From positions 124,001-188,000 of the IMG/VR virus record IMGVR_UViG_3300032245_001746: a DNA stretch of 64,000 nt; one strand, 5' to 3'. The first letter of the stretch is position 1, and each line of letters begins with the position of its first letter. The notes beneath the pieces were generated by a model. That model was not told the DNA's origin, did no database searches, and was given only the letters and a program-made list of their open reading frames with translations. Shown here one piece after another: positions 1 to 64,000 of this stretch. The translations under genes were made by a program, and so were the position numbers.

Positions 1-2284
1 CAAGAGCAGTAGGTTTTCTTTGCAATGTCTTTTGACCAAACGCTATAAATCCTGTGTCTACGAATTGAATAATTGGATTGATAGCATTTCTGTTTCCATA
101 CATTGAATCTCTTTCTTCTAATGTAGGTCTGCTATAAACACCTGTTACTCCTGGCAATTGTCCTCTTGACATACCTGCTGGGGCAAACCAAGGTTCAGAT
201 AAAGCATCACTTCTTGCAATCATAGCCATTACAGATCCTGATGGTGGAACCCACACATCAATTCTGTTGAAATTATCACGAATCTTGACCCAGGGCCAAT
301 ACAATGCAGCAAAGTCACTATCAATCTTAGTCGAATTTAAAGGATGTGCTCCATTTTGCCATTTAATTATTTCATTTACGCCTAATCCAAATGGAGGATC
401 AATAATTGCCAAACAATCCATTCTATAGTTTTGACAAACATCAATTAATCCCAAAACAACACCTGTGCTAGAACGACCAGGAGCAGCAAGTAAGTCGATA
501 TCAATTTGTTCTGGATCGCTTAATGCGAACAAACCAGTTGAACCAACCACACTTCCGATAACTAAACTATCTTGAAGATCAGGATCAGATGGAATACCAT
601 CTGTTCCACCACTTAAAGAATAAGTTCCGTTTTTAGGTGGTGCAACTGCTAATGTATTATCAATTGCTGTTATGAAATCTGAATTTCTTATCAAATAAGT
701 TTCTACATAATATGTACTTGTTTGATCTTTAGTTAAATTACCATGACTTTCAACTTGAATACCATTGTTGTAGACTTCAATTTGAAAAGTTCCTTCTCTA
801 ACATCATTTTTTACTACAACTTGAGTTGTATTACCATCAATACCAGGACTATCAGCAGTAATTGTTAAACTATTGCTATCTGACACAGCAGAACCAGTTA
901 CAATTCCTAATTCTTGAATGTTTACATCACCAGTCACGCCTGAAGTTGTAGCTCCAGTAGATGTAGTTCCGTCAAAATCAAATATTTCAAATGCTGTAGA
1001 TTCTGATTTAACCAATATTTTAGCATCTTTTCCACTATGTAATGTGACTAAAGTTACATTATTTGCAGCATAAAGAGCGTGTGTTGTAAGGTTTACTGTT
1101 ACACCATTAATTACAGGTCCATTTGCAACTGATCCACCAACTGCGTAAAATCCGCCCATTATGGTTCCATCAGTGATTTGACTGTTAATTTCATTAACTA
1201 TGTCTGCAGTTGAGTTACTTAATCCTTCTAATGCTTCTAAATCAATTACTTGAACAGTATTATCAATTGCTGCATTTTCGCTACCATCTACTACAACTAA
1301 AAGTTGTAAATTTGAAGCACCAGTAAAATCCCAAGTTCCATCTACAGCATAACCAGTGCTGTATCCAGCAGCACCACTTGTTGTTTCTGCTTGAGTCATT
1401 TCTGTTCCTAAACTTATCATTCCAGAAAGTTTAGAATCTTTTTTAACTACGTGTGAATTACTCCAAGTTCTAGCTGCACCTAAAGTAATCGTATTTGTTG
1501 TGTAATTTACTGAAGTAATACTTGATGAAACGTTGTTTACAGTGATAGAATCGCCAGCGTAAAACATTGAAGCATCTGTAACTATCAAAGTTGTAGAGCT
1601 TGATCCTGAACCAACTGCAGTTGTACTAACTGTACCAGGAACTGCTTTTCCATATAATGAATTTTGAACACTGACTAATTCCAAAGAACTATCTGGTCCA
1701 TAAGAAAAAGTTGTTGAAACTTTTAATTTATTATCAGTTGAGCATGAAAATTCAATTCCGTCTACAGAAGATGATAATTGATCATTTAATTCTTCTACAA
1801 GTTCTGAACAAGTATATTTTCCAGCAGGAACTAACAATGTTTTAACAGATTCAATTCCGTTAAGTTTCCATTTAAAAAATGCATCAACATCAAAAACATA
1901 ACTTCCAGCAACGTTTGATTGTAAAACAATCGAAGCTCCAGCAACTGGAACATTCACAGATGCTGTTTTTGCAGCTTCATCATTTACAGAATTTGTTTCT
2001 GCAACTCTAACAATATAGAGTTCATTAGCAACAAGAAGATATTGTTCTGCAGCATATATCATGTATGGATCACCATTATCTGGGTGACCATAACCAAATA
2101 TTGTATGTAATTGTCTTGAAGATGCGATTGCAGTAGCTTTATTGATAGGTCCTTTGCTTGCAAATCCAACAAGTCCAGCACGATGAAAACTTTGTTGTGG
2201 ATTAACAAAACTTTCATCTTTTTCAATTATTCTAACTTGTGGTGATAATGTATTTGAAGGTGGAAAACCTTTTAGTATAGCCAT
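1..2284 (-). CDS. Contractile tail sheath protein (runs off window start; absent from ORF track)
   Basis: Manual translation from ATG at 2284: MAILKGFPPSNTLSPQVRIIEKDES...VGFASKGPINKA...FG...; downstream AALYWPWVKIRD..VWVPPSG..PWFAPAGMSRG..INPIIQF sheath motifs; GGGAGA RBS. Confidence 0.93.
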   Translation of the reverse strand, partial: MAILKGFPPSNTLSPQVRIIEKDESFVNPQQSFHRAGLVGFASKGPINKATAIASSRQLHTIFGYGHPDNGDPYMIYAAEQYLLVANELYIVRVAETNSVNDEAAKTASVNVPVAGASIVLQSNVAGSYVFDVDAFFKWKLNGIESVKTLLVPAGKYTCSELVEELNDQLSSSVDGIEFSCSTDNKLKVSTTFSYGPDSSLELVSVQNSLYGKAVPGTVSTTAVGSGSSSTTLIVTDASMFYAGDSITVNNVSSSITSVNYTTNTITLGAARTWSNSHVVKKDSKLSGMISLGTEMTQAETTSGAAGYSTGYAVDGTWDFTGASNLQLLVVVDGSENAAIDNTVQVIDLEALEGLSNSTADIVNEINSQITDGTIMGGFYAVGGSVANGPVINGVTVNLTTHALYAANNVTLVTLHSGKDAKILVKSESTAFEIFDFDGTTSTGATTSGVTGDVNIQELGIVTGSAVSDSNSLTITADSPGIDGNTTQVVVKNDVREGTFQIEVYNNGIQVESHGNLTKDQTSTYYVETYLIRNSDFITAIDNTLAVAPPKNGTYSLSGGTDGIPSDPDLQDSLVIGSVVGSTGLFALSDPEQIDIDLLAAPGRSSTGVVLGLIDVCQNYRMDCLAIIDPPFGLGVNEIIKWQNGAHPLNSTKIDSDFAALYWPWVKIRDNFNRIDVWVPPSGSVMAMIARSDALSEPWFAPAGMSRGQLPGVTGVYSRPTLEERDSMYGNRNAINPIIQFVDTGFIAFGQKTLQRKPTAL

Positions 2285-2296
2285 ATTTATTCTCCC

Positions 2297-2503
2297 TTAT
2301 TTGCCTTTAATAATTCTTTTTTGTTTAATAAAACCTGCTTTTTCAGCATTATCTACATGTTCTGTATGTCTTTCATCTTCAAGAAGATAAACATTTTTTC
2401 CAGCACCAATTCCTGGTATATTTAAAACAGTAAATTCTTTTCCAACTTTTTTTCTTATCAAAAGTTGAACTGGAGTTCTTGTTTTATTTGTTATTTCTAT
2501 CAT
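2297..2503 (-). CDS. Small hypothetical protein in tail operon
   Basis: 68-aa ORF tightly packed between gp15-like and sheath genes. Confidence 0.7.
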   Translation of the reverse strand: MIEITNKTRTPVQLLIRKKVGKEFTVLNIPGIGAGKNVYLLEDERHTEHVDNAEKAGFIKQKRIIKGK

Positions 2504-2504
2504 T

Positions 2505-3428
2505 TTATGTTTCTTGTCTATCGTAAGTTTGATTTATATCTAGTTCATTGGTACTGTTATGTATATCAGTTTTGATTTTCAAAACAGTTTTATTTCTTAT
2601 GATTGGTTGTGGTATATATGTTTTTGTTGTAAAATTAATTTGATATTTTACAACTCTTACTTCTTTATCACCAGGTTCATAATTAATATTGTTTGCAAAT
2701 GAATCTAAACTAACTGTTACTTCCCAAGGAACATTTTGTACTTTTATATATGCTTGAGGACTAAATTTTAAAATAATTTGTTCTAATATTTGGTTCATAT
2801 CTTCTACATACAAACTCCAAATATACATTGTATAAGATATATCTATTGGTATTCCGCGAGTAACTCCAAATATAGTGTCTTTATCTTTTAATTCACTTCT
2901 CATAGAATCTTTTACATAAAATTTTGCTTTATGATAAGTAAATCTTGACATATCAGGAGCCAAACCTGATGAATGTATTGCCATTAATGGTAATACAGGT
3001 CTATCTACAACCAAACTATTATCTTTTCTAACATTATTTGCTAATATATACGCAACTGCTTTTTCTTGATTTGCACCTATTATCGGAACAGGATGTGCTT
3101 TTCCATCTTCATCTAAAACTATTATGTCTTTAAATAAATCCTTCATGCCTTGATCACAACCTCTTAAAGCATTACTATAACGATTTATAACATTATTATT
3201 GACTGGTTTTGATATGTCGTTAATTATAGATCCAGATTGCATTGGATCTGTAGTTGCACTAATGCCTATTTTTTTCAATTTACCAAAATCTTTAAATAAT
3301 TTATTGTTGTCATTACCACAATGTAATGAAGCTTTTTCTTCATTTAAAGAATTTGTAACAAGATTTATTTCGCTACATTCTTTTGATGTATTACCATTAT
3401 GGTTGTTAATATTAAATATCTTAGGCAT
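2505..3428 (-). CDS. Tail terminator / sheath stabiliser (T4 gp15-like)
   Basis: VPII..QEK, LPLMAI, PIDISYTMYIW..EDMNQILEQIILKFSP pattern; position upstream of sheath. Confidence 0.8.
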   Translation of the reverse strand: MPKIFNINNHNGNTSKECSEINLVTNSLNEEKASLHCGNDNNKLFKDFGKLKKIGISATTDPMQSGSIINDISKPVNNNVINRYSNALRGCDQGMKDLFKDIIVLDEDGKAHPVPIIGANQEKAVAYILANNVRKDNSLVVDRPVLPLMAIHSSGLAPDMSRFTYHKAKFYVKDSMRSELKDKDTIFGVTRGIPIDISYTMYIWSLYVEDMNQILEQIILKFSPQAYIKVQNVPWEVTVSLDSFANNINYEPGDKEVRVVKYQINFTTKTYIPQPIIRNKTVLKIKTDIHNSTNELDINQTYDRQET

Positions 3429-3441
3429 TTATTCCTCAAAT

Positions 3442-3449
3442 TATTTATA
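3442..3449 (-). promoter_or_regulatory. T4-type late promoter TATAAATA
   Basis: Exact TATAAATA on minus strand just upstream of the GAGG RBS of the gp15-like gene. Confidence 0.5.
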
Positions 3450-3491
3450 ATAGTAAACTTTAATTTATTTACTAATTACTATTTATCTATT

Positions 3492-3647
3492 ATGAAACAT
3501 TTTAAAATTAGAAAAAAAGAAGAAAGAAAAAAATATAAAATTATTGAAAATATACAAAGTCTTTCTAAGCCCAGAATACCTTTTTATTTTTTCAAAAAAG
3601 TAAGAAAAATACAAAGATATGTTGAGGAAAATTTTAATATTAATTAA
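3492..3647 (+). CDS. Small basic hypothetical protein
   Basis: ATG at 3492 gives a 51-aa Lys-rich ORF filling the intergenic gap. Confidence 0.4.
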   Translation: MKHFKIRKKEERKKYKIIENIQSLSKPRIPFYFFKKVRKIQRYVEENFNIN

Positions 3648-4177
3648 AAAGGTTTAATGACTGGAGGACTTTTTTCTGTAACTTTGCCACTACTTGTTGT
3701 AATAGATTCTTGAAATTGTTTGCATATTAATATGGTTCTCATGTTTCCCCATAATTTAAATTCAGCATAATTTCTTTGAACAATTTCCCAATTTTCACCC
3801 AAATGTGGTGTATGAATTCTAGATCCTATTTTTGGCATGTGTCCAATTCTTTTAATTAAGTCATTAGTGTTGCACTCAATTGCAATTTCATTCATAGAAT
3901 CAAGACCAAATTGATTTAAAAAATTTTGCGATGCAACTGGATCATATAATCCCCAAAATTCAACAGGAAAATTAGAAAATATTTTTCCTCTAGCTTCATT
4001 ATAATCTGGATCTATTTCGCTATTAGCTATGAAAACTTCATAATAATAAATTGGACTACCAGATGACATTATAGTTTCTTGATCCCATAGATCAAACAAT
4101 TTTAATTGATTGTTTTTAGGATCAAATTGTCTTATACCCCCGCCAGCTTTGTATTCAGTTCCATCTGAATTTTTCAT
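3644..4177 (-). CDS. Neck / head-closure protein (T4 gp14-like)
   Basis: G.PIYYY, DPDYNE, QFGLDS.NE, PKIG.RI, WEIV pattern typical of gp14-like proteins; gene context. Confidence 0.65.
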   Translation of the reverse strand: MKNSDGTEYKAGGGIRQFDPKNNQLKLFDLWDQETIMSSGSPIYYYEVFIANSEIDPDYNEARGKIFSNFPVEFWGLYDPVASQNFLNQFGLDSMNEIAIECNTNDLIKRIGHMPKIGSRIHTPHLGENWEIVQRNYAEFKLWGNMRTILICKQFQESITTSSGKVTEKSPPVIKPF

Positions 4178-4698
4178 TTTTTAGGTCCTCGTTTTAGAGA
4201 AACTCCTTTTAATTTAGCAGAATGTCTGTCCGGTTCGTCTTTTAGAGAGAACATTAATTTTCTTGCTTCTGCTGTAATTTCTGCTGCCGAGTCACCAGAA
4301 CATTTTTTCTTATCTTGTAAAGATATTGTTTTTACATCTTTATTATAATATCCTTTTCCAATTATAAATGATCCACCACTATAATCAGGATGAAAATAAA
4401 TGATTCCAACCCATGTTCCATCTATCCAATTGTTTTTTGATACAATTATTCTTACAGGATCTTGTTCGTACACATGTTTAATGTGATATCCATTTTGTTT
4501 TAATGCTGCACCAACATAACCTAAAGAAATTTTAGCATATGCTTTTAAAATTTCTTTTAATTTACTTCTAAAATTCACTTCAATACTATAACGACCAGTT
4601 GTTTGTTCATTTAATATGTTGTTGTTAACACACCATTCATTTAAGGATGTGCTTTCATTAATTTTATTGAACATTGACCAATCTTTGTATGATTTCAT
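4174..4698 (-). CDS. Hypothetical protein with capsid-targeting-like leader
   Basis: N-terminus MKSYKDW...INE. Confidence 0.7.
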   Translation of the reverse strand: MKSYKDWSMFNKINESTSLNEWCVNNNILNEQTTGRYSIEVNFRSKLKEILKAYAKISLGYVGAALKQNGYHIKHVYEQDPVRIIVSKNNWIDGTWVGIIYFHPDYSGGSFIIGKGYYNKDVKTISLQDKKKCSGDSAAEITAEARKLMFSLKDEPDRHSAKLKGVSLKRGPKK

Positions 4699-4711
4699 TA
4701 TTTGTTATATA

Positions 4712-5236
4712 TTATCTTAATTCAATTTTTTTAGATTCACCAGCACTTGGAGAAAACACTAATTCTTTAATTTTTATTTTTTTACCAAAAAATTCTTTGT
4801 TGCCCACTAATTCTTGGCATTTTCCTTTTTTTACGTATGCTAGAGTACAATGAGGCTTATATCCATTATAAGTTGATGTATATTTTAAAGATTTTAATTT
4901 ATCATTTAATTTTCTTAATTTGTCGCTTTCAACTTCTATTTTTACAACATCATAATCATCATTTTCAAATTTACTTATTTTTCCTAATTTTATTTCAAAT
5001 TCTTTTTCGTCTTTAATTATTTCTTTAATTTCATCAAATTCTGTTGTGTGTAATCCGTATAATACAGTAACATGAGGTTCTGTTTCATATCCTGATTTAT
5101 TTTCTTTATAATATAAATCATCTTTAGAAATATTTTTTTTAGCCCAACTTAATATTTTATCATATTCTACTGTTGCCATTACACATGAATAAGTGTATGA
5201 TTCGTTTAAAACAACCCAATTTTTAAAATCTAACAT
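4712..5236 (-). CDS. 2H phosphoesterase, Acb1/T4 gp57B-like
   Basis: Two HxT motifs: EPHVTVLYG and YKPHCTLAY; leader MLDFKNW...LNE. Confidence 0.8.
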   Translation of the reverse strand: MLDFKNWVVLNESYTYSCVMATVEYDKILSWAKKNISKDDLYYKENKSGYETEPHVTVLYGLHTTEFDEIKEIIKDEKEFEIKLGKISKFENDDYDVVKIEVESDKLRKLNDKLKSLKYTSTYNGYKPHCTLAYVKKGKCQELVGNKEFFGKKIKIKELVFSPSAGESKKIELR

Positions 5237-5266
5237 GTTTTTATTTATTATTTAACAAGACAAAAT

Positions 5267-5506
5267 ATGCAAAAATTATCTGAAGAAAATAAAAAAATTA
5301 TTTTTCAATCAATTGTTGAATTGAAAAAAGTTTTAAATCAAAATCATTCTAAAATAAATAAAAAATCAAGAGGTGGAGCACAAGTTGGTTGTATTTGTGG
5401 AAATTCACAAACTTGTGTACCTTGTAGTGGTTTAGCATTTATTAAATCTGCTATCGTTTATAACGATAAAGAAATGCTTGAATTTATTGGAAAAACTTGT
5501 TTATGA
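5267..5506 (+). CDS. Small Cys-rich hypothetical protein
   Basis: CICG..CVPC cluster. Confidence 0.55.
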   Translation: MQKLSEENKKIIFQSIVELKKVLNQNHSKINKKSRGGAQVGCICGNSQTCVPCSGLAFIKSAIVYNDKEMLEFIGKTCL

Positions 5507-7137
5507 TTGATTTAGAAAAATTAGAAAAACCATATGAAAAATATACAATTAGATCAATAATTCCATTAATTTGTGATTATTGTGGTTGTTCATTTAGTAG
5601 AGTTAAAAAATCTATTGAAAGATTAAATGTTAATTGTAAAAAAGATAGTTGTGGCTCTAAAGAATGCACAAAATTAAAGAAAAATGATGTAAATGTTAAT
5701 TTATTTGGATCTGAAAATTACTTCACATCAGAGGTTTTTAAAGAAAAACAAAAAGAAACAAATTTAGAAAAATTTGGCACTGAAGAATATTTTGATTCTA
5801 ATGATTTTAAAAACAAGAGAAAAGAAACTTTAATCGAAAGATATGGAGTTGATTCCCCTCTTAAAGATGAATCAATTAAAGAAAAACAGAAAAATACAGT
5901 TTTAAGTTTGTATGGAAAAACAAATTATGCTCAAACTGATGAATATAAAGAAAAATTAAAATTAGTTGATATTAATTATGATGAACTCATAAAGAAAAGA
6001 GATCAAACATCTTTAAATAAATATGGTGTTACAAGTTATTGTAAAACTGACGAACATAAAAAAAGAAAAAAAGAAACATGTTTAAAAAAATATAGATTTG
6101 ATCACAGTTCTAAATCAGAATTAAATAGACAATTAGCAAAAGATACGTGTGTTAAAAAATATGATGAAATTAGTTATTCTAAAACAAATGAATTTAAAGA
6201 AAGATACAAAAACACATGTATGGAACGATATGGAGTGCCAACAGTTTTAATGTTGGCAAAAAATAGAATTTATGGCAAAACAGAAAATGAATTAAAAAAT
6301 TTTATTAACTCATTTGGTTTTGATTTTAAAAAAGATTTTTCTGTATTAAATGGAAAAGAATTAGATTTATATGATGAAACTAAAAAAATAGCAATTGAAT
6401 ATTGTGGATTATATTGGCACAATGAATTTTCTTCTCTTAAAAAAGATAAAAATTATCATTATAATAAATACAAAACATGTAAAGATCAAGGAATTCACTT
6501 AATTACCATATTTTCTGATGAATGGGATTATAAAAAAACTCAATGTAAAAATTTCATAAAATCTATTCTTGGAGTTTATGAAACAAAAATTTTCGCAAGA
6601 AAATGTGAAATTAAAGAAATTGATAAAAAAAACTGTTGCAATTTTTGTGATCTATATCATATACAAGGATCTGTTAAAAAACATAAAGTTAGTTATGGAA
6701 TTTTTTATCAAAATGAATTATTAGGAGTAATTTCACTTGGACAACACCATAGAAACACACGTGCAAATAACATTGTTTTAAATCGACTTTGTTTTAAAGA
6801 TGGTTTTCAAATTGTTGGTGGAGCAAGTAAATTATTTAAACATTGTATTAATTGGGCAAAATTAAATGGTTATGAAAGCATAATCTCTTGGAGCGATAAT
6901 AGATGGTCGGTTGGAAGTGTTTATAAAGCTTTAAATTTTCAATTAGATGAAGAGTTAAAACCAGATTATAGCTATGTAAATTTAAGAAATTGTAAAAAAA
7001 GATTATCAAAACAATCTCAAAAAAAATCATCATCAAACTGTCCTAAAAATAAAACAGAATATCAATGGGCAATAGAAAGAGGATTAGCAAGGATATGGGA
7101 TTGCGGAAAAATAAGATGGAAATATACTATCCCATAG
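5503..7137 (+). mobile_element. Free-standing homing endonuclease (Hef-like PD-(D/E)xK with T.L.KYG repeats)
   Basis: Repeated TxLxKYG units; ELDLY..KKIAIEYCGLYWH, LITIFSDEW, IFARKC, RIWDCG; opposite strand within neck gene cluster. Confidence 0.8.
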
Positions 7138-8005
7138 TAATTATACCTGGGTCTCCAAATTTATAAATTAAATCTTCCATCCATTGTTTTCTTTCTTCTT
7201 TTGCTTCTTGAATTAATTGATCTCCATCAAGTTGTATTCCACCATTAGGTCCAGGTAAATTTTTAATTCTTCCTCGAATACGTCCCAAAATTTCTTTGGC
7301 ATAGGATAACGCGCCTTCTGTCATTGCTTGTGTTACATTTTCCCAGTCTTTACATTTTTGTATATAATGAATAGCAACTTTGTTCATATTATATGGAACT
7401 GGATATAATTTAATGTGTTTATATCCACCTATAAATTCCCATCCACCTAAATTAGATGAAACTCTACTATACATAGTTTCATACGTTTTATATAATGTCC
7501 ACTCTCCCATTCGACCCCAAATTGGTTGTATTGGATCAATTAATCCGCCTTGTATAGAAGCATAATTTCCACCTGGGTAAAAATATTCAATAGGAATTGT
7601 TCCACCTAAATCTGTTGCTTGAAATGCAAAAGTTCCCATATTTTTATATTCTACACTTCTTACATAACCAATATCATCTGGCATTTCATAAATACTTTGT
7701 CCAGGTTTTGTGGTAAATGTATAATAAGAATAAAAATCTCTTGGAGCATAATCTTCTACTATTTTTAAAGCTTGATTGATACAAAAATCAATATTTTGTT
7801 CATCTAATTCTAATTGAATATTAGGAGCACCTAACATATTCAAGATATAATCTCTTATTTCTTCTCTAACTTTTTCTCTTTTAGGTCTAGGACCAACATT
7901 TTTACAACCACCAGATGGTCCAGAACATGATGTTGAACACATCACTGAATTAACACCTTGTGAGGTTGGTCTTCCTAAAGCTATAGTATTATTTCCGCAT
8001 GACAT
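7127..8005 (-). CDS. Neck protein (T4 gp13-like)
   Basis: DYIL.MLGAP.I.LELDEQ.ID.CI..AL and LPGPNGGIQLDG..L..EA.EE motifs. Confidence 0.85.
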   Translation of the reverse strand: MSCGNNTIALGRPTSQGVNSVMCSTSCSGPSGGCKNVGPRPKREKVREEIRDYILNMLGAPNIQLELDEQNIDFCINQALKIVEDYAPRDFYSYYTFTTKPGQSIYEMPDDIGYVRSVEYKNMGTFAFQATDLGGTIPIEYFYPGGNYASIQGGLIDPIQPIWGRMGEWTLYKTYETMYSRVSSNLGGWEFIGGYKHIKLYPVPYNMNKVAIHYIQKCKDWENVTQAMTEGALSYAKEILGRIRGRIKNLPGPNGGIQLDGDQLIQEAKEERKQWMEDLIYKFGDPGIITMG

Positions 8006-8051
8006 AATCCTATATAGTTTTTAATTTTTATTTTAAATAAGAAAGTTTTTT

Positions 8052-8339
8052 ATGAGTAATTGGATGCAACATTTAAGTAATTTATACTATAGACCAATAA
8101 GAAAAATTGTTTTTGATTTAGTTAAAAATAATTATAATTATGATAAAATTTTAGAATCTGTATCTAAAAGCATACAGAATAATGAAGATTATGAAAATTT
8201 TGGAAAAATGTTGTTAGCAATATATGAAGCTGGATATTTTAGAGCGATTGATGATCATAAAAGTGAATTGGCAAAATTAGGTTTAAAAATCAATTTAAAA
8301 CAAGTAGAAGAACCAAAAAAAGATAGTCCAATTTTTTAA
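8052..8339 (+). CDS. Hypothetical protein
   Basis: 95-aa ORF. Confidence 0.65.
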   Translation: MSNWMQHLSNLYYRPIRKIVFDLVKNNYNYDKILESVSKSIQNNEDYENFGKMLLAIYEAGYFRAIDDHKSELAKLGLKINLKQVEEPKKDSPIF

Positions 8340-8980
8340 AAACTTCTTTGTTCATTCGTTATTTCTGCATAAATCAAATATTCATCATCTTGTTGTTTTA
8401 TGTTTTTAATTTTCCACCATCTAAGCATTTCAAGTTTTTGTCCATTTTTATATTTACTTGGAAATATAATTGATTTTAAAGTTAAATTTTGTTGTTTAGT
8501 ATAAATGCATATTTCAATATCGCTTGAATCTACAATAAATCCTTCAAACATGTGTTTTTTACCATAAAGAACATTTTCATTGCTATTTATTGCTGGATGG
8601 CAATGTATCAATACAATTTGATCTTTTGGTATATCATTATCATTTAACTCTGAAGTTAATTCAATGCGTTCTTCAAAATGTTGTTCAACTACAATTTTTT
8701 CTTCAATTTCAACTTTTGGAATTTCTTTATTTTCGATTTTTACTTCTTCAATTTTAGTTTTTGGAATAATTTCTTCAAATTGTTCTTCTATTTCTGCATT
8801 TATTTCTTTAATATCTTCAACAGATATATTATTAAATTCTTCTAAATCAAATAAAACTGATTTCCATTTAAAATTATGAAATTCAAGTTGTTTTTTTGGT
8901 AACACAACTTGATCTTTAACTAAAGGATTAGGTTCACTAAATAATTTATATGGTTTACCGTCTTTATTTAATAGTGGCAT
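8336..8980 (-). CDS. Hypothetical protein
   Basis: 214-aa ORF; N-terminal N.DG..YK resembles the start of the gp14-like gene. Confidence 0.7.
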   Translation of the reverse strand: MPLLNKDGKPYKLFSEPNPLVKDQVVLPKKQLEFHNFKWKSVLFDLEEFNNISVEDIKEINAEIEEQFEEIIPKTKIEEVKIENKEIPKVEIEEKIVVEQHFEERIELTSELNDNDIPKDQIVLIHCHPAINSNENVLYGKKHMFEGFIVDSSDIEICIYTKQQNLTLKSIIFPSKYKNGQKLEMLRWWKIKNIKQQDDEYLIYAEITNEQRSF

Positions 8981-9107
8981 AGTGATATTTTAAACATGTA
9001 AAGAGTTTGTTATTAAATAAATCATAAAAAAATTAATTTCATTAACAAAAAATGGCTTATTGTTTTGTTCAATTAATGTTAATAATAAAAAATCAATTAA
9101 ATAATTT

Positions 9108-9428
9108 TTAATTTGTTGAAAATTTTGCATTAGCACTTCCTTTTAAAAATATGCATTTATTATATGTTTTTTTATTAACTATATTGGCTATACTTGCCTG
9201 AGAAACACTAAAAATTTTTGAAATTTCTTCTTGTGTTTTTCCATTATTATATAGATTTCTTATAATTTCTGCTTTTTTATGATTTAATTTGTTTGGTTGT
9301 TTTTTTATATTTGGTTGATACAATTCATATTTAATCAACCATCTTCTTATTGTTCTTTCACTTTTTTTAAAAAACAAAGATGCTTCTTTAATGTTATTCT
9401 TAAATTGTTCTAAATCTTTTTTTTCCAT
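9108..9428 (-). CDS. HTH DNA-binding protein
   Basis: SERTIRRW and TQEEISKIFSVSQASIANIV helix-turn-helix patterns. Confidence 0.65.
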   Translation of the reverse strand: MEKKDLEQFKNNIKEASLFFKKSERTIRRWLIKYELYQPNIKKQPNKLNHKKAEIIRNLYNNGKTQEEISKIFSVSQASIANIVNKKTYNKCIFLKGSANAKFSTN

Positions 9429-9503
9429 GTCAACATTATAAAATAGTTAATTTTTTTAAAAAAACCAATATATAATTTCAATTATTCTTAAAAGGAGATA
9501 AAA

Positions 9504-9905
9504 ATGGCATTACAAGCACCTACAGTTGGCGAAGTTGCATTATTGCAATATATTACAAATACAGTTGCACCAACACAATTAGTATTACATTTATATAATA
9601 ACGATCCTACAATTTCAGCATCAACAGTTATTACAAACATTACAGAAGTACCATCAGGTATTGGTTATGTTCCAATTACATTAGCTGGAACGAATTGGAC
9701 AACAACAACTCCTGGTGGGTTAGGTACAGCAGTACATTCTGAATGTACATTCTCATTTACAACAGCACACAGTGTTTACGGTTATTATATAACATCAACA
9801 TCTTCAACAAAATTGTTGTGGATGGAAAAATTCTCAGGAGCACCTTTCGTATTGCCAGCAGGCGGCGGAACAATTACAATTTCACCACGTGTTTCATTGC
9901 AGTAA
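9504..9905 (+). CDS. Probable virion structural protein
   Basis: Thr/Gly-rich beta protein (LHLYNND, VYGYYI, LLWMEKF); strong AAGGAG RBS; own terminator. Confidence 0.65.
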   Translation: MALQAPTVGEVALLQYITNTVAPTQLVLHLYNNDPTISASTVITNITEVPSGIGYVPITLAGTNWTTTTPGGLGTAVHSECTFSFTTAHSVYGYYITSTSSTKLLWMEKFSGAPFVLPAGGGTITISPRVSLQ

Positions 9906-9930
9906 TGATTTGTACACTATTTTAAATTTC

Positions 9931-9964
9931 AAAAAACCCATAATTTTAAAATTATGGGTTTTTT
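9931..9964. terminator. Intrinsic terminator (perfect 34-bp palindrome)
   Basis: AAAAAACCCATAATTTT/AAAATTATGGGTTTTTT. Confidence 0.8.
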
Positions 9965-10011
9965 ACTTTGTAGTTTTGCATAAGATAACTTTAATCAGAA
10001 AGAGTTTATTT

Positions 10012-10266
10012 ATGACAAAAGAAGAATTAGAAACATTGTATAAAAATTGTGACAGTGAAGATGATTTTGATTATGATAAATATGAAGAAACAATCAATGA
10101 TCGCAATGGAGCATGCTTTACATATAATAAAGAGGAAAGAAATGACACTTACGATCAAGCAATGATTGATTACATGGAAGAACAAGGATTTGTTATTTAT
10201 GATGATCCTTATTCTCAAAATATGTGTTGTAATGTTGGATGGGTAGTGTTTCCACCAATTAAATAA
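10012..10266 (+). CDS. Small acidic hypothetical protein
   Basis: ATG at 10012 preferred over the track start, which overlaps the terminator; ends GWVVFPPIK. Confidence 0.65.
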   Translation: MTKEELETLYKNCDSEDDFDYDKYEETINDRNGACFTYNKEERNDTYDQAMIDYMEEQGFVIYDDPYSQNMCCNVGWVVFPPIK

Positions 10267-11148
10267 TTAAAATGGTGGGTCATCTGGATCATTCTTAAAA
10301 GGCTTACTAATTTGTGGTTTAATTTTCTTTTTTCTTTTGTTTTTTAATAGTTGTCCACCTAGCAAATCCCATTTAATTTCTTTTGGATCTTCTTCATAAT
10401 CTTCATAACCATAATAATCCATTTCTGATTTTCGCAATCTATCTGCATCTGCGTATGGATTTGATCCTGCCCATAATGGATCTATTAAGACTAAAGATCC
10501 ATCTTTTCTTTGCATATAATTATTTTTGTTAAGATCAATATTTCCATTGAGTCCTGCTGTGGATATTATATAAAAAGCTTCAAATAATGGATATAATTTA
10601 GGATATTTTTCAAATAGTTCTATTTCTCTTTTATATACTTTTTCTTTTACTATTTCCCATTTATAATCTTTTCCTCTTCCTATTCTAGTTTGCTTTTCGA
10701 TTTCTTTATTTTCTTGACCATATTGTTTTGCTTCGAAATAAGAAATTGAATAGTCTATATTGTTAACAATTTGTTTCATTAATTCTTGATCATCAATTGG
10801 GTATAACAATTCAATTCTAGCAAGATAAATCATTGACGATGATTTCATTCTTTTGTAGAATGGCACAATTCTTTGTGGTGGACCATAAATTTTAGGAAAT
10901 GCAGGATGTGGATTTTTATATGCAAATCTAGCAAATCTTAAATAATATGGATCATCTTTAAAAGTTTTTACAACATAATTCCATTTTGGATGATAAAACA
11001 CTTCTCCACAACTTCCATTTCCAATATATTTTCCGCCTTCTGCATAGAATTCTTCCAATATTTCTTCTAATGATTTGTTTTTATTTAATGGATTTAAAAA
11101 CAAATCGGTTGGAGTGTCAAATGATTCATAAAAAAGTTTAAAATTCAT
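10267..11148 (-). CDS. Protein kinase-like protein with capsid-targeting-like leader
   Basis: IGNGSCGEVF Gly loop, YVVK lysine, DLNKNN catalytic loop, LIDP. Confidence 0.75.
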   Translation of the reverse strand: MNFKLFYESFDTPTDLFLNPLNKNKSLEEILEEFYAEGGKYIGNGSCGEVFYHPKWNYVVKTFKDDPYYLRFARFAYKNPHPAFPKIYGPPQRIVPFYKRMKSSSMIYLARIELLYPIDDQELMKQIVNNIDYSISYFEAKQYGQENKEIEKQTRIGRGKDYKWEIVKEKVYKREIELFEKYPKLYPLFEAFYIISTAGLNGNIDLNKNNYMQRKDGSLVLIDPLWAGSNPYADADRLRKSEMDYYGYEDYEEDPKEIKWDLLGGQLLKNKRKKKIKPQISKPFKNDPDDPPF

Positions 11149-11156
11149 GATATTTC

Positions 11157-11759
11157 CTAATAATAATGCACATTTGTGTTTTGATCTATATCATATGGAG
11201 TGTTCTTCAATATATTTATTGCCGTTCTAGTTTCAATTACTTTTGGGCTTATTAATGAAATAGGATTATCCCAATATACTTCTTCTACCGTTCCATGTTG
11301 TGGCATGTCAGTTGTTGTAAACATAATTGCAGAAATAGCTTCTGTCATATTTGCTTTTGTAAATCCTTTTGTTGTTAAATTTTTAAATTTTGGTTTTTCG
11401 AAATCTTTTGGATGAATTAGTTTATTAATATTTGATGCTTTATATATGCTAATGATATGATCAAATTGAACTTGAGGAACCCATTTTCCATACGTGCAAC
11501 TTATAGCAAAAACTCCTGCATTTCCGTAACCAAGTTTGTTTTCGTTAATAATTTTTTCAATATTTTCTTTTAAGGTAAAATGAATAAATTTATCTTTTTT
11601 TAATTCTAATTTGAAAAATTTTCTAGTATTATGTCTTTTCCAAAAATCTATTTGTTGAGAGTTATTTGGTTGTTTAGCCCAAATATTTTTACTAAATTCA
11701 CTTCCATGAAATTCTTCTTTGTCAAATTCTAAATTTTCAAACCACTTTTTAAAATTCAT
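11157..11759 (-). CDS. Putative ADP-ribosyltransferase-fold protein with leader
   Basis: FIHFT..NI.KI....L, GVFA, EEVYW spacing resembles H-class ARTs; leader MNFKKWFE. Confidence 0.4.
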   Translation of the reverse strand: MNFKKWFENLEFDKEEFHGSEFSKNIWAKQPNNSQQIDFWKRHNTRKFFKLELKKDKFIHFTLKENIEKIINENKLGYGNAGVFAISCTYGKWVPQVQFDHIISIYKASNINKLIHPKDFEKPKFKNLTTKGFTKANMTEAISAIMFTTTDMPQHGTVEEVYWDNPISLISPKVIETRTAINILKNTPYDIDQNTNVHYY

Positions 11760-12495
11760 TTGTTTTCCTTGTTATTTCAAAATTATTTCCATTCATTTTT
11801 AAATCCCAATCTTTATTGAAAAATCTATTAAATAATTTTTCATATACTGATGATCTTCTGTTTTTAATCATTTCAATTCCATGTTTGTAAGATGTAATTG
11901 CATTTCTTAATTCATTTGTGTTGAAATAAAATTCAAACGAATCTTTTTGAAGTTTATTAAAAATTGTTAAAATTTTGCCAAAATAAATGTTTATTTGATT
12001 TAAAAAATCTAAACAACTTGTGTCAGATTTTAAATTTGAAACTAATTCTTTGAAATAATTTATTATAATCAAATCTTGATTGTCAGTTTCATTTGTAATT
12101 TCTTCAAGTGATGAAAAAACTTTATTTTTTATTGGGTTTAAATTTATATTAGATATAATTTTTGAATCATTTTTATCTTCATAAGATTGAAAATATATTT
12201 TTTTAATATTGATCTCATCAGCTTTTTCTTTTATTAAATACAAAACTCCAGGTAATATTTCTGGATCTCTTCCAAGAATTTCGTTTCGTTCTGTTTTTTC
12301 ATATGATTCATTTACATAAAAAGACACTTCGTAAACTTGATCTTGTTTTTTAAAAAAAGTAACTTTAACTTCATTTTTTAATGAAGTTACAAAACTTAAT
12401 TCAATTATGTTATTACGAAATGATTTTTTTATAGAACCATTTGGCTTTCTTAATTCTACAATTTCATTTAATATCCATTTTTTAAATTCCAACAT
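11749..12495 (-). CDS. Hypothetical protein with leader
   Basis: MLEFKKWILNE start. Confidence 0.7.
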   Translation of the reverse strand: MLEFKKWILNEIVELRKPNGSIKKSFRNNIIELSFVTSLKNEVKVTFFKKQDQVYEVSFYVNESYEKTERNEILGRDPEILPGVLYLIKEKADEINIKKIYFQSYEDKNDSKIISNINLNPIKNKVFSSLEEITNETDNQDLIIINYFKELVSNLKSDTSCLDFLNQINIYFGKILTIFNKLQKDSFEFYFNTNELRNAITSYKHGIEMIKNRRSSVYEKLFNRFFNKDWDLKMNGNNFEITRKTNEF

Positions 12496-12546
12496 GTAAT
12501 ATTTATTTGTTTTAATATATAAATTCTAAAGAAAGGTTATAAAAAT

Positions 12547-12846
12547 ATGTTAACATTTAATAAAGTTTTAGAAAAAATTGATGAATCTCATTCTAATAAT
12601 TCTGAAGAATTTAATGATAAAGCAATTGCTACCATTAAAACTGGATTAAATTTGGATGAAGATTTTTGGGATAATTTTAAAAATATATGTAATTCGCCTG
12701 GTTTGGGAGAGTTATTGGGAGTGAGTAAAAACGTAATTTCAACATGGTATTCCAAAATAGATAAACATCTAAATAAAGTTGAAGAAATGGAATTAAATTC
12801 TTCTAAAAGAAATAAAATGATAAAAACTGGATACGAAGATGAATAA
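12547..12846 (+). CDS. Small protein with leader and possible HTH
   Basis: MLTFNKVLE..IDE; LGELLGVSKNVISTW. Confidence 0.65.
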   Translation: MLTFNKVLEKIDESHSNNSEEFNDKAIATIKTGLNLDEDFWDNFKNICNSPGLGELLGVSKNVISTWYSKIDKHLNKVEEMELNSSKRNKMIKTGYEDE

Positions 12847-13906
12847 AAATATTCAAACTGGACCTAAAATTGTTAAAGGGCTTTCTGTAGAACACATTAA
12901 TAAATTAAAGAATTTTAAAAACATGAAAGTTATAAATCAAAAAAATCAAAAAGTAGTTAAAAAACCATTAAAAACACAAGGGGTCACGCACCAATTTATA
13001 CCAAGACCAGACTCAAAATATCTTGTAAATCTAGCAGATAATGTTAAAAGAATTGAATTTCCAGAAAAAGGATCTTTTAATCCTGGATTGGTCAAGTTAC
13101 CAAACAGTAAAGATTACATTATGGTTTACAGACCAGATGAATATGGTTTTGTGGGATGTAAGTTGGATGAAAACTTAAATCCATATTCTGATTCATATTT
13201 CAAATTCAATGTAACAAATTGTGCAGATCCAAGAATAATATGGACTAATGATAATAAATTATTAATGGTTTATTCATCAACTACTGGAGTTGGATTAAAT
13301 TTAGAGTGCATTAGAGGCTCTATAATAATGGACTTAAATAAATCTGATTCTTTTATTAACACTGAACATTTTAGAATATCTCCTGAAGAATTAAACAGTA
13401 GACAAAAAAATTGGATACCTTTTTTGTTTAATGAAGAAATTTATTTAATCGCTTCAATATGTCCGCATATAATCTATAAATTTGATTTAGCTACTAAAAA
13501 ATGTACTAAAATATCTGAAGAGAAATGGTTTCATCCCTGGATTTATCCAGAACTCTTTTTAAGAGGAAACACGAATCCAGTTTTAATGGAAGATGGAAAT
13601 TTTTTATCAACTTTTCATACAGCAACTTGGTATGGAAAAACATGTTATTATGATAATGGTTGTTATGTCTTTGAAGGAAAGTTTCCTTTTAAGATACTTA
13701 GATGTTCCAATAGAACATATCTTCCTGCAGAAGGTGCTATAGAACCGCATTTTAGAAATTTGGGAAGAATTGCATGTACATTTCCTGTAGGAATGGTCTT
13801 GGAAAATAATGATTTATTAATCTCTTATGGAGATAATGATTCTGTTGTAAAAATAATGAGGGTTGATTTAAATAAGATGTTATCTTTAACTTTGGATATA
13901 TTTTAA
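12839..13906 (+). CDS. Beta-propeller glycosidase/phosphorylase (GH130-like)
   Basis: FNPG, ADPR, QKNWIPF, ISYGDND motifs. Confidence 0.65.
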   Translation: MNKNIQTGPKIVKGLSVEHINKLKNFKNMKVINQKNQKVVKKPLKTQGVTHQFIPRPDSKYLVNLADNVKRIEFPEKGSFNPGLVKLPNSKDYIMVYRPDEYGFVGCKLDENLNPYSDSYFKFNVTNCADPRIIWTNDNKLLMVYSSTTGVGLNLECIRGSIIMDLNKSDSFINTEHFRISPEELNSRQKNWIPFLFNEEIYLIASICPHIIYKFDLATKKCTKISEEKWFHPWIYPELFLRGNTNPVLMEDGNFLSTFHTATWYGKTCYYDNGCYVFEGKFPFKILRCSNRTYLPAEGAIEPHFRNLGRIACTFPVGMVLENNDLLISYGDNDSVVKIMRVDLNKMLSLTLDIF

Positions 13907-13908
13907 AA

Positions 13909-14883
13909 ATGATTACAATTACAATTCACACTGCATCTTTGGATAATTTTTTAATTTCTCAAGGAATACCAAGTTATTTTCAAGCCGTTGTAGATAATTT
14001 ATCACGTCAAACTTTTAAAAATTTTGAACTTGTATATATTGATACTTATTATGATGAAAATAAAGATAATTTTAGTCAAATTAAATCAAATTTTATAATT
14101 AAACATGTTCCAATACACAAAAATCACAGATACTGGTTTGATAAAGGACACGTTTATATTTCTGCTGCTAAAAATACAGGTATCATTTATGCAGACGGAG
14201 AGTTGATAATTTCATTTGATGATGGGGAATTCTTTCCAGAAACACTTTTATCAAATTATTGGGATCATTATAAAAATGGACATTTGATGCACGCATATCA
14301 TCATAGAATGAAATCTATAGATACCATTAATGGATTAGTTAAACATCCTGTTAATGGTGATATTTATATCAATGATAGTAGAAAATTTAATGCAGACTCT
14401 TGTTTTCACAGAAATGGTACATGGACATATGCAGGAACAAGTTTTTCTTTAGAGGATGCTTTAATATTAAATGGTTTTAATGAAAGATTAGATGGATATA
14501 AAAGTTTAGAAGATTGTGATTTTGGTCTAAGATTGGTGATGTTAAATAAAAAGTTTGTTATTGATAAGAAACTTGGATTTATCTACATTGTAGATCATCC
14601 TAGTTATGTTGATCAAAATAAAAAACAAATAAATGAATTTATAGCCATTGAAAATCATGGTTTATTAATGTGTGCAAAAGAATTATTTGAAATTGAAGCA
14701 AATAAATATCCTATTACAGATAAGCATTTAGAAATAATTAAAAGAGAAACGATTAAATACAGAAATTTCGATCCTTTAAGTAAAGGAAATGAAGATAAGT
14801 TAAAAGTTTGGTTAAAAACACCAACTTTTAATCTAAAACAGGAACGAGAAGAAATTAGAAAATCAAAAGATTGGAAATGGTAA
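13909..14883 (+). CDS. Glycosyltransferase (GT2-like)
   Basis: QTFKNFELVYID, SAAKNTG, FDD, NGFNE..G...ED.DFG.RL. Confidence 0.8.
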   Translation: MITITIHTASLDNFLISQGIPSYFQAVVDNLSRQTFKNFELVYIDTYYDENKDNFSQIKSNFIIKHVPIHKNHRYWFDKGHVYISAAKNTGIIYADGELIISFDDGEFFPETLLSNYWDHYKNGHLMHAYHHRMKSIDTINGLVKHPVNGDIYINDSRKFNADSCFHRNGTWTYAGTSFSLEDALILNGFNERLDGYKSLEDCDFGLRLVMLNKKFVIDKKLGFIYIVDHPSYVDQNKKQINEFIAIENHGLLMCAKELFEIEANKYPITDKHLEIIKRETIKYRNFDPLSKGNEDKLKVWLKTPTFNLKQEREEIRKSKDWKW

Positions 14884-14885
14884 TT

Positions 14886-15506
14886 ATGTCAACTTTAAAT
14901 AAAATACAACAAATATTGCCAACTATTCATGGTTGGTGTACTTTTGAAAAAGCATCAAAATTTTACAATTTTATTATAGAAGAAAAGCCAAATATATGTG
15001 TTGAAATAGGAGTTTTTGGTGGCTCATCTTTAATTCCTCAAGCTATAGCTTTAAAGGAAAATGGATCTGGTACAATTTTTGGCATTGATCCTTGGTCAAC
15101 AGATGCTGCTTTAGAATGCATGATTGATGAAGATAATAAAAAATGGTGGGGGCAATTAGATTTAGAAGATATTTATAAACATTGTCAAAATAACGTTAAC
15201 AAATATGAGCTTCAAAATTATTGCACACTGATTAAAGATAAAGCTGAAAATGCAGTTACAAGATTTGCAGACGAATCAATTGATTTGCTTCATATTGATG
15301 GAAACCATTCAGAAGATTTATCATATAAGGATGCTGTTTTATACTTACCTAAAGTAAAATCTGGTGGTTACATATTTTTTGATGATATTTATTGGACTGA
15401 AGGAGATAATCATGCAACCACAAGAAAAGCAATAGGATATTTACTTAAATCTTGTGATAAAGTAGAAGTTGTAAACAATGATTGTTTAATATTAAAAAAG
15501 AATTAA
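14886..15506 (+). CDS. Class I SAM methyltransferase (Methyltransf_24-like)
   Basis: VEIGVFGGSS, GIDPW, DLLHIDGNH, GGYIFFDD. Confidence 0.85.
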   Translation: MSTLNKIQQILPTIHGWCTFEKASKFYNFIIEEKPNICVEIGVFGGSSLIPQAIALKENGSGTIFGIDPWSTDAALECMIDEDNKKWWGQLDLEDIYKHCQNNVNKYELQNYCTLIKDKAENAVTRFADESIDLLHIDGNHSEDLSYKDAVLYLPKVKSGGYIFFDDIYWTEGDNHATTRKAIGYLLKSCDKVEVVNNDCLILKKN

Positions 15507-15510
15507 AAAC

Positions 15511-15870
15511 ATGAAAACATTTAAAGAATGGATGTTTAATGAAAATTTAAGTTTAATTCAAAGTTTTGCTCAACAAAATAATGTAGAATTAGATATTTAT
15601 GAATCATTTGATGACACAATAAAAATTTCAAGAATTTTTGTTCCTAAAGAATTGAGAAAACAAGGCTTGGGCACTAAAGTTCTCGAATTTGTTTGTAATT
15701 TTGCTGATTCTAATAATAAAATTATTTTATTGTCGCCATCAATTGATTTTGGTGCAACCTCGTTAAACAGATTATATTCTTTTTATTCAAAATTTGGATT
15801 TATTAAAAATAAAGGTAGAAAAAAGAATTATAAATACAGTGAAACTATGATTCGTTATCCAAATCGTTAA
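15511..15870 (+). CDS. GNAT acetyltransferase with leader
   Basis: VPKELRKQGLGT acetyl-CoA motif, FYSKFGF; leader MKTFKEWMFNE. Confidence 0.85.
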   Translation: MKTFKEWMFNENLSLIQSFAQQNNVELDIYESFDDTIKISRIFVPKELRKQGLGTKVLEFVCNFADSNNKIILLSPSIDFGATSLNRLYSFYSKFGFIKNKGRKKNYKYSETMIRYPNR

Positions 15871-15952
15871 ATTAAGAAAGTTTAAAGAACTGGATGGGTA
15901 GTTTTTCCTAAACCTAATTAATAAAAATATATTTGAATTAAATATATAAGTA

Positions 15953-16243
15953 ATGGAATATGTTTCACAAGGAATTTTAAATCTTAAATCTAGTGCTTCT
16001 TATTGTTTTTCAATAAAAAGGTTCTTTAAATATTCCATTAATGATTTTGTGTTTATTAAAGAAAAAGCTAAAATTGGCGTTTTAGATAGAGTATGTATTA
16101 AAAAATATTTTACTAATTTAGAATTAAATAAATATAAAGATACATTTAATAGAATTTGGTTTGAAGAAGAGTTAATTCCACATCAAGAAGCTATTAATTT
16201 ATCTATTGCGTTTTATGAAAGAAAAATTTTTGAAATTAATTAA
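15953..16243 (+). CDS. Hypothetical protein
   Basis: 96-aa ORF. Confidence 0.6.
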   Translation: MEYVSQGILNLKSSASYCFSIKRFFKYSINDFVFIKEKAKIGVLDRVCIKKYFTNLELNKYKDTFNRIWFEEELIPHQEAINLSIAFYERKIFEIN

Positions 16244-16247
16244 TAAC

Positions 16248-16619
16248 TTATTTATTAACAGGCATAATTTTCTTTAACTTATTAAGTTTAAAAATCATAT
16301 CACTATAATGTTTATATTTTTTAATTTCTTCATCTGTTAATCCACACTCAGAGTCATCAACAAATTCATTTGTACTTATAAAAGTATTTACATTTTTCAA
16401 TTTGTTTAATGATTGATAATAATCATCAAGAAGTTTTAATTTATCATCTTTAGTGCATTGGCTCGAAACATTAACAAAATGTCCATCTATATTTTTGATA
16501 TAATCGCCAGTTATTATAAAACAACCAGAAGAAATATATGTAAAAATATATTTTTTTATAAAATAATGATTTCCAAAATATTTAGATTTAAAATATGAAG
16601 ATTGAAAATGCATAATCAC
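16248..16619 (-). CDS. Hypothetical protein
   Basis: 123-aa ORF co-oriented with 16623..17069. Confidence 0.55.
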   Translation of the reverse strand: MIMHFQSSYFKSKYFGNHYFIKKYIFTYISSGCFIITGDYIKNIDGHFVNVSSQCTKDDKLKLLDDYYQSLNKLKNVNTFISTNEFVDDSECGLTDEEIKKYKHYSDMIFKLNKLKKIMPVNK

Positions 16620-16622
16620 CTT

Positions 16623-17069
16623 TTATAAATTAATATCAACAGCTATTCTTTCTCCTAAAGGAGTAGTGTCGGATTCAACCCTTGTAATAGATGGATTATT
16701 TATTGCTTTAAATCTTACAATATTGCCATCTATAGCAACCTCGCCTGCTAAAATTGATGCAATGATTTTAAGAGTGTCTTTTATGGATAAATTCCCTTCT
16801 ATTTCAATGTTATCAAGACCATTAGGCGATAATTGAGAAAGATTTACAGAAGTAAATGCTAAAACTTCATCATTTGAAGAATCGATAAATTTTATGCAAC
16901 CTTCAAAATCATTATTTAAATTATAATTCCATATATAAAATCCGCTTCCAATTTCTGTAAATCCTGTTGTAATCACAGAATCAACATTGTTTCCATCAAT
17001 ATCTGTTTTCTGAGCATTTAGGGTAATACCAGTTTTGCCTTTTCCTAAAGATAAAGAAAATACAGACAT
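16623..17069 (-). CDS. Probable virion structural protein
   Basis: C-terminal L..I.S.LAG...F......RV....G.R motif seen in phage structural proteins; AAGG RBS. Confidence 0.5.
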   Translation of the reverse strand: MSVFSLSLGKGKTGITLNAQKTDIDGNNVDSVITTGFTEIGSGFYIWNYNLNNDFEGCIKFIDSSNDEVLAFTSVNLSQLSPNGLDNIEIEGNLSIKDTLKIIASILAGEVAIDGNIVRFKAINNPSITRVESDTTPLGERIAVDINL

Positions 17070-17142
17070 TAAAATATTCCTTAATAAAAATTAATATATA
17101 CTATATAGTTATTTACATTAAATTTTAATTTGAAACTAAAAT

Positions 17143-20100
17143 ATGAATCAAGTATTTAGGGTGGTAACAAGATTACAAGATTTAGATGATTTTTATGGAT
17201 CATTAACTGATGATCAGTATTTATCATTTGATTCTTCGTTAGATAAATTTACATTAAAATCCTTCAATTTTATTCCAATAAGTGGTTATAACAATCCTAT
17301 TTCGCTAGGAAATTTGGGAGATTCTAATTCTGTTGATCCCTTACTCACAATATCCAGAACTATTTCATCTGGATCAACAAATGCTCATGCTTTTTCAGAT
17401 TCTTCAAATTTTATTCGTAATGGTTATGCCTATAATTCTTTTGATGCTAGAATTAATGCTGGATTTAGTGGTCATACATACGATCATTATGCAGCATTTC
17501 AATCTTTGCCAAATATAAATAATGGATCATGGTCTGATGTTTATGGATTTTATTCCTCAGCTACAGTAAATGGCAACATTACAAGATTCAATCATGCTTG
17601 GGTTGATGATTGTATTGGAACTGGAAGTATTACTACACAATATGGTTATTATTGTGCTTCATTAGCAAAAGCTACAAATAATTGGGCTTTTTATTCTGCT
17701 GGCAGTACGCCAAGTAGAATTGGGGAGCTATCTGTTGGTGATAAATTTTGGATTACTCCAACTAATACTTCTGTTGAAATTGGATATAATATACGTTATA
17801 AAAATGGAGATTGGTATCCTACAGAAACAAGTTCTTATTATTGTTTATTAGAACCTCATTATCCAAGCACAAATTCATTTGCTATATTTACTGGTACAAC
17901 ACCATCAGATGCAAACGCTCCAATTTCTGATTGGCATGTTAGTTTAAGATGTGCAAATGATTCTACAGCAATAGGACCATCTGGTCCATTTATATTTGGT
18001 ACTATATCTAATATGGTTCAAATTGGTGGAGTGTCATCATCATTCCCAGCAATTAAACGTAACGGCGCAGCAATTAATTTCAGAGTTGCTAACGACTCAG
18101 CAGATGCAGATATTACATCTAAAGGTCTTACAGCAAGTGGTCCTATATTATCTACTAACACATATACGTCTGCTACAAATTTTGAACAGCTTAGAATACG
18201 CTCTAATAGCACTCAATATGAAGTCAGTTCTATTGTTGGTTCTGCTGGTGGTAGCCCTAGACCTATTCAGATTGGACATACTAATGCTGCAGGAATTTTT
18301 AGTTCTGCTTTGAGTATTGCTATTGATGGTGGAGTTTTGGCTAGTGGCACTGTATCATCTGTCGGTTCCGTAGCGACAAGGTTCACCGCCGAACGAACAG
18401 CAACAGCAAACGCTCTAATCGAATTAAAGACATCTGCCGGTTCGATTTTTGTTGGTCAAGGTGCGTCCGGTATCTTCGGAGTCAGTAATGCACCAGATCT
18501 GACAGCCGCAGCGTTTAAAGTGACAACTTCAACAGGTGATGTGTCTGCCGGAGCTATCACAGCGAGCGGTAAAATAACTACCGGAACCTCAACCACATCC
18601 CAACAGGGACTGTTGACAAATCGAATTGACCCTATCGATCAGGGCGGAGTGCTGATAGGTTTTGGCAGCGGAAGTATCGGGACGATGATCGTTAATCAGT
18701 TCAATGTGGTATACCAGTCCACGACGCGGAAAGTTTTCTCCAGCACCACGAATTTGAATTCAACTGCTGACCTGTCCTACGGTCGGGACTCTGCGGGAGT
18801 GTTCGGGATTTATACGACTGCGGCGGGGTCAACAAAGGCGGCGTTGACTTGCGGGGCGATCACCGCATCATCTTTCAACTGGGTTCAAGCAGACTCTAGC
18901 GGGGGAAGAAACCGACTTATTGCGGGTGCGGCGAGTGGTATCGACATTCAAGCAAACGAAAACACGAATCCTTTATTTCGCATTACGTATGCTGGTACAG
19001 AATATCCTTTATCTATTACGCGAGCAGCAATTACTGCTAATGTGCCGATATTAGTTACAAATGTATATACATCTACGACGAATTTTGAACAACTTAGAAT
19101 TAGATCTAATAGCACGCAATACGAAATTAGCTCTATTATAGGGTCTGCTGGTGGTAGTAATCGCGATATAGTAATTGGTCATGTTGATGCTGCTGGTACA
19201 ATGACTGCCGCATTAACTGGTGTAACTATTTATGCTAGTGGACTTGTTGAATCCAGACGAGTGTATTTGTGGGAATCATTTCAAGGGCATTATTCGTTTG
19301 GGCGAAATGCGATTCTTGGTGCATCAAGTGCCGCAGGAGTTGTAGGTGGTGATTTTGGTATTACTGCAGCTACTAACGCTGCTGGCACAGTTGATACACG
19401 ACTTAGAAGACTTGGTAGCGGATCGCTTGGTCTTATTAGTGGGGATGCGAATTCTACGACATATGGAAGTTTTACTGCTGGAGCGATCACTGCTAATGGC
19501 TTAATAACAACCTCTGGGTCTGCTAACACTTACAGTGTAACATTACCAAACACTGTTGGTATTGCTGCTAGAAATTCAGGAAATACGGCGTGGAATCGCA
19601 TTCTCAACTACACTGCTGCGAATCAATGTGCCGTTGGCGATTTTGACGGCGGTGGCGGCGGCTTAGGGTTGTATGGATCTGGGGCTAATTTATGGACAAT
19701 CTCATCAGCCGGTCATCTAGCAGCAAGTGGCGCATTTAATATAACAACTACTGGCACTGTCACGGCACCAGTAGTTTCGTTCCCAAATACGACGACACCG
19801 GCATTCCCAGCTAGTGGCATTATAGCCTTCTGTCCGGGGTCTTCAGACCTATGGTTTCGATCTGCGTACGGAAGTAGTTACATCCAAATCGGCGGGGGCA
19901 GCACCACCACATTTGCATCTGCCGGAAATATGACGGTCTCTGGTGCTGGTGGGGTACGCCTGCAAAGCAATCCATTGTCGTCTGGACCGACAGTTTTTGC
20001 AAAAGTGCCATCAACAACAGCAATCAACTTCCGCAATAATGCAGATTCAGCGGACATCGATTTAACTGCGGGTGCGATCACAGTGAGTGGTCCTATACTT

Positions 20101-22128
20101 TCTACAAATCTTTATGTATCATCAACTAATTTTGAACGATTAAGTATAAAGTCAAATAGTACACAGTATGAAATAAGCTCTATAGTAGGTTCTGTTGGCG
20201 GAAGTAATAGAGCTATTCATATTGGACACACTAATGCTGCTGGAGCGTTTACTTCGACATTAACAGTTGCAACTAATGGAAATATTAGTGTCAATGTCGA
20301 TTCTGCTTCGTTCACATTTGGAAAAGTTGGTACTAATAGTTTAGTAGGACAAAATGGCGATCTTTCTGTATTGTCTGGAGGAAATAGAATTCTTTTATTA
20401 GGAGATAATGGAAGTGGGTTAGCATTAGCTAGTTCAGTTGGAATTAATTGGTCTTCCTCAACTTCAGATGCTTATTCTCCTATTGATTATAGATTGCGTA
20501 GAAATGCTGCTGGCCAACTTGATGCTAGGGGTGATGGTGGATTACGAATTCGTAATTTGGCAAACTCAGCAGATGCTCCATTAACCGTTGGCGCAATCAC
20601 GGCGAGTGGCGACATTACTTCAACAGGATTCAAAAGTGGAAATGGCGGGTTATTTTTTCCTGCTGGATATACTGTATTAAGAGATTATTCTGGAAATAAT
20701 GTTTTTGGGGTTAACGCTACAGCGAATATACCTGTATGTTCAACAAATGGATATGGGATAGGAGTCAATTATTATACTCCAGATGTTATCTTAACAAGAG
20801 ATAATGCAAATATTCTTGCTTTACGTAATACGACTAATGCACAAACATTAAGACTATATAATACATATACTTCATCTACTAACAATGAATTTTTACAAAT
20901 CAGAGCAGTAGCTGGAGCTAATTTTGAAATAGGACCACAAAATAGATCTATTGGCGGATCGCTTAGAGGATTAACTATTGGAGGATATGTTGCAGGTAGT
21001 AACACAATTACTCCTTGGATGAAATTTGAAGATGGATATAATTACTCTCATCAGCATTTAAATATGCAAGATAAAAGTATCTTCAATGTTTATCGCCTTG
21101 AAAATTCATCTCAAATGCTTATTAATAGCCCAGAAGTATTTTTCGAAACATCAAATATTAGATTCAAAAATAATTGTTTAAGAACAGATGCAACTTCATC
21201 AGATCCATTCATCTTATATATGGTTGGAAAAACTTATGATGAAAGTGATGATGAATTTATTTCAATTAAAACTGCGTCAACTAGTGATTTTGAGTTTGGA
21301 GTTGGTCACAATAGTGTTGGGTCTTCTGTACAAAGAGGGCTTATAATTGGTAGTTATGATTCCACAATTAATGATACAATTAATCCTTGGCTTAAATTTT
21401 CTACTACTGGTTCTGCTGAATTTTTTGATGCATCAGAATCAATAGTTAAAATAAGTTCTGGCGGTTTGTGTATACAATCAAATCAACTTTTAAAAATGTA
21501 TGATAATGTTGAAAATTCTTATATGTACATAACAGCATTAGACAATACGTTTTATATAAGAAATTTTGATAATGATAAAAATATAGATTTAGAAGCTAAA
21601 GAATTACGTGCTGGGTCAATTTGTACTTATAACACACTCACGCCAATGCCTATAGGGAATTTAACCGAAATCACCAGATTTTATGTTGATGGTGGAATAT
21701 CTGAATTTAATGGTGGAACTGCATTAAACGAAATTAAACATGCTAGAATTTGTCCTCCGACATATTCTAACAGCGTTTCATCTACAATAACTTCTGCTTC
21801 TTCTTTATGTATAGATGGACCGCCAATAGCGGGCACTAATGTGTCAATAACTAATAGTTATGCATTAAAAATTGAATCTGGAAATATATGCTTTTTTAAT
21901 GGTGTTAATATAGTTACAGATATAACTGTTGGTACAAAAATTGGAACAAGTTCTACTCAAAAATTAGGATTTTGGAATGCAACTCCAGTTACACAACCAA
22001 CTACATCGGTTGCTGCTGCAACTCGTGTTGGTAATGCTGGAACTACAATTACAACAGCCGATACTTTTGACGGATACACTATAGCCCAAGTAATTAAAGC
22101 TCTTAGATCTGTTGGGGTTTTAGCTTAA
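17143..22128 (+). CDS. Long tail fibre / receptor-binding protein
   Basis: 1661 aa, Gly/Ser/Thr/Ala-rich, internal repeats, C-terminal KLGFWNATPV..QP..AL..G fibre tip motif. Confidence 0.85.
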   Translation: MNQVFRVVTRLQDLDDFYGSLTDDQYLSFDSSLDKFTLKSFNFIPISGYNNPISLGNLGDSNSVDPLLTISRTISSGSTNAHAFSDSSNFIRNGYAYNSFDARINAGFSGHTYDHYAAFQSLPNINNGSWSDVYGFYSSATVNGNITRFNHAWVDDCIGTGSITTQYGYYCASLAKATNNWAFYSAGSTPSRIGELSVGDKFWITPTNTSVEIGYNIRYKNGDWYPTETSSYYCLLEPHYPSTNSFAIFTGTTPSDANAPISDWHVSLRCANDSTAIGPSGPFIFGTISNMVQIGGVSSSFPAIKRNGAAINFRVANDSADADITSKGLTASGPILSTNTYTSATNFEQLRIRSNSTQYEVSSIVGSAGGSPRPIQIGHTNAAGIFSSALSIAIDGGVLASGTVSSVGSVATRFTAERTATANALIELKTSAGSIFVGQGASGIFGVSNAPDLTAAAFKVTTSTGDVSAGAITASGKITTGTSTTSQQGLLTNRIDPIDQGGVLIGFGSGSIGTMIVNQFNVVYQSTTRKVFSSTTNLNSTADLSYGRDSAGVFGIYTTAAGSTKAALTCGAITASSFNWVQADSSGGRNRLIAGAASGIDIQANENTNPLFRITYAGTEYPLSITRAAITANVPILVTNVYTSTTNFEQLRIRSNSTQYEISSIIGSAGGSNRDIVIGHVDAAGTMTAALTGVTIYASGLVESRRVYLWESFQGHYSFGRNAILGASSAAGVVGGDFGITAATNAAGTVDTRLRRLGSGSLGLISGDANSTTYGSFTAGAITANGLITTSGSANTYSVTLPNTVGIAARNSGNTAWNRILNYTAANQCAVGDFDGGGGGLGLYGSGANLWTISSAGHLAASGAFNITTTGTVTAPVVSFPNTTTPAFPASGIIAFCPGSSDLWFRSAYGSSYIQIGGGSTTTFASAGNMTVSGAGGVRLQSNPLSSGPTVFAKVPSTTAINFRNNADSADIDLTAGAITVSGPILSTNLYVSSTNFERLSIKSNSTQYEISSIVGSVGGSNRAIHIGHTNAAGAFTSTLTVATNGNISVNVDSASFTFGKVGTNSLVGQNGDLSVLSGGNRILLLGDNGSGLALASSVGINWSSSTSDAYSPIDYRLRRNAAGQLDARGDGGLRIRNLANSADAPLTVGAITASGDITSTGFKSGNGGLFFPAGYTVLRDYSGNNVFGVNATANIPVCSTNGYGIGVNYYTPDVILTRDNANILALRNTTNAQTLRLYNTYTSSTNNEFLQIRAVAGANFEIGPQNRSIGGSLRGLTIGGYVAGSNTITPWMKFEDGYNYSHQHLNMQDKSIFNVYRLENSSQMLINSPEVFFETSNIRFKNNCLRTDATSSDPFILYMVGKTYDESDDEFISIKTASTSDFEFGVGHNSVGSSVQRGLIIGSYDSTINDTINPWLKFSTTGSAEFFDASESIVKISSGGLCIQSNQLLKMYDNVENSYMYITALDNTFYIRNFDNDKNIDLEAKELRAGSICTYNTLTPMPIGNLTEITRFYVDGGISEFNGGTALNEIKHARICPPTYSNSVSSTITSASSLCIDGPPIAGTNVSITNSYALKIESGNICFFNGVNIVTDITVGTKIGTSSTQKLGFWNATPVTQPTTSVAAATRVGNAGTTITTADTFDGYTIAQVIKALRSVGVLA
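18138..20245 (+). repeat. Three ~52-codon internal repeats in tail fibre (~18138, ~19042, ~20088)
   Basis: PILxTNxYxSxTNFExLxIxSNSTQYExSSIxGSxGGSxRxIxIGH occurs three times. Confidence 0.85.
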
Positions 22129-22131
22129 AAC

Positions 22132-22169
22132 TATTTTTCAAAATTAAAATTATTTTTCAAAATTAAAAT
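22132..22169. repeat. 19-bp tandem duplication
   Basis: TATTTTTCAAAATTAAAAT twice, immediately after the fibre stop codon. Confidence 0.8.
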
Positions 22170-22216
22170 TTAAGCCAAACTATATTAATTACACTCTTTT
22201 ATATAAGGTAAATAAA

Positions 22217-22570
22217 ATGGCATTAAGTTTAAAAGAAAATGAAAAATTAACAATTCCTGCAACTCAAGAGAAAATATTAGATAAATTATGGATTAGACAA
22301 ATAATTATTCAAACACCATCTCCTCTCGTAGAAGGAAGTGTTAAGATGGAATATGGACCTTGGTCTGGAAATATGGCAGAAGATGCTGTCTGGAGAGATG
22401 TAGACGGTAATGATATTACTAAGTTTATCAGCATTAATAATTTATATTCAACTATGATAGAATGTCCAGAATTAAAATTTGCTTTTGATGCAATTTTATC
22501 TGCAATTTTGCCTTTACAGGCATTTTTAGACGCAAAAGAATCAGAAGTTGAAGAATCAGAAGTTGTTTAA
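22217..22570 (+). CDS. Hypothetical protein, possible fibre chaperone
   Basis: Immediately downstream of tail fibre; AAGG RBS. Confidence 0.6.
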   Translation: MALSLKENEKLTIPATQEKILDKLWIRQIIIQTPSPLVEGSVKMEYGPWSGNMAEDAVWRDVDGNDITKFISINNLYSTMIECPELKFAFDAILSAILPLQAFLDAKESEVEESEVV

Positions 22571-22610
22571 TTTGTAAAATTTTAAATATGTTAAAAAAGA
22601 AAGGTAAATT

Positions 22611-22799
22611 ATGGAATTATTAATTAATAAAGAAGAACAACAACAATTGTTGTCATGTCTTGATGTTGCAATTAAGTCTGCTCAAAATAGTCTTCAAACA
22701 GCAAGTGTTTTGTTGCCTTTGGCAAGTAAAATTAGTCTTTTGAAAGATGATGAAGAAGAAGAAAAAAAATCTGATGGTAAAAATCCTAGAAAAAAATAA
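22611..22799 (+). CDS. Small hypothetical protein
   Basis: AAGG RBS; 62 aa. Confidence 0.65.
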   Translation: MELLINKEEQQQLLSCLDVAIKSAQNSLQTASVLLPLASKISLLKDDEEEEKKSDGKNPRKK

Positions 22800-22818
22800 T
22801 CAAATTAATTAAAATATA

Positions 22819-22858
22819 AAAAACCCTAATAAAAACCCTAATTTTTATTAGGGTTTTT
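22819..22858. terminator. Intrinsic terminator
   Basis: AAAAACCCTAATAAAAA-N6-TTTTTATTAGGGTTTTT. Confidence 0.75.
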
Positions 22859-22903
22859 ATTTTTTAAAATGTTCTTAATATATAATTTAAAAGGAGACGA
22901 TAT

Positions 22904-23350
22904 ATGAAAGTAGAAGCATTAGAAGTAAATGAATTTGTTAATTCTTTAAGCTTGGAAGTTCCAGCACCTGTTGGAACCGTTGTAGTTAATAATTTAAGTA
23001 TTAATTCTGTTATGGATAGCTTAAAATTAAAATGGGATGAATTTAAGAAAACAGCAAAAGAAAATGGTACATTTTCATCACAATCTGCAGTTAAATTTCT
23101 ATTTTTATCTCTTGATGCTTTAATTTTAGTTGTTGAAAAATTAATTCCTGGTGAAAAGGGTTCAGATAAAAAAGCTACTGTTTTATTGGCTATAAGTGGT
23201 TTGTATGATTATGTGATTAAACAATTTATGCCAGTATGGTTGAAACCTTTTTCTGGATATATTAAAAACTTTTTCGTTACAGTAGTATGTTCTATAGCTA
23301 TAGATTGGATTGTATCAAAATATAATAAAGGTACATGGTCATTGTCTTAA
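22904..23350 (+). CDS. Putative membrane / holin-like protein
   Basis: Hydrophobic helices, G.DKK motif, strong AAGGAG RBS. Confidence 0.45.
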   Translation: MKVEALEVNEFVNSLSLEVPAPVGTVVVNNLSINSVMDSLKLKWDEFKKTAKENGTFSSQSAVKFLFLSLDALILVVEKLIPGEKGSDKKATVLLAISGLYDYVIKQFMPVWLKPFSGYIKNFFVTVVCSIAIDWIVSKYNKGTWSLS

Positions 23351-23382
23351 TTGAAATTTAATTCATGTTGAAAGGAGTCAAT

Positions 23383-24324
23383 ATGTCAAAAAAAATAAAA
23401 TTTAAATTACCAAAAGTAATAAGAGAAGATATTTTACAATTGTCTTCAACTCAACAAATTGGTTGGAGTATTTCAGCATTTGGGGTCCCAGATGTTTGGA
23501 AACACACACAAGGAGAAGGTGTTAAAATTGCAATTTTAGATTCTGGATGTGATTTAGACCATCCAGATTTGAAAGATAATTTGCTTACTGGTATAAATTT
23601 TATAAATTTAAACAAATCTCCTGAAGATGATAATGGTCATGGTTCTCATACAACTGGCATTATTGTTGCATCTAATAATGAAATTGGCATGATTGGTGTT
23701 GCACCTAGAGCTAAAGTTATTCCAGTAAAAGTTTTAGATTCTAAAGGTTCTGGAGATTTAGAACATGTAGTTAAAGGAATTCGTTGGGCTGTAGACAACG
23801 GAGTAGATATCATTTCAATGTCTTTAGGCTGTCCATTTCCTATACAAAATGTAAGAAAAGCCATTCAATATGCAGATAAAAATGGAATTCCTGTTTTTTG
23901 TGCTGCAGGAAATGCTGGTAAAACAAAAGAACTTTTTTATCCATCAAATTATCCAGAAACTATAGCTGTTGGTTCTATTGATGAAACTTTAAGTAGATCA
24001 TCATTTTCCAACACTGGTGAGAATTTAGATTTCATGGCACCAGGTGGAAAAATATTTTCAACAATACCTGATAATTGGTATGGATATATGTCTGGAACAA
24101 GCATGGCATGTCCTTTTGTCGTCGGTCTGTCTGCACTTTGTTTATCATATCAAAGAATTAAATATCCTGATAAAAAATTATCAGGATCAAAAGATTTTAT
24201 TAACTTATTGAAAAAACATGTTGTTAACACAATAGATGTTGATGCAAACAACAAACAATTTTATCAAGGTTATGGAATAATTGATGTGAAAGCTTTAAAA
24301 GAAGAATTTTTAAAAAATAATTGA
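23383..24324 (+). CDS. Subtilisin-like serine protease (S8)
   Basis: Catalytic triad ILDSG, GHGSH, SGTSMA.P; AAGN oxyanion motif; AAGGAG RBS supports the 23383 start. Confidence 0.95.
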   Translation: MSKKIKFKLPKVIREDILQLSSTQQIGWSISAFGVPDVWKHTQGEGVKIAILDSGCDLDHPDLKDNLLTGINFINLNKSPEDDNGHGSHTTGIIVASNNEIGMIGVAPRAKVIPVKVLDSKGSGDLEHVVKGIRWAVDNGVDIISMSLGCPFPIQNVRKAIQYADKNGIPVFCAAGNAGKTKELFYPSNYPETIAVGSIDETLSRSSFSNTGENLDFMAPGGKIFSTIPDNWYGYMSGTSMACPFVVGLSALCLSYQRIKYPDKKLSGSKDFINLLKKHVVNTIDVDANNKQFYQGYGIIDVKALKEEFLKNN

Positions 24325-24918
24325 TTCATATTCTTTTAAAATTTTAGAAATAACATTGTTTATTTGTTTGATTTCATCAGGGTCAGATGAGTCTTTTAAG
24401 TCTAATTTAAGTTTTCTTAAAGCAATAATATCTTTTTTTAAGTTAAACATTAAAGATTGTTTTTTTTGTATTTCTTTTTCGTTATTTTCTATATAATCAT
24501 TTTTTATATCTGATTTTAATTTATTTAAAAATAACTTCAAATCTCTTAAAGTTATTTTTTTTGTTTTTTTAAATTTAATTTTTGAAAAAATTTTATTAAA
24601 GAATTTTTTCAATTTAAATATCCAATTTTCTTCCTCTTTCAGATCTTCATCTTCTAGAGATAGAACATTTACATTGTCAACGTTGATAGGCTTTATCAAA
24701 ATAGGAATTTGATTGATTAAATTTTGTTTTTTTGCAATTTCTTCATCATTTTTCTTTAACATTTCATGCACTTCATCCTTTGTTTCAGGAGTAACTGCAT
24801 ATTCCAATGCACATAATTTACAACAATAAAATTGTTCTTCTTGTTTATTTATTATTTCTGTAATAGAACAATTTTTTAATTCATTACATGGTTTTTTTGT
24901 AAATGGACAATTTGACAT
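24310..24918 (-). CDS. Zn-finger / coiled-coil protein, possibly McsA-like
   Basis: N-terminal C..C..ITEII....CKLCA and C-terminal coiled coil. Confidence 0.4.
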   Translation of the reverse strand: MSNCPFTKKPCNELKNCSITEIINKQEEQFYCCKLCALEYAVTPETKDEVHEMLKKNDEEIAKKQNLINQIPILIKPINVDNVNVLSLEDEDLKEEENWIFKLKKFFNKIFSKIKFKKTKKITLRDLKLFLNKLKSDIKNDYIENNEKEIQKKQSLMFNLKKDIIALRKLKLDLKDSSDPDEIKQINNVISKILKEYESIIF

Positions 24919-24931
24919 TTTTTTCCTAATT

Positions 24932-25774
24932 TTAAGTGGTTGAAGGATTTGGACTGCCTAAAATTTTTAATTTAAAACCCTCACCAGCAACTGATTCAGA
25001 GCTTGGCGGGACGGTTCTTTTTATCCATAGAGGAAATCCTTCTTCTGGATATAAATTTCCAATTGAAATAGTTGTTAAATTACTAGTTTCAAAGAAATTA
25101 ACATTATATGGTATGGTTGTGTCTACATCTAGTAAAGTTGGAATTGAATTAATTGGAGAACCAATTGAAGATTTTGTTACAGATGCCGTAATTGCTCCAA
25201 TCAAATTTGTTTTATCAATATTAAATAAATCATGACTTCTTTTATCATCTAATCCATCAAAATTAATTTTAAATTGAATATTATTAATTCCTAAATTAAA
25301 ATTAACAGTTACATTTTCAAGACTTTCGATAGATCTTAAAGCAGTTTGTAAATTTTCTGTCCAAATAACAGGATTTAAATCAAAATTTACATTTCTGTAT
25401 TCAATTTCTGTTTTTCCTAAAGGTTTGTAAGATATGGTAAAATAACCATTCGATATAACTCCTGTAATTATTACATCTTGTATTTCTTTTTCTGATCTTA
25501 TTCCTAATTCAATTGTAGAAATTGTATTTGCAATATTTAATGTATATAATTGCAAATTATAAATTGTATCAACAGAGTTATTGTTAAATATATAAATACA
25601 TCTGTAGCTCGTAGAACCTACAGACGCTTCTTCTCTTGCAACATTATCAAATAAGTTATTTAATTGACCTGTCACAGGATATGATGAAGGATCACCACCA
25701 ATGGATAAATTTGGATTAGAATTACTAGAACCTCCAGTTAAAGTAACGACTAAATCTGTTGATTTTGCAGCCAT
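24932..25774 (-). CDS. Probable virion structural protein
   Basis: GG.SN..P..S.GG, NLFDNV..EA..G...YRCIY..N, LWIKRTVP motifs. Confidence 0.6.
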   Translation of the reverse strand: MAAKSTDLVVTLTGGSSNSNPNLSIGGDPSSYPVTGQLNNLFDNVAREEASVGSTSYRCIYIFNNNSVDTIYNLQLYTLNIANTISTIELGIRSEKEIQDVIITGVISNGYFTISYKPLGKTEIEYRNVNFDLNPVIWTENLQTALRSIESLENVTVNFNLGINNIQFKINFDGLDDKRSHDLFNIDKTNLIGAITASVTKSSIGSPINSIPTLLDVDTTIPYNVNFFETSNLTTISIGNLYPEEGFPLWIKRTVPPSSESVAGEGFKLKILGSPNPSTT

Positions 25775-25860
25775 TTATTGTTTTTCCTTTTAAGTAATGA
25801 TTTATTTATTTTTTTTACACTATTTTTGCATAGTCTATTACAATATTAGAGGAATATTTG

Positions 25861-26622
25861 ATGTTATTTGAAGATAAAAAAATAATTTGGATAGAAGATA
25901 AACAAAAATTAAGACAAGCTTTTACAACTGGTGTCGAATATGCTTTTGTAAATTCTAAAAATTACCAAGCATGTCCTTTTGTATTTTGTAAAGATTTTCT
26001 GCAAGACGCACTCCATGCCAGAATTGTAAATGAAAAACGAGGAATACATGGTTTTTATTATGATCCATCTCAAAATAAAACTATAAATCTAAACAAAACA
26101 TTAATTTTAGTTACAAATTCTGAAGATGTATTGCTAGAGCAACGAATGGAAAGTTGTTTAGATTTTATACATCAATTAGAAGATAAATTTTCATTTAATA
26201 CTAAAACTAAAATATTAAAATGTCTGTCTCCTCCATTGAAATATATTAGATCTGGGGTTTTTTGTTTTGAAGCATCTAAAAGATGGATAATTGCTCCACC
26301 AATGATTTCTATGTATACGCTATTAATTAGAGTTGGTTTAGGTCATATAATTGGGCAAAAATTCAATAAAACTCTTGAAAAAATAGAATTGAAAGAGCAA
26401 AAGCCATATCAACATGTTGATGGACACAGAATACAACATGCCATAAAATCTATAAATTATATTATTTCTAAAGGAGATAAAAAAATATTTGGGAGTAAAA
26501 TTAAAGATAATTATCCAAAACATATTAAAACTTCTGTAATGCACAATGATCTTGGAATTATTGGATTTAGTAGAAAATTAACAAAAAATAAAATGCCTCA
26601 ATGGTTTAAGGAAAAAATATGA
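25861..26622 (+). CDS. Hypothetical protein coupled to COOH-NH2 ligase
   Basis: Overlapping ATGA junction with the ligase; GAGG RBS. Confidence 0.7.
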   Translation: MLFEDKKIIWIEDKQKLRQAFTTGVEYAFVNSKNYQACPFVFCKDFLQDALHARIVNEKRGIHGFYYDPSQNKTINLNKTLILVTNSEDVLLEQRMESCLDFIHQLEDKFSFNTKTKILKCLSPPLKYIRSGVFCFEASKRWIIAPPMISMYTLLIRVGLGHIIGQKFNKTLEKIELKEQKPYQHVDGHRIQHAIKSINYIISKGDKKIFGSKIKDNYPKHIKTSVMHNDLGIIGFSRKLTKNKMPQWFKEKI

Positions 26623-27545
26623 CAAAAATAGGCACAGATCCAGAATTTATGTTAGAAAAAGATGGAAAGATTTATTCTGCCATTCCGATTTTAAATAAAA
26701 AGAAAAAAATAAATTATTCTTCTTTTTATCATGATAATGTTTTGGCAGAGTGTACAGTCAAGCCTTCTTCTAATAAAGAAGAATTTTTAAATAATATTAA
26801 AGAATCTTTATGTAACTTTTCAAAACTAGTTCATCCTTATAAGTTAATTTCAAAATCTGCTCATTATTATGATAAATCAGAATTATCTTCAGAAAAATCG
26901 TTTGAAATATCATGCGATGCAGAAAAATGCGTTTATGACTTAAAAGTCATACATCAAGATGAACAGATTTTAAGATCTACTAATTTAAGAACAGCCGGTG
27001 GACACATTCATATTGGAGACAATATCTTAAAAGATAAATATAAATCTTTATCTTGTGTTAAAATGATGGATTTATTTGTTGGATTTACTTCAATTTATTT
27101 AGATAAAAATAAAGATGCTGTAGTCAGAAAAAAACTATTTGGCAAAGCTGGTAGATTCAGAGATAAAAATTATGGTATAGAATATAGAAGTATAAGTAAT
27201 TTTTGGCTTAACAATCCATATTATGCTGCATTTATATTTGATTTAAGTTGTTTTGTAGTTGATTTTATTAAAAGCAACAAAGATGAAGAATTGTGGAGTG
27301 TGAATATTTCAAAAATTGAAAATCCTAATAGTTGGCGTGATTTGTCTTTTAATGAAAAAGATTGTTATCAATGTAAAGGGTATGATCTACCATTATTGAT
27401 TGAATGTATTAATAATCATAAAAAGTGTAAAAAAATATTTAATTTTATTAAAAATATATTGCCTGCTAATCTGTTTGATAGATATCAAAATTTAATAAAC
27501 AACAAATTTTCTGATGATTTAATGTATAATTGGAATATTTATTAA
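26619..27545 (+). CDS. phiEco32-like COOH-NH2 ligase (glutamine synthetase fold)
   Basis: IGTDPEF, DNVLAE, LRTAGGHIHIG, GKAGRFR.K.YGIEYRS.SNFW. Confidence 0.85.
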   Translation: MTKIGTDPEFMLEKDGKIYSAIPILNKKKKINYSSFYHDNVLAECTVKPSSNKEEFLNNIKESLCNFSKLVHPYKLISKSAHYYDKSELSSEKSFEISCDAEKCVYDLKVIHQDEQILRSTNLRTAGGHIHIGDNILKDKYKSLSCVKMMDLFVGFTSIYLDKNKDAVVRKKLFGKAGRFRDKNYGIEYRSISNFWLNNPYYAAFIFDLSCFVVDFIKSNKDEELWSVNISKIENPNSWRDLSFNEKDCYQCKGYDLPLLIECINNHKKCKKIFNFIKNILPANLFDRYQNLINNKFSDDLMYNWNIY

Positions 27546-27602
27546 TAGTAATTCTGTTAAATTACTATTAATAAATAGTATTAAATCATTTTGGATATTA
27601 AC

Positions 27603-28496
27603 ATGAATATATTTGTAACTGGTGGTACTGGATTTATTGGAAATGCAATAGTGCAATGTCTGTCTAAAAATGCAAATAATAAAATATTTGTTTTAGGAAC
27701 TAATAATGAATTAAAATTACCAGTCAATTGTTTTTATTATGATTATAAAAATTTCAATTTAAATAATTTTTTAATTAAAAATAAAATAGATATTTTATAT
27801 CATCAAGCAGCAAATAATAATACTCAAGATAAAAATAAAAAACAAATGTTATTTGATAATTATTATTATTTTTGTGATTTTTTTGATAAATTTTACGAAA
27901 ATGGTTGTAAAAAATATGTTTACGCAAGTTCATGCGCAGTTTATGGAAACTCTAAATCTCCATATATTGAAAATTCAACAGAATTAAATCCTTTAACTTA
28001 TTATGGATTATCTAAAAAATTATTTGATGAATTTGCTATGAACTTCTATTCAGATGCCTCTGTTGTTGGTTTAAGATATTCAAACGTATATGGATTTAAT
28101 GAAAGCCATAAATCTCATAGAGCAAGTATGATTTATCAAATGATAAATAATTTAAGAAAAAATAAAAATCAAAAATTATTTAAAGATGGAAGCCAAAGTA
28201 GAGATTGGATTTTTATAGATGATGTTGTTTTAGCTAATTTATTAGCATTAAATTATAATGGTACTGCAATTTTTAATTGTGGTTCTGGAATTTCTACTTC
28301 ATTTTTAGAAATATTTAATTTTTTAAAAGAAGAATTAAATTCAAATTCTGAAATAGAATTTATATCAAATGATATTGAATCAACATATCAAAATTTTACA
28401 TGTTGTAATATTGATTTAATTAAATCGGCATTAGGATTTCAACCTAAATTTTCAATTTGGAATGGAATGAAAAAAGTCATATCAAATTTGATATGA
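27603..28496 (+). CDS. hldD: NAD-dependent epimerase, ADP-glyceromanno-heptose 6-epimerase-like
   Basis: TGGTGFIG, YASS.AVYG, YGLSK, LRYSNVYG.NESHK..RASM, YQ.FT. Confidence 0.75.
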   Translation: MNIFVTGGTGFIGNAIVQCLSKNANNKIFVLGTNNELKLPVNCFYYDYKNFNLNNFLIKNKIDILYHQAANNNTQDKNKKQMLFDNYYYFCDFFDKFYENGCKKYVYASSCAVYGNSKSPYIENSTELNPLTYYGLSKKLFDEFAMNFYSDASVVGLRYSNVYGFNESHKSHRASMIYQMINNLRKNKNQKLFKDGSQSRDWIFIDDVVLANLLALNYNGTAIFNCGSGISTSFLEIFNFLKEELNSNSEIEFISNDIESTYQNFTCCNIDLIKSALGFQPKFSIWNGMKKVISNLI

Positions 28497-28502
28497 CTTT
28501 TT
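28471..28502. terminator. Bidirectional terminator (perfect 32-bp palindrome)
   Basis: AAAAAGTCATATCAAA/TTTGATATGACTTTTT between convergent genes. Confidence 0.8.
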
Positions 28503-28525
28503 AGAATTTTAAGTTTTTTTATAAT

Positions 28526-29131
28526 TTATTTAATCACGTATCCAGTAATTGGATCGATTTTTGGAAGTTCTTCCAAGTTTTCATAATTGTAACTTTTTGG
28601 CAATTCCATCATTTTGCTTAAAGATTGTAAAAATTCAACATCTTCTTTTTTAACTTTTTTATCGTCACACTTTTCGTCTTTTTTGTCTTTTTCTTCTTTC
28701 TTTTCTTTTTTGTCTTTTTTATCGTCACACTTTTCGTCTTTTTTCATTTTCTTTTTCATGAAAAGTTTTTTATCACTTGATTCATCAGATTCATCTGAAT
28801 CTTCATCATCCATTTTATCTCTTAATTCATCATCTGACGATTCTTCGTCTTCTGGTGATTCTTCATTTCCTTTTTCATCATCTTTTTTAGGTAAATCTTT
28901 TTCAGATTTAGGTTTTACTGTTTCTCCGTCGCCTGTTGAATCTAATGGTTTTTCATCTTCTAATTCTTCACCACCATCTAATTCCATTTTCTTTTTCATT
29001 GCTTTCTTTTTTGCTTCTAAAATATCATAAAAAGCAGAAAGATTTGGATTAACAACGCTTTGGGCACTTTTTACACCTAATGATTGATCATAAGATTCAT
29101 TTATTTTTTGCCATTCTCTAAATGTTATCAT
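28526..29131 (-). CDS. Highly charged low-complexity protein with leader (possible head core protein)
   Basis: MITFREW..INE; D/E/K-rich; internal KKDEKCDDKK duplication with 60-bp period. Confidence 0.75.
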   Translation of the reverse strand: MITFREWQKINESYDQSLGVKSAQSVVNPNLSAFYDILEAKKKAMKKKMELDGGEELEDEKPLDSTGDGETVKPKSEKDLPKKDDEKGNEESPEDEESSDDELRDKMDDEDSDESDESSDKKLFMKKKMKKDEKCDDKKDKKEKKEEKDKKDEKCDDKKVKKEDVEFLQSLSKMMELPKSYNYENLEELPKIDPITGYVIK

Positions 29132-29179
29132 ATATTTTTTACCTTTAAATAAAATGTTTCTTTAACTATATATTTTATC

Positions 29180-30019
29180 ATGATTAAAAATGATTATTTA
29201 ATATTAATATTTTTTTCGTTTTTGATTTGTGCAAGTTTTTTATACAAAAAAAATACACAAATACACAAACCAGAATTGTTGGATATATCAAAACTTAATC
29301 AAAAAATAAGTGATAATATAAACAATATTGATTTTAATAAAGATTTAATTACTTCTTACAATATTAAAAAAAATAATATTAATTCTATTTATTATGAAAA
29401 CATTTCTTCAACAATTAATGGAATCAATATAAACTCAGAACTTATATATGAAAAGCCTTTAAATTTTAGAATGATTTCTAAATCTATTTTTGGAATAGAA
29501 ACAGATGTTGGTTCAAATGACAATTTTTTTTGGTTTTGGTCTAAAAGAATTGAAAACAAACCTCTTTATTATTCTGATCATAAAAACTTAAAAAAAACTT
29601 ATTTAAGAACAATTTTTAATCCATCTTGGATGAGTGAAATTTTAGGTATAAATGAAATAACAAGTGGAAAATTATTGTCATATAACACAAATTATTTAGC
29701 AAATATACAAGAAGATGTTAACAATACAGGAAGAAAAATAATTAAAGTTAAATTAATTGATTTGCATAAAAACGCATTATTTGGAAGTTATATTTATAAT
29801 ATGTATGATGAAATCATGATTTCAGCAGAAATCGTAGAATATCATTTAATTGAAGATAATTATTATCCTAAGAAAATTGTTATTAATTGGTTTGAAGAAA
29901 ACATTCAAATGAATTGGAATATGTCTATTCCTAAAATAAATCAAAAATTTAACAAAAATAATTTTTTAATACCAAATATAAAAAACAAAATTGATTTAAA
30001 AGATTATAAATTAAGATAA
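29180..30019 (+). CDS. Secreted/membrane protein, possibly LolA/DUF4292-like
   Basis: N-terminal hydrophobic segment; DVGSND..FWFW, PKKI.I.W. Confidence 0.45.
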   Translation: MIKNDYLILIFFSFLICASFLYKKNTQIHKPELLDISKLNQKISDNINNIDFNKDLITSYNIKKNNINSIYYENISSTINGININSELIYEKPLNFRMISKSIFGIETDVGSNDNFFWFWSKRIENKPLYYSDHKNLKKTYLRTIFNPSWMSEILGINEITSGKLLSYNTNYLANIQEDVNNTGRKIIKVKLIDLHKNALFGSYIYNMYDEIMISAEIVEYHLIEDNYYPKKIVINWFEENIQMNWNMSIPKINQKFNKNNFLIPNIKNKIDLKDYKLR

Positions 30020-30669
30020 ATTTTTCCATCTATAATTTTTAGGTCTTTAATAACTTGATTTTCTATCATTCTTTTTAAACAAGAAATTGCTGAATTTAAA
30101 GTTTTATAATGATGAGGAACTGTTTTTAATATTTCTTTAAGACTTAAACCTGGATTTAATTTTACATATTCTATAATAGCATATGATGTTTTTTTAAATA
30201 ATGTCCACTGCCTGCCACCAACCTGACCCGCCTCAGCATAATTTTCAGCTTTTGGATCTAATAATTTATCTATTTTATCATAACGTCTTGTTGTAAATTC
30301 TGGATTTGAATAACAACTAACCATATGATGGTTATAATTAAACAATTTGTGTTTAACTAAAAATGTTCCAATATTAAATTTTTGTGCAACTTGTAGTCCG
30401 AAATTCTGATTTTTATTTCTAATATCTGGAATTCCTATATAGATTCCATCTACTAAATAACTTTTTTCATACGCTTGTGATAAAACTGTCAAATTAAATT
30501 GTTTTTTACATTCAATTCCAATAATTTTTAATTTACTTTTTGAAGTTTCTTCTTGTTTAGTGGCTACAATATCTATATCACATATTTCTGGATAAACCTT
30601 CCAGCCATTATTTTTTAAATATTTTACAATTTCTGTAGCTAATTCTTTTTCTGATTGCCATTTATTCAT
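30004..30669 (-). CDS. PD-(D/E)xK nuclease-like protein (MmcB-like)
   Basis: E.EL, VYPEI..DIVA..IGIECK..QA. Confidence 0.55.
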   Translation of the reverse strand: MNKWQSEKELATEIVKYLKNNGWKVYPEICDIDIVATKQEETSKSKLKIIGIECKKQFNLTVLSQAYEKSYLVDGIYIGIPDIRNKNQNFGLQVAQKFNIGTFLVKHKLFNYNHHMVSCYSNPEFTTRRYDKIDKLLDPKAENYAEAGQVGGRQWTLFKKTSYAIIEYVKLNPGLSLKEILKTVPHHYKTLNSAISCLKRMIENQVIKDLKIIDGKIYLNL

Positions 30670-30681
30670 GATTTAAATTAG

Positions 30682-30909
30682 TTAAATTCTACCTAGTTTT
30701 TTGAGCAAAATTTCTCTTCTTTGTTTTTCTCTTGCTCTGTCAGCACTAGACAATCCTGATATATTCTGCGAAGATAAAGATTGAACTGTATTAGAAGAAT
30801 TGTTTGTTCCACTAACATTTGTGCTGCTAATATTGATTCTATTAGAATTTCTAGAAATTCTATTTTGAATTACGTTTTTAACTTTGTTTCCACCACATCC
30901 ACATCCCAT
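30682..30909 (-). CDS. Small basic protein (MGCGCGG start)
   Basis: Strong AGGAGG RBS. Confidence 0.75.
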   Translation of the reverse strand: MGCGCGGNKVKNVIQNRISRNSNRINISSTNVSGTNNSSNTVQSLSSQNISGLSSADRAREKQRREILLKKLGRI

Positions 30910-30993
30910 AAAGCCTCCTGATTATATCTATTTAATCAAGCCGTTTTAGTTTTTTTTAATACAAAATACTATTTTAATTTAAGAAAGGTAATT

Positions 30994-32523
30994 ATGGTAA
31001 AATTAAATGAATTAGCATTACAATCATTAGATGTAAATACAGTTATCAATAACGCAGTAGACAAAGCTGAAGAGTTGATTAGAGGAGGACATATTCCTGA
31101 AACTGAACTTGTTGTTAATCAATTGTTAATAGTTGATCCTAAAAACATTAAAGGATTACAACTTAAAGGATTAATTGAATATAAAAAAGGAAATTATCAA
31201 GATTCAATTAGTTATGTAAATAAAGTAATAAAACTAGATCCTGATAATTCAGAAAACTATAATAATATAGCATTAGCTTATTTACATAGTGGACAACAAT
31301 TAAAAGCTTTTGAATGTTGCTCTAAAGCGTTAGAATTAAATGATAATAACTTTAATTACATTTGTAACTTAGCGTTAATTTTAAGATCACTTAATAAAAA
31401 TGAAGATGCTTTAAAATATTATAATAAAGCTTTATCTTTAGATTCAAATAATCCTATGGTTTGGGAGTCTATTGGATCTATTTATGGTCAGGAAAAAAAA
31501 TATGACTTGGCTATTGAGTGTTTTCTGAAAGCAATTGAGAAAAATTCTTCTTTTTTAGATTCTAGAATTGACTTGGCATATGCATATCATTTAACAGGAC
31601 AGTGGGAAAAAGCCTGGGATGAATACGAATATAGAATTCCTTATTGGAGAGAGCAAGGCAGAGGTCCTGGTGCATTTTTAAATTTTTACAAAGCAGAAAA
31701 AGCGTGGAATGGAAAAGATGATCTAAACAACAAGGTTGTAGTTGTTTTTTGTGAACAAGGTCATGGGGATTTAATTCAGTTTTTACGTTTTATACCTGAA
31801 TTAAAAGCTAAAGGATGCAAAGTAATTGTAGAAACATCAGAAAATACATTTAGTATTGTAAACAAATTTGCAGATGAAGTCAGAACTTATTTCAATACTG
31901 TTGAATATGATTATCATTGTTCTATTTTAAGTTTACCATATTTGTTGAATTTAAAAACGCCAGATAAGTTTAAATCTGATAAACCATATATTTTAGTTGA
32001 TGAAATATATGATATGTCAAATTATAAAGATACATTTAATATTGGAATTTGCTGGGCTGGTAATCCTGGACATCCAAATGATGCTTTAAGATCATGTCAT
32101 TTATCTAATTTTAGAGAATTATCTAAAATTCCAAAAGTTAAATTGTTTTCATTACAAAAAGATCTTTCAAAAAGAATTTATGCAAATATGCCAAATTTAG
32201 AAATAGATCTGGCAGATAATTGTCAGGATTTGAATGTTGTGGATACATCTGAATTGATGTCTGATTTTGAATCCACTGCAAAATTAATTAAATCTCTTGA
32301 TTTAATCATTACTGTAGATACTTCTGTATTGCATTTATCAGGAGCAGTTGGAGCAAAAACATTTGGTTTAATAGCACTTAATCCAGATTGGAGATGGACA
32401 AGTCAAGGTAGTACTAATGTTTGGTATGATTCTGTTGAATTAATCAGACAAAAAGATTTTAATAATTGGGATTCTGTTTTTGAAGAAATTTGTGAAAAAG
32501 TCAGAAAGTTAATTAATGAATAA
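30994..32523 (+). CDS. TPR-containing glycosyltransferase (GT9-like)
   Basis: N-terminal TPRs; EQG.GD.IQF.RF, IGICWAGNP.H.ND..RS, LDLIITVDTSV.HL.GA, DWRW. Confidence 0.9.
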   Translation: MVKLNELALQSLDVNTVINNAVDKAEELIRGGHIPETELVVNQLLIVDPKNIKGLQLKGLIEYKKGNYQDSISYVNKVIKLDPDNSENYNNIALAYLHSGQQLKAFECCSKALELNDNNFNYICNLALILRSLNKNEDALKYYNKALSLDSNNPMVWESIGSIYGQEKKYDLAIECFLKAIEKNSSFLDSRIDLAYAYHLTGQWEKAWDEYEYRIPYWREQGRGPGAFLNFYKAEKAWNGKDDLNNKVVVVFCEQGHGDLIQFLRFIPELKAKGCKVIVETSENTFSIVNKFADEVRTYFNTVEYDYHCSILSLPYLLNLKTPDKFKSDKPYILVDEIYDMSNYKDTFNIGICWAGNPGHPNDALRSCHLSNFRELSKIPKVKLFSLQKDLSKRIYANMPNLEIDLADNCQDLNVVDTSELMSDFESTAKLIKSLDLIITVDTSVLHLSGAVGAKTFGLIALNPDWRWTSQGSTNVWYDSVELIRQKDFNNWDSVFEEICEKVRKLINE

Positions 32524-33331
32524 AGTTTATTACAGAATAAGTGATAATAGTTATAAAAAAATAAAAATTCCTGGTACAAATAAACAGATATGTTTAATAA
32601 ATTTTTTATCTAATTTTCAAAATTTTGAAATTAACATTATTGCCGATAATGTTAATGATAATACTTTTGATTTTATTAAAAATTTATCTTTACAATATCA
32701 AAATGTAAATATTGAAAGAACTAATTACAGTAATGCTGGATCTTTTAATTATTGTTTAGATTTAGCTTTAATGAATGATTTTGAAACTGTTAATTATTTT
32801 GTTGAAGATGATTATATTCATAGAGAAAATTCTGAATTGTGTATTTTAGAGGGTTTAGAAAAATCTGATTATGTCACTTTGTTTGACCATCCAGATAAAT
32901 ATCAATCTGAATATCAATATGGAGAAACTTGTAAAGTTTTTAAAAGTAAAAATTATATTTGGAAAACTACAATTTCTACATGTATGACTTTTGCTGTTAA
33001 AACTAAAACTTTAAAAAAAGATTATGCTATTTTTAAACATTATTTGCATAATCAACAACATCCTAATGATCATTTGATCTTTTGTGATTTAAAATCAAAA
33101 GGAAGAACGCTTTCGCTCCCTTTACCAGGATTTGCATATCATACTGATTTAACTTATTTTAAGGATAAAAAGATATCAGATGATTTAATAGATTCTTGGG
33201 TTTTAAAAGAATCGCAAAATTTTTGTTTAATCTATCTAAATAAATATAAAAATTTAGATTTAGAAATTGAAAAAAATGAAAATTATAAGCAAAATTTATC
33301 AATGTTAGATATTGTTTTGTCTAATTATTAA
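32516..33331 (+). CDS. Glycosyltransferase (GT-A fold)
   Basis: IIADN, YFVEDDYIH, DHPDKY. Confidence 0.65.
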   Translation: MNKVYYRISDNSYKKIKIPGTNKQICLINFLSNFQNFEINIIADNVNDNTFDFIKNLSLQYQNVNIERTNYSNAGSFNYCLDLALMNDFETVNYFVEDDYIHRENSELCILEGLEKSDYVTLFDHPDKYQSEYQYGETCKVFKSKNYIWKTTISTCMTFAVKTKTLKKDYAIFKHYLHNQQHPNDHLIFCDLKSKGRTLSLPLPGFAYHTDLTYFKDKKISDDLIDSWVLKESQNFCLIYLNKYKNLDLEIEKNENYKQNLSMLDIVLSNY

Positions 33332-33403
33332 ATAAATTTGTTCTAAATTTATTTGTTTATTTACTATATATCAATATAGTTTCTTTGTAAAGAGGGAAAA
33401 ATA

Positions 33404-33661
33404 ATGAGAACATTTACTAAATGGTTAGAAGATCACAAATTAGAGTTACCAACATTTTCTGATGTTGAACAAAATTCTGGTAAAGATATAAGTGAAAAAG
33501 CATCTAAAAACTTTGGATTTAACTATCCTGCTGCATACAAACGTGGTCAATATATGGATGACGAAAATTCTCCATCACCTTACTTTATGTCAAAAACAGC
33601 AGACGCACTTTATAAAATGACAGCAAAACCAAGAAAAGAAAAAGATACTGCTGCAAACTGA
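33404..33661 (+). CDS. Small protein with leader
   Basis: MRTFTKWLE; GAGG RBS; own terminator. Confidence 0.75.
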   Translation: MRTFTKWLEDHKLELPTFSDVEQNSGKDISEKASKNFGFNYPAAYKRGQYMDDENSPSPYFMSKTADALYKMTAKPRKEKDTAAN

Positions 33662-33681
33662 TTAAAAATAAATTTTTATTA

Positions 33682-33721
33682 AAAAAATAAAAGCGATTAA
33701 TTATAATCGCTTTTATTTTTT
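33682..33721. terminator. Bidirectional terminator
   Basis: 18-bp arms AAAAAATAAAAGCGATTA/TAATCGCTTTTATTTTTT between convergent genes. Confidence 0.8.
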
Positions 33722-33722
33722 A

Positions 33723-34052
33723 CTAATTTTTCTTATCTATTCTTTTGTTTTGATCTATTTTTGATATAGATTTTGGTTTTTTTGGCACTAATTCTGGAAC
33801 TCTTTCCCAATATGCAAATTGATCTTCTACTTTAGGATTTTGAAAAATCATTCCTTTATTATAATATTTTTGAATTATTTGCTCTGTTCTTACAATTGAT
33901 AAATTTGATTCTTTAGATAAAGCTGAAACGGATCTCCAAATATATTTGGGATGTCTAGCCAATGCAATAAAGAATCTTTGTTCTTCATCACCTTCTGTGG
34001 TTCCTTGAAGATAAACATCTATCCATTTCTTTGGAGAATAGTTATTATTCAT
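33723..34052 (-). CDS. Hypothetical protein (possible winged helix)
   Basis: WRSVSALSKESNLS. Confidence 0.65.
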   Translation of the reverse strand: MNNNYSPKKWIDVYLQGTTEGDEEQRFFIALARHPKYIWRSVSALSKESNLSIVRTEQIIQKYYNKGMIFQNPKVEDQFAYWERVPELVPKKPKSISKIDQNKRIDKKN

Positions 34053-34121
34053 ATTTGTCCTTTATAAAAGTTTTCTCTTTACTATGATATTTATATTTAT
34101 CATTTTAGTCAAGGAAAAAAC

Positions 34122-34589
34122 ATGAAACCTGTTATAAAAAGAAAACAAAATAAATCAGTAAGAGATAAATCTTCTACTTTTAAAGAAAATTCATTTAAAG
34201 GAAGTGGTTTGTATTTATTTAAAAATCACAAAAAATCAGAATTAATATTGCCAAAGCCAACTAAAGATGGCATAAATAATATACAAAGTGGACAAACTTG
34301 GGAAGGAGATGATTATTACTTTTGTTTAGTAAGATCAAATTTAGCTCAATTGGTAAGACAAGTTAAATCGCCCGAAGAACTCGAAAAAATTAAAGAGGAA
34401 AATATTATGGAAGAAAAATTAATTTTAGAACAAGATCCTTTTGTTACCGAAGAAGGTACAATTGAACACGTAGTCGTAAATCAAGAAACACAACTTCAAG
34501 AAACAAATGTGAAAAAAGGTGGAAGACCAAAGAAAGATAAAAAAGTTTTAATTACAGATAAAATTGATTCTGGAATTGAAATTTTCTAA
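34122..34589 (+). CDS. Hypothetical protein
   Basis: AAGGA RBS; 155 aa. Confidence 0.7.
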   Translation: MKPVIKRKQNKSVRDKSSTFKENSFKGSGLYLFKNHKKSELILPKPTKDGINNIQSGQTWEGDDYYFCLVRSNLAQLVRQVKSPEELEKIKEENIMEEKLILEQDPFVTEEGTIEHVVVNQETQLQETNVKKGGRPKKDKKVLITDKIDSGIEIF

Positions 34590-34599
34590 AAAAAATCAA

Positions 34600-34629
34600 G
34601 TTTACAAAAAAATAGATTGAGAATACAAT
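34600..34629 (+). promoter_or_regulatory. T4-early-like sigma70 promoter
   Basis: G-TTTACA-N17-TACAAT; the -10 lies in the loop of an AGATTGAGAA/TTCTCAATCT hairpin. Confidence 0.6.
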
Positions 34630-34663
34630 TTGAGGTTCTCAATCTTTTTTTTTGGACTTACCA

Positions 34664-35980
34664 ATGAGCAAATTAGTAGTTGAAGTTTGTCAAATTTCAA
34701 AAGTTTCTTCTCACCCTAATGCAGATAAACTTGATGTAATTCAAGTTAAAGGCTGGGATACAATTGTTTCAAAGGGTACGTTTAAAGAAGGTGATAAATG
34801 CATATTTTTCCCTCCAGATTCTGTACTTCAACCAGAACTTTATAATTCCCCAAATGATCCTATCACACCTGGAAGATTAAATAATTCAAATTATTTAAAA
34901 ACATTACCAACTGATTTTGAGGGAAATAAACCTAGTGGCAAAAGAGTTACTGCTTGTCGTCTAAGAGGCTCTGTGTCTTATGGATTGGCAATTCCTCTAG
35001 ATTTAAATTATGGCGATTTAGATTGGGATGTAGGCACTGATGTTTCTGAATTTTTTAAAGTAACTAAATACGAGCCACCAGTTGAATCTGTAATGGGCGA
35101 ATGTGAAAAGTTTAATTCAAGATTTTATCCATATAAAAGCATCGAACATTATGCTAATTTTACAGATCTATTTCAAGATGAAGAAGAAGTAATTTTTACC
35201 GAAAAGGTGCATGGAACCAATTCTAGAGTTGGATTAATTTTAGAACCAGACTCAACAGGAAATTCACAATGGACCTATGCCGCAGGTTCTCATTCTGTTA
35301 GAAGAAAAGAGTTTTCCAACATTGAAACCAGAGTTTTAGCTTCAAAACTTGAAGAAAAAAACATTAAAATTCTTAAAAAAGATGACGTTTCTTATTTTAA
35401 AGATGAAAATGGTATTTTTTGGATGATAAATCAAGAGATAATATCAGATATTGGTATGAAATATCAAGTCGTTCAAGTCAATTCAGATTTTGAATTGATT
35501 AAACGTAAATCTGATTATTGGTTACCATTAACAGAAAATATGAAAAATTTATTGAATTATTTAAAAGATAATTTTAAAACTGAAGAAACAATGCACTCTA
35601 TAATGATTTATGGAGAAATATACGGATTTGGAGTTCAAGATATGTGTTATGGTTTAAATCGTAAATCATACAAAGCTTTTGATATTGCTATTAATAATAT
35701 TTATCTTGATTATGATTATCAAATTGAATTATTTAATAAGTTTAACATTGAAGTTGTTCCTGTATTATATAGAGGACCATTTAGTCAAGAAAAAGTTAAA
35801 GAGTTTACTACTGGACCTACAACCATTTGTGATACAAAAAATGCTGGAAAATTTAAAGGAAGAGAAGGAATTGTGATTAAATCTGTTATTGAAAATAAAA
35901 TGTTTAACAAACCTAGAAAAATAGCAAAATCTGTTTCTGCTGATTATTTGTCAAGAGAAAATGGAACAGAGTTTCACTAA
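34664..35980 (+). CDS. RNA ligase (DRB0094/Rnl2-like with N-terminal OB domain)
   Basis: HPNADKL, RLRG..S.GL, TEKVHGTN (motif I), YGEIYG, AFDI, REGIVIK. Confidence 0.9.
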   Translation: MSKLVVEVCQISKVSSHPNADKLDVIQVKGWDTIVSKGTFKEGDKCIFFPPDSVLQPELYNSPNDPITPGRLNNSNYLKTLPTDFEGNKPSGKRVTACRLRGSVSYGLAIPLDLNYGDLDWDVGTDVSEFFKVTKYEPPVESVMGECEKFNSRFYPYKSIEHYANFTDLFQDEEEVIFTEKVHGTNSRVGLILEPDSTGNSQWTYAAGSHSVRRKEFSNIETRVLASKLEEKNIKILKKDDVSYFKDENGIFWMINQEIISDIGMKYQVVQVNSDFELIKRKSDYWLPLTENMKNLLNYLKDNFKTEETMHSIMIYGEIYGFGVQDMCYGLNRKSYKAFDIAINNIYLDYDYQIELFNKFNIEVVPVLYRGPFSQEKVKEFTTGPTTICDTKNAGKFKGREGIVIKSVIENKMFNKPRKIAKSVSADYLSRENGTEFH

Positions 35981-35989
35981 AGGAAAAAT

Positions 35990-36391
35990 ATGAAATTAGA
36001 ATCTTTTGGAACTTTACTTTATAGAAAAATTAATTCAAAAATAGAAGTTTTACTTGTACACCCATCAGGAAAGTCAGATCAAGCATGGTCTATTCCAAAA
36101 GGAAATAAAAATGATGGTGAAAAAGGAATCGAAGCAGCAGTAAGAGAAACTTTGGAAGAAACTGGAGTTTCAATCAACATTGAAGATTTACATTCATTTG
36201 GTTATGTTGTATATAAATCAAAGAAAGTCGTTCATTGTTATGCGGCTGAAGTGGGTCCAGAAATAAAACCAATTTGTAATTCTTGGGAAGTTGATAAAGC
36301 AGAATTTGTTGAAATAAATAAAACTTTAACAATTATTCATAAAAAACAAGCAGAATTTATTTCTAAATTAATACAACAATTGAAAGTTTAA
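35990..36391 (+). CDS. NUDIX hydrolase
   Basis: PKG.....E....AAVRETLEETG Nudix box; VLLVHP, EVDKAEF. Confidence 0.92.
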   Translation: MKLESFGTLLYRKINSKIEVLLVHPSGKSDQAWSIPKGNKNDGEKGIEAAVRETLEETGVSINIEDLHSFGYVVYKSKKVVHCYAAEVGPEIKPICNSWEVDKAEFVEINKTLTIIHKKQAEFISKLIQQLKV

Positions 36392-36395
36392 AATC

Positions 36396-37400
36396 ATGAA
36401 AATCAAAAAAGATTCTCTCGGAGACAGAATCAAATATTATGAGTCGTTTTGTACAAACACAAGATTATATCATACTATTCCAATTATTATAAGACTTGAT
36501 GGGTGCTCGTTTCATGTCTTTACGAAAGGTTTAAATAGACCATTTGATGAAAGACTTTCTCATTGTATGTTAGAAACAACAAAATTTCTTTGCAAAGAAG
36601 TTAATGCAACTATTGGATATACTCAATCTGACGAAATAACTCTTGTTTTAGGTACTCAAAATTTTGATAGTAAAGTATACTTTGATGCTAAACTTTTTAA
36701 ATTAACTTCTGTTTTAGCTTCTAAGGCAACAGTTAAATTTAACGAGTTGATACGTCAAAATTTACCAGAAAAAGCAAGTAAAAATCCAGTATTTGATTGC
36801 AGGATTTTTAACGTTCCTTCAGAAGAAGAGGCTATTAATTGTTTAATTTGGCGTCAAAATGATGCTAAAAGAAATGCTATTTCAATGGCAGCACAAGCAA
36901 AATTTTCTCACAAAGAATTGCATGGTAAATCTTCTAAGCAAATGTTGGAGATGTTAGAAGCTAAAAATGTTGATTTTAAAAAGTATCCAGGATTTTTCAA
37001 AAATGGAGTTTTTGTTAAAAAGAAAACTTTAACATTCTTAAAAGAATGTTTTGTTAAAATAAATCCAGACAACCTTGTTGTATCCAATAATAGTTTAACT
37101 TCTATTAAAGATTATAGATGGTATATTGAGGAAATTAATTCTAAAAAGTCTATAATTAGATACTCAGATGGATCAATTAATTTAAGTTCTGTAGCTGTAA
37201 CTTATTTAAAATCAGAACAAGAAGCTGAAGATTTAAAAAACTTTATATCTAATGTTTGTGCTAAATTTAGTTTAGAGGATTCTCCAGAATCTTTTACAAG
37301 AAATAATTGGGAAAATGTTTTTGAAGATTTAGAATTATCAAATCTTGAAAACAGAGTTGATTTTGTTTACCGAAACACTGATCCAATTTTTAAAAAGTGA
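36396..37400 (+). CDS. tRNA(His) guanylyltransferase Thg1-like
   Basis: IRLDGCSFH.FT, YTQSDEITL, FDCR, WRQ.DA.RN.I. Confidence 0.92.
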   Translation: MKIKKDSLGDRIKYYESFCTNTRLYHTIPIIIRLDGCSFHVFTKGLNRPFDERLSHCMLETTKFLCKEVNATIGYTQSDEITLVLGTQNFDSKVYFDAKLFKLTSVLASKATVKFNELIRQNLPEKASKNPVFDCRIFNVPSEEEAINCLIWRQNDAKRNAISMAAQAKFSHKELHGKSSKQMLEMLEAKNVDFKKYPGFFKNGVFVKKKTLTFLKECFVKINPDNLVVSNNSLTSIKDYRWYIEEINSKKSIIRYSDGSINLSSVAVTYLKSEQEAEDLKNFISNVCAKFSLEDSPESFTRNNWENVFEDLELSNLENRVDFVYRNTDPIFKK

Positions 37401-37446
37401 TTTACAATTGACACTGATTGCAAATAGAGTAGTTTGCAATCAGTGT
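37401..37446 (+). promoter_or_regulatory. Hairpin overlapping sigma70-like promoter upstream of nicotinamidase
   Basis: 14-bp arms ACACTGATTGCAAA/TTTGCAATCAGTGT; TTGACA at 37408 and TTTACA at 37401. Confidence 0.55.
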
Positions 37447-37470
37447 TTTGTTTTTATTAAAGGGTTTAAA

Positions 37471-38346
37471 ATGAGAAAAATAGATTTGGTAATTATTGAT
37501 CCGCAAAATTCATTTTGCAAAGTTGTTCCACAAGCAGATCAACAAGTTATCCATGATGGAGAACTCTGTGTTCCTGGTGCGTGGGAAAGTATGGCAGTTA
37601 GATTGCCAAAAATGATTGAAAAATCAAAAAAAATGTTTAAGTCAATTAGTGTTACTTTGGATAGCCATAATCCATTCCATATTGCACACCCTTGCTTATA
37701 TAAAGATTCAAAGGGAAATCAACCATCACCATTTACCATCATGCGACAAGAAAATGGTTCAATTATTGGTAGCGTGTTTAATGCATCAACCAATCAATTT
37801 GTTGATGTGGGAGAATATTTTGGTATTAAACCAAGTCTTCACAAAATAATTGTTGAATATTTGATTAAGCTTAAAGCTTTAAACAAATTTCCACATTGTA
37901 TTTGGCCACCACACTGTTTAATTGGAACTTCTGGTCATAATGTTGTACAACCTCTTGCACAAGCTTTGTTTGACTGGACCCAAAGAACAATTGCAAATGT
38001 TGATTATGTTACAAAAGGATCAAATCCTTTCGTTGAACATTTTTCTGCTGTTAAAGCAGAAGTAGAAGATCCGGGAGATCTATCAACACAATTGAATACA
38101 GATTTCATTAAGAAACTCGATGAATCTGACGAGATTGTGTTTGCTGGTGAGGCAAGAAGTCACTGTTTAAATAACACGGTTCGAGATATTGTAGATTCGT
38201 TTTCTGATGATTCTTTCGTTAAGAAATGCGTGTTGCTTCTTGACGCTTGTGATGACGTGCCTGGATTTGAATCATACGGAGAATCTTTTGTTAAAGATAT
38301 GACGGCACGTGGTATGAGAGTTGCTCAAACTACTGATTATGTATAA
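37471..38346 (+). CDS. pncA: Nicotinamidase (long isochorismatase family)
   Basis: IIDPQNSF, LDSH, WPPHC, TKG, AGEA.SHC; start moved to ATG 37471. Confidence 0.8.
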   Translation: MRKIDLVIIDPQNSFCKVVPQADQQVIHDGELCVPGAWESMAVRLPKMIEKSKKMFKSISVTLDSHNPFHIAHPCLYKDSKGNQPSPFTIMRQENGSIIGSVFNASTNQFVDVGEYFGIKPSLHKIIVEYLIKLKALNKFPHCIWPPHCLIGTSGHNVVQPLAQALFDWTQRTIANVDYVTKGSNPFVEHFSAVKAEVEDPGDLSTQLNTDFIKKLDESDEIVFAGEARSHCLNNTVRDIVDSFSDDSFVKKCVLLLDACDDVPGFESYGESFVKDMTARGMRVAQTTDYV

Positions 38347-38365
38347 TTTATAGAAAGGCATAGAA

Positions 38366-39091
38366 ATGTCTAGTGAAAATTTAAGTTCAGGTTTAGATTT
38401 AAATAAAGGTAAAACTTTTAATTTTTCTTCCACAAATATTAATGATCTAGGAGCAGACAGTTATACGCTTGTAACAATAGCTGTCGATACAAGCGGAAGC
38501 ACTTCTTGTTTCATTGATAAAATGGAAAAATTACTTAAAGAAATTGTAAGAGCATGCTCTTTAGATCCAAGAGCAGACAATTTAATGATAAGAATTGTCA
38601 CATTTGATTCACAAGTTTCTGAATTGCATGGCTTTAAACTTTTATCCTCTATCAATCAAGACGATTATCAAGGATCTTTAAGATCAGGCGGAATGACAGC
38701 ATTAAATGATGCTTCTGTCAATTCGATTGAAGGTATCAATAAATATGGAAGAGATTTGCTCGAAAAAGAATTTGGAGTAAACGGATTTTTTATCTGTATA
38801 ACAGATGGTCAAGATAATCAATCGGCTTTACCAGCCTCACGAGTTGCATCTTCTTTAAAAGAATCTGTCAATGGAGAAAACTTGGAATCAATGCTTTCAA
38901 TTTTAATTGAACTTGGTGATTCGACTGAATTGGACAGATTCTACAACGAAGTAGGATTTGATCAACATGTTAAAATTGAAGATGTAACCGAGTCTTCTTT
39001 TGCAAAACTTGCTGGATTTATTAGTAAATCAATCAGTAGTCAAAGCCAAGCCTTAAACAGTGGAGGACCAAGTAAGCCTCTTACATTTTAA
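38366..39091 (+). CDS. VWA domain protein (TerY-like)
   Basis: MIDAS DTSGS, T.L.DA, ITDG.DN.S. Confidence 0.85.
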   Translation: MSSENLSSGLDLNKGKTFNFSSTNINDLGADSYTLVTIAVDTSGSTSCFIDKMEKLLKEIVRACSLDPRADNLMIRIVTFDSQVSELHGFKLLSSINQDDYQGSLRSGGMTALNDASVNSIEGINKYGRDLLEKEFGVNGFFICITDGQDNQSALPASRVASSLKESVNGENLESMLSILIELGDSTELDRFYNEVGFDQHVKIEDVTESSFAKLAGFISKSISSQSQALNSGGPSKPLTF

Positions 39092-39175
39092 TTTTTGTAA
39101 ATAATAAATGTTATTACTCAGATATCTTATCAGATTCAACTATATAAAATTATATAATTTGATAAGGAGTTTAAT

Positions 39176-39923
39176 TTGATTAATTATAGATTTGGTGATT
39201 GGACGGTAATAAAAAAAGTAACAAATATTGAAAAAACAAAAAATTGTAAAACTTATTGGATTTGTCGTTGTAAGTGTGGTTTTGAAAGAAATTTCACTAC
39301 TTCTTACATTAATACAAATCAAGCAACATGTTGTGATCAATGTAAATTTGAAATTAAATTGTCTAAAGATAAAGAAATTCGCGAAAAATATTTAAATACC
39401 AAACATGGAACTTGGGAAGTAATTTCATATTGTGGTAAAAATAAGCATGGTAGTCGCATTTGGATGTGCAGATGCGAGTGTGGAAAAGAAAGAACTTTTT
39501 TAACATCTTATCTTTCTGGAAACGGAAAAAGATCTGCACAAATATGCAAAAATTGTGAATTGAAAAATTTAGAATTAGAAAATAGAATTTTTTTATATAC
39601 CTGATAGATTTTGGTATAAATTTACAAATTCATCACAACGCAGGAACAAATCTGTAGAGATAACAAAAGAACAAGCTAATGATATTTATTTGAAACAAAA
39701 TAAAAAATGTGCATATACGAATATAGATTTATATTTTACTAAATTTAATACTAATTTTAACAGATATACAAATGCATCAATTGATAGAATTGATTCTAGT
39801 AAACCATATACGCTGGAAAATATTCAGTGGGTTGATAAAAAAATTAATATTATGAAAAGTTCTTATAAATCAGAAGAATTTATTAAACTGTGCTGTTTGG
39901 TATCGAAAAAATTTACATTTTGA
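39176..39923 (+). pseudogene. HNH-type (His-Me finger) homing endonuclease split by a frameshift
   Basis: Two W.C.C.CG repeats, then a +1 shift at the T7 run 39588-39594 into IPDRFW...CAYT..SIDRIDSSKPY..NIQWV...N.MK. Confidence 0.75.
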
Positions 39924-39942
39924 TTTTTCAATCAATTGAAAC

Positions 39943-39984
39943 AAAGCCGTTCGAATGAGATTTACTTTTCATTCGAACGGCTTT
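39943..39984. terminator. Strong hairpin upstream of nadE
   Basis: 16-bp arms AAAGCCGTTCGAATGA/TCATTCGAACGGCTTT. Confidence 0.6.
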
Positions 39985-40031
39985 ATCATTTGGTGTCTGC
40001 TTTATTTGTTGAATTTTTAAGGAAATTGAAA

Positions 40032-42068
40032 ATGGAAGATCTTATTAGAGTTGCATGTTGTTCACCCGAAGTTTTTGTTTCTAATCCTGTTAAAAACAGA
40101 ATTGAAATATTGAAGGCAATAAATAAACATGCAAAAAATGCTGATGTTATCGTGTTTCCAGAATTATCTATTACAGGATATACTTGTAAAGATTTATTTC
40201 TTAAAGAAGAATTGTTAAATTCAAGTTTGAAAGAAGTTATAAATTTAGCAAAGGAAATTCCAAGAAACAAATTAGTATTTGTTGGTTGCCCATTACAATT
40301 AAGTAATGGCAAAATAGCTAATTGTGCATTTGGACTTAATGATGGAGTTATTAAAGGCATTGTTCCAAAACAATATTTGCCAAATTATAAAGAATTTGAA
40401 GAAAAAAGATGGTTCACTCAGGATTTAACGGAAGAAATTGATATTGTTTTAGAAAACAATTGTCATGTTCCTTTTGGTTCTAATATTATTTTTCTTTTTG
40501 GAAAAGCAAGAATGGCTGCAGAGGTATGTGAAGATTTATTTGCTCCAATTCCACCATCTACATTTACCGCTATGGCTGGAGCAAATATAATTGTAAATTT
40601 GAGTGCTTCAAATGAACTTATTGGAAAAGCAGAATATAGAAGAAAGTTGGTCGAACAACAAAGTGCCAGAACTCTATCTGCATATATTTATTGTTCTGCT
40701 GGTCCAACTGAATCAACCACCGATTTAGTTTTTGGTGGTCATAATATTATTTCAGAAAATGGTTCTATTTTAAAACAAAGTGAAAGATTTAAAGATTTTT
40801 CATATATCGAATATGATATTGATGTCCAGAAACTTAATCTTGAAAGAAGTGGTAATCCAACTTTTTCTGATTGTCAAAAAAGATTTGTTAAACCTGAAAA
40901 TTTCACATGGGTTCCTATTAATTTGAATCCAAATTTAAAACAAGATATTTTAAGACCAAAAGTTAAAAATCCATTTTTGTCTAATGACCCACAGGTGATG
41001 GAATCAGTATGTGATGAAATTATAAATATTCAAATATGTGCTTTAAAGAAAAGACTAAGTAGACTATCAAGTAGTAAAACTGTAATTGCGGTTTCTGGAG
41101 GATCTGATTCTACTGTAGCTTTATTGTCACTATGTGCAGCATATGATTCAATTGGATTTTCAAGAAAAGACATTTTGGGTATTACCATGCCAGGTTTTGG
41201 AACAAGTAACAGAACCAAAAATAATTCAGATGCTTTAATGGCGAGTCTTGGAATTACTCAAAAAGTAATTGATATTAAGCCAACAGCAACACAAACTTTC
41301 ATTGATATGAATCATATTCCATTCAAAGATTATAATATAACTATAGATGGAATAGAAATGAGCGTTGAAGAATATTTCAGAGGCAAACCTTCTAATTTAA
41401 CAGTTGAAGAAATTAGTAAAGTTCTAAATTATTTGCCTTCAAACGCTAAAGATTTAACGTTTGAAAATGTTCAAGCTAGACTTCGCACATTTTATGCAAT
41501 GAGTAGCGGATTTACTGTTGGAACTGGGGATTTATCAGAAGCAGCACTTGGTTGGTGTACATATAATGGTGATCATATGTCTATGTATAATCCTAATTGT
41601 ACTATTCCAAAAACATTGATTAAGTCATTAATTTTACATTTTGCTAATAATTATTCAAATTATTTCACTCAAGAACTTGGTGGAGATTTAAGTAAAATAT
41701 TAAATTCAATTTATGAAACTGTCATATCTCCAGAACTTTTGCCTTTAAAAGATGGCGAGATTGTTCAGTCTTCTGAAGAAAGTGTTGGATCTTACAACTT
41801 AAATGATTTTTTCTTATATAACTTTATCAGAAACAATTTTTGTTTTTCTAAAATATTAGATTATGCTGTACACTCATATGAAGATGAATATACTAAAGAA
41901 GAAATTGAAAAGTGGTTGAAGTTATTTTTTAAGAGATTTTTTCAGGCACAGTTTAAACGTTCTTGCTGTCCAGATGGACCAAAAGTAGGATCAGTAGGAT
42001 TATCACCAAGAGGTGATTGGAGAATGCCATCAGATGCAGATTTTGATTTATGGTGCAACAATGAATGA
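40032..42068 (+). CDS. nadE: Glutamine-dependent NAD+ synthetase
   Basis: Nitrilase domain (FPELSITGY, PKQYLPNY.EF.EKRWF, CEDL) plus synthetase domain (SGGSDST, ENVQARLR, SPELLP, QFKRS..PDGPK); start at ATG 40032. Confidence 0.96.
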   Translation: MEDLIRVACCSPEVFVSNPVKNRIEILKAINKHAKNADVIVFPELSITGYTCKDLFLKEELLNSSLKEVINLAKEIPRNKLVFVGCPLQLSNGKIANCAFGLNDGVIKGIVPKQYLPNYKEFEEKRWFTQDLTEEIDIVLENNCHVPFGSNIIFLFGKARMAAEVCEDLFAPIPPSTFTAMAGANIIVNLSASNELIGKAEYRRKLVEQQSARTLSAYIYCSAGPTESTTDLVFGGHNIISENGSILKQSERFKDFSYIEYDIDVQKLNLERSGNPTFSDCQKRFVKPENFTWVPINLNPNLKQDILRPKVKNPFLSNDPQVMESVCDEIINIQICALKKRLSRLSSSKTVIAVSGGSDSTVALLSLCAAYDSIGFSRKDILGITMPGFGTSNRTKNNSDALMASLGITQKVIDIKPTATQTFIDMNHIPFKDYNITIDGIEMSVEEYFRGKPSNLTVEEISKVLNYLPSNAKDLTFENVQARLRTFYAMSSGFTVGTGDLSEAALGWCTYNGDHMSMYNPNCTIPKTLIKSLILHFANNYSNYFTQELGGDLSKILNSIYETVISPELLPLKDGEIVQSSEESVGSYNLNDFFLYNFIRNNFCFSKILDYAVHSYEDEYTKEEIEKWLKLFFKRFFQAQFKRSCCPDGPKVGSVGLSPRGDWRMPSDADFDLWCNNE

Positions 42069-42312
42069 ATATGAAGACGAATCTTATTATCAAACTTATA
42101 TTGGATTGATAGAATATTTAAAACTTCATGATTATAAAAGAATCTATTTAGCTAACATGATGTCTCTCCACAAAGATGATATTAAAAAAATGAATTTGTT
42201 TATGTCATTTGATGAAATTCTTGTATCATCAAATGACCAAATAAATTTAACTATAGAAAAAATACAAAAAGCTTTTAATATTAATTTGAAAAAAGGAAAT
42301 GTTCAAATATGA
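42061..42312 (+). CDS. Small hypothetical protein
   Basis: Overlaps the nadE stop and the PP2C start. Confidence 0.6.
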   Translation: MNEYEDESYYQTYIGLIEYLKLHDYKRIYLANMMSLHKDDIKKMNLFMSFDEILVSSNDQINLTIEKIQKAFNINLKKGNVQI

Positions 42313-43109
42313 TTTTTAATCAAGATAATTTTTTATCAATTGGAAGTACGCATGAAATATGTCAAGATTATTCATTGCTTAATGATAAATTTATTGCCGT
42401 ATCAGATGGTTGTTCCGGAAGTAATTTAAGTGATTATGGATCTAGAATTATAACAAAATCTTCTTTAAATAATCAAAACAATTTTGAAGATAAAGAAGCT
42501 TTTGTTAAAACAACAATTAATTCTTCAAAAGAAATTATAAATCATCTTGAACTTCAAGAAGATTGTCTTTGTGCAACATTATTGGCTTGTAAGGCAAATG
42601 AAGATTTTTTTGATGTTTTAATTTGTGGTGATGGAACCATAGTTTGTGAAGATAAATCAAATAATTTGCATGTTTATGAATATTCATATGAATCAGGTGC
42701 TCCTTTTTACCCATTATATCTTCAAAATAAAGATTTAATAAAATTATATTTAGAAAAATTTGGATCATATCACACTTTGAATTATTATAAATATAATTTA
42801 ATAAATTTTGATTTGATTGAGTTTACAACTAGTAAAATTCCCATTAATGAAAATTTAAATACACATAAGTTTCCAACATCTGAATTTATTAGTGTTGCTT
42901 TATTTTCTGATGGTTTGAATTCATTTCAAGTGAAATCAAATAAAACGATTTATTCAAGCAAAAAAGTTCTACAGGATTTGTATGATTTTAAAGGATACAC
43001 TGGTAGATTCTTACTGAGAAGATGCAGAAAGCAGTTCTCTATTTTTGAACAAAATGGTATATCTCATTACGATGATTTTTCTATGGCTATGATAAGGACA
43101 TTAAATTGA
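42309..43109 (+). CDS. PP2C-like phosphatase (TerY-P type)
   Basis: G..H..CQD, AVSDGCS, ATLL, GDG, LFSDG, DD.S. Confidence 0.88.
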   Translation: MIFNQDNFLSIGSTHEICQDYSLLNDKFIAVSDGCSGSNLSDYGSRIITKSSLNNQNNFEDKEAFVKTTINSSKEIINHLELQEDCLCATLLACKANEDFFDVLICGDGTIVCEDKSNNLHVYEYSYESGAPFYPLYLQNKDLIKLYLEKFGSYHTLNYYKYNLINFDLIEFTTSKIPINENLNTHKFPTSEFISVALFSDGLNSFQVKSNKTIYSSKKVLQDLYDFKGYTGRFLLRRCRKQFSIFEQNGISHYDDFSMAMIRTLN

Positions 43110-43666
43110 AAAAAGTTGTTATCTTTGGAACATCTGGAAACCCAATCCATATTGGACATGAATTAATAATTAAAGAAATTTCTAAACATTTTGATGAAGT
43201 GTGGGTTTGTCCTTCTTATAAATCATCAATTAAAAATTTAATTGATTCAAAACACAGATTGAAAATGACTGAAATTTCGGTTAATTCGTTAAATAACGAT
43301 AAAGTTAAAATTTTTGACCATGAAATAAAAAATAAAATTTCCGTAAACACATATGATTTTTTAAAATATTTAAAATCCACTTTCTCAGATAAACAATTTT
43401 ACTTTGGTATAGGTGCAGATAACACTAAAGATATATTAAATTGGAAAAATTCAAATGATCTTATAAATGAAAACAACTTTTTAATCTTTAAAAGAAAAGG
43501 TTATGATTTAAATGTAAATATTTTTAAATCATATGAGACAATTGATGTTGAATTTATTGATGTGAGTTCTACTTATATAAGAAATAATATTAGAAATGAA
43601 AATGTTAAAAGTCTTCTGAATCCAGAAGTTTACAATTACATTGTTGAAAACAATCTCTATTTTTAG
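43106..43666 (+). CDS. nadD: Nicotinate-nucleotide adenylyltransferase
   Basis: NPIHIGH, HRL.M, IGADN...W, VSSTYIR, VYNYI..NLY. Confidence 0.9.
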   Translation: MKKVVIFGTSGNPIHIGHELIIKEISKHFDEVWVCPSYKSSIKNLIDSKHRLKMTEISVNSLNNDKVKIFDHEIKNKISVNTYDFLKYLKSTFSDKQFYFGIGADNTKDILNWKNSNDLINENNFLIFKRKGYDLNVNIFKSYETIDVEFIDVSSTYIRNNIRNENVKSLLNPEVYNYIVENNLYF

Positions 43667-43673
43667 GTGAATC

Positions 43674-45392
43674 ATGAAGTATTTTATAAAAGGTGGCGAC
43701 TCAGTAGATCTTTCTCAAAAAGATTTTATTGCATCTGGTGGTTTTGGCAAAGTTTATAAAAAAAATAATTTTGCATACAAAATATATGATAATCCATCCA
43801 ATATGCTTCCAATTGAAAAAATATCAGAATTAGCAGTATTAAAAGATCAAGATATAATAAAGCCAGAGAGAATAATTACAAATTCATCTAAAGAATTTGT
43901 AGGTTACACAATGCGTTACGTAAAAGGTTCTCCTATATGCAAAATGTTTACACACACTTTCAAAAAGAACAATAAAATAACAGACAAAATTTGTTTATCG
44001 CTTTTGAGCAAATTTTATACAAAAATAGAACATGTACATTCTAACAATATTTTGTTGGTAGACGTAAACGAACTTAATTTTTTAGTAAATGATTCGTTTA
44101 ACGAAATTTATTTTATAGATACAGATGGCTATCAAACTAAATCATTTAAAGCCACTGGCATAATGGATAGTATTAGAGATCGACATTGTCAAAATAATGA
44201 CTTTAATGAAAATACTGATTGGTTTTCTTGGGGAATACTTGCTTGTCAATTAATTACTGGACTCCACCCTTATCGTGGAGGGCATCCTGATTTTGACAAT
44301 ATTGATCTTGCTAAAAGAATGGATGCAAGAATGATTAAAAATATTTCTATTTTTAATTCAAAAACCAAACTTCCTCCTTTTATTAAAAATTTTGATAATA
44401 TTCCATCTGCACTTAAACAATGGTTTATTTCAGTTTTTGAAAATGGCAAAAGGATTAAACCTCCAAAAGACTTTGACTCAGTAATTATATTGACTCCAAT
44501 TAATGTAAAGGAAATAACAGGAACAAACTTATTTGATATATCTTTACTTTATTCTTTCAAACAAGAATTAATTAAATATAAAGAAATAAATGGAGATAAA
44601 TTTGCATTGTTGAATGATAAATTAATTTTTAACGATAAGTCTTACAATATTCCAAATGTAAAATCTGAATTGTTTTTTAATGTTCCATCTTCTTTAAATA
44701 AACCATTTGTTTATTACATAGAAAATGAAACATTAAAATGTTTTGATTGCATTTATCAAACAGAAATTGAATGTTCTTTAAAATCTACTGATATTTTTCA
44801 AGTTGATGATAGAATTTATTATGTAAATAAAGATAAATTTTATGAAATTGAAATTATTAAATTATCAAATAAAGTAATTGTTGAATCTAATTCTGTAGGA
44901 AATGCATTAGATATTCCTAATGCAACCAAATCATTTGATGGAACATTAATGCAAAACATGTTGGGAAGACATTATTTTTCAATTAATCCTAAATCTAGAT
45001 TCAGCTATCAAATAGGAATTAAAGAATTAGATTCTTATACAGTTATTGATGCGAAATATGAAAAAAATGTTTTAATAGTTTCTGCAATTACCAGAAAAGG
45101 TATTAATGAAAAATTTGTAATTAGATTTAATTCTAATTATACTTCTTATTCTTTAAGAAAGATATCTAATGTTCAAAATTCTGATGTTAATTTTACAGTA
45201 AATCAATCTGGAATTTGCATATTCCTAGTTGATGACTCAAATATAGAAATATTTTCTAATAATTCTGAGACAACTTCTGTTAAATCATTTAATGATCAAA
45301 GTATAGATACTAGTATGATCCTAACATCCAATGCATCAAAAGTAATGTTTGTAAAAGATAAATCAGTTTATTCTATATCTGTTAAAAACTAA
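43674..45392 (+). CDS. Ser/Thr kinase (TerY-P type) with C-terminal extension
   Basis: GGFGKVY, AYKIY, DVNELNFLV, IDTD.YQ, TDWFS...HPY.G. Confidence 0.88.
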   Translation: MKYFIKGGDSVDLSQKDFIASGGFGKVYKKNNFAYKIYDNPSNMLPIEKISELAVLKDQDIIKPERIITNSSKEFVGYTMRYVKGSPICKMFTHTFKKNNKITDKICLSLLSKFYTKIEHVHSNNILLVDVNELNFLVNDSFNEIYFIDTDGYQTKSFKATGIMDSIRDRHCQNNDFNENTDWFSWGILACQLITGLHPYRGGHPDFDNIDLAKRMDARMIKNISIFNSKTKLPPFIKNFDNIPSALKQWFISVFENGKRIKPPKDFDSVIILTPINVKEITGTNLFDISLLYSFKQELIKYKEINGDKFALLNDKLIFNDKSYNIPNVKSELFFNVPSSLNKPFVYYIENETLKCFDCIYQTEIECSLKSTDIFQVDDRIYYVNKDKFYEIEIIKLSNKVIVESNSVGNALDIPNATKSFDGTLMQNMLGRHYFSINPKSRFSYQIGIKELDSYTVIDAKYEKNVLIVSAITRKGINEKFVIRFNSNYTSYSLRKISNVQNSDVNFTVNQSGICIFLVDDSNIEIFSNNSETTSVKSFNDQSIDTSMILTSNASKVMFVKDKSVYSISVKN

Positions 45393-45393
45393 T

Positions 45394-45777
45394 TTATTTT
45401 AAGTTTTTCAATTTATAAACTGTTTTATAACTTAAAGCTATCATTTCGTCAAGAATATTTTGCAAATGACTATCTTCTAGAGATTTACTGTAATTCTTTG
45501 TTGTTTCAATAAATTTTTGTAAGTATGATACTACATCAGTAGCTTCTACATCTTTTATTTTATATGTTTTAATAATTCCATATTGACCTTGGTAGGTTTC
45601 AATAAAGTCATCTGTTAAATCTAAAATCTTTTCATAAAATTCATTTAGAGCCTTGTGTTCTGAATATGAATTTGTTTGCAAATGTTTAATGTGAATTTGA
45701 TTTCTTGCACTAAAAAGTAACGAAGCAAATTCTGTTATGTTAATTTTTTCTGATTTAAATTCATTAATTGTTTTCAT
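45394..45777 (-). CDS. Ferritin/Dps-like protein (DUF5856-like) with leader
   Basis: H..H.QT.SY.EHKAL..FY....D.F.E.YQG; N-terminus MKTINEFKSE. Confidence 0.75.
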   Translation of the reverse strand: MKTINEFKSEKINITEFASLLFSARNQIHIKHLQTNSYSEHKALNEFYEKILDLTDDFIETYQGQYGIIKTYKIKDVEATDVVSYLQKFIETTKNYSKSLEDSHLQNILDEMIALSYKTVYKLKNLK

Positions 45778-45785
45778 ATTTTTTC

Positions 45786-46592
45786 CTAGTAGTTAATCCA
45801 TAAGCATTCAACTTTTTGTTGCTTAACTTTACTTTGAGACGCATGGTTTGGTACAGTTTTCTTTACGCACTTCCATCCCTTATATAATCGTTTATATAAT
45901 GCAGATTGATAACCACTTAAAACAACTTTTCCTTTAAAGTTGTTTAAAACATGTGCAAGTTTAATATGTTGGTCAGTATCTAGCTCAAATTCATAGCATT
46001 CTTTTGCAACACGTGTATCTGGAAGATATGGTGGGTCTACATAGCAAAGTGTTTCTTTTTCATCAAATGCTTTAATTGCATCAAATGCATTTTTATTTAA
46101 TAAAAATGTTTCTTTTAATCTCTTTGAAATAATTGGTAGTTCTTCTAAAATTGTAATCCAAGCATTAACTTCTCCAGGATTGCCTCCTCTTGTGCGATCT
46201 GACCAAGAAAATGCTTTTTTTAATCCGCCTCTTGACATTCTTCTAATTACAAATTCATTTATTGCATAATCCAGATCGGAATTTTTAGAAGTTTTTTCAT
46301 ACAATGATTTTTCAAATGATTCTTTGCAATATTCTATTTTTTTTAATTTCTTTATAAAAACATTGTTTTCATCTCTCAAGGCTCTAAGTATTTGCACTAC
46401 GCCTGGATCTAAATCATTTAAGATTTCTGTTTTTGATGGCTTTTTATTCAAAAAAACACTTGCAGCACCACAAAATGGCTCTAAATAATTTAATTGTTCA
46501 TAATTTTCTGGGAAATTATCAATTATCCAACCGTGGAGATAATTTTTACCACCATGAATTTTAAAAGGTGGTCTAATTTTTTCTTTTGTCAT
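45786..46592 (-). CDS. DNA adenine methyltransferase (D12/Dam family)
   Basis: GGK, YLEPFCGAASV, LNDLD, DPPY; start likely ATG 46592. Confidence 0.9.
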   Translation of the reverse strand: MTKEKIRPPFKIHGGKNYLHGWIIDNFPENYEQLNYLEPFCGAASVFLNKKPSKTEILNDLDPGVVQILRALRDENNVFIKKLKKIEYCKESFEKSLYEKTSKNSDLDYAINEFVIRRMSRGGLKKAFSWSDRTRGGNPGEVNAWITILEELPIISKRLKETFLLNKNAFDAIKAFDEKETLCYVDPPYLPDTRVAKECYEFELDTDQHIKLAHVLNNFKGKVVLSGYQSALYKRLYKGWKCVKKTVPNHASQSKVKQQKVECLWINY

Positions 46593-46791
46593 TGCGTGCT
46601 TTCTGATCAAAATTGTGAATTGCACAATTGCAAATATGGCAATTTATATCAAAATTGCCATATTTATCTTGCCAGAACCAAGCGTTTTTTAATTGTTTAG
46701 AATTTTGACAACTTTCGCATATCGCAACTACAACTTGCTCTTCAAAAGGCACAGAATTGTCTATCCAAAAATAACATGGTTTATTGTGCAT
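46573..46791 (-). CDS. Small Zn-ribbon protein
   Basis: CESC and CHIC pairs. Confidence 0.55.
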   Translation of the reverse strand: MHNKPCYFWIDNSVPFEEQVVVAICESCQNSKQLKNAWFWQDKYGNFDINCHICNCAIHNFDQKARNDKRKN

Positions 46792-46807
46792 AAACAAATA
46801 ATAGTAA

Positions 46808-47335
46808 TTACTTTGCAGAAATCCACTTTAAAAATTCAGATTCTGATCTATTTCCTACTATAGTTTTTCCAATTTGAGTTCCATCACTTTTCAAATGAAT
46901 GAAAGTTGGTATAGCTTGAATTTTAAATTGAGTAGTTAATTCACGATTATTATCAGTGTTAATAACAACATAGTGATAATTCTTCAATTCTTTTTTTACA
47001 TTTTCTTTTGAAAGAGTATTGGATTTCATTTGTTTACAAGAAGAACACCATTCAGCAGTAAAAAATAAAATTATTTCTTTTTGATCTTTTTTTGCTTTTT
47101 CCAATACTTGTGAATACTCCTCGCCAGAATATTCTCTCCATTCTTCACTTTCTTCAGGTTTAATTGGATCTGTTTCTTTAGGTGGTTGTGATTCTTGCTC
47201 TTGATGATGCTGCGGCTCTTGTATCGGCAAATTATTCTTTAAATCATCCATTTGCATCTTGGTATTATAAGAAATCATAGTACCAATGACTAATATTGCA
47301 AGCGACATGTTGTGTGTACTCCTTTTCACGATCAA
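46808..47335 (-). CDS. Membrane-anchored thioredoxin-like protein
   Basis: N-terminal hydrophobic segment; FTAEWCSSC, IPT; AGGAGG RBS. Confidence 0.85.
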   Translation of the reverse strand: MIVKRSTHNMSLAILVIGTMISYNTKMQMDDLKNNLPIQEPQHHQEQESQPPKETDPIKPEESEEWREYSGEEYSQVLEKAKKDQKEIILFFTAEWCSSCKQMKSNTLSKENVKKELKNYHYVVINTDNNRELTTQFKIQAIPTFIHLKSDGTQIGKTIVGNRSESEFLKWISAK

Positions 47336-47433
47336 ATCCTCCTGTCAAACCGATTCTACAACAATATTTATGATTTTGAAGTAAAAAAAACTCTTTTTAT
47401 AATAAATAAAATAAGTTTTAAAGCGGAGCAACA

Positions 47434-48309
47434 ATGAAAACATTTAGTAAATATATAGAAAATCAAAATATTGAAGGTAAAATTGTACAAATAGCTACAA
47501 TATTGTCAGAATCTAATTTAGAGCCAAATATCTTTTTAAAAACATGGTTTGACAAAAATGATCCTGATTTATCCTTAGTATTAACTGAAGCTGGAATGTG
47601 GGATGGTATAAAACAAGGAATAGGCGCAGTTGGTGCTGGTCTCAAACAAGGATTTCAAAATTTTAAAAATAATGCTTTCGGACCAGAAACACATTATACA
47701 AATGCGGTCACATCATTAAATAAACTTCTTAATTTCATTGAAGCAGATCCAAATTTAAAACAAAATTATTCAAGATTTACAAATAACATTAGCGGAATAT
47801 TAAATGATTTAAAAGCAAATCAAGGTGATGTTCCAATGAGCAATAATGGTCAATGGACATCAAGAAATCAAAATTCTTTCAATAATGTTAATCCTCAACA
47901 ACCAGTTCAGCCACAGCCTAATGTTCAACAACAATCACAACCTCAACAACCTGCTCCTGTGCAACAACAATCTAATTCGATGTATGATGTGAACGCAAGA
48001 GCAAAAGCTAAAAGAGCAGGACAAAATCAACCTCAGTTTCAATCACAATCACAACAAGTGAATCAACAACTTCCACAGTCTCACCAACAACAAAATCAAT
48101 TGCCACCTGGACTACAACCAGTTAGTGGCTTAACAAGTGGATCGCATCCAGATAATTATGCTTGGAACCCAAATTCTAATACTTATATGTTTAAAAAATG
48201 GAATCCAAAAACAAAAAGTTATTCTTGGGAACGCACCAATAGAATAATGGGTAATAATCATAATAACAACAAAGTTCAGAGCGATATTGAATGGCTTAGA
48301 AATCAATAA
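47434..48309 (+). CDS. Gln/Asn-rich protein with leader
   Basis: MKTFSKYIE; internal LTE-AG; QP-rich tail. Confidence 0.75.
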   Translation: MKTFSKYIENQNIEGKIVQIATILSESNLEPNIFLKTWFDKNDPDLSLVLTEAGMWDGIKQGIGAVGAGLKQGFQNFKNNAFGPETHYTNAVTSLNKLLNFIEADPNLKQNYSRFTNNISGILNDLKANQGDVPMSNNGQWTSRNQNSFNNVNPQQPVQPQPNVQQQSQPQQPAPVQQQSNSMYDVNARAKAKRAGQNQPQFQSQSQQVNQQLPQSHQQQNQLPPGLQPVSGLTSGSHPDNYAWNPNSNTYMFKKWNPKTKSYSWERTNRIMGNNHNNNKVQSDIEWLRNQ

Positions 48310-48317
48310 AGGAAAAC

Positions 48318-48491
48318 ATGTTATTAACATATAAACAATGGTGCGAAAATATGTGGGGAAACACTCCATCTAACATGAGAAAACCTTCTGATGGTTGGGC
48401 ATGTAAACAGAGTTATTCTTCGAATAGTTCTTCAGCAGGTAGTGGTAGTCAACCAATGCAAAAAAGTATGAAAAAGAAAATGAAGAAATAA
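48318..48491 (+). CDS. 57-aa protein with leader (below ORF-track cutoff)
   Basis: AAGGA RBS; MLLTYKQWCE...SMKKKMKK; stop abuts terminator. Confidence 0.7.
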   Translation: MLLTYKQWCENMWGNTPSNMRKPSDGWACKQSYSSNSSSAGSGSQPMQKSMKKKMKK

Positions 48492-48520
48492 AAAAAGCCA
48501 CAGTTAACTGTGGCTTTTTT
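48491..48520. terminator. Bidirectional terminator (perfect 30-bp palindrome)
   Basis: AAAAAAGCCACAGTT/AACTGTGGCTTTTTT. Confidence 0.85.
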
Positions 48521-48543
48521 GTTTAGTTTGATTTCAAATAAAA

Positions 48544-48882
48544 TTATTCAACAAAAGGTACACCTGTTGAAACAACGATATAGTTGTGAACAACATTACC
48601 ACCAGTAATTGTGAAAGAAACGAAATTTGAATCAGAATTGTTTGTTTTAGCAACAACAGGAAGTGTTGAGCCAGAAGCAGCAGTTACAACAACTGCATAC
48701 TTAGTATGATCGCCAGTCAAAGGTGCTGGAAATGTTACAGTTGCTGTTCCACCGCTAAGTGTAACAACGCCTGCTGTAATAACACGTGGACTCAAAAGAG
48801 GTACGAAATTGTTTCTTCCATTTTTTGGACCTTTGTGTTTAGCTGCTCCTAAACCTTTTCCTGTTACAGATGTAGCACTCAT
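48544..48882 (-). CDS. Probable virion structural / decoration protein
   Basis: Small V/T/G-rich beta protein, strong AGGAG RBS. Confidence 0.6.
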   Translation of the reverse strand: MSATSVTGKGLGAAKHKGPKNGRNNFVPLLSPRVITAGVVTLSGGTATVTFPAPLTGDHTKYAVVVTAASGSTLPVVAKTNNSDSNFVSFTITGGNVVHNYIVVSTGVPFVE

Positions 48883-48976
48883 ATTATAAATCTCCTATAA
48901 AAAGTTAAATTATATATCATTATCTTTTTTATTTTTATTGTTTTTGGAAAAAATTTTTTCCAATCTATATAAATAT

Positions 48977-49525
48977 ATGCATTTAATAAATCCCCAAATA
49001 AATACAAGAATTTGTCAGATAATAAAAGGTACAATATTAGGCGGCTCATCTTTGATTTATTCTAAAAATTCAAATTGTCCTTACTTATCAATGAGATCAA
49101 AAAATTATTCATGGCTTTATTACAAAGCTTCAGAATTATCTATATTATCATCTAATAAGTGTATAATTGAAGATAAAACAAATAGATGGCATTCAATGTG
49201 CTACCCAATTTTTAAAGAAATTCATAATATATTTTATTCAAATAAATTAAAATTACTTAAAAATAATGCGTTAGATGATTTGCATGATATAGCTTATATG
49301 ATTTGGTTTGGAGATTCTGGATCATTAAAAAATAACATTTTAAATTTAAATATTATGAATTGGAAACAGTCTTCTGATATTATTTGTAAATATTTCAAAG
49401 AAAGTGGATTTAATTTCACTTTAAATAAAAATTATAAATTAACTTTTGATGAAAAATCTTCTTTAAAAATAATGAACATAATTTCACCTCATTTTCCTTC
49501 ATTTTTTAAGTTGAAAAAAATTTGA
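48977..49525 (+). CDS. Degenerate LAGLIDADG-like protein
   Basis: QIIKGTILGGSS and IWFGDSGS resemble the two LAGLIDADG helices with acidic residues lost. Confidence 0.55.
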   Translation: MHLINPQINTRICQIIKGTILGGSSLIYSKNSNCPYLSMRSKNYSWLYYKASELSILSSNKCIIEDKTNRWHSMCYPIFKEIHNIFYSNKLKLLKNNALDDLHDIAYMIWFGDSGSLKNNILNLNIMNWKQSSDIICKYFKESGFNFTLNKNYKLTFDEKSSLKIMNIISPHFPSFFKLKKI

Positions 49526-49629
49526 AAAACTTCTTTACTTTATTGAAGTAATTACTAATATAAAATCGAACTTGAATCACAGTGATCTAGTTCAAAACTA
49601 TATTTTTTCAAAATAGTAAAGGAGATTTT

Positions 49630-50145
49630 ATGAGTAATGAATTAAAGCCGTTTTCTGCAAATCCGCTATTTTCAAATAGCGACATTTCTTTATTTAGAAA
49701 TGACATGTTTGATGTGTTCACAAATCATTTTAACAGTTATTTTGATAATTTGAGAACGCAGCTATCTTCTTCTGATTCTTTTGGAAAACTTTTATCCAAA
49801 TCATCTTATCCTAAAATGGATATTTTCAAAAGTGATGGTAAATTAACTATGAAAGCTGCTGTACCAGGAGTTAAGCCTGAAGATGTAAAGGTAGAAATTT
49901 CTTCTGATGGTATAGTTAAAGTTAGTGGATCTTCTTCTGAAGAAAATCATAAACAAGAAGGTGCATCTTATATTTCAAAAGAATTAAAAATGTCTCAATT
50001 TTCAAGATCTTTTCAGTTGCCTTCAAACTTAAAAGATCAAAATCCAGTTGCTGAAATTAAAGATGGAATTTTAACTTTAACTTGGGATCAAGTTGATGTT
50101 AAATCTAAAGAAAATGTTCGTGTTATTGAAGTTAAAAAAACTTAA
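49630..50145 (+). CDS. Small heat-shock protein (Hsp20)
   Basis: YPKMDI, VPGVKPEDV.V, FSRSFQLP, A.IKDGILTL. Confidence 0.93.
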   Translation: MSNELKPFSANPLFSNSDISLFRNDMFDVFTNHFNSYFDNLRTQLSSSDSFGKLLSKSSYPKMDIFKSDGKLTMKAAVPGVKPEDVKVEISSDGIVKVSGSSSEENHKQEGASYISKELKMSQFSRSFQLPSNLKDQNPVAEIKDGILTLTWDQVDVKSKENVRVIEVKKT

Positions 50146-50166
50146 ATAGATTAATGTTTGAATTTT

Positions 50167-50203
50167 GAAAATGCATGATGAAAATTTTTCATCATGCATT
50201 TTC
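50167..50203. terminator. Bidirectional terminator
   Basis: 18-bp arms GAAAATGCATGATGAAAA/TTTTCATCATGCATTTTC. Confidence 0.75.
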
Positions 50204-50548
50204 GTTATAATGAAATAAAATTTGATTAGCTATTTTTTTACTAGAATTGTTTTTTATTTTTAGCAACAAATTGTATAATTCTTTATAATTCTTTTTATCT
50301 AAGTATCTTAAACAAGCTGCTGTTAAAGATCCAATTGGAGACTTTTCTGTTATTCTACTACCAGTCATTACTTTAATTTTTTCAATTGATAATGGAAATT
50401 TAAATAAAAATAACTCCCCAGACAGATCTTGCATGTGCTGTGCAGAAATAGGATTTCGCAATATTTTTTGCATTAAACTTTCATCAGGAGAATCATACCA
50501 ATCTTCTGATTCCTCTTTGTAAAACCAAGATTTAAATGAAACAATCAT
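50192..50548 (-). CDS. Hypothetical protein with leader
   Basis: MIVSFKSWFYKEE. Confidence 0.7.
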   Translation of the reverse strand: MIVSFKSWFYKEESEDWYDSPDESLMQKILRNPISAQHMQDLSGELFLFKFPLSIEKIKVMTGSRITEKSPIGSLTAACLRYLDKKNYKELYNLLLKIKNNSSKKIANQILFHYNENA

Positions 50549-50592
50549 AGTTTTTTATATATTGTTTTAATATATAAAAAACTATGATTGTT
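50540..50592. repeat. Perfect 24-bp inverted repeat covering both start codons of a divergent gene pair
   Basis: AACAATCATAGTTTTTTATATATT-GTTTT-AATATATAAAAAACTATGATTGTT. Confidence 0.9.
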
Positions 50593-51600
50593 CTTGATTT
50601 TAAATTATTTATAGAAAACGAAAAAATGGAAAATATACCTAAAGGAAAACTTTTTGGTTTAGACGCGAAACGTGTATCTACTCAAGAATTAGAATTGGTG
50701 GTACAAGAATTAAGAAAATTAATTGGAAGTAATTTTTCTTATTTTGAAAGAGTTGATTCGTTAAAAGAAAAACATGATCATGGAGATATAGATATTTTGG
50801 TAATTCCTCCATTGAATATTAAACAATTATTAAATGATTCAATTCCCGAAAAAGTTTTAAAATTTTCTAAAAATGATTGCGTAAATTCATTTTTGTTTCA
50901 ATCTGAATATGTGAACAAAAATGTTCATGTTGATTTAATAACTTGTGAAAATAAAGAAAAATTACAATCTAAGAAATATTATTATGGATTAAACGATTTT
51001 TCAGCTTTGGTTGGAGTTTTATCTAAAAAATTAAACTTTAAATATGGAACTGAAGGGTTTTTCAAAAGGTTTAAAGATAAAAAAGGAAATTGGCATGATG
51101 TTTTTATTACTTTTAATTTATTAAAAGGACTAGAAATATTGGGATTTGATATATCTTTATATAATAAAATTAAAAATTATAATGATATAGCAGAATTTGT
51201 GCTTACAAGTCCATTGTTTGATTATAGATTTTTTACACAAGATGCTTTATTAGCTAGAGATAGAGTCTCACTTGGAAGGCGTCCTAATTTAGAACAAATG
51301 ATTAATTTTGTAATTAAATCAAATAAAACCGCAACTATTACTGATGAAGATCATTTCTTTAAGAAATTAATGCCAGAACAATATAAAAAATGTCAAGAAG
51401 AAATGAAAGAAATAAATAATAAAACTTATGAAATTGCAAATAAATACAATGGATCTTGGTTAATGTTAAATTTTGGCTTAAAGCCAGGTCCAGATGTCGG
51501 CAAAATCTTGAAATTAATGAATGATAAATTTAAAGAAAATTTACCAAATGCTGATGAGCAAGAAGTAGTTAATTTCGTAAAATTAAATTTAAACAAATAA
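50584..51600 (+). CDS. Pol-beta-family nucleotidyltransferase with leader
   Basis: HGDIDIL and VHVDLI catalytic Asp residues; C-terminal NG..LM..GLKPGPDVGKIL as in CCA/poly(A) polymerase tails. Confidence 0.75.
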   Translation: MIVLDFKLFIENEKMENIPKGKLFGLDAKRVSTQELELVVQELRKLIGSNFSYFERVDSLKEKHDHGDIDILVIPPLNIKQLLNDSIPEKVLKFSKNDCVNSFLFQSEYVNKNVHVDLITCENKEKLQSKKYYYGLNDFSALVGVLSKKLNFKYGTEGFFKRFKDKKGNWHDVFITFNLLKGLEILGFDISLYNKIKNYNDIAEFVLTSPLFDYRFFTQDALLARDRVSLGRRPNLEQMINFVIKSNKTATITDEDHFFKKLMPEQYKKCQEEMKEINNKTYEIANKYNGSWLMLNFGLKPGPDVGKILKLMNDKFKENLPNADEQEVVNFVKLNLNK

Positions 51601-51627
51601 TTATTTTAATAAAGGATATAATTATAC

Positions 51628-51984
51628 ATGAAAAGTTTTTCAAAATGGGTTAAAGACAATTTTAATGAATCTATAAATGATTTATCTTATTCTGATGATA
51701 AGAGAGTGAACCAAAGAAGTGTTGATTTCACAAATGATGATAATTCGGATCATTATGCTAAAGATATTAATTTAGCAAAAGAAATTATAAAAGATTTAAA
51801 ATATCAAATAATTGATGTTAATGAAGCTACTTCTAAATTAATTAATGCAGTTAAAAATTCTATTAACCCATCAGTGGTTTATTCAAACATAGTAGATGAT
51901 TTGAGGTTTGAATATAAAGAAATTTTAAGAACTATAGCACTTAATGTTCCTTCTGTAAGAAACATTTGGGCAAATGTTTCTTAA
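51628..51984 (+). CDS. Hypothetical protein with leader
   Basis: MKSFSKW....FNE. Confidence 0.7.
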   Translation: MKSFSKWVKDNFNESINDLSYSDDKRVNQRSVDFTNDDNSDHYAKDINLAKEIIKDLKYQIIDVNEATSKLINAVKNSINPSVVYSNIVDDLRFEYKEILRTIALNVPSVRNIWANVS

Positions 51985-52017
51985 TATTTTATTCCACTAT
52001 CAATTTATGGTACATAA

Positions 52018-54153
52018 ATGAAATTGCTTTTTTTCAAAGAATGGTTTAATTTATATGAAGGTAAATTCGAAGATCAATCTTTATCAATATTGAATAAAGA
52101 TGAAGAGTTGTTTAATTTATTAGCTTCAAAAGCACCAGAACCTAAATATTTACCAATTATTTCTTATTTTTATAAACAATCAGGCAATTTAAATGTTTTG
52201 AAAGATTTAATAAATAAATATAAAGAATTTGTTGATAAGAAAAAGCTGTCAATGATTCAAATAACAAACAAAGGAGCTTTTTTAAATAATCAAGAAATTA
52301 ATTATGTTAAATTTGCTGAAATTATACACGCCGCAGAATCAAATAATCGAATTGTTAAAACAAACATAGATACAAACGCATCTGGATTGAAACCTATTTT
52401 TACTATTAAAGATAAAATAGAAATTTATAAAGCTAAAGATTCTAGAGAATGTGTCCTTTTAGGAAAAGGATATACCTTCTGTATAAGTAATCCTAATGCC
52501 GGTCTAAATATGTGGAATACATATAGAAATTCATATGAATCAACTTTTTACTTTGTTTTTGAAAAAACAAGAAGACAAGATGATCCATTAAGAATTGTTG
52601 TTGTAGATGCTCGAAGAGATGGCGATTTTGCACTTACTGATGCTAATAATAAAACTGGAACAATTAGTGAATTTAACCATTTTGATGAGTATTTTGGATA
52701 TCTTAATTCTGTTTATAAAATAAATTCTGATTCTTTATTTATCAATGAGCCACTAACACAGCAAGAAAGAAAAGATAATGCAATAGTAGATCAAAAAATA
52801 ATGACATTAGATAATTTTAAAAAATTGACATTATCACAAAAAGAAAAATATATTGGGAATGGACACGAACTCACCAATGAACAATTTAATTACATTTTTG
52901 ATAACAATATGGTTAATTTTATTATTCAATATATAAACACTGGAATTAAATTGGATAATGATCAATTAAAAAAAATATTTAAAAATCCATCTTATAAAAA
53001 AACTTATTTAAGACAAAGACTTGAAGTTCAAAGACATCTCCATAGACCAGATATTGGAAGATTTGAATATTTAAATTTGGATGATAATTCTAAAAGACAA
53101 ATTGATTTAAACAAAGTTGATAAAAAACAATGGTTTTTAGAAGCTGCGTATTTGGGAGATGAAGAGTATGTTTCGAATACAATTCAAAACTTAAAAGGAA
53201 ATCCTGATGACGATGGCACATTAACATCAGCATATTTGGAAGCTGTAAAATCTAAAAATTTAAATATTGTTAAAATGATAGATGAAAAATTTGATAAATC
53301 TCATGCATTAAGTAAAACTGCCATTGGATGGATATTTGATGATATTACAAAATATAGTACAATTGAAATTTTAGATTATTTTGTTAAAAAATATCATAAA
53401 CATTATAATATTGGATTTGGATTTCAAAACGTTGCAAAAAGAAATGAAGTTGCAATGGTTAAATATTTTATTGATAATTTTGAAATGAAAGATTATGAAT
53501 ATAGTTTAGCATTATATTCATCTGTTAAAAATAATGCTATTGATTCTTTAAATATTATTTTAGACAGCCCAGAATTAGAAAACGAACATACTGTATTAAA
53601 CACCGCTATGAGTATAGCTGCAGAACATGGAAATCTTAAAGTTGCAAAATTAATTTTAGACAAACATAAAATTAATTTTTATGATGCAACTTTAAATGCA
53701 ATAGAACATAAACAATATCAATTTTTAGAATTTATCTTTAAAGCCAGAAAAGATTTTCCTGAAAAATGGCTAGTGGATTTTTTGAAAACTGCAATTAAAG
53801 CTAAAAGCTTACCAATTTTCAAATTGATATTAAGCCAATCATCTGATTCTGAAAAACTACTTAGAAATAATTTGTTAGATTATATTGAAAATTATAAAGA
53901 AGATAATGATGAATTATATAACTTCATTAAAAAGAAAGATTTTGAATTTTATTTTAATTCAGGAATTAATTTAGCAAAATCTTCTGACATAAATTCAAAA
54001 TCAAAAAATGAAATTAAATATTTTTTTAATATGATTAGAGATAATGGAATTAAAGATTTTTCAGAAATTAAAAAGGCTGCAAAAGAAGCTGGAAATATCC
54101 ATACATATAATGTTTTAAATGATATTCCATTTTTGAGAAGTAATTATGAATAA
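52018..54153 (+). CDS. Large protein with leader, possible PcfJ/GNAT-like domain and ankyrin-like repeats
   Basis: MKLLFFKEW..LYE; LG.G..FCIS..W..Y..FYF; repeats such as AAEHGNLKVAKLIL and AVKSKNLNIVK. Confidence 0.6.
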   Translation: MKLLFFKEWFNLYEGKFEDQSLSILNKDEELFNLLASKAPEPKYLPIISYFYKQSGNLNVLKDLINKYKEFVDKKKLSMIQITNKGAFLNNQEINYVKFAEIIHAAESNNRIVKTNIDTNASGLKPIFTIKDKIEIYKAKDSRECVLLGKGYTFCISNPNAGLNMWNTYRNSYESTFYFVFEKTRRQDDPLRIVVVDARRDGDFALTDANNKTGTISEFNHFDEYFGYLNSVYKINSDSLFINEPLTQQERKDNAIVDQKIMTLDNFKKLTLSQKEKYIGNGHELTNEQFNYIFDNNMVNFIIQYINTGIKLDNDQLKKIFKNPSYKKTYLRQRLEVQRHLHRPDIGRFEYLNLDDNSKRQIDLNKVDKKQWFLEAAYLGDEEYVSNTIQNLKGNPDDDGTLTSAYLEAVKSKNLNIVKMIDEKFDKSHALSKTAIGWIFDDITKYSTIEILDYFVKKYHKHYNIGFGFQNVAKRNEVAMVKYFIDNFEMKDYEYSLALYSSVKNNAIDSLNIILDSPELENEHTVLNTAMSIAAEHGNLKVAKLILDKHKINFYDATLNAIEHKQYQFLEFIFKARKDFPEKWLVDFLKTAIKAKSLPIFKLILSQSSDSEKLLRNNLLDYIENYKEDNDELYNFIKKKDFEFYFNSGINLAKSSDINSKSKNEIKYFFNMIRDNGIKDFSEIKKAAKEAGNIHTYNVLNDIPFLRSNYE

Positions 54154-54672
54154 TTAGCAAACAGATTTACAAAAATCATACATTACTATTCCACTAGCAG
54201 TGCCAACATTAAGTGAACGAACAGATCCATATTGTTTTATGTAAAGAAATTCATGACATATTGCTTTCAATTCATCTGTTAATCCAACATTTTCTTCTCC
54301 AAACACAAACAAAATATGTTTGTCACTTGGATAAACATATTTTTCTATTGGTTTTGATTCTTGAATGTTATCAATTCCTATTATATAATAATTTTCTGGA
54401 AAAATAAGTTGTTCAACTTCTTTTACATGCTTTATGTTTTCGTAATTATACGTTCCAACAGTTCCTCTTTTATCATATTGCCTGTGCCCATAGATTATCA
54501 CTTCTTTTGCTAAGAATGCATTAGAATTTCTTATGACGACACCTAAATTAAAATCCCTTATTACGTTTTGAACTAATACCGAGAAGTTATTTCTTTTTTG
54601 ATCTAAATTGGTTTTTATTGCTTCTATATCCCAGTATTTGTAATAATCTATTACATTTCTATTGTCAGTCAT
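54154..54672 (-). CDS. SpoU/TrmH RNA methyltransferase
   Basis: NLG..IR...AF, VFGEE..GL, I.QYG...SLNV..A. Confidence 0.9.
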   Translation of the reverse strand: MTDNRNVIDYYKYWDIEAIKTNLDQKRNNFSVLVQNVIRDFNLGVVIRNSNAFLAKEVIIYGHRQYDKRGTVGTYNYENIKHVKEVEQLIFPENYYIIGIDNIQESKPIEKYVYPSDKHILFVFGEENVGLTDELKAICHEFLYIKQYGSVRSLNVGTASGIVMYDFCKSVC

Positions 54673-55423
54673 TGACTAAACTTTCATTTTTTGGAAATAT
54701 CAATTTTAATTCACCACTATAATCTTCAATTATTGCAGAACAGGATTCAACCCAATCTCCACAATTGTAATAATTTATTTCATCTATTTTTTTAATTACT
54801 GGTGTGTGTATATGACCACATATTATTCCAGAACACTCTTTGTTTAAAGTATATTGGACAACAGATTGTTCAAAGTCATTCACAAAATTTACTGCTTTTT
54901 TTACACTTTGTTTTAATTTTGAACTTAATGAATAATATTCATATCCAAACAATTTTCTTATTTTGTTGAAAAGTAAATTTGTCCACATTGCAAATGAATA
55001 TGCTTTGTCTCCTAGATAATACAACCACTTGGATTTAACAGTGATATTATCAAATATATCTCCATGAATAATAAGTAATTTTTCTTTATTTAAAGTCTCA
55101 TAAACATATTCATTTAATATTTCTACATTTCCAAAGTTAACTCCAGAATATTTTCTCATAAATTCATCATGGTTTCCAGTTATGTAATAAACCTTGGTTC
55201 CATGTTTAATCATTCCTAATATTCTTTTGAATATCATTGTATATTCATCAGTCCAATATATTTTGTTTTTCATTTTCCAACCATCAATTATATCTCCAAC
55301 TAAAAATAAATTTTCTGGTTCAACAGATTTGAGAAAATTTAAAAGATGATCTGATTTTGCATGACTACATCCTAAATGGGAATCTGATATAAATAAAGAT
55401 TTAACTTTTAATCGGTTTTTCAT
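54665..55423 (-). CDS. LpxH-like metallophosphoesterase
   Basis: ISDSHLG, LVGDIIDGW, GNHD, HGD.FD, CGHIH, NCGDWVE. Confidence 0.88.
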   Translation of the reverse strand: MKNRLKVKSLFISDSHLGCSHAKSDHLLNFLKSVEPENLFLVGDIIDGWKMKNKIYWTDEYTMIFKRILGMIKHGTKVYYITGNHDEFMRKYSGVNFGNVEILNEYVYETLNKEKLLIIHGDIFDNITVKSKWLYYLGDKAYSFAMWTNLLFNKIRKLFGYEYYSLSSKLKQSVKKAVNFVNDFEQSVVQYTLNKECSGIICGHIHTPVIKKIDEINYYNCGDWVESCSAIIEDYSGELKLIFPKNESLVND

Positions 55424-56487
55424 TAATTCTCCAATAAATAACTATTTATTAAAGTAACAGCTTGATCTGCCCCGTTAATTTTTGATGAATTTTTAGTTTT
55501 AAATTCATTTAAAAAATCTTGAATTAATTCAAAATTTAGATCTTTTAAATAACAAAAAGTGCCAGCATTCATTTTTTGAATAAAAAATGCATTAATATAT
55601 TGCTCTGCTTGATTGTGTTCTGGAATTGTAAATATTGGTTTTCCACAATAAATTCCTTCTCCTATAAGCTGATTGCCAGATGCACAAAATAAATAAGAAC
55701 AATTAGCCAAATCATTTAAGAAATTATAATTTGATATATCATTATATTCAATATTTGAATACATTCTTTTTTCTTTTGGACATCCATATACTTTGATTTT
55801 ATATTTTGATGATATCTTATTTAATTGTTCTAAAATCTGATCACCACTAGATTTTTTATAATACACTAAAATAAAATTATTATCTTTAATTTCCATCTTT
55901 TCTAAAGAAGATCTTATAAAACAATTTGCTAAAAAAGTTGATTTTGATTTCTTTTTTATTTTAGAATGATAAAAAGTTGAAATAAGAATTCCACTTGGAT
56001 TTGGAACTAATAATTCTGTATACAATCCCATTATCCAAGAATAAAATTTTAATTTTAAACTCAAATCTTCTGTATAACATCTACTAAATTTATGTTGATT
56101 ATCAATACTTAAATATTTAATATTTAGTTTTTTTGCAATCCTTGGAAGAATCGGTTCAAAATCAGAAATTATTAAATCCGGATTTAGATCTATAATAATA
56201 TTTTTAATATCATTAAAGCTTTTTTTATATTTTTTTATAAAGTGAAAAAAATTATTAATAGTTTTAGGAATACTGATGGTTCCAGATTTACTTCTTCCAA
56301 ATGGTAATTCTGCTTCTATTTTATAAAGATGAGGATAATTTTGTTCTTTAAAAAAATTGTAAGCCTCACCCCAAGTGAATATATGAACTTTAATTGAAGG
56401 ATCTAGTTTTTCCAAAACAGAATAAGTTCTTGTCGCGTGACCTAAACCCTCGCCAGGTAAACTATAACATATTGTTTTTTCAATCAT
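55423..56487 (-). CDS. Glycosyltransferase (MJ1255-like, GT-B)
   Basis: GEGLGHATR, ISDFEP, IDNQH, G.QL..E....KP...P...EQ..NA. Confidence 0.85.
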   Translation of the reverse strand: MIEKTICYSLPGEGLGHATRTYSVLEKLDPSIKVHIFTWGEAYNFFKEQNYPHLYKIEAELPFGRSKSGTISIPKTINNFFHFIKKYKKSFNDIKNIIIDLNPDLIISDFEPILPRIAKKLNIKYLSIDNQHKFSRCYTEDLSLKLKFYSWIMGLYTELLVPNPSGILISTFYHSKIKKKSKSTFLANCFIRSSLEKMEIKDNNFILVYYKKSSGDQILEQLNKISSKYKIKVYGCPKEKRMYSNIEYNDISNYNFLNDLANCSYLFCASGNQLIGEGIYCGKPIFTIPEHNQAEQYINAFFIQKMNAGTFCYLKDLNFELIQDFLNEFKTKNSSKINGADQAVTLINSYLLEN

Positions 56488-56489
56488 TT

Positions 56490-56801
56490 TTAAACTTTCT
56501 TAACAGTAAATACAAATTGTGCTGGATAATCTGAATGTGACTCATAATATGCTGGCTTTTGATAAGTGACTTTCCATCCACTTTCTTCATAAAATGGTTC
56601 TATATCAAGATATTTGTTTTTATACACATCATCTTCACTTATGTTCATAACTTTTTTTATCTCGCAAACAACTTTATCTTGATAAACAATAGATTTATTA
56701 TTGTTAAAATTTTTAGCAATTTCTTTATTGAAAATTTCAATTATTCTTTCATCAATAAATTTATTTTCAATAACTTCTTTTGGAGTAATTGGTTTAATCA
56801 T
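56490..56801 (-). CDS. Hypothetical phage protein
   Basis: KPITP, LDIE..Y...GWKV.Y.KP.Y.E pattern. Confidence 0.7.
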   Translation of the reverse strand: MIKPITPKEVIENKFIDERIIEIFNKEIAKNFNNNKSIVYQDKVVCEIKKVMNISEDDVYKNKYLDIEPFYEESGWKVTYQKPAYYESHSDYPAQFVFTVKKV

Positions 56802-57804
56802 GACTAATCAATTCTAACTTTTCAAAAGGACAATTTTTTGTTGTTTGATAATATTTAATTCTACCGTCTAAAGTTTGAACTAAATACTTGCTATTTATTC
56901 GAACTTTCCAAATATCTCTTTTTTCAGATGAAGAAAGATCTGATGCCAACCCTTCAACATGATTGAAATCGTTTGCTAAAAATATATTTGCTGGTAATTC
57001 TTTAGTGTTTAAATAAAAATTTCTATCTTGTTTAGGTCTAGCTGTATAAAGAGTAAGTGTTTTTGATTTCGATGCCGTTGGATTTCTAAGCTTTTCAATT
57101 AAACTAAAATAATCAGATTGAATTTTTGCATCTTTGAAAAAATCTTCATCGCCACCTTCCAATATATCATCTATTTCTATTTCGTTATTTTTAATAAAAA
57201 TTGTAAAACTTGTATTCCTAGAACGATCTAAAATAATTTCTGCTGTAGTTGATGCATCTAAACTTAAAGAATTAAATTCATTTTTCCCAAGATATGGTCT
57301 TATAATTATCTCAGACAAATTCCAATTTTCTATTAAATTTATAGCATTTATTATTTTTGTCTTTAATGCTTCCATTATTAATTTTGTTTCATTCATTGCT
57401 AATGCAGCTTTATTTTTTGCTTCTGTAAGCTCATTTTCTAATCCAGAACTTGTAGATAAAGTATCCATGTAAACAAATATTTGGTTGCTTATTTCACGCA
57501 ATTTGCTTGATATTTTATAATCTTGAGATAAGATCCAATCTCTCAATTGTTTTTGTTGATCAAAAATATAATTTATATTTTTAGATTTTATACTATTTAA
57601 TAAATTGTTTAATTTTGGATAATTAAACAATTTAGAATTTATTGTATTAATGAAATTTTCAAAATTAAAATTTTTAATTTTTTCATAATAATCTTCTATG
57701 CGATTTAAATATTCTTCTAAAGCTTGATTGATAGAAGTCTCATATTGTTTGTAATCAATGATTATTTTATTATCAAACGATTCTATCCAAATTTTAAAAT
57801 TCAT
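56794..57804 (-). CDS. Protein with leader and putative C-terminal ADP-ribosyltransferase-like domain
   Basis: MNFKIWIE; TLYTAR...IFLAND....A...IWKVRI spacing. Confidence 0.4.
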   Translation of the reverse strand: MNFKIWIESFDNKIIIDYKQYETSINQALEEYLNRIEDYYEKIKNFNFENFINTINSKLFNYPKLNNLLNSIKSKNINYIFDQQKQLRDWILSQDYKISSKLREISNQIFVYMDTLSTSSGLENELTEAKNKAALAMNETKLIMEALKTKIINAINLIENWNLSEIIIRPYLGKNEFNSLSLDASTTAEIILDRSRNTSFTIFIKNNEIEIDDILEGGDEDFFKDAKIQSDYFSLIEKLRNPTASKSKTLTLYTARPKQDRNFYLNTKELPANIFLANDFNHVEGLASDLSSSEKRDIWKVRINSKYLVQTLDGRIKYYQTTKNCPFEKLELISHD

Positions 57805-57805
57805 T

Positions 57806-57952
57806 TTAATCTCTACATGTTAAATTAATTAAAACATAAGGACCTGTTAATAAACATTTCATAACATGAAACGGTGTTATCTCAATTTTATTGAAAATAC
57901 TATATAATATTGAAAAAAGTCCAATTATTATCCATAAAATAAAAATTTCCAT
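57806..57952 (-). CDS. 48-aa membrane protein (below ORF-track cutoff)
   Basis: AAGGAGG RBS; MEIFILWIIIGLFSILYSIF. Confidence 0.65.
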   Translation of the reverse strand: MEIFILWIIIGLFSILYSIFNKIEITPFHVMKCLLTGPYVLINLTCRD

Positions 57953-57980
57953 AAAAACCTCCTTGGTTTTATTTTTACTT

Positions 57981-59547
57981 TATTTATTAATCTAATGATG
58001 GAATTTTTATTGTTTAAAATTTAATTAAGACTTATTTTTTATTCCAATTTTAATGTTATTTATTTCTGTTTCTGTCCATGTACTAGATGTATTTGGATTT
58101 ACATTAAATATTTCTGTATGATATGGAGTAGTTGATTGCAAAGTCCCATTCACAGTTTTATTTGATCCAACTTCGTTGTTATTAATTACAAATTTTGTAA
58201 TTCCATCAACAGCAGCTTGAGACTCAGCAAATAATGAATTTAATTGAATTCCTTTAATATTATTAATTGTTGATAAATTTTTTATATTAAATTGAGATAC
58301 ATCGCCGTTAACACTTGATGTAATAAATTTAGTTATATTACTATGTACTTGTGACATTTCTCTAGCATTTAAAGAATTAGTGTAATCAAGTGACCAATCA
58401 TCCATGTAAATTGCTGCTGTATGTGGTCCAAATTTAATCGTACTTGGAGAAGTTAAATTAAAAGTAAATTGCTGATATGTAGTTGTAACATTAATCGTTG
58501 ATTGAACATTATTTATTGTGATTGGATATGAAGTTGATGGCTGTCCAACACCAACTCTAGCCCAAAATGAAAAAATACTTGCATTTGTATCAAATTGAAA
58601 CCAACAAGAAGTATTTATAATAGACAATCCTGCCGGAGTAGTTCTGACAACCGAACCAGAAGTTTCTCTTATAATACCTCTATTACCAGAAGTAATTTCA
58701 TTTAAATAACTAATATTTGTACATCCAAGTGGAATTAAAAATTCATGCGGGTCAGTAAATGATGTAGTAAACGATGTTGATAATACGGTTCCATTAGCGT
58801 TACCAAAATTTGAAGTATCATCAGTTATTGGTATTAATGTTTCTATTCTTGGAATATACAATTCAGTTCCAATTTTAACGTTATTTGCTGCACCAGTGTC
58901 ATCAAGAATATAAAAATCATCAATTAAATATGTTGAATATAAACCAACAGCCAAAGTAAAAGTTCCATCATAACTCATTGATGTGGCACTTGTTGCTCGC
59001 TCCGTGCCATTAATGTAAAGACGAATTGGATTTCCAACCGAAGGAGTAATTGGAATTAACATTTCAATATGTGCCCAATTATTGAACATGACTGAACTTG
59101 GTTGTGTATACAAAAGAACATTATTTAAATAAATTATATGATTTCCACTCGAATTATTATAAAGTATTTTAAGTCCTTTGGTATTATCGTTAGCACCATT
59201 TGATAATCTAATTTCAAAATTTAAAGCTGATGTAACTTTAATGTTAAATCCCAATATAAAATGAGAAATACCTGTTGCAGATATTGCTTTTTTTAAAAAA
59301 CCAGCATTTTTAGGACTTGTTATTTGAACAGCACTACCACTAAATCTTCCAGGTTTAGCAATCCACGATCCAGATACAGTTGTCCAATTCCTAGCCAATC
59401 CTGTTGTGACATTATCCGTTGGATCATTTGATGATGTGTTTAATTGAAAATTTCCATAATTATCAAATCCCTCTAAAAATCTAATTGCCATTTATACTCC
59501 AATTAATTTGTATAATAAATATATTTATTAATCTAATGATGGAATTT
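57981..59547. repeat. Exact 26-bp direct repeats (57981-58006 and 59522-59547) flanking one gene
   Basis: TATTTATTAATCTAATGATGGAATTT at both sites. Confidence 0.9.
58025..59491 (-). CDS. Probable virion appendage / tail protein (lectin-like beta sandwich)
   Basis: F.EGFD.Y start, W.HIE..., LYING, IDDFYILD.TG..NN, NP.T...WT. Confidence 0.6.
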   Translation of the reverse strand: MAIRFLEGFDNYGNFQLNTSSNDPTDNVTTGLARNWTTVSGSWIAKPGRFSGSAVQITSPKNAGFLKKAISATGISHFILGFNIKVTSALNFEIRLSNGANDNTKGLKILYNNSSGNHIIYLNNVLLYTQPSSVMFNNWAHIEMLIPITPSVGNPIRLYINGTERATSATSMSYDGTFTLAVGLYSTYLIDDFYILDDTGAANNVKIGTELYIPRIETLIPITDDTSNFGNANGTVLSTSFTTSFTDPHEFLIPLGCTNISYLNEITSGNRGIIRETSGSVVRTTPAGLSIINTSCWFQFDTNASIFSFWARVGVGQPSTSYPITINNVQSTINVTTTYQQFTFNLTSPSTIKFGPHTAAIYMDDWSLDYTNSLNAREMSQVHSNITKFITSSVNGDVSQFNIKNLSTINNIKGIQLNSLFAESQAAVDGITKFVINNNEVGSNKTVNGTLQSTTPYHTEIFNVNPNTSSTWTETEINNIKIGIKNKS

Positions 59548-60292
59548 CTGATTGTTTTACATCTCTTCCATACTTTCTTGAGTGTCCAAAATCAAAAGAT
59601 TGTAATTTATTTTTATTATTTAATCCCAAATTGTCAGGAGACCAATCATGTCCTATGGAATATCCAGTTTTTTTAAACACCTTTTCCATTAATTTTATAA
59701 TTTGATTTGCAAAATCCAAAACCATTGGATCTTCTGGGCGTCCAGCCATCCAATAATTAAATTCTTTTATGTTAAATTTGGTTGGAACTTTAGTTTTATC
59801 TTTGTTTTCATCTTCTAAATCAGAAATAAATTGATAAACTAAATAAGTTGCATCATGTATTTCAATATCTATTTTTTTAAAATCAGTATTTAACTCTTTC
59901 ATTGCAATTAAATACATTCCCTGATATGTAATAACATCAACAACCGGAAAGCTTGCATCTCCTTTCATTAAATAAGCTATATTTGCCTCATCTACTCCTT
60001 TTGTAAATTTAACTACATATTTATTTCCTAAAAACAATACGCATCCTTCCATTCCACACTTGGTTTTATTATGTGATCCAGGAATAAATTTTGAATTAAA
60101 TTTTCTAATCCAATTACATAAGGTTCCACAAGAATTTCCATCCATTAATTCTTGTGGAACCTTAGATATTACATTATCTTCATTAAAAACATCTGAAGAA
60201 TAGAGTTTTTTCAAACCAAACACCACCCTCTCAGCAGTTTGCATTAAAAAACTTGTTTGTCTTTCTGTTATTAACCATTCTTTGAAATTCAT
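59528..60292 (-). CDS. Kinase-like protein with leader (paralog of 62319..63101)
   Basis: G.EG.V, VVKF..EA, HDWSPDNLG, FDFG. Confidence 0.7.
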   Translation of the reverse strand: MNFKEWLITERQTSFLMQTAERVVFGLKKLYSSDVFNEDNVISKVPQELMDGNSCGTLCNWIRKFNSKFIPGSHNKTKCGMEGCVLFLGNKYVVKFTKGVDEANIAYLMKGDASFPVVDVITYQGMYLIAMKELNTDFKKIDIEIHDATYLVYQFISDLEDENKDKTKVPTKFNIKEFNYWMAGRPEDPMVLDFANQIIKLMEKVFKKTGYSIGHDWSPDNLGLNNKNKLQSFDFGHSRKYGRDVKQSEIPSLD

Positions 60293-60302
60293 AATTTATA
60301 TA

Positions 60303-61583
60303 TTAAACAAGTATATTTTTTATTATTTTTCCACCATCAACAATTTCAATTGGTCGTCCACCTGGTGCCATTAATTCCTTGTCTGCATTAATTCCAATTC
60401 TATCATAAATAGTTGCAGCCCAATCTTCAATTTCAACCGGATTATCTTGAGGTTCTGATGCTGTAGAATTTGAAGATCCATATACCATCCCTCGTTTAAT
60501 ACCACCACCAGCAAGTATTGTACTAAATACTTTTGGCCAATGATCACGACCCGAAGTGTTATTTATTTTCGGAGTTCTTCCGAATTCACTAGAAACACAA
60601 ACTAATGTTTCATTTAAAATTCCCCGTTCTTCTAAATCATTAATTAATTTAGCAAACGCTTGATCAAATGCTGGAACTTGATTATTCATTCCAACCGCTA
60701 TGTTATCATGCATATCCCAACCGCCATAAGTTAATGTAACAAAACGTACACCAGATTCTATTAATCTACGTGCCATTAACATTCTGCTTCCTGCTGTGTT
60801 CCTTCCATATTCATCTTTTGTTTTATCAGTTTCTTTACTTAAATCAAAAGCTTCTTTGGCTTGAGGAGAATCTAATAAATTATATGCTTTTTCATAAAAA
60901 GTATTCATTGCAACAAAATTGTCAGATTCTGATTTAAATCCTGAATTTACTATTTCTAATGCTTTTTTTCTTTTATTAAATCTGATTTCATCAATTCCTT
61001 GAGGAAGACTTAAATCTCTAACTGCAAAGTTTGGATCTGCTGGATCAGAACCTAAACTAAATGGTGCAAAAGATGAACTTAAATAACCTGTTCCAGCAAA
61101 TTCATTTGGTTGATTTGGTATACAAACATATTGTGGTAAATTATTTCTGACTGCATATTCATGAGAAATTACACTTCCAATACTTGGATAATTTAAAGCT
61201 GGACTTGGCTTGTAACCAGTAAATAAATTGTGTGTTCCACGCTCATGTGCTGCTTCTCCATGAGTCATAGAATTAATAATTGTTATTTTATCCATAACAG
61301 TTGCTGTATTTTTCCAATTTTCACTCAAATAAATTCCACCTACATTTGTTTGAATTGAAGAAAATGGTCCTCTATATTCAATTGGAGCATTTGGTTTTGG
61401 ATCAAAACTTTCTTGATGTGCCATTCCTCCTGGAAGAAATATAAATATTACAGATTTAGCTGGTCCATCTTTTGATTCATGATTTTTAATGTCTCCAAAT
61501 GACTTTAATGCAAAAAAATTAGATAATGATAATCCAATTCCTCCACAAAAACCCGCTTGTATAAAATTTCTTCTTTTTATCAT
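60303..61583 (-). CDS. DUF1501 family protein with Tat-like signal
   Basis: RRNFI signal; AKSVIFIFL.GG.AH.ESFDPKP, LMARRL.E.GVRFV, GWDMH, EFGRTP, GRDHW. Confidence 0.9.
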   Translation of the reverse strand: MIKRRNFIQAGFCGGIGLSLSNFFALKSFGDIKNHESKDGPAKSVIFIFLPGGMAHQESFDPKPNAPIEYRGPFSSIQTNVGGIYLSENWKNTATVMDKITIINSMTHGEAAHERGTHNLFTGYKPSPALNYPSIGSVISHEYAVRNNLPQYVCIPNQPNEFAGTGYLSSSFAPFSLGSDPADPNFAVRDLSLPQGIDEIRFNKRKKALEIVNSGFKSESDNFVAMNTFYEKAYNLLDSPQAKEAFDLSKETDKTKDEYGRNTAGSRMLMARRLIESGVRFVTLTYGGWDMHDNIAVGMNNQVPAFDQAFAKLINDLEERGILNETLVCVSSEFGRTPKINNTSGRDHWPKVFSTILAGGGIKRGMVYGSSNSTASEPQDNPVEIEDWAATIYDRIGINADKELMAPGGRPIEIVDGGKIIKNILV

Positions 61584-62248
61584 TTTTGATCCTTTAATTT
61601 TTCTTTTAATTCTTTTAAATCTGAATCATAAACCGTTTTTTTCAAACCTTTTAATTTATTGGCTATTGGCTCTTTGAATAATCCATGATCATGTAAATAT
61701 TTTAACCTGACCATACCTCTTATCCATACCTTTTCATTTTCAAATAATAAATCATCTTCTAAAGTAATAAAAATTACAAATTTATTATTTAATATTTTAT
61801 CATCACTTGTGAAAATATGTTCATCCAAACCTCCAGGACCAAATTTGTTTTTATATTGAAAAGTCCAAGATTCATTAGCTAAATCATTAGTACCTCTTCT
61901 TACGAATGAACAATTTCTTTGTGTAGTTGATTTTACTGCAAATTTTTCTCCAACATCTTCTTGCCAGCTTTTTTCTAAAGGTTTATATACTTTTGTATCA
62001 ATTTCAATATTATTTATTATTTTCAACTCTTCTTTTAACCATTTATATGCTATAAATTCTGCTGCCTTTGAATATGCGTCTTGTTTTGACAGTTTTCTTG
62101 GATCTGCATTACGTTTTATGCACAAATAATTGTTAAATGCAGATTTTTCTTGAGTATAATTGTTACAACAATCAATTAAATTTTGACTTAAAAAGTAACA
62201 ACATTTATCTTCTAAATAAATTAAATTTCGTTCTGTTTCTGTCATCAT
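61580..62248 (-). CDS. Hypothetical protein, possibly restriction-endonuclease fold
   Basis: K.AE...D......VKS spacing. Confidence 0.45.
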   Translation of the reverse strand: MMTETERNLIYLEDKCCYFLSQNLIDCCNNYTQEKSAFNNYLCIKRNADPRKLSKQDAYSKAAEFIAYKWLKEELKIINNIEIDTKVYKPLEKSWQEDVGEKFAVKSTTQRNCSFVRRGTNDLANESWTFQYKNKFGPGGLDEHIFTSDDKILNNKFVIFITLEDDLLFENEKVWIRGMVRLKYLHDHGLFKEPIANKLKGLKKTVYDSDLKELKEKLKDQK

Positions 62249-62318
62249 ATAGAATCATTTCTTTAAAAATACAAAATTATTGTACGAATACATCAAGGCT
62301 TTTCAATAAATATTCAGT

Positions 62319-63101
62319 ATGAATTTTAAAGAATGGTTAATAAATGAAAGAAATAACGATGCATTTGAAATAAGAATGAAAAAAATAACTTCATTTTTAT
62401 TAAAACTTTATTATGGAATTCAATTTAACGAAATTGCTGAAGTCCCACGTGAATTGTTTTCAGATAATAAATCTAGTAAATTATTTAATTGGATTAAAAG
62501 ATTTGATCCAAATTTTAAATCTGCTGATGGACTAAAAATAAAATCTGGAACGGAAAGTTCCGTGTTGTTTTTAGGAAATGGTATTGTAATTAAATTCAAT
62601 GATAATCCAAGTGAAGCCAATATCGCCTTTTTAATAAAGGGAGACCCAGATTTTCCAGTTTTAGATGTTGGCTCTTTTAATGATAACAATAATTTAATTT
62701 ATGTAATAGCAATGAAAGAATTAAAAGTGTCTTTTAATGAATTGAAACAAGATGTTGAGTCAGCTTTGAATTTGGTCCATATGTTTCAATATAAATTAAA
62801 AGAAATAAATAAATTAAATTCTAAAAAAGTTGTATCTGAATTTAATGAATATAATTTTTTTAGATGGCTATCTTCATATAAAGGAAGAGAAAATCGTTCG
62901 TATCAAATATTGGTTTATTGTATACAACTAATAAAATTATATAATAAATTACATGATAAAACAGGATATTATTCTGCAAACGATATTCATGATGGAAATT
63001 TCGGTCTTACAGATAAAAACACATTGTCTACATTTGATTATGGTTATTCTGATTTAGTTGATCCAAAAAAATCCAAAAACATTGAAATCGATGGTGTTTA
63101 A
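62319..63101 (+). CDS. Kinase-like protein with leader (paralog of 59528..60292)
   Basis: GTES.V, VIKF..EA, DIHDGNFG, FDYG. Confidence 0.75.
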   Translation: MNFKEWLINERNNDAFEIRMKKITSFLLKLYYGIQFNEIAEVPRELFSDNKSSKLFNWIKRFDPNFKSADGLKIKSGTESSVLFLGNGIVIKFNDNPSEANIAFLIKGDPDFPVLDVGSFNDNNNLIYVIAMKELKVSFNELKQDVESALNLVHMFQYKLKEINKLNSKKVVSEFNEYNFFRWLSSYKGRENRSYQILVYCIQLIKLYNKLHDKTGYYSANDIHDGNFGLTDKNTLSTFDYGYSDLVDPKKSKNIEIDGV

Positions 63102-63352
63102 TTGAGTTTTTGTCGACAAACTCCACAAAACTTACGGTTTTTCATGTTTTCAATAGAGCAATTTATTGTTAAACCACAATATAAACAATAAGGTTCTCCT
63201 TTTGAAGAAACAGACCAACCTTTTCGTTCAACCATTTCAATATCTTCATCTGAAACTTCGTCTGGATCACATCCGAATAAAACGTGTAAGTTTTCAGTTT
63301 CGTCATAATAAGATTTCATAAAGTTTTCCTTAAAAAAGGAATCATACTTCAT
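63098..63352 (-). CDS. Small Zn-ribbon protein
   Basis: CLYC and CGVC pairs. Confidence 0.55.
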   Translation of the reverse strand: MKYDSFFKENFMKSYYDETENLHVLFGCDPDEVSDEDIEMVERKGWSVSSKGEPYCLYCGLTINCSIENMKNRKFCGVCRQKLN

Positions 63353-63368
63353 TTTGAATTAAAGTGAA

Positions 63369-64000
63369 CTAAATAATTAGCTCCCACTTGTCATTTCCAC
63401 AATCAAACACTCTTTCGTAATGATTTAAACTCATTATTTCATGTTCAGATAGTTTTTCATCATAGTATGGCATATTTTTAATTGATTTTTTTGTAAAATT
63501 CATTCTATTAAATACTTTTTTGTTCTTTAAGTTGAAATAAAAGTAGCCGGGTTGAGATGAACCGATATATGAAAATCCTAGTTTTTTATAAAGATTTCCA
63601 TTTGACCATCTTTTATCTGAATAAGATATCAATTTTCCATGATATTTTTTCTTAAATTCTTTTAACAATTTTCCTGCTGCTCCTATAACATTTGTATTTA
63701 ATTTAGAACAATATCTTATTAATTCATAATCATATTGTTTGTTAAATCTGGGTAGTCCAAAAGTCATGCAAGCAACTAATTCATTTTCATATACCAATCC
63801 GAAATAAATTGTTGAATTATCAATTCCTTGTATGTGATTTTTATTTAAAAATAAATTTTTTTCTTCTTTTGTTAAAGTTATAATTTTACATTTTCTGGCA
63901 AAGATTTTATTGTTGTTGCCAATTAAACTTTTAATTCTCGATTTAACTATTTCTTGTTTTTCATTCCATTCATGTTCAAATATTTGAATCAACTTTATTT
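63369..64000 (-). mobile_element. Hef-like homing endonuclease, C-terminal part (starts beyond window)
   Basis: IQIFEHEW, IFARKC, NHIQG, ELIRYC, SYSDKRWS, RVFDCG; paralog of 5503..7137. Confidence 0.8.

What the first reader, a model, noticed from the sequence alone, without database searches (positions are those of the whole stretch)
57981..59547. Structural gene flanked by exact 26-bp direct repeats duplicating the 3' end of the neighbouring kinase
Seen: the repeat contains the kinase C-terminus (IPSLD-stop) plus TAATAAATA. One copy ends the kinase gene; the other is stranded 1541 bp away beyond the 488-aa appendage-like gene. No integrase is nearby. Inference: a recent single-gene cassette insertion by short homology, reversible by excision of a 1541-bp circle, possibly switching a virion appendage on or off in the population.
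Basis: partly seen in the sequence, partly recalled or inferred. Interest (0 to 1): 0.6.

Follow-up and report, generated by a model that had tools for sequence, protein, structure and literature searches.

The report
Swappable gene slot in jumbo phage
In an uncultivated jumbo phage, a 488-aa lectin-fold gene sits between two identical 26-bp repeats in a slot that close relatives leave empty and more distant relatives fill with a second kinase-like gene; this is ordinary phage gene shuffling, caught with unusually clean boundaries.

Summary
An exact 26-nt direct repeat lies at 57981-58006 and 59522-59547, 1541 bp apart. These are its only two copies in the 320-kb phage record, and it is longer than chance repeats.

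One copy is the tail of a 254-aa kinase-like gene (K1). The other is stranded 18 nt beyond the 488-aa gene.

Contigs from at least three other studies are 91-97% identical and join 57980 directly to 59522, keeping one repeat copy.

The repeat was probably not made by the insertion. In more distant relatives the same slot holds K2, a 36%-identical paralogue of K1. K1 and K2 there share the same conserved tail, so the repeat comes from paralogy. The window also appears to keep the K1-K2 spacer.

Most likely the 488-aa gene took K2's place. Recombination between the two tails then removes or moves whatever fills the slot. Whether gain or loss came first within the close clade is unresolved.

On/off switching inside one population could not be tested, because only contigs were available. 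A virion role for the LamG/ConA-like protein is unproven. This is a tidy new example of a known kind of event, of modest interest.

The parts
59522..59547 (-). Repeat copy R: the 3' tail of K1 (2 nt + IPSLD + TAA + TAAATA)
   Evidence: It aligns with the single copy in the empty-site relative L010.
57981..58006 (-). Repeat copy R': the stranded K-type tail, closing no gene
   Evidence: Its downstream flank, up to the ribosome-binding site of the 48-aa gene, is orthologous to what follows K1 in L010 and K2 in L005/L016/L017.
57981..59521 (-). The 1541-bp segment missing from empty-site relatives (equivalently 58007-59547)
   Evidence: L010 1-1059 matches 60580-59522 and L010 1034-1393 matches 58006-57648, and the two matches overlap by exactly the 26 nt; contigs of X2 and X3 join 57980 to 59522, with 26 letters fitting both sides; X7 joins 57975 to 59522 with 6 other letters.
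58025..59491 (-). 488-aa cargo gene (P0001): three beta-sandwich domains with a LamG/ConA-like lectin fold
   Evidence: (phrog_2448 and phrog_6368, unknown function). There are no Pfam hits.
59492..59521 (-). 30-nt leader of the cargo gene: a likely relic of the K1-K2 spacer and K2 start, then a GGAG ribosome-binding site
   Evidence: Similarity to the K1-K2 spacer of L005 gives P about 0.001-0.009 against genome nulls.
58007..58024 (-). 18 nt between the cargo stop codon and R'; its last ~10 nt resemble the K1 codons just upstream of the tail (1 gap, 1 mismatch)
   Evidence: The evidence is weak (P about 0.03).
59528..60292 (-). K1: a 254-aa divergent protein-kinase-like gene (P0002)
   Evidence: invariant K95, E102, D216, N221, D234, G236; all 60 matches shown against PDB sequences are kinases, best E 2.4e-4.
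57806..57952 (-). Conserved 48-aa hydrophobic small gene that bounds the slot on the downstream side
   Evidence: It is present in every relative that has this synteny.
56794..57804 (-). Conserved 336-aa gene (P0003), the downstream anchor of the synteny
60303..61583 (-). DUF1501 gene, the upstream anchor of the synteny
62319..63101 (+). K3: a third kinase-like paralogue (40% identical to K1) with a different tail

Best explanation
The window comes from a T4-like jumbo phage with a tail sheath, a gp15-like protein and 25-28% G+C. In this phage group the ancestral gene order is DUF1501, K1, K2, a 48-aa gene, then a 333-336-aa gene. K1 and K2 are old tandem paralogues of a kinase-like gene. Both end in the same conserved tail of about 26-33 nt (EIPSLE/D, stop, TAAATA...). 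In the window's lineage the body of K2 was replaced by a compact cassette: a ribosome-binding site plus the 488-aa lectin-fold ORF. The K1-K2 spacer and the last 26-40 nt of the K-type tail were left in place. The cargo is therefore flanked by two copies of that tail. Homologous recombination between the two tails, by the phage's own recombination system, deletes the cargo precisely and leaves the one-copy empty site seen in close relatives. The same recombination could move the cargo between co-infecting relatives, and it would also explain why the tails stay alike within a genome. Shown: the repeat, the exact indel, the three slot states, the shared K1/K2 tail, and the synteny. Inferred: that K2 was replaced rather than the site filled de novo, the recombination mechanism, and the direction of change within the close clade.
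For: The exact repeat is unique in the genome and beyond chance. Empty site: the two halves of L010 overlap by exactly the 26 nt. Contigs from three other studies skip 1541 bp with 26 letters fitting both sides. K2 state: L005/L006, L016 and L017/L018 have K1 followed directly by K2, then the 48-aa and 333-aa genes; L019/L020 have the same order from K2 onward, their contigs ending just upstream of K2. K2 orthologues are 53-81% identical and only 36% identical to K1. The duplication is therefore much older than the split of these phages. The 26-nt cores of K1 and K2 match at 24-25 of 26 within genomes, while the gene bodies are 63-66% identical. The codons just upstream tend to match within a genome (L016, L017), which suggests conversion between the tails. 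The window's sequence after K1 resembles the K1-K2 spacer and K2 start of L005 and L016. The stranded copy carries the same derived GATTAA variant as K1 of the window and of L010.
Against: All the closest relatives (91-97% identity) are empty and only the window genome is occupied. Parsimony within that clade therefore favours a recent gain into an empty site. The spacer and K2-start relic is short and AT-rich (P about 0.001-0.009). The upstream extension of the stranded tail is weak (P about 0.03). The stranded tail resembles the window's own K1 tail as much as any K2 tail, which also fits a duplication of K1's end. No donor of the cargo was found; the best relative is 43% identical. No recombination intermediate was seen.
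Confidence: 0.65

Rival explanations
1. One reading: a recent de novo insertion of a single-gene cassette into an L010-like empty site. The insertion used or duplicated 26 nt of K1's tail. The similarity of the left junction to the K1-K2 spacer is then chance.
For: All four empty-site sequences are the window's closest relatives. The two copies are 26/26 identical and share the clade-specific GATTAA variant with K1. The insert is minimal: leader, ORF and 18 nt.
Against: It does not explain why the same slot, with the same flanking tails, holds K2 in more distant relatives. It does not explain the spacer similarity. There is no integrase, transposase or homing endonuclease in or beside the insert. 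No inverted repeat pairing the two ends of the insert is among the 25 longest of 128 listed. A circle able to integrate by homology must already carry the tail, which only pushes the origin back to a tail-flanked donor.
Confidence: 0.22
2. The conserved tail is a dedicated docking site for cargo genes downstream of K1. It would be kept by selection and used repeatedly, like an integrase-free counterpart of an integron attachment site.
For: There are three different slot states bounded by the same conserved core. The core is far more conserved than the gene bodies. P0001-family genes sit at different places in different relatives.
Against: The core encodes a conserved C-terminal peptide in an AT-biased genome, which alone could explain its conservation. 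There are only two copies per genome. No secondary structure, promoter or terminator was found. Only two kinds of occupant are known.
Confidence: 0.1
3. The repeat is a chance match in AT-rich DNA, or an assembly artefact.
For: The genome is 72% A+T, and repeats of 18-22 nt arise by chance.
Against: A 26-nt repeat was never reached in 20 simulated genomes. The repeat coincides exactly with the indel boundaries in independent data sets. The occupied form occurs in the Logan contig and in the ENA contig, which is 100% identical to the window over 10,976 nt.
Confidence: 0.02

Closest known systems
PeSL-mediated modular shuffling in T4-type phages (Arbiol et al. 2010, PMC2839356; Comeau et al. 2014, PMC4122927)
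   Same: It occurs in T4-like phages. Single non-essential ORFs are inserted, deleted or replaced between close relatives, bounded by short direct repeats. In that system, recombination between the repeats can release mini-circles.
   Different: A PeSL is a promoter plus a stem-loop terminator, present in many copies in hyperplastic regions. Here the repeat is the coding tail of two paralogous genes. It has no promoter-like or hairpin signal and only two copies. Circles were not tested.
Deletion or replacement between short direct repeats of tandem paralogues (general homologous or short-homology recombination; phage mosaicism)
   Same: Tandem paralogues supply the flanking homology. Precise loss leaves one hybrid copy. 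The repeats show signs of concerted evolution.
   Different: Here the homology is confined to about 26-33 nt at the very 3' ends, while the gene bodies have diverged to 63-66%. One paralogue has been swapped for an unrelated gene.
Spontaneous loss of flexible ORFan regions in cyanomyovirus S-PM2 (Puxty et al. 2015, PMC4503421)
   Same: Dispensable accessory genes of a T4-like phage are present or absent between otherwise near-identical genomes.
   Different: That case is a large multi-gene deletion seen during laboratory passage. This one is a single gene, seen only between environmental assemblies.
Integron cassettes and site-specific islands
   Same: A single promoterless ORF lies with a repeat at its 3' end, next to a fixed site.
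   Different: No integrase and no structured attC-like site were found.

Membership tests
PeSL mobile regulatory cassette (T4-type phages) | Strong sigma-70-like early promoter inside the repeat | tested here: not met
   no promoter-like site lies at either repeat copy. The region has 15 sites against 16.9 expected from shuffles.
PeSL mobile regulatory cassette (T4-type phages) | Stem-loop terminator inside the repeat | tested here: not met
   no terminator-like sites; folding z-scores are -0.10 and -0.06.
PeSL mobile regulatory cassette (T4-type phages) | Many copies scattered through hyperplastic regions | tested here: not met
   only two copies in the 319,857-bp record at up to 3 mismatches (the record is 63% complete).
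PeSL mobile regulatory cassette (T4-type phages) | Indels between close relatives bounded by the repeat | tested here: met
PeSL mobile regulatory cassette (T4-type phages) | Mini-circles formed by exchange between neighbouring copies | not testable with these tools
   Only Logan contigs were served for all runs. No raw reads were available.
Site-specific integration / integron cassette | Integrase (tyrosine or serine recombinase) encoded nearby | tested here: not met
   Pfam and PHROG scans of ORFs from 52018 to 63992 found none.
Transposon / insertion sequence with target-site duplication | Transposase in the insert and terminal inverted repeats | tested here: not met
   The only ORF is the LamG-like protein. 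One search shows no inverted repeat pairing 58007-58030 with 59495-59521 among the 25 longest of 128 found.
Homing-endonuclease-driven insertion | Endonuclease gene within or next to the mobile segment | tested here: not met
   None in the insert. The nearest HNH/Mom-like ORF is 3.8 kb away at 63369-63992.
Protein-kinase-like superfamily (K1, K2, K3) | Conserved beta3 Lys, helix-C Glu, catalytic Asp...Asn loop and DFG-type Asp | tested here: met
   K95, E102, D216, N221, D234 and G236 are invariant in 8 sequences; a profile against PDB sequences shows only kinases among the 60 matches listed, best E 2.4e-4, over profile positions 110-251.
Protein-kinase-like superfamily (K1, K2, K3) | Passes a curated family threshold or gives a clear fold match | tested here: inconclusive
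   K1 has no Pfam hit. One family member reaches Pkinase at E 0.0046 and one reaches ABC1 at 0.0061. The model has pLDDT 72.9 with a poorly modelled catalytic end. The top Foldseek hits are mostly kinases and aminoglycoside phosphotransferases, but only at E about 0.09 or weaker.
LamG / concanavalin-A-like lectin fold (488-aa protein) | Beta-sandwich jelly-roll domains matching the family | tested here: inconclusive
   No Pfam hit. The model is all-beta in three domains, with pLDDT 65.7. Foldseek matches CBM and lectin-like sandwiches at low TM of 0.2-0.3. The Atlas neighbours are phage proteins, some carrying Laminin_G_3. The related L017 protein hits Laminin_G_3 at E 3e-5, below the cut-off.
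Virion structural / appendage protein (488-aa protein) | Located in a structural module, or detected in virions | tested here: inconclusive
   In relative L013, two shorter family members lie in the tail module near gp15, the sheath and the tube. In the window and in L016/L017, family members lie among DUF1501, kinase-like, glycosyltransferase and phosphatase genes. No proteomics exist.

The most novel reading that the evidence does not exclude
The conserved 26-33-nt K-type tail is a selected docking site with no integrase. The phage's own recombinase would use it to load, unload and exchange cargo genes (K2, the lectin-fold gene, or nothing) downstream of K1. This would make receptor-binding or decoration proteins a rapidly switchable trait in jumbo-phage populations.
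Probability: 0.1. Interest if true: 0.6.

Novelty: new member of a known kind. Interest (0 to 1): 0.3.

Why it matters
This is a clean natural example of how a jumbo phage gains, loses or swaps a single accessory gene. All three states of one slot are documented in environmental data, and the boundaries are resolved to the base. It shows that the diverged ends of tandem paralogues can act as the short homology for such swaps, without any dedicated mobile-element machinery. If the lectin-fold cargo is a virion adhesin, the polymorphism could change host or surface binding between otherwise near-identical phages. It does not reveal a new mechanism.

Tried and rejected
- **Public phage collections:** IMG/VR searches with K1, the 488-aa protein, P0003 and the repeat pattern gave nothing useful. 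INPHARED tblastn found nothing for K1 and only distant N-domain matches for the 488-aa protein. Relatives came from the protein word search plus contig look-ups, and from the one metagenome scan.
- **Own-genome copy of the cargo:** none was found, so an intragenomic source is not shown; the record is 63% complete.
- **Regulatory role for the repeat:** promoter, terminator or hairpin roles were rejected.
- **Transposon, integrase and homing models:** rejected for lack of enzymes and end structures.
- **Chance and misassembly:** rejected.
- **Within-population switching:** the source run shows only the occupied contig, but contigs drop rare variants, so this is no evidence either way.
- **Clostridial toxin matches:** the fold-search rows for receptor-binding domains of clostridial toxins reflect only the generic lectin-like jelly-roll. 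TM scores are 0.2-0.3 and identity is 9-14%. They are not read as a toxin relationship.
- **Checks not used or not triggered:** No alternative genetic code was used.

Full report
**What the window is.** The window is bases 124001-188000 of a 319,857-bp IMG/VR virus record, estimated 63% complete. It encodes a tail sheath, a T4 gp15-like sheath stabiliser, Mom-like proteins, an RNA ligase, Thg1 and an NAD synthase. G+C is about 25-28%. A relative's contig also carries a gp23-type capsid protein and a prohead protease. This is therefore an uncultivated T4-like jumbo phage. A 530,789-bp ENA contig is 100% identical to the window over 10,976 nt around the finding.

**The observation.** An identical 26-mer lies at 57981-58006 and 59522-59547, 1541 bp apart.
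- All genes here are on the - strand. On that strand the 26-mer reads as two bases of a Glu codon, then I-P-S-L-D, TAA, then TAAATA.
- The upstream copy ends ORF 59528-60292 (K1, 254 aa).
- The downstream copy lies 18 nt after the stop of ORF 58025-59491 (488 aa) and ends nothing.
- These are the only two copies in the genome at up to 3 mismatches.
- Random genomes with the same 3rd-order composition gave longest repeats of 18-22 nt, never 26.

**The empty site exists.**
- A metagenome contig (L010, 1393 bp) carries the DUF1501 gene end, K1, a 48-aa gene and the start of the 336-aa gene, with no 488-aa gene.
- L010 1-1059 matches window 60580-59522 at 91.4%. L010 1034-1393 matches 58006-57648 at 93.6%. 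The two matches overlap in L010 by exactly the 26 nt.
- Logan contigs of four runs were laid on 56800-60800. The likely source run (X1) shows one contig with the occupied form.
- Runs from three other studies (X2; X3, riverine; X7, wastewater) each have a contig 93-97% identical that joins 57980 to 59522. In X2 and X3, 26 letters fit both sides. In X7 there are six other letters, which match L010's variant. X7 and L010 may therefore not be independent.
- None of these three runs has a contig that spans the 488-aa gene; only short, low-depth pieces match parts of it.

**A third state changes the interpretation.**
- In more distant relatives, K1 is followed directly by a 255-259-aa gene, K2. These relatives have K1 66-81% identical to the window's. 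K2 is followed by the same 48-aa and 333-aa genes, a glycosyltransferase, a metallophosphatase and a SpoU methylase. This order is seen from K1 in L005/L006, L016 and L017/L018, and from K2 onward in L019/L020, whose contigs end just upstream of K2.
- K2 is a paralogue of K1, 36% identical. K2 orthologues are 53-81% identical to one another.
- The K1/K2 duplication is therefore far older than these phages' divergence, and the K1-K2 tandem is the ancestral order.
- Every K1 and K2 ends in the same core: the IPSL-E/D codons, a stop, and TAAATA. Within one genome the two cores match at 24-25 of 26 positions. The bodies of K1 and K2 are only 63-66% identical at the DNA level.
- The direct repeat is thus a standing feature of this locus. 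It is the shared tail of two paralogues, and it flanks whatever lies between K1 and the 48-aa gene.
- The codons just upstream of the core tend to agree within a genome rather than between orthologues (L016, L017), which suggests conversion between the tails.

**Relics in the window.**
- After K1's stop, the window resembles the K1-K2 spacer of L005 and L016, up to and including the position of K2's start codon, now ATA. It then diverges into a GGAG ribosome-binding site and the 488-aa ORF. Against genome-derived nulls this similarity has P of about 0.001-0.009.
- On the other side, the stranded core is preceded by about 10 nt that resemble the K1 codons upstream of the tail, with one gap and one mismatch. 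This is weak (P about 0.03).
- Downstream of the stranded core, the sequence is orthologous to what follows K1 in L010 and K2 elsewhere.
- The unique DNA is therefore minimal: a 30-nt leader, the ORF, and 18 nt.
- I read this as K2's body having been replaced by the cargo ORF, with the spacer and tail left in place.
- One caveat: the stranded core carries the same derived GATTAA variant as K1 of the window and of L010, whereas other relatives have GAACAA or GAATAA. This fits either conversion between the two tails or a duplication of K1's own end.

**Direction of change.** All the closest relatives are empty and only the window genome is occupied. Within that clade, a recent gain is the more parsimonious reading. 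But precise loss between 26-nt repeats is easy and could recur. With a single occupied genome, the direction cannot be settled. Any homology-driven gain needs a donor in which the cargo is already flanked by the tail. That again points to K2 replacement as the first step.

**What the repeat is not.**
- It has no promoter-like site, terminator or significant hairpin, so it is not a PeSL of the kind described for T4-type phages (PMC2839356, PMC4122927).
- The insert has no integrase, transposase or homing endonuclease, and no terminal inverted repeats were found.
- The nearest nuclease-like gene, Mom/HNH-like, is 3.8 kb away.

**The genes.**
- *K1, K2 and K3.* K3 lies at 62319-63101 on the + strand and is 40% identical to K1. 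The three share invariant Lys, Glu, Asp...Asn and Asp-x-Gly positions laid out as in protein kinases. A profile of the family shows only protein kinases among the 60 matches listed against PDB sequences, with a best E of 2.4e-4. Pfam thresholds are not reached, and the fold search is weak although its top hits are mostly kinases. 'Kinase-like' is reasonable; activity is untested.
- *The 488-aa protein.* It has no Pfam hit. It matches two PHROGs of unknown function. It models as three beta-sandwich domains. Its fold neighbours are lectin-like, CBM and LamG sandwiches, and phage proteins of unknown function.
- *Where shorter family members lie.* Two sit in the tail module of relative L013. One sits two genes upstream of DUF1501 in L016, and probably one in L017.
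- The family is thus a flexible accessory family in these phages, possibly a virion adhesin or decoration protein. The window gives no direct evidence for a structural role.

**Verdict.** Its reading is only partly right. The repeat is a paralogue tail that pre-dates the cargo. The cargo sits in K2's slot. Population-level switching and circles remain untested, because only contigs were available. This is a well-resolved example of known short-homology gene shuffling in phages: a new member of a known kind, of modest interest.

Noticed in passing
window 62319-63101 (+): A third kinase-like paralogue (K3, 260 aa, 40% identical to K1) lies 2 kb from K1 on the opposite strand. Its C-terminal tail is different. 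The phage group keeps a small family of these divergent kinase-like genes.
   Followed up: partly
L013:4457-4512: In a related jumbo phage, an exact 28-nt tandem duplication includes the stop codon of a 912-aa gene. It sits immediately upstream of a P0001-family gene. This is another duplicated gene end beside this cargo family.
   Followed up: no
L013:4545-8077 compared with window 4174-5236: Relative L013 carries an extra block of six genes (912, 350, 254, 214, 358 and 139 aa). It lies between the Acb1-like gene and the tail genes and includes two P0001-family paralogues. The window phage lacks this block at that position.
   Followed up: partly
window 4712-5236 (-): A 174-aa 2H-phosphoesterase matches the anti-CBASS Acb1 family above Pfam's cut-off (E 1.8e-8) and 2_5_RNA_ligase2. 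It is a candidate counter-defence gene.
   Followed up: no
window 17143-22128 (+): A 1661-aa ORF has no Pfam hit and a local G+C of up to 46% in a 25% G+C genome. Part of it is 67% identical to a 1207-aa protein on the contig that carries the best relative of the 488-aa protein.
   Followed up: no
G000:C1:262000-319857 (outside the window): There are many exact direct repeats of 31-75 nt, for example at 289032/289575, 278873/279519 and 267058/282032. There is also a tRNA-like 33-mer at 264552/317566. The record ends in an (AATC)n run.
   Followed up: no
L016, L017 (tails of K1 and K2): The 2-3 codons upstream of the shared tail agree between K1 and K2 of the same genome but differ between genomes. 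This looks like gene conversion confined to the last ~40 nt of the paralogues.
   Followed up: partly
L004:7329-8576 and L007:1503-2111: In the most distant K1-bearing relatives (66-68% identity), K1 sits in a different neighbourhood. It follows Mom-like and DUF723 genes and precedes a 415-aa gene. Its tail core is still conserved, but the downstream flank is unrelated.
   Followed up: no
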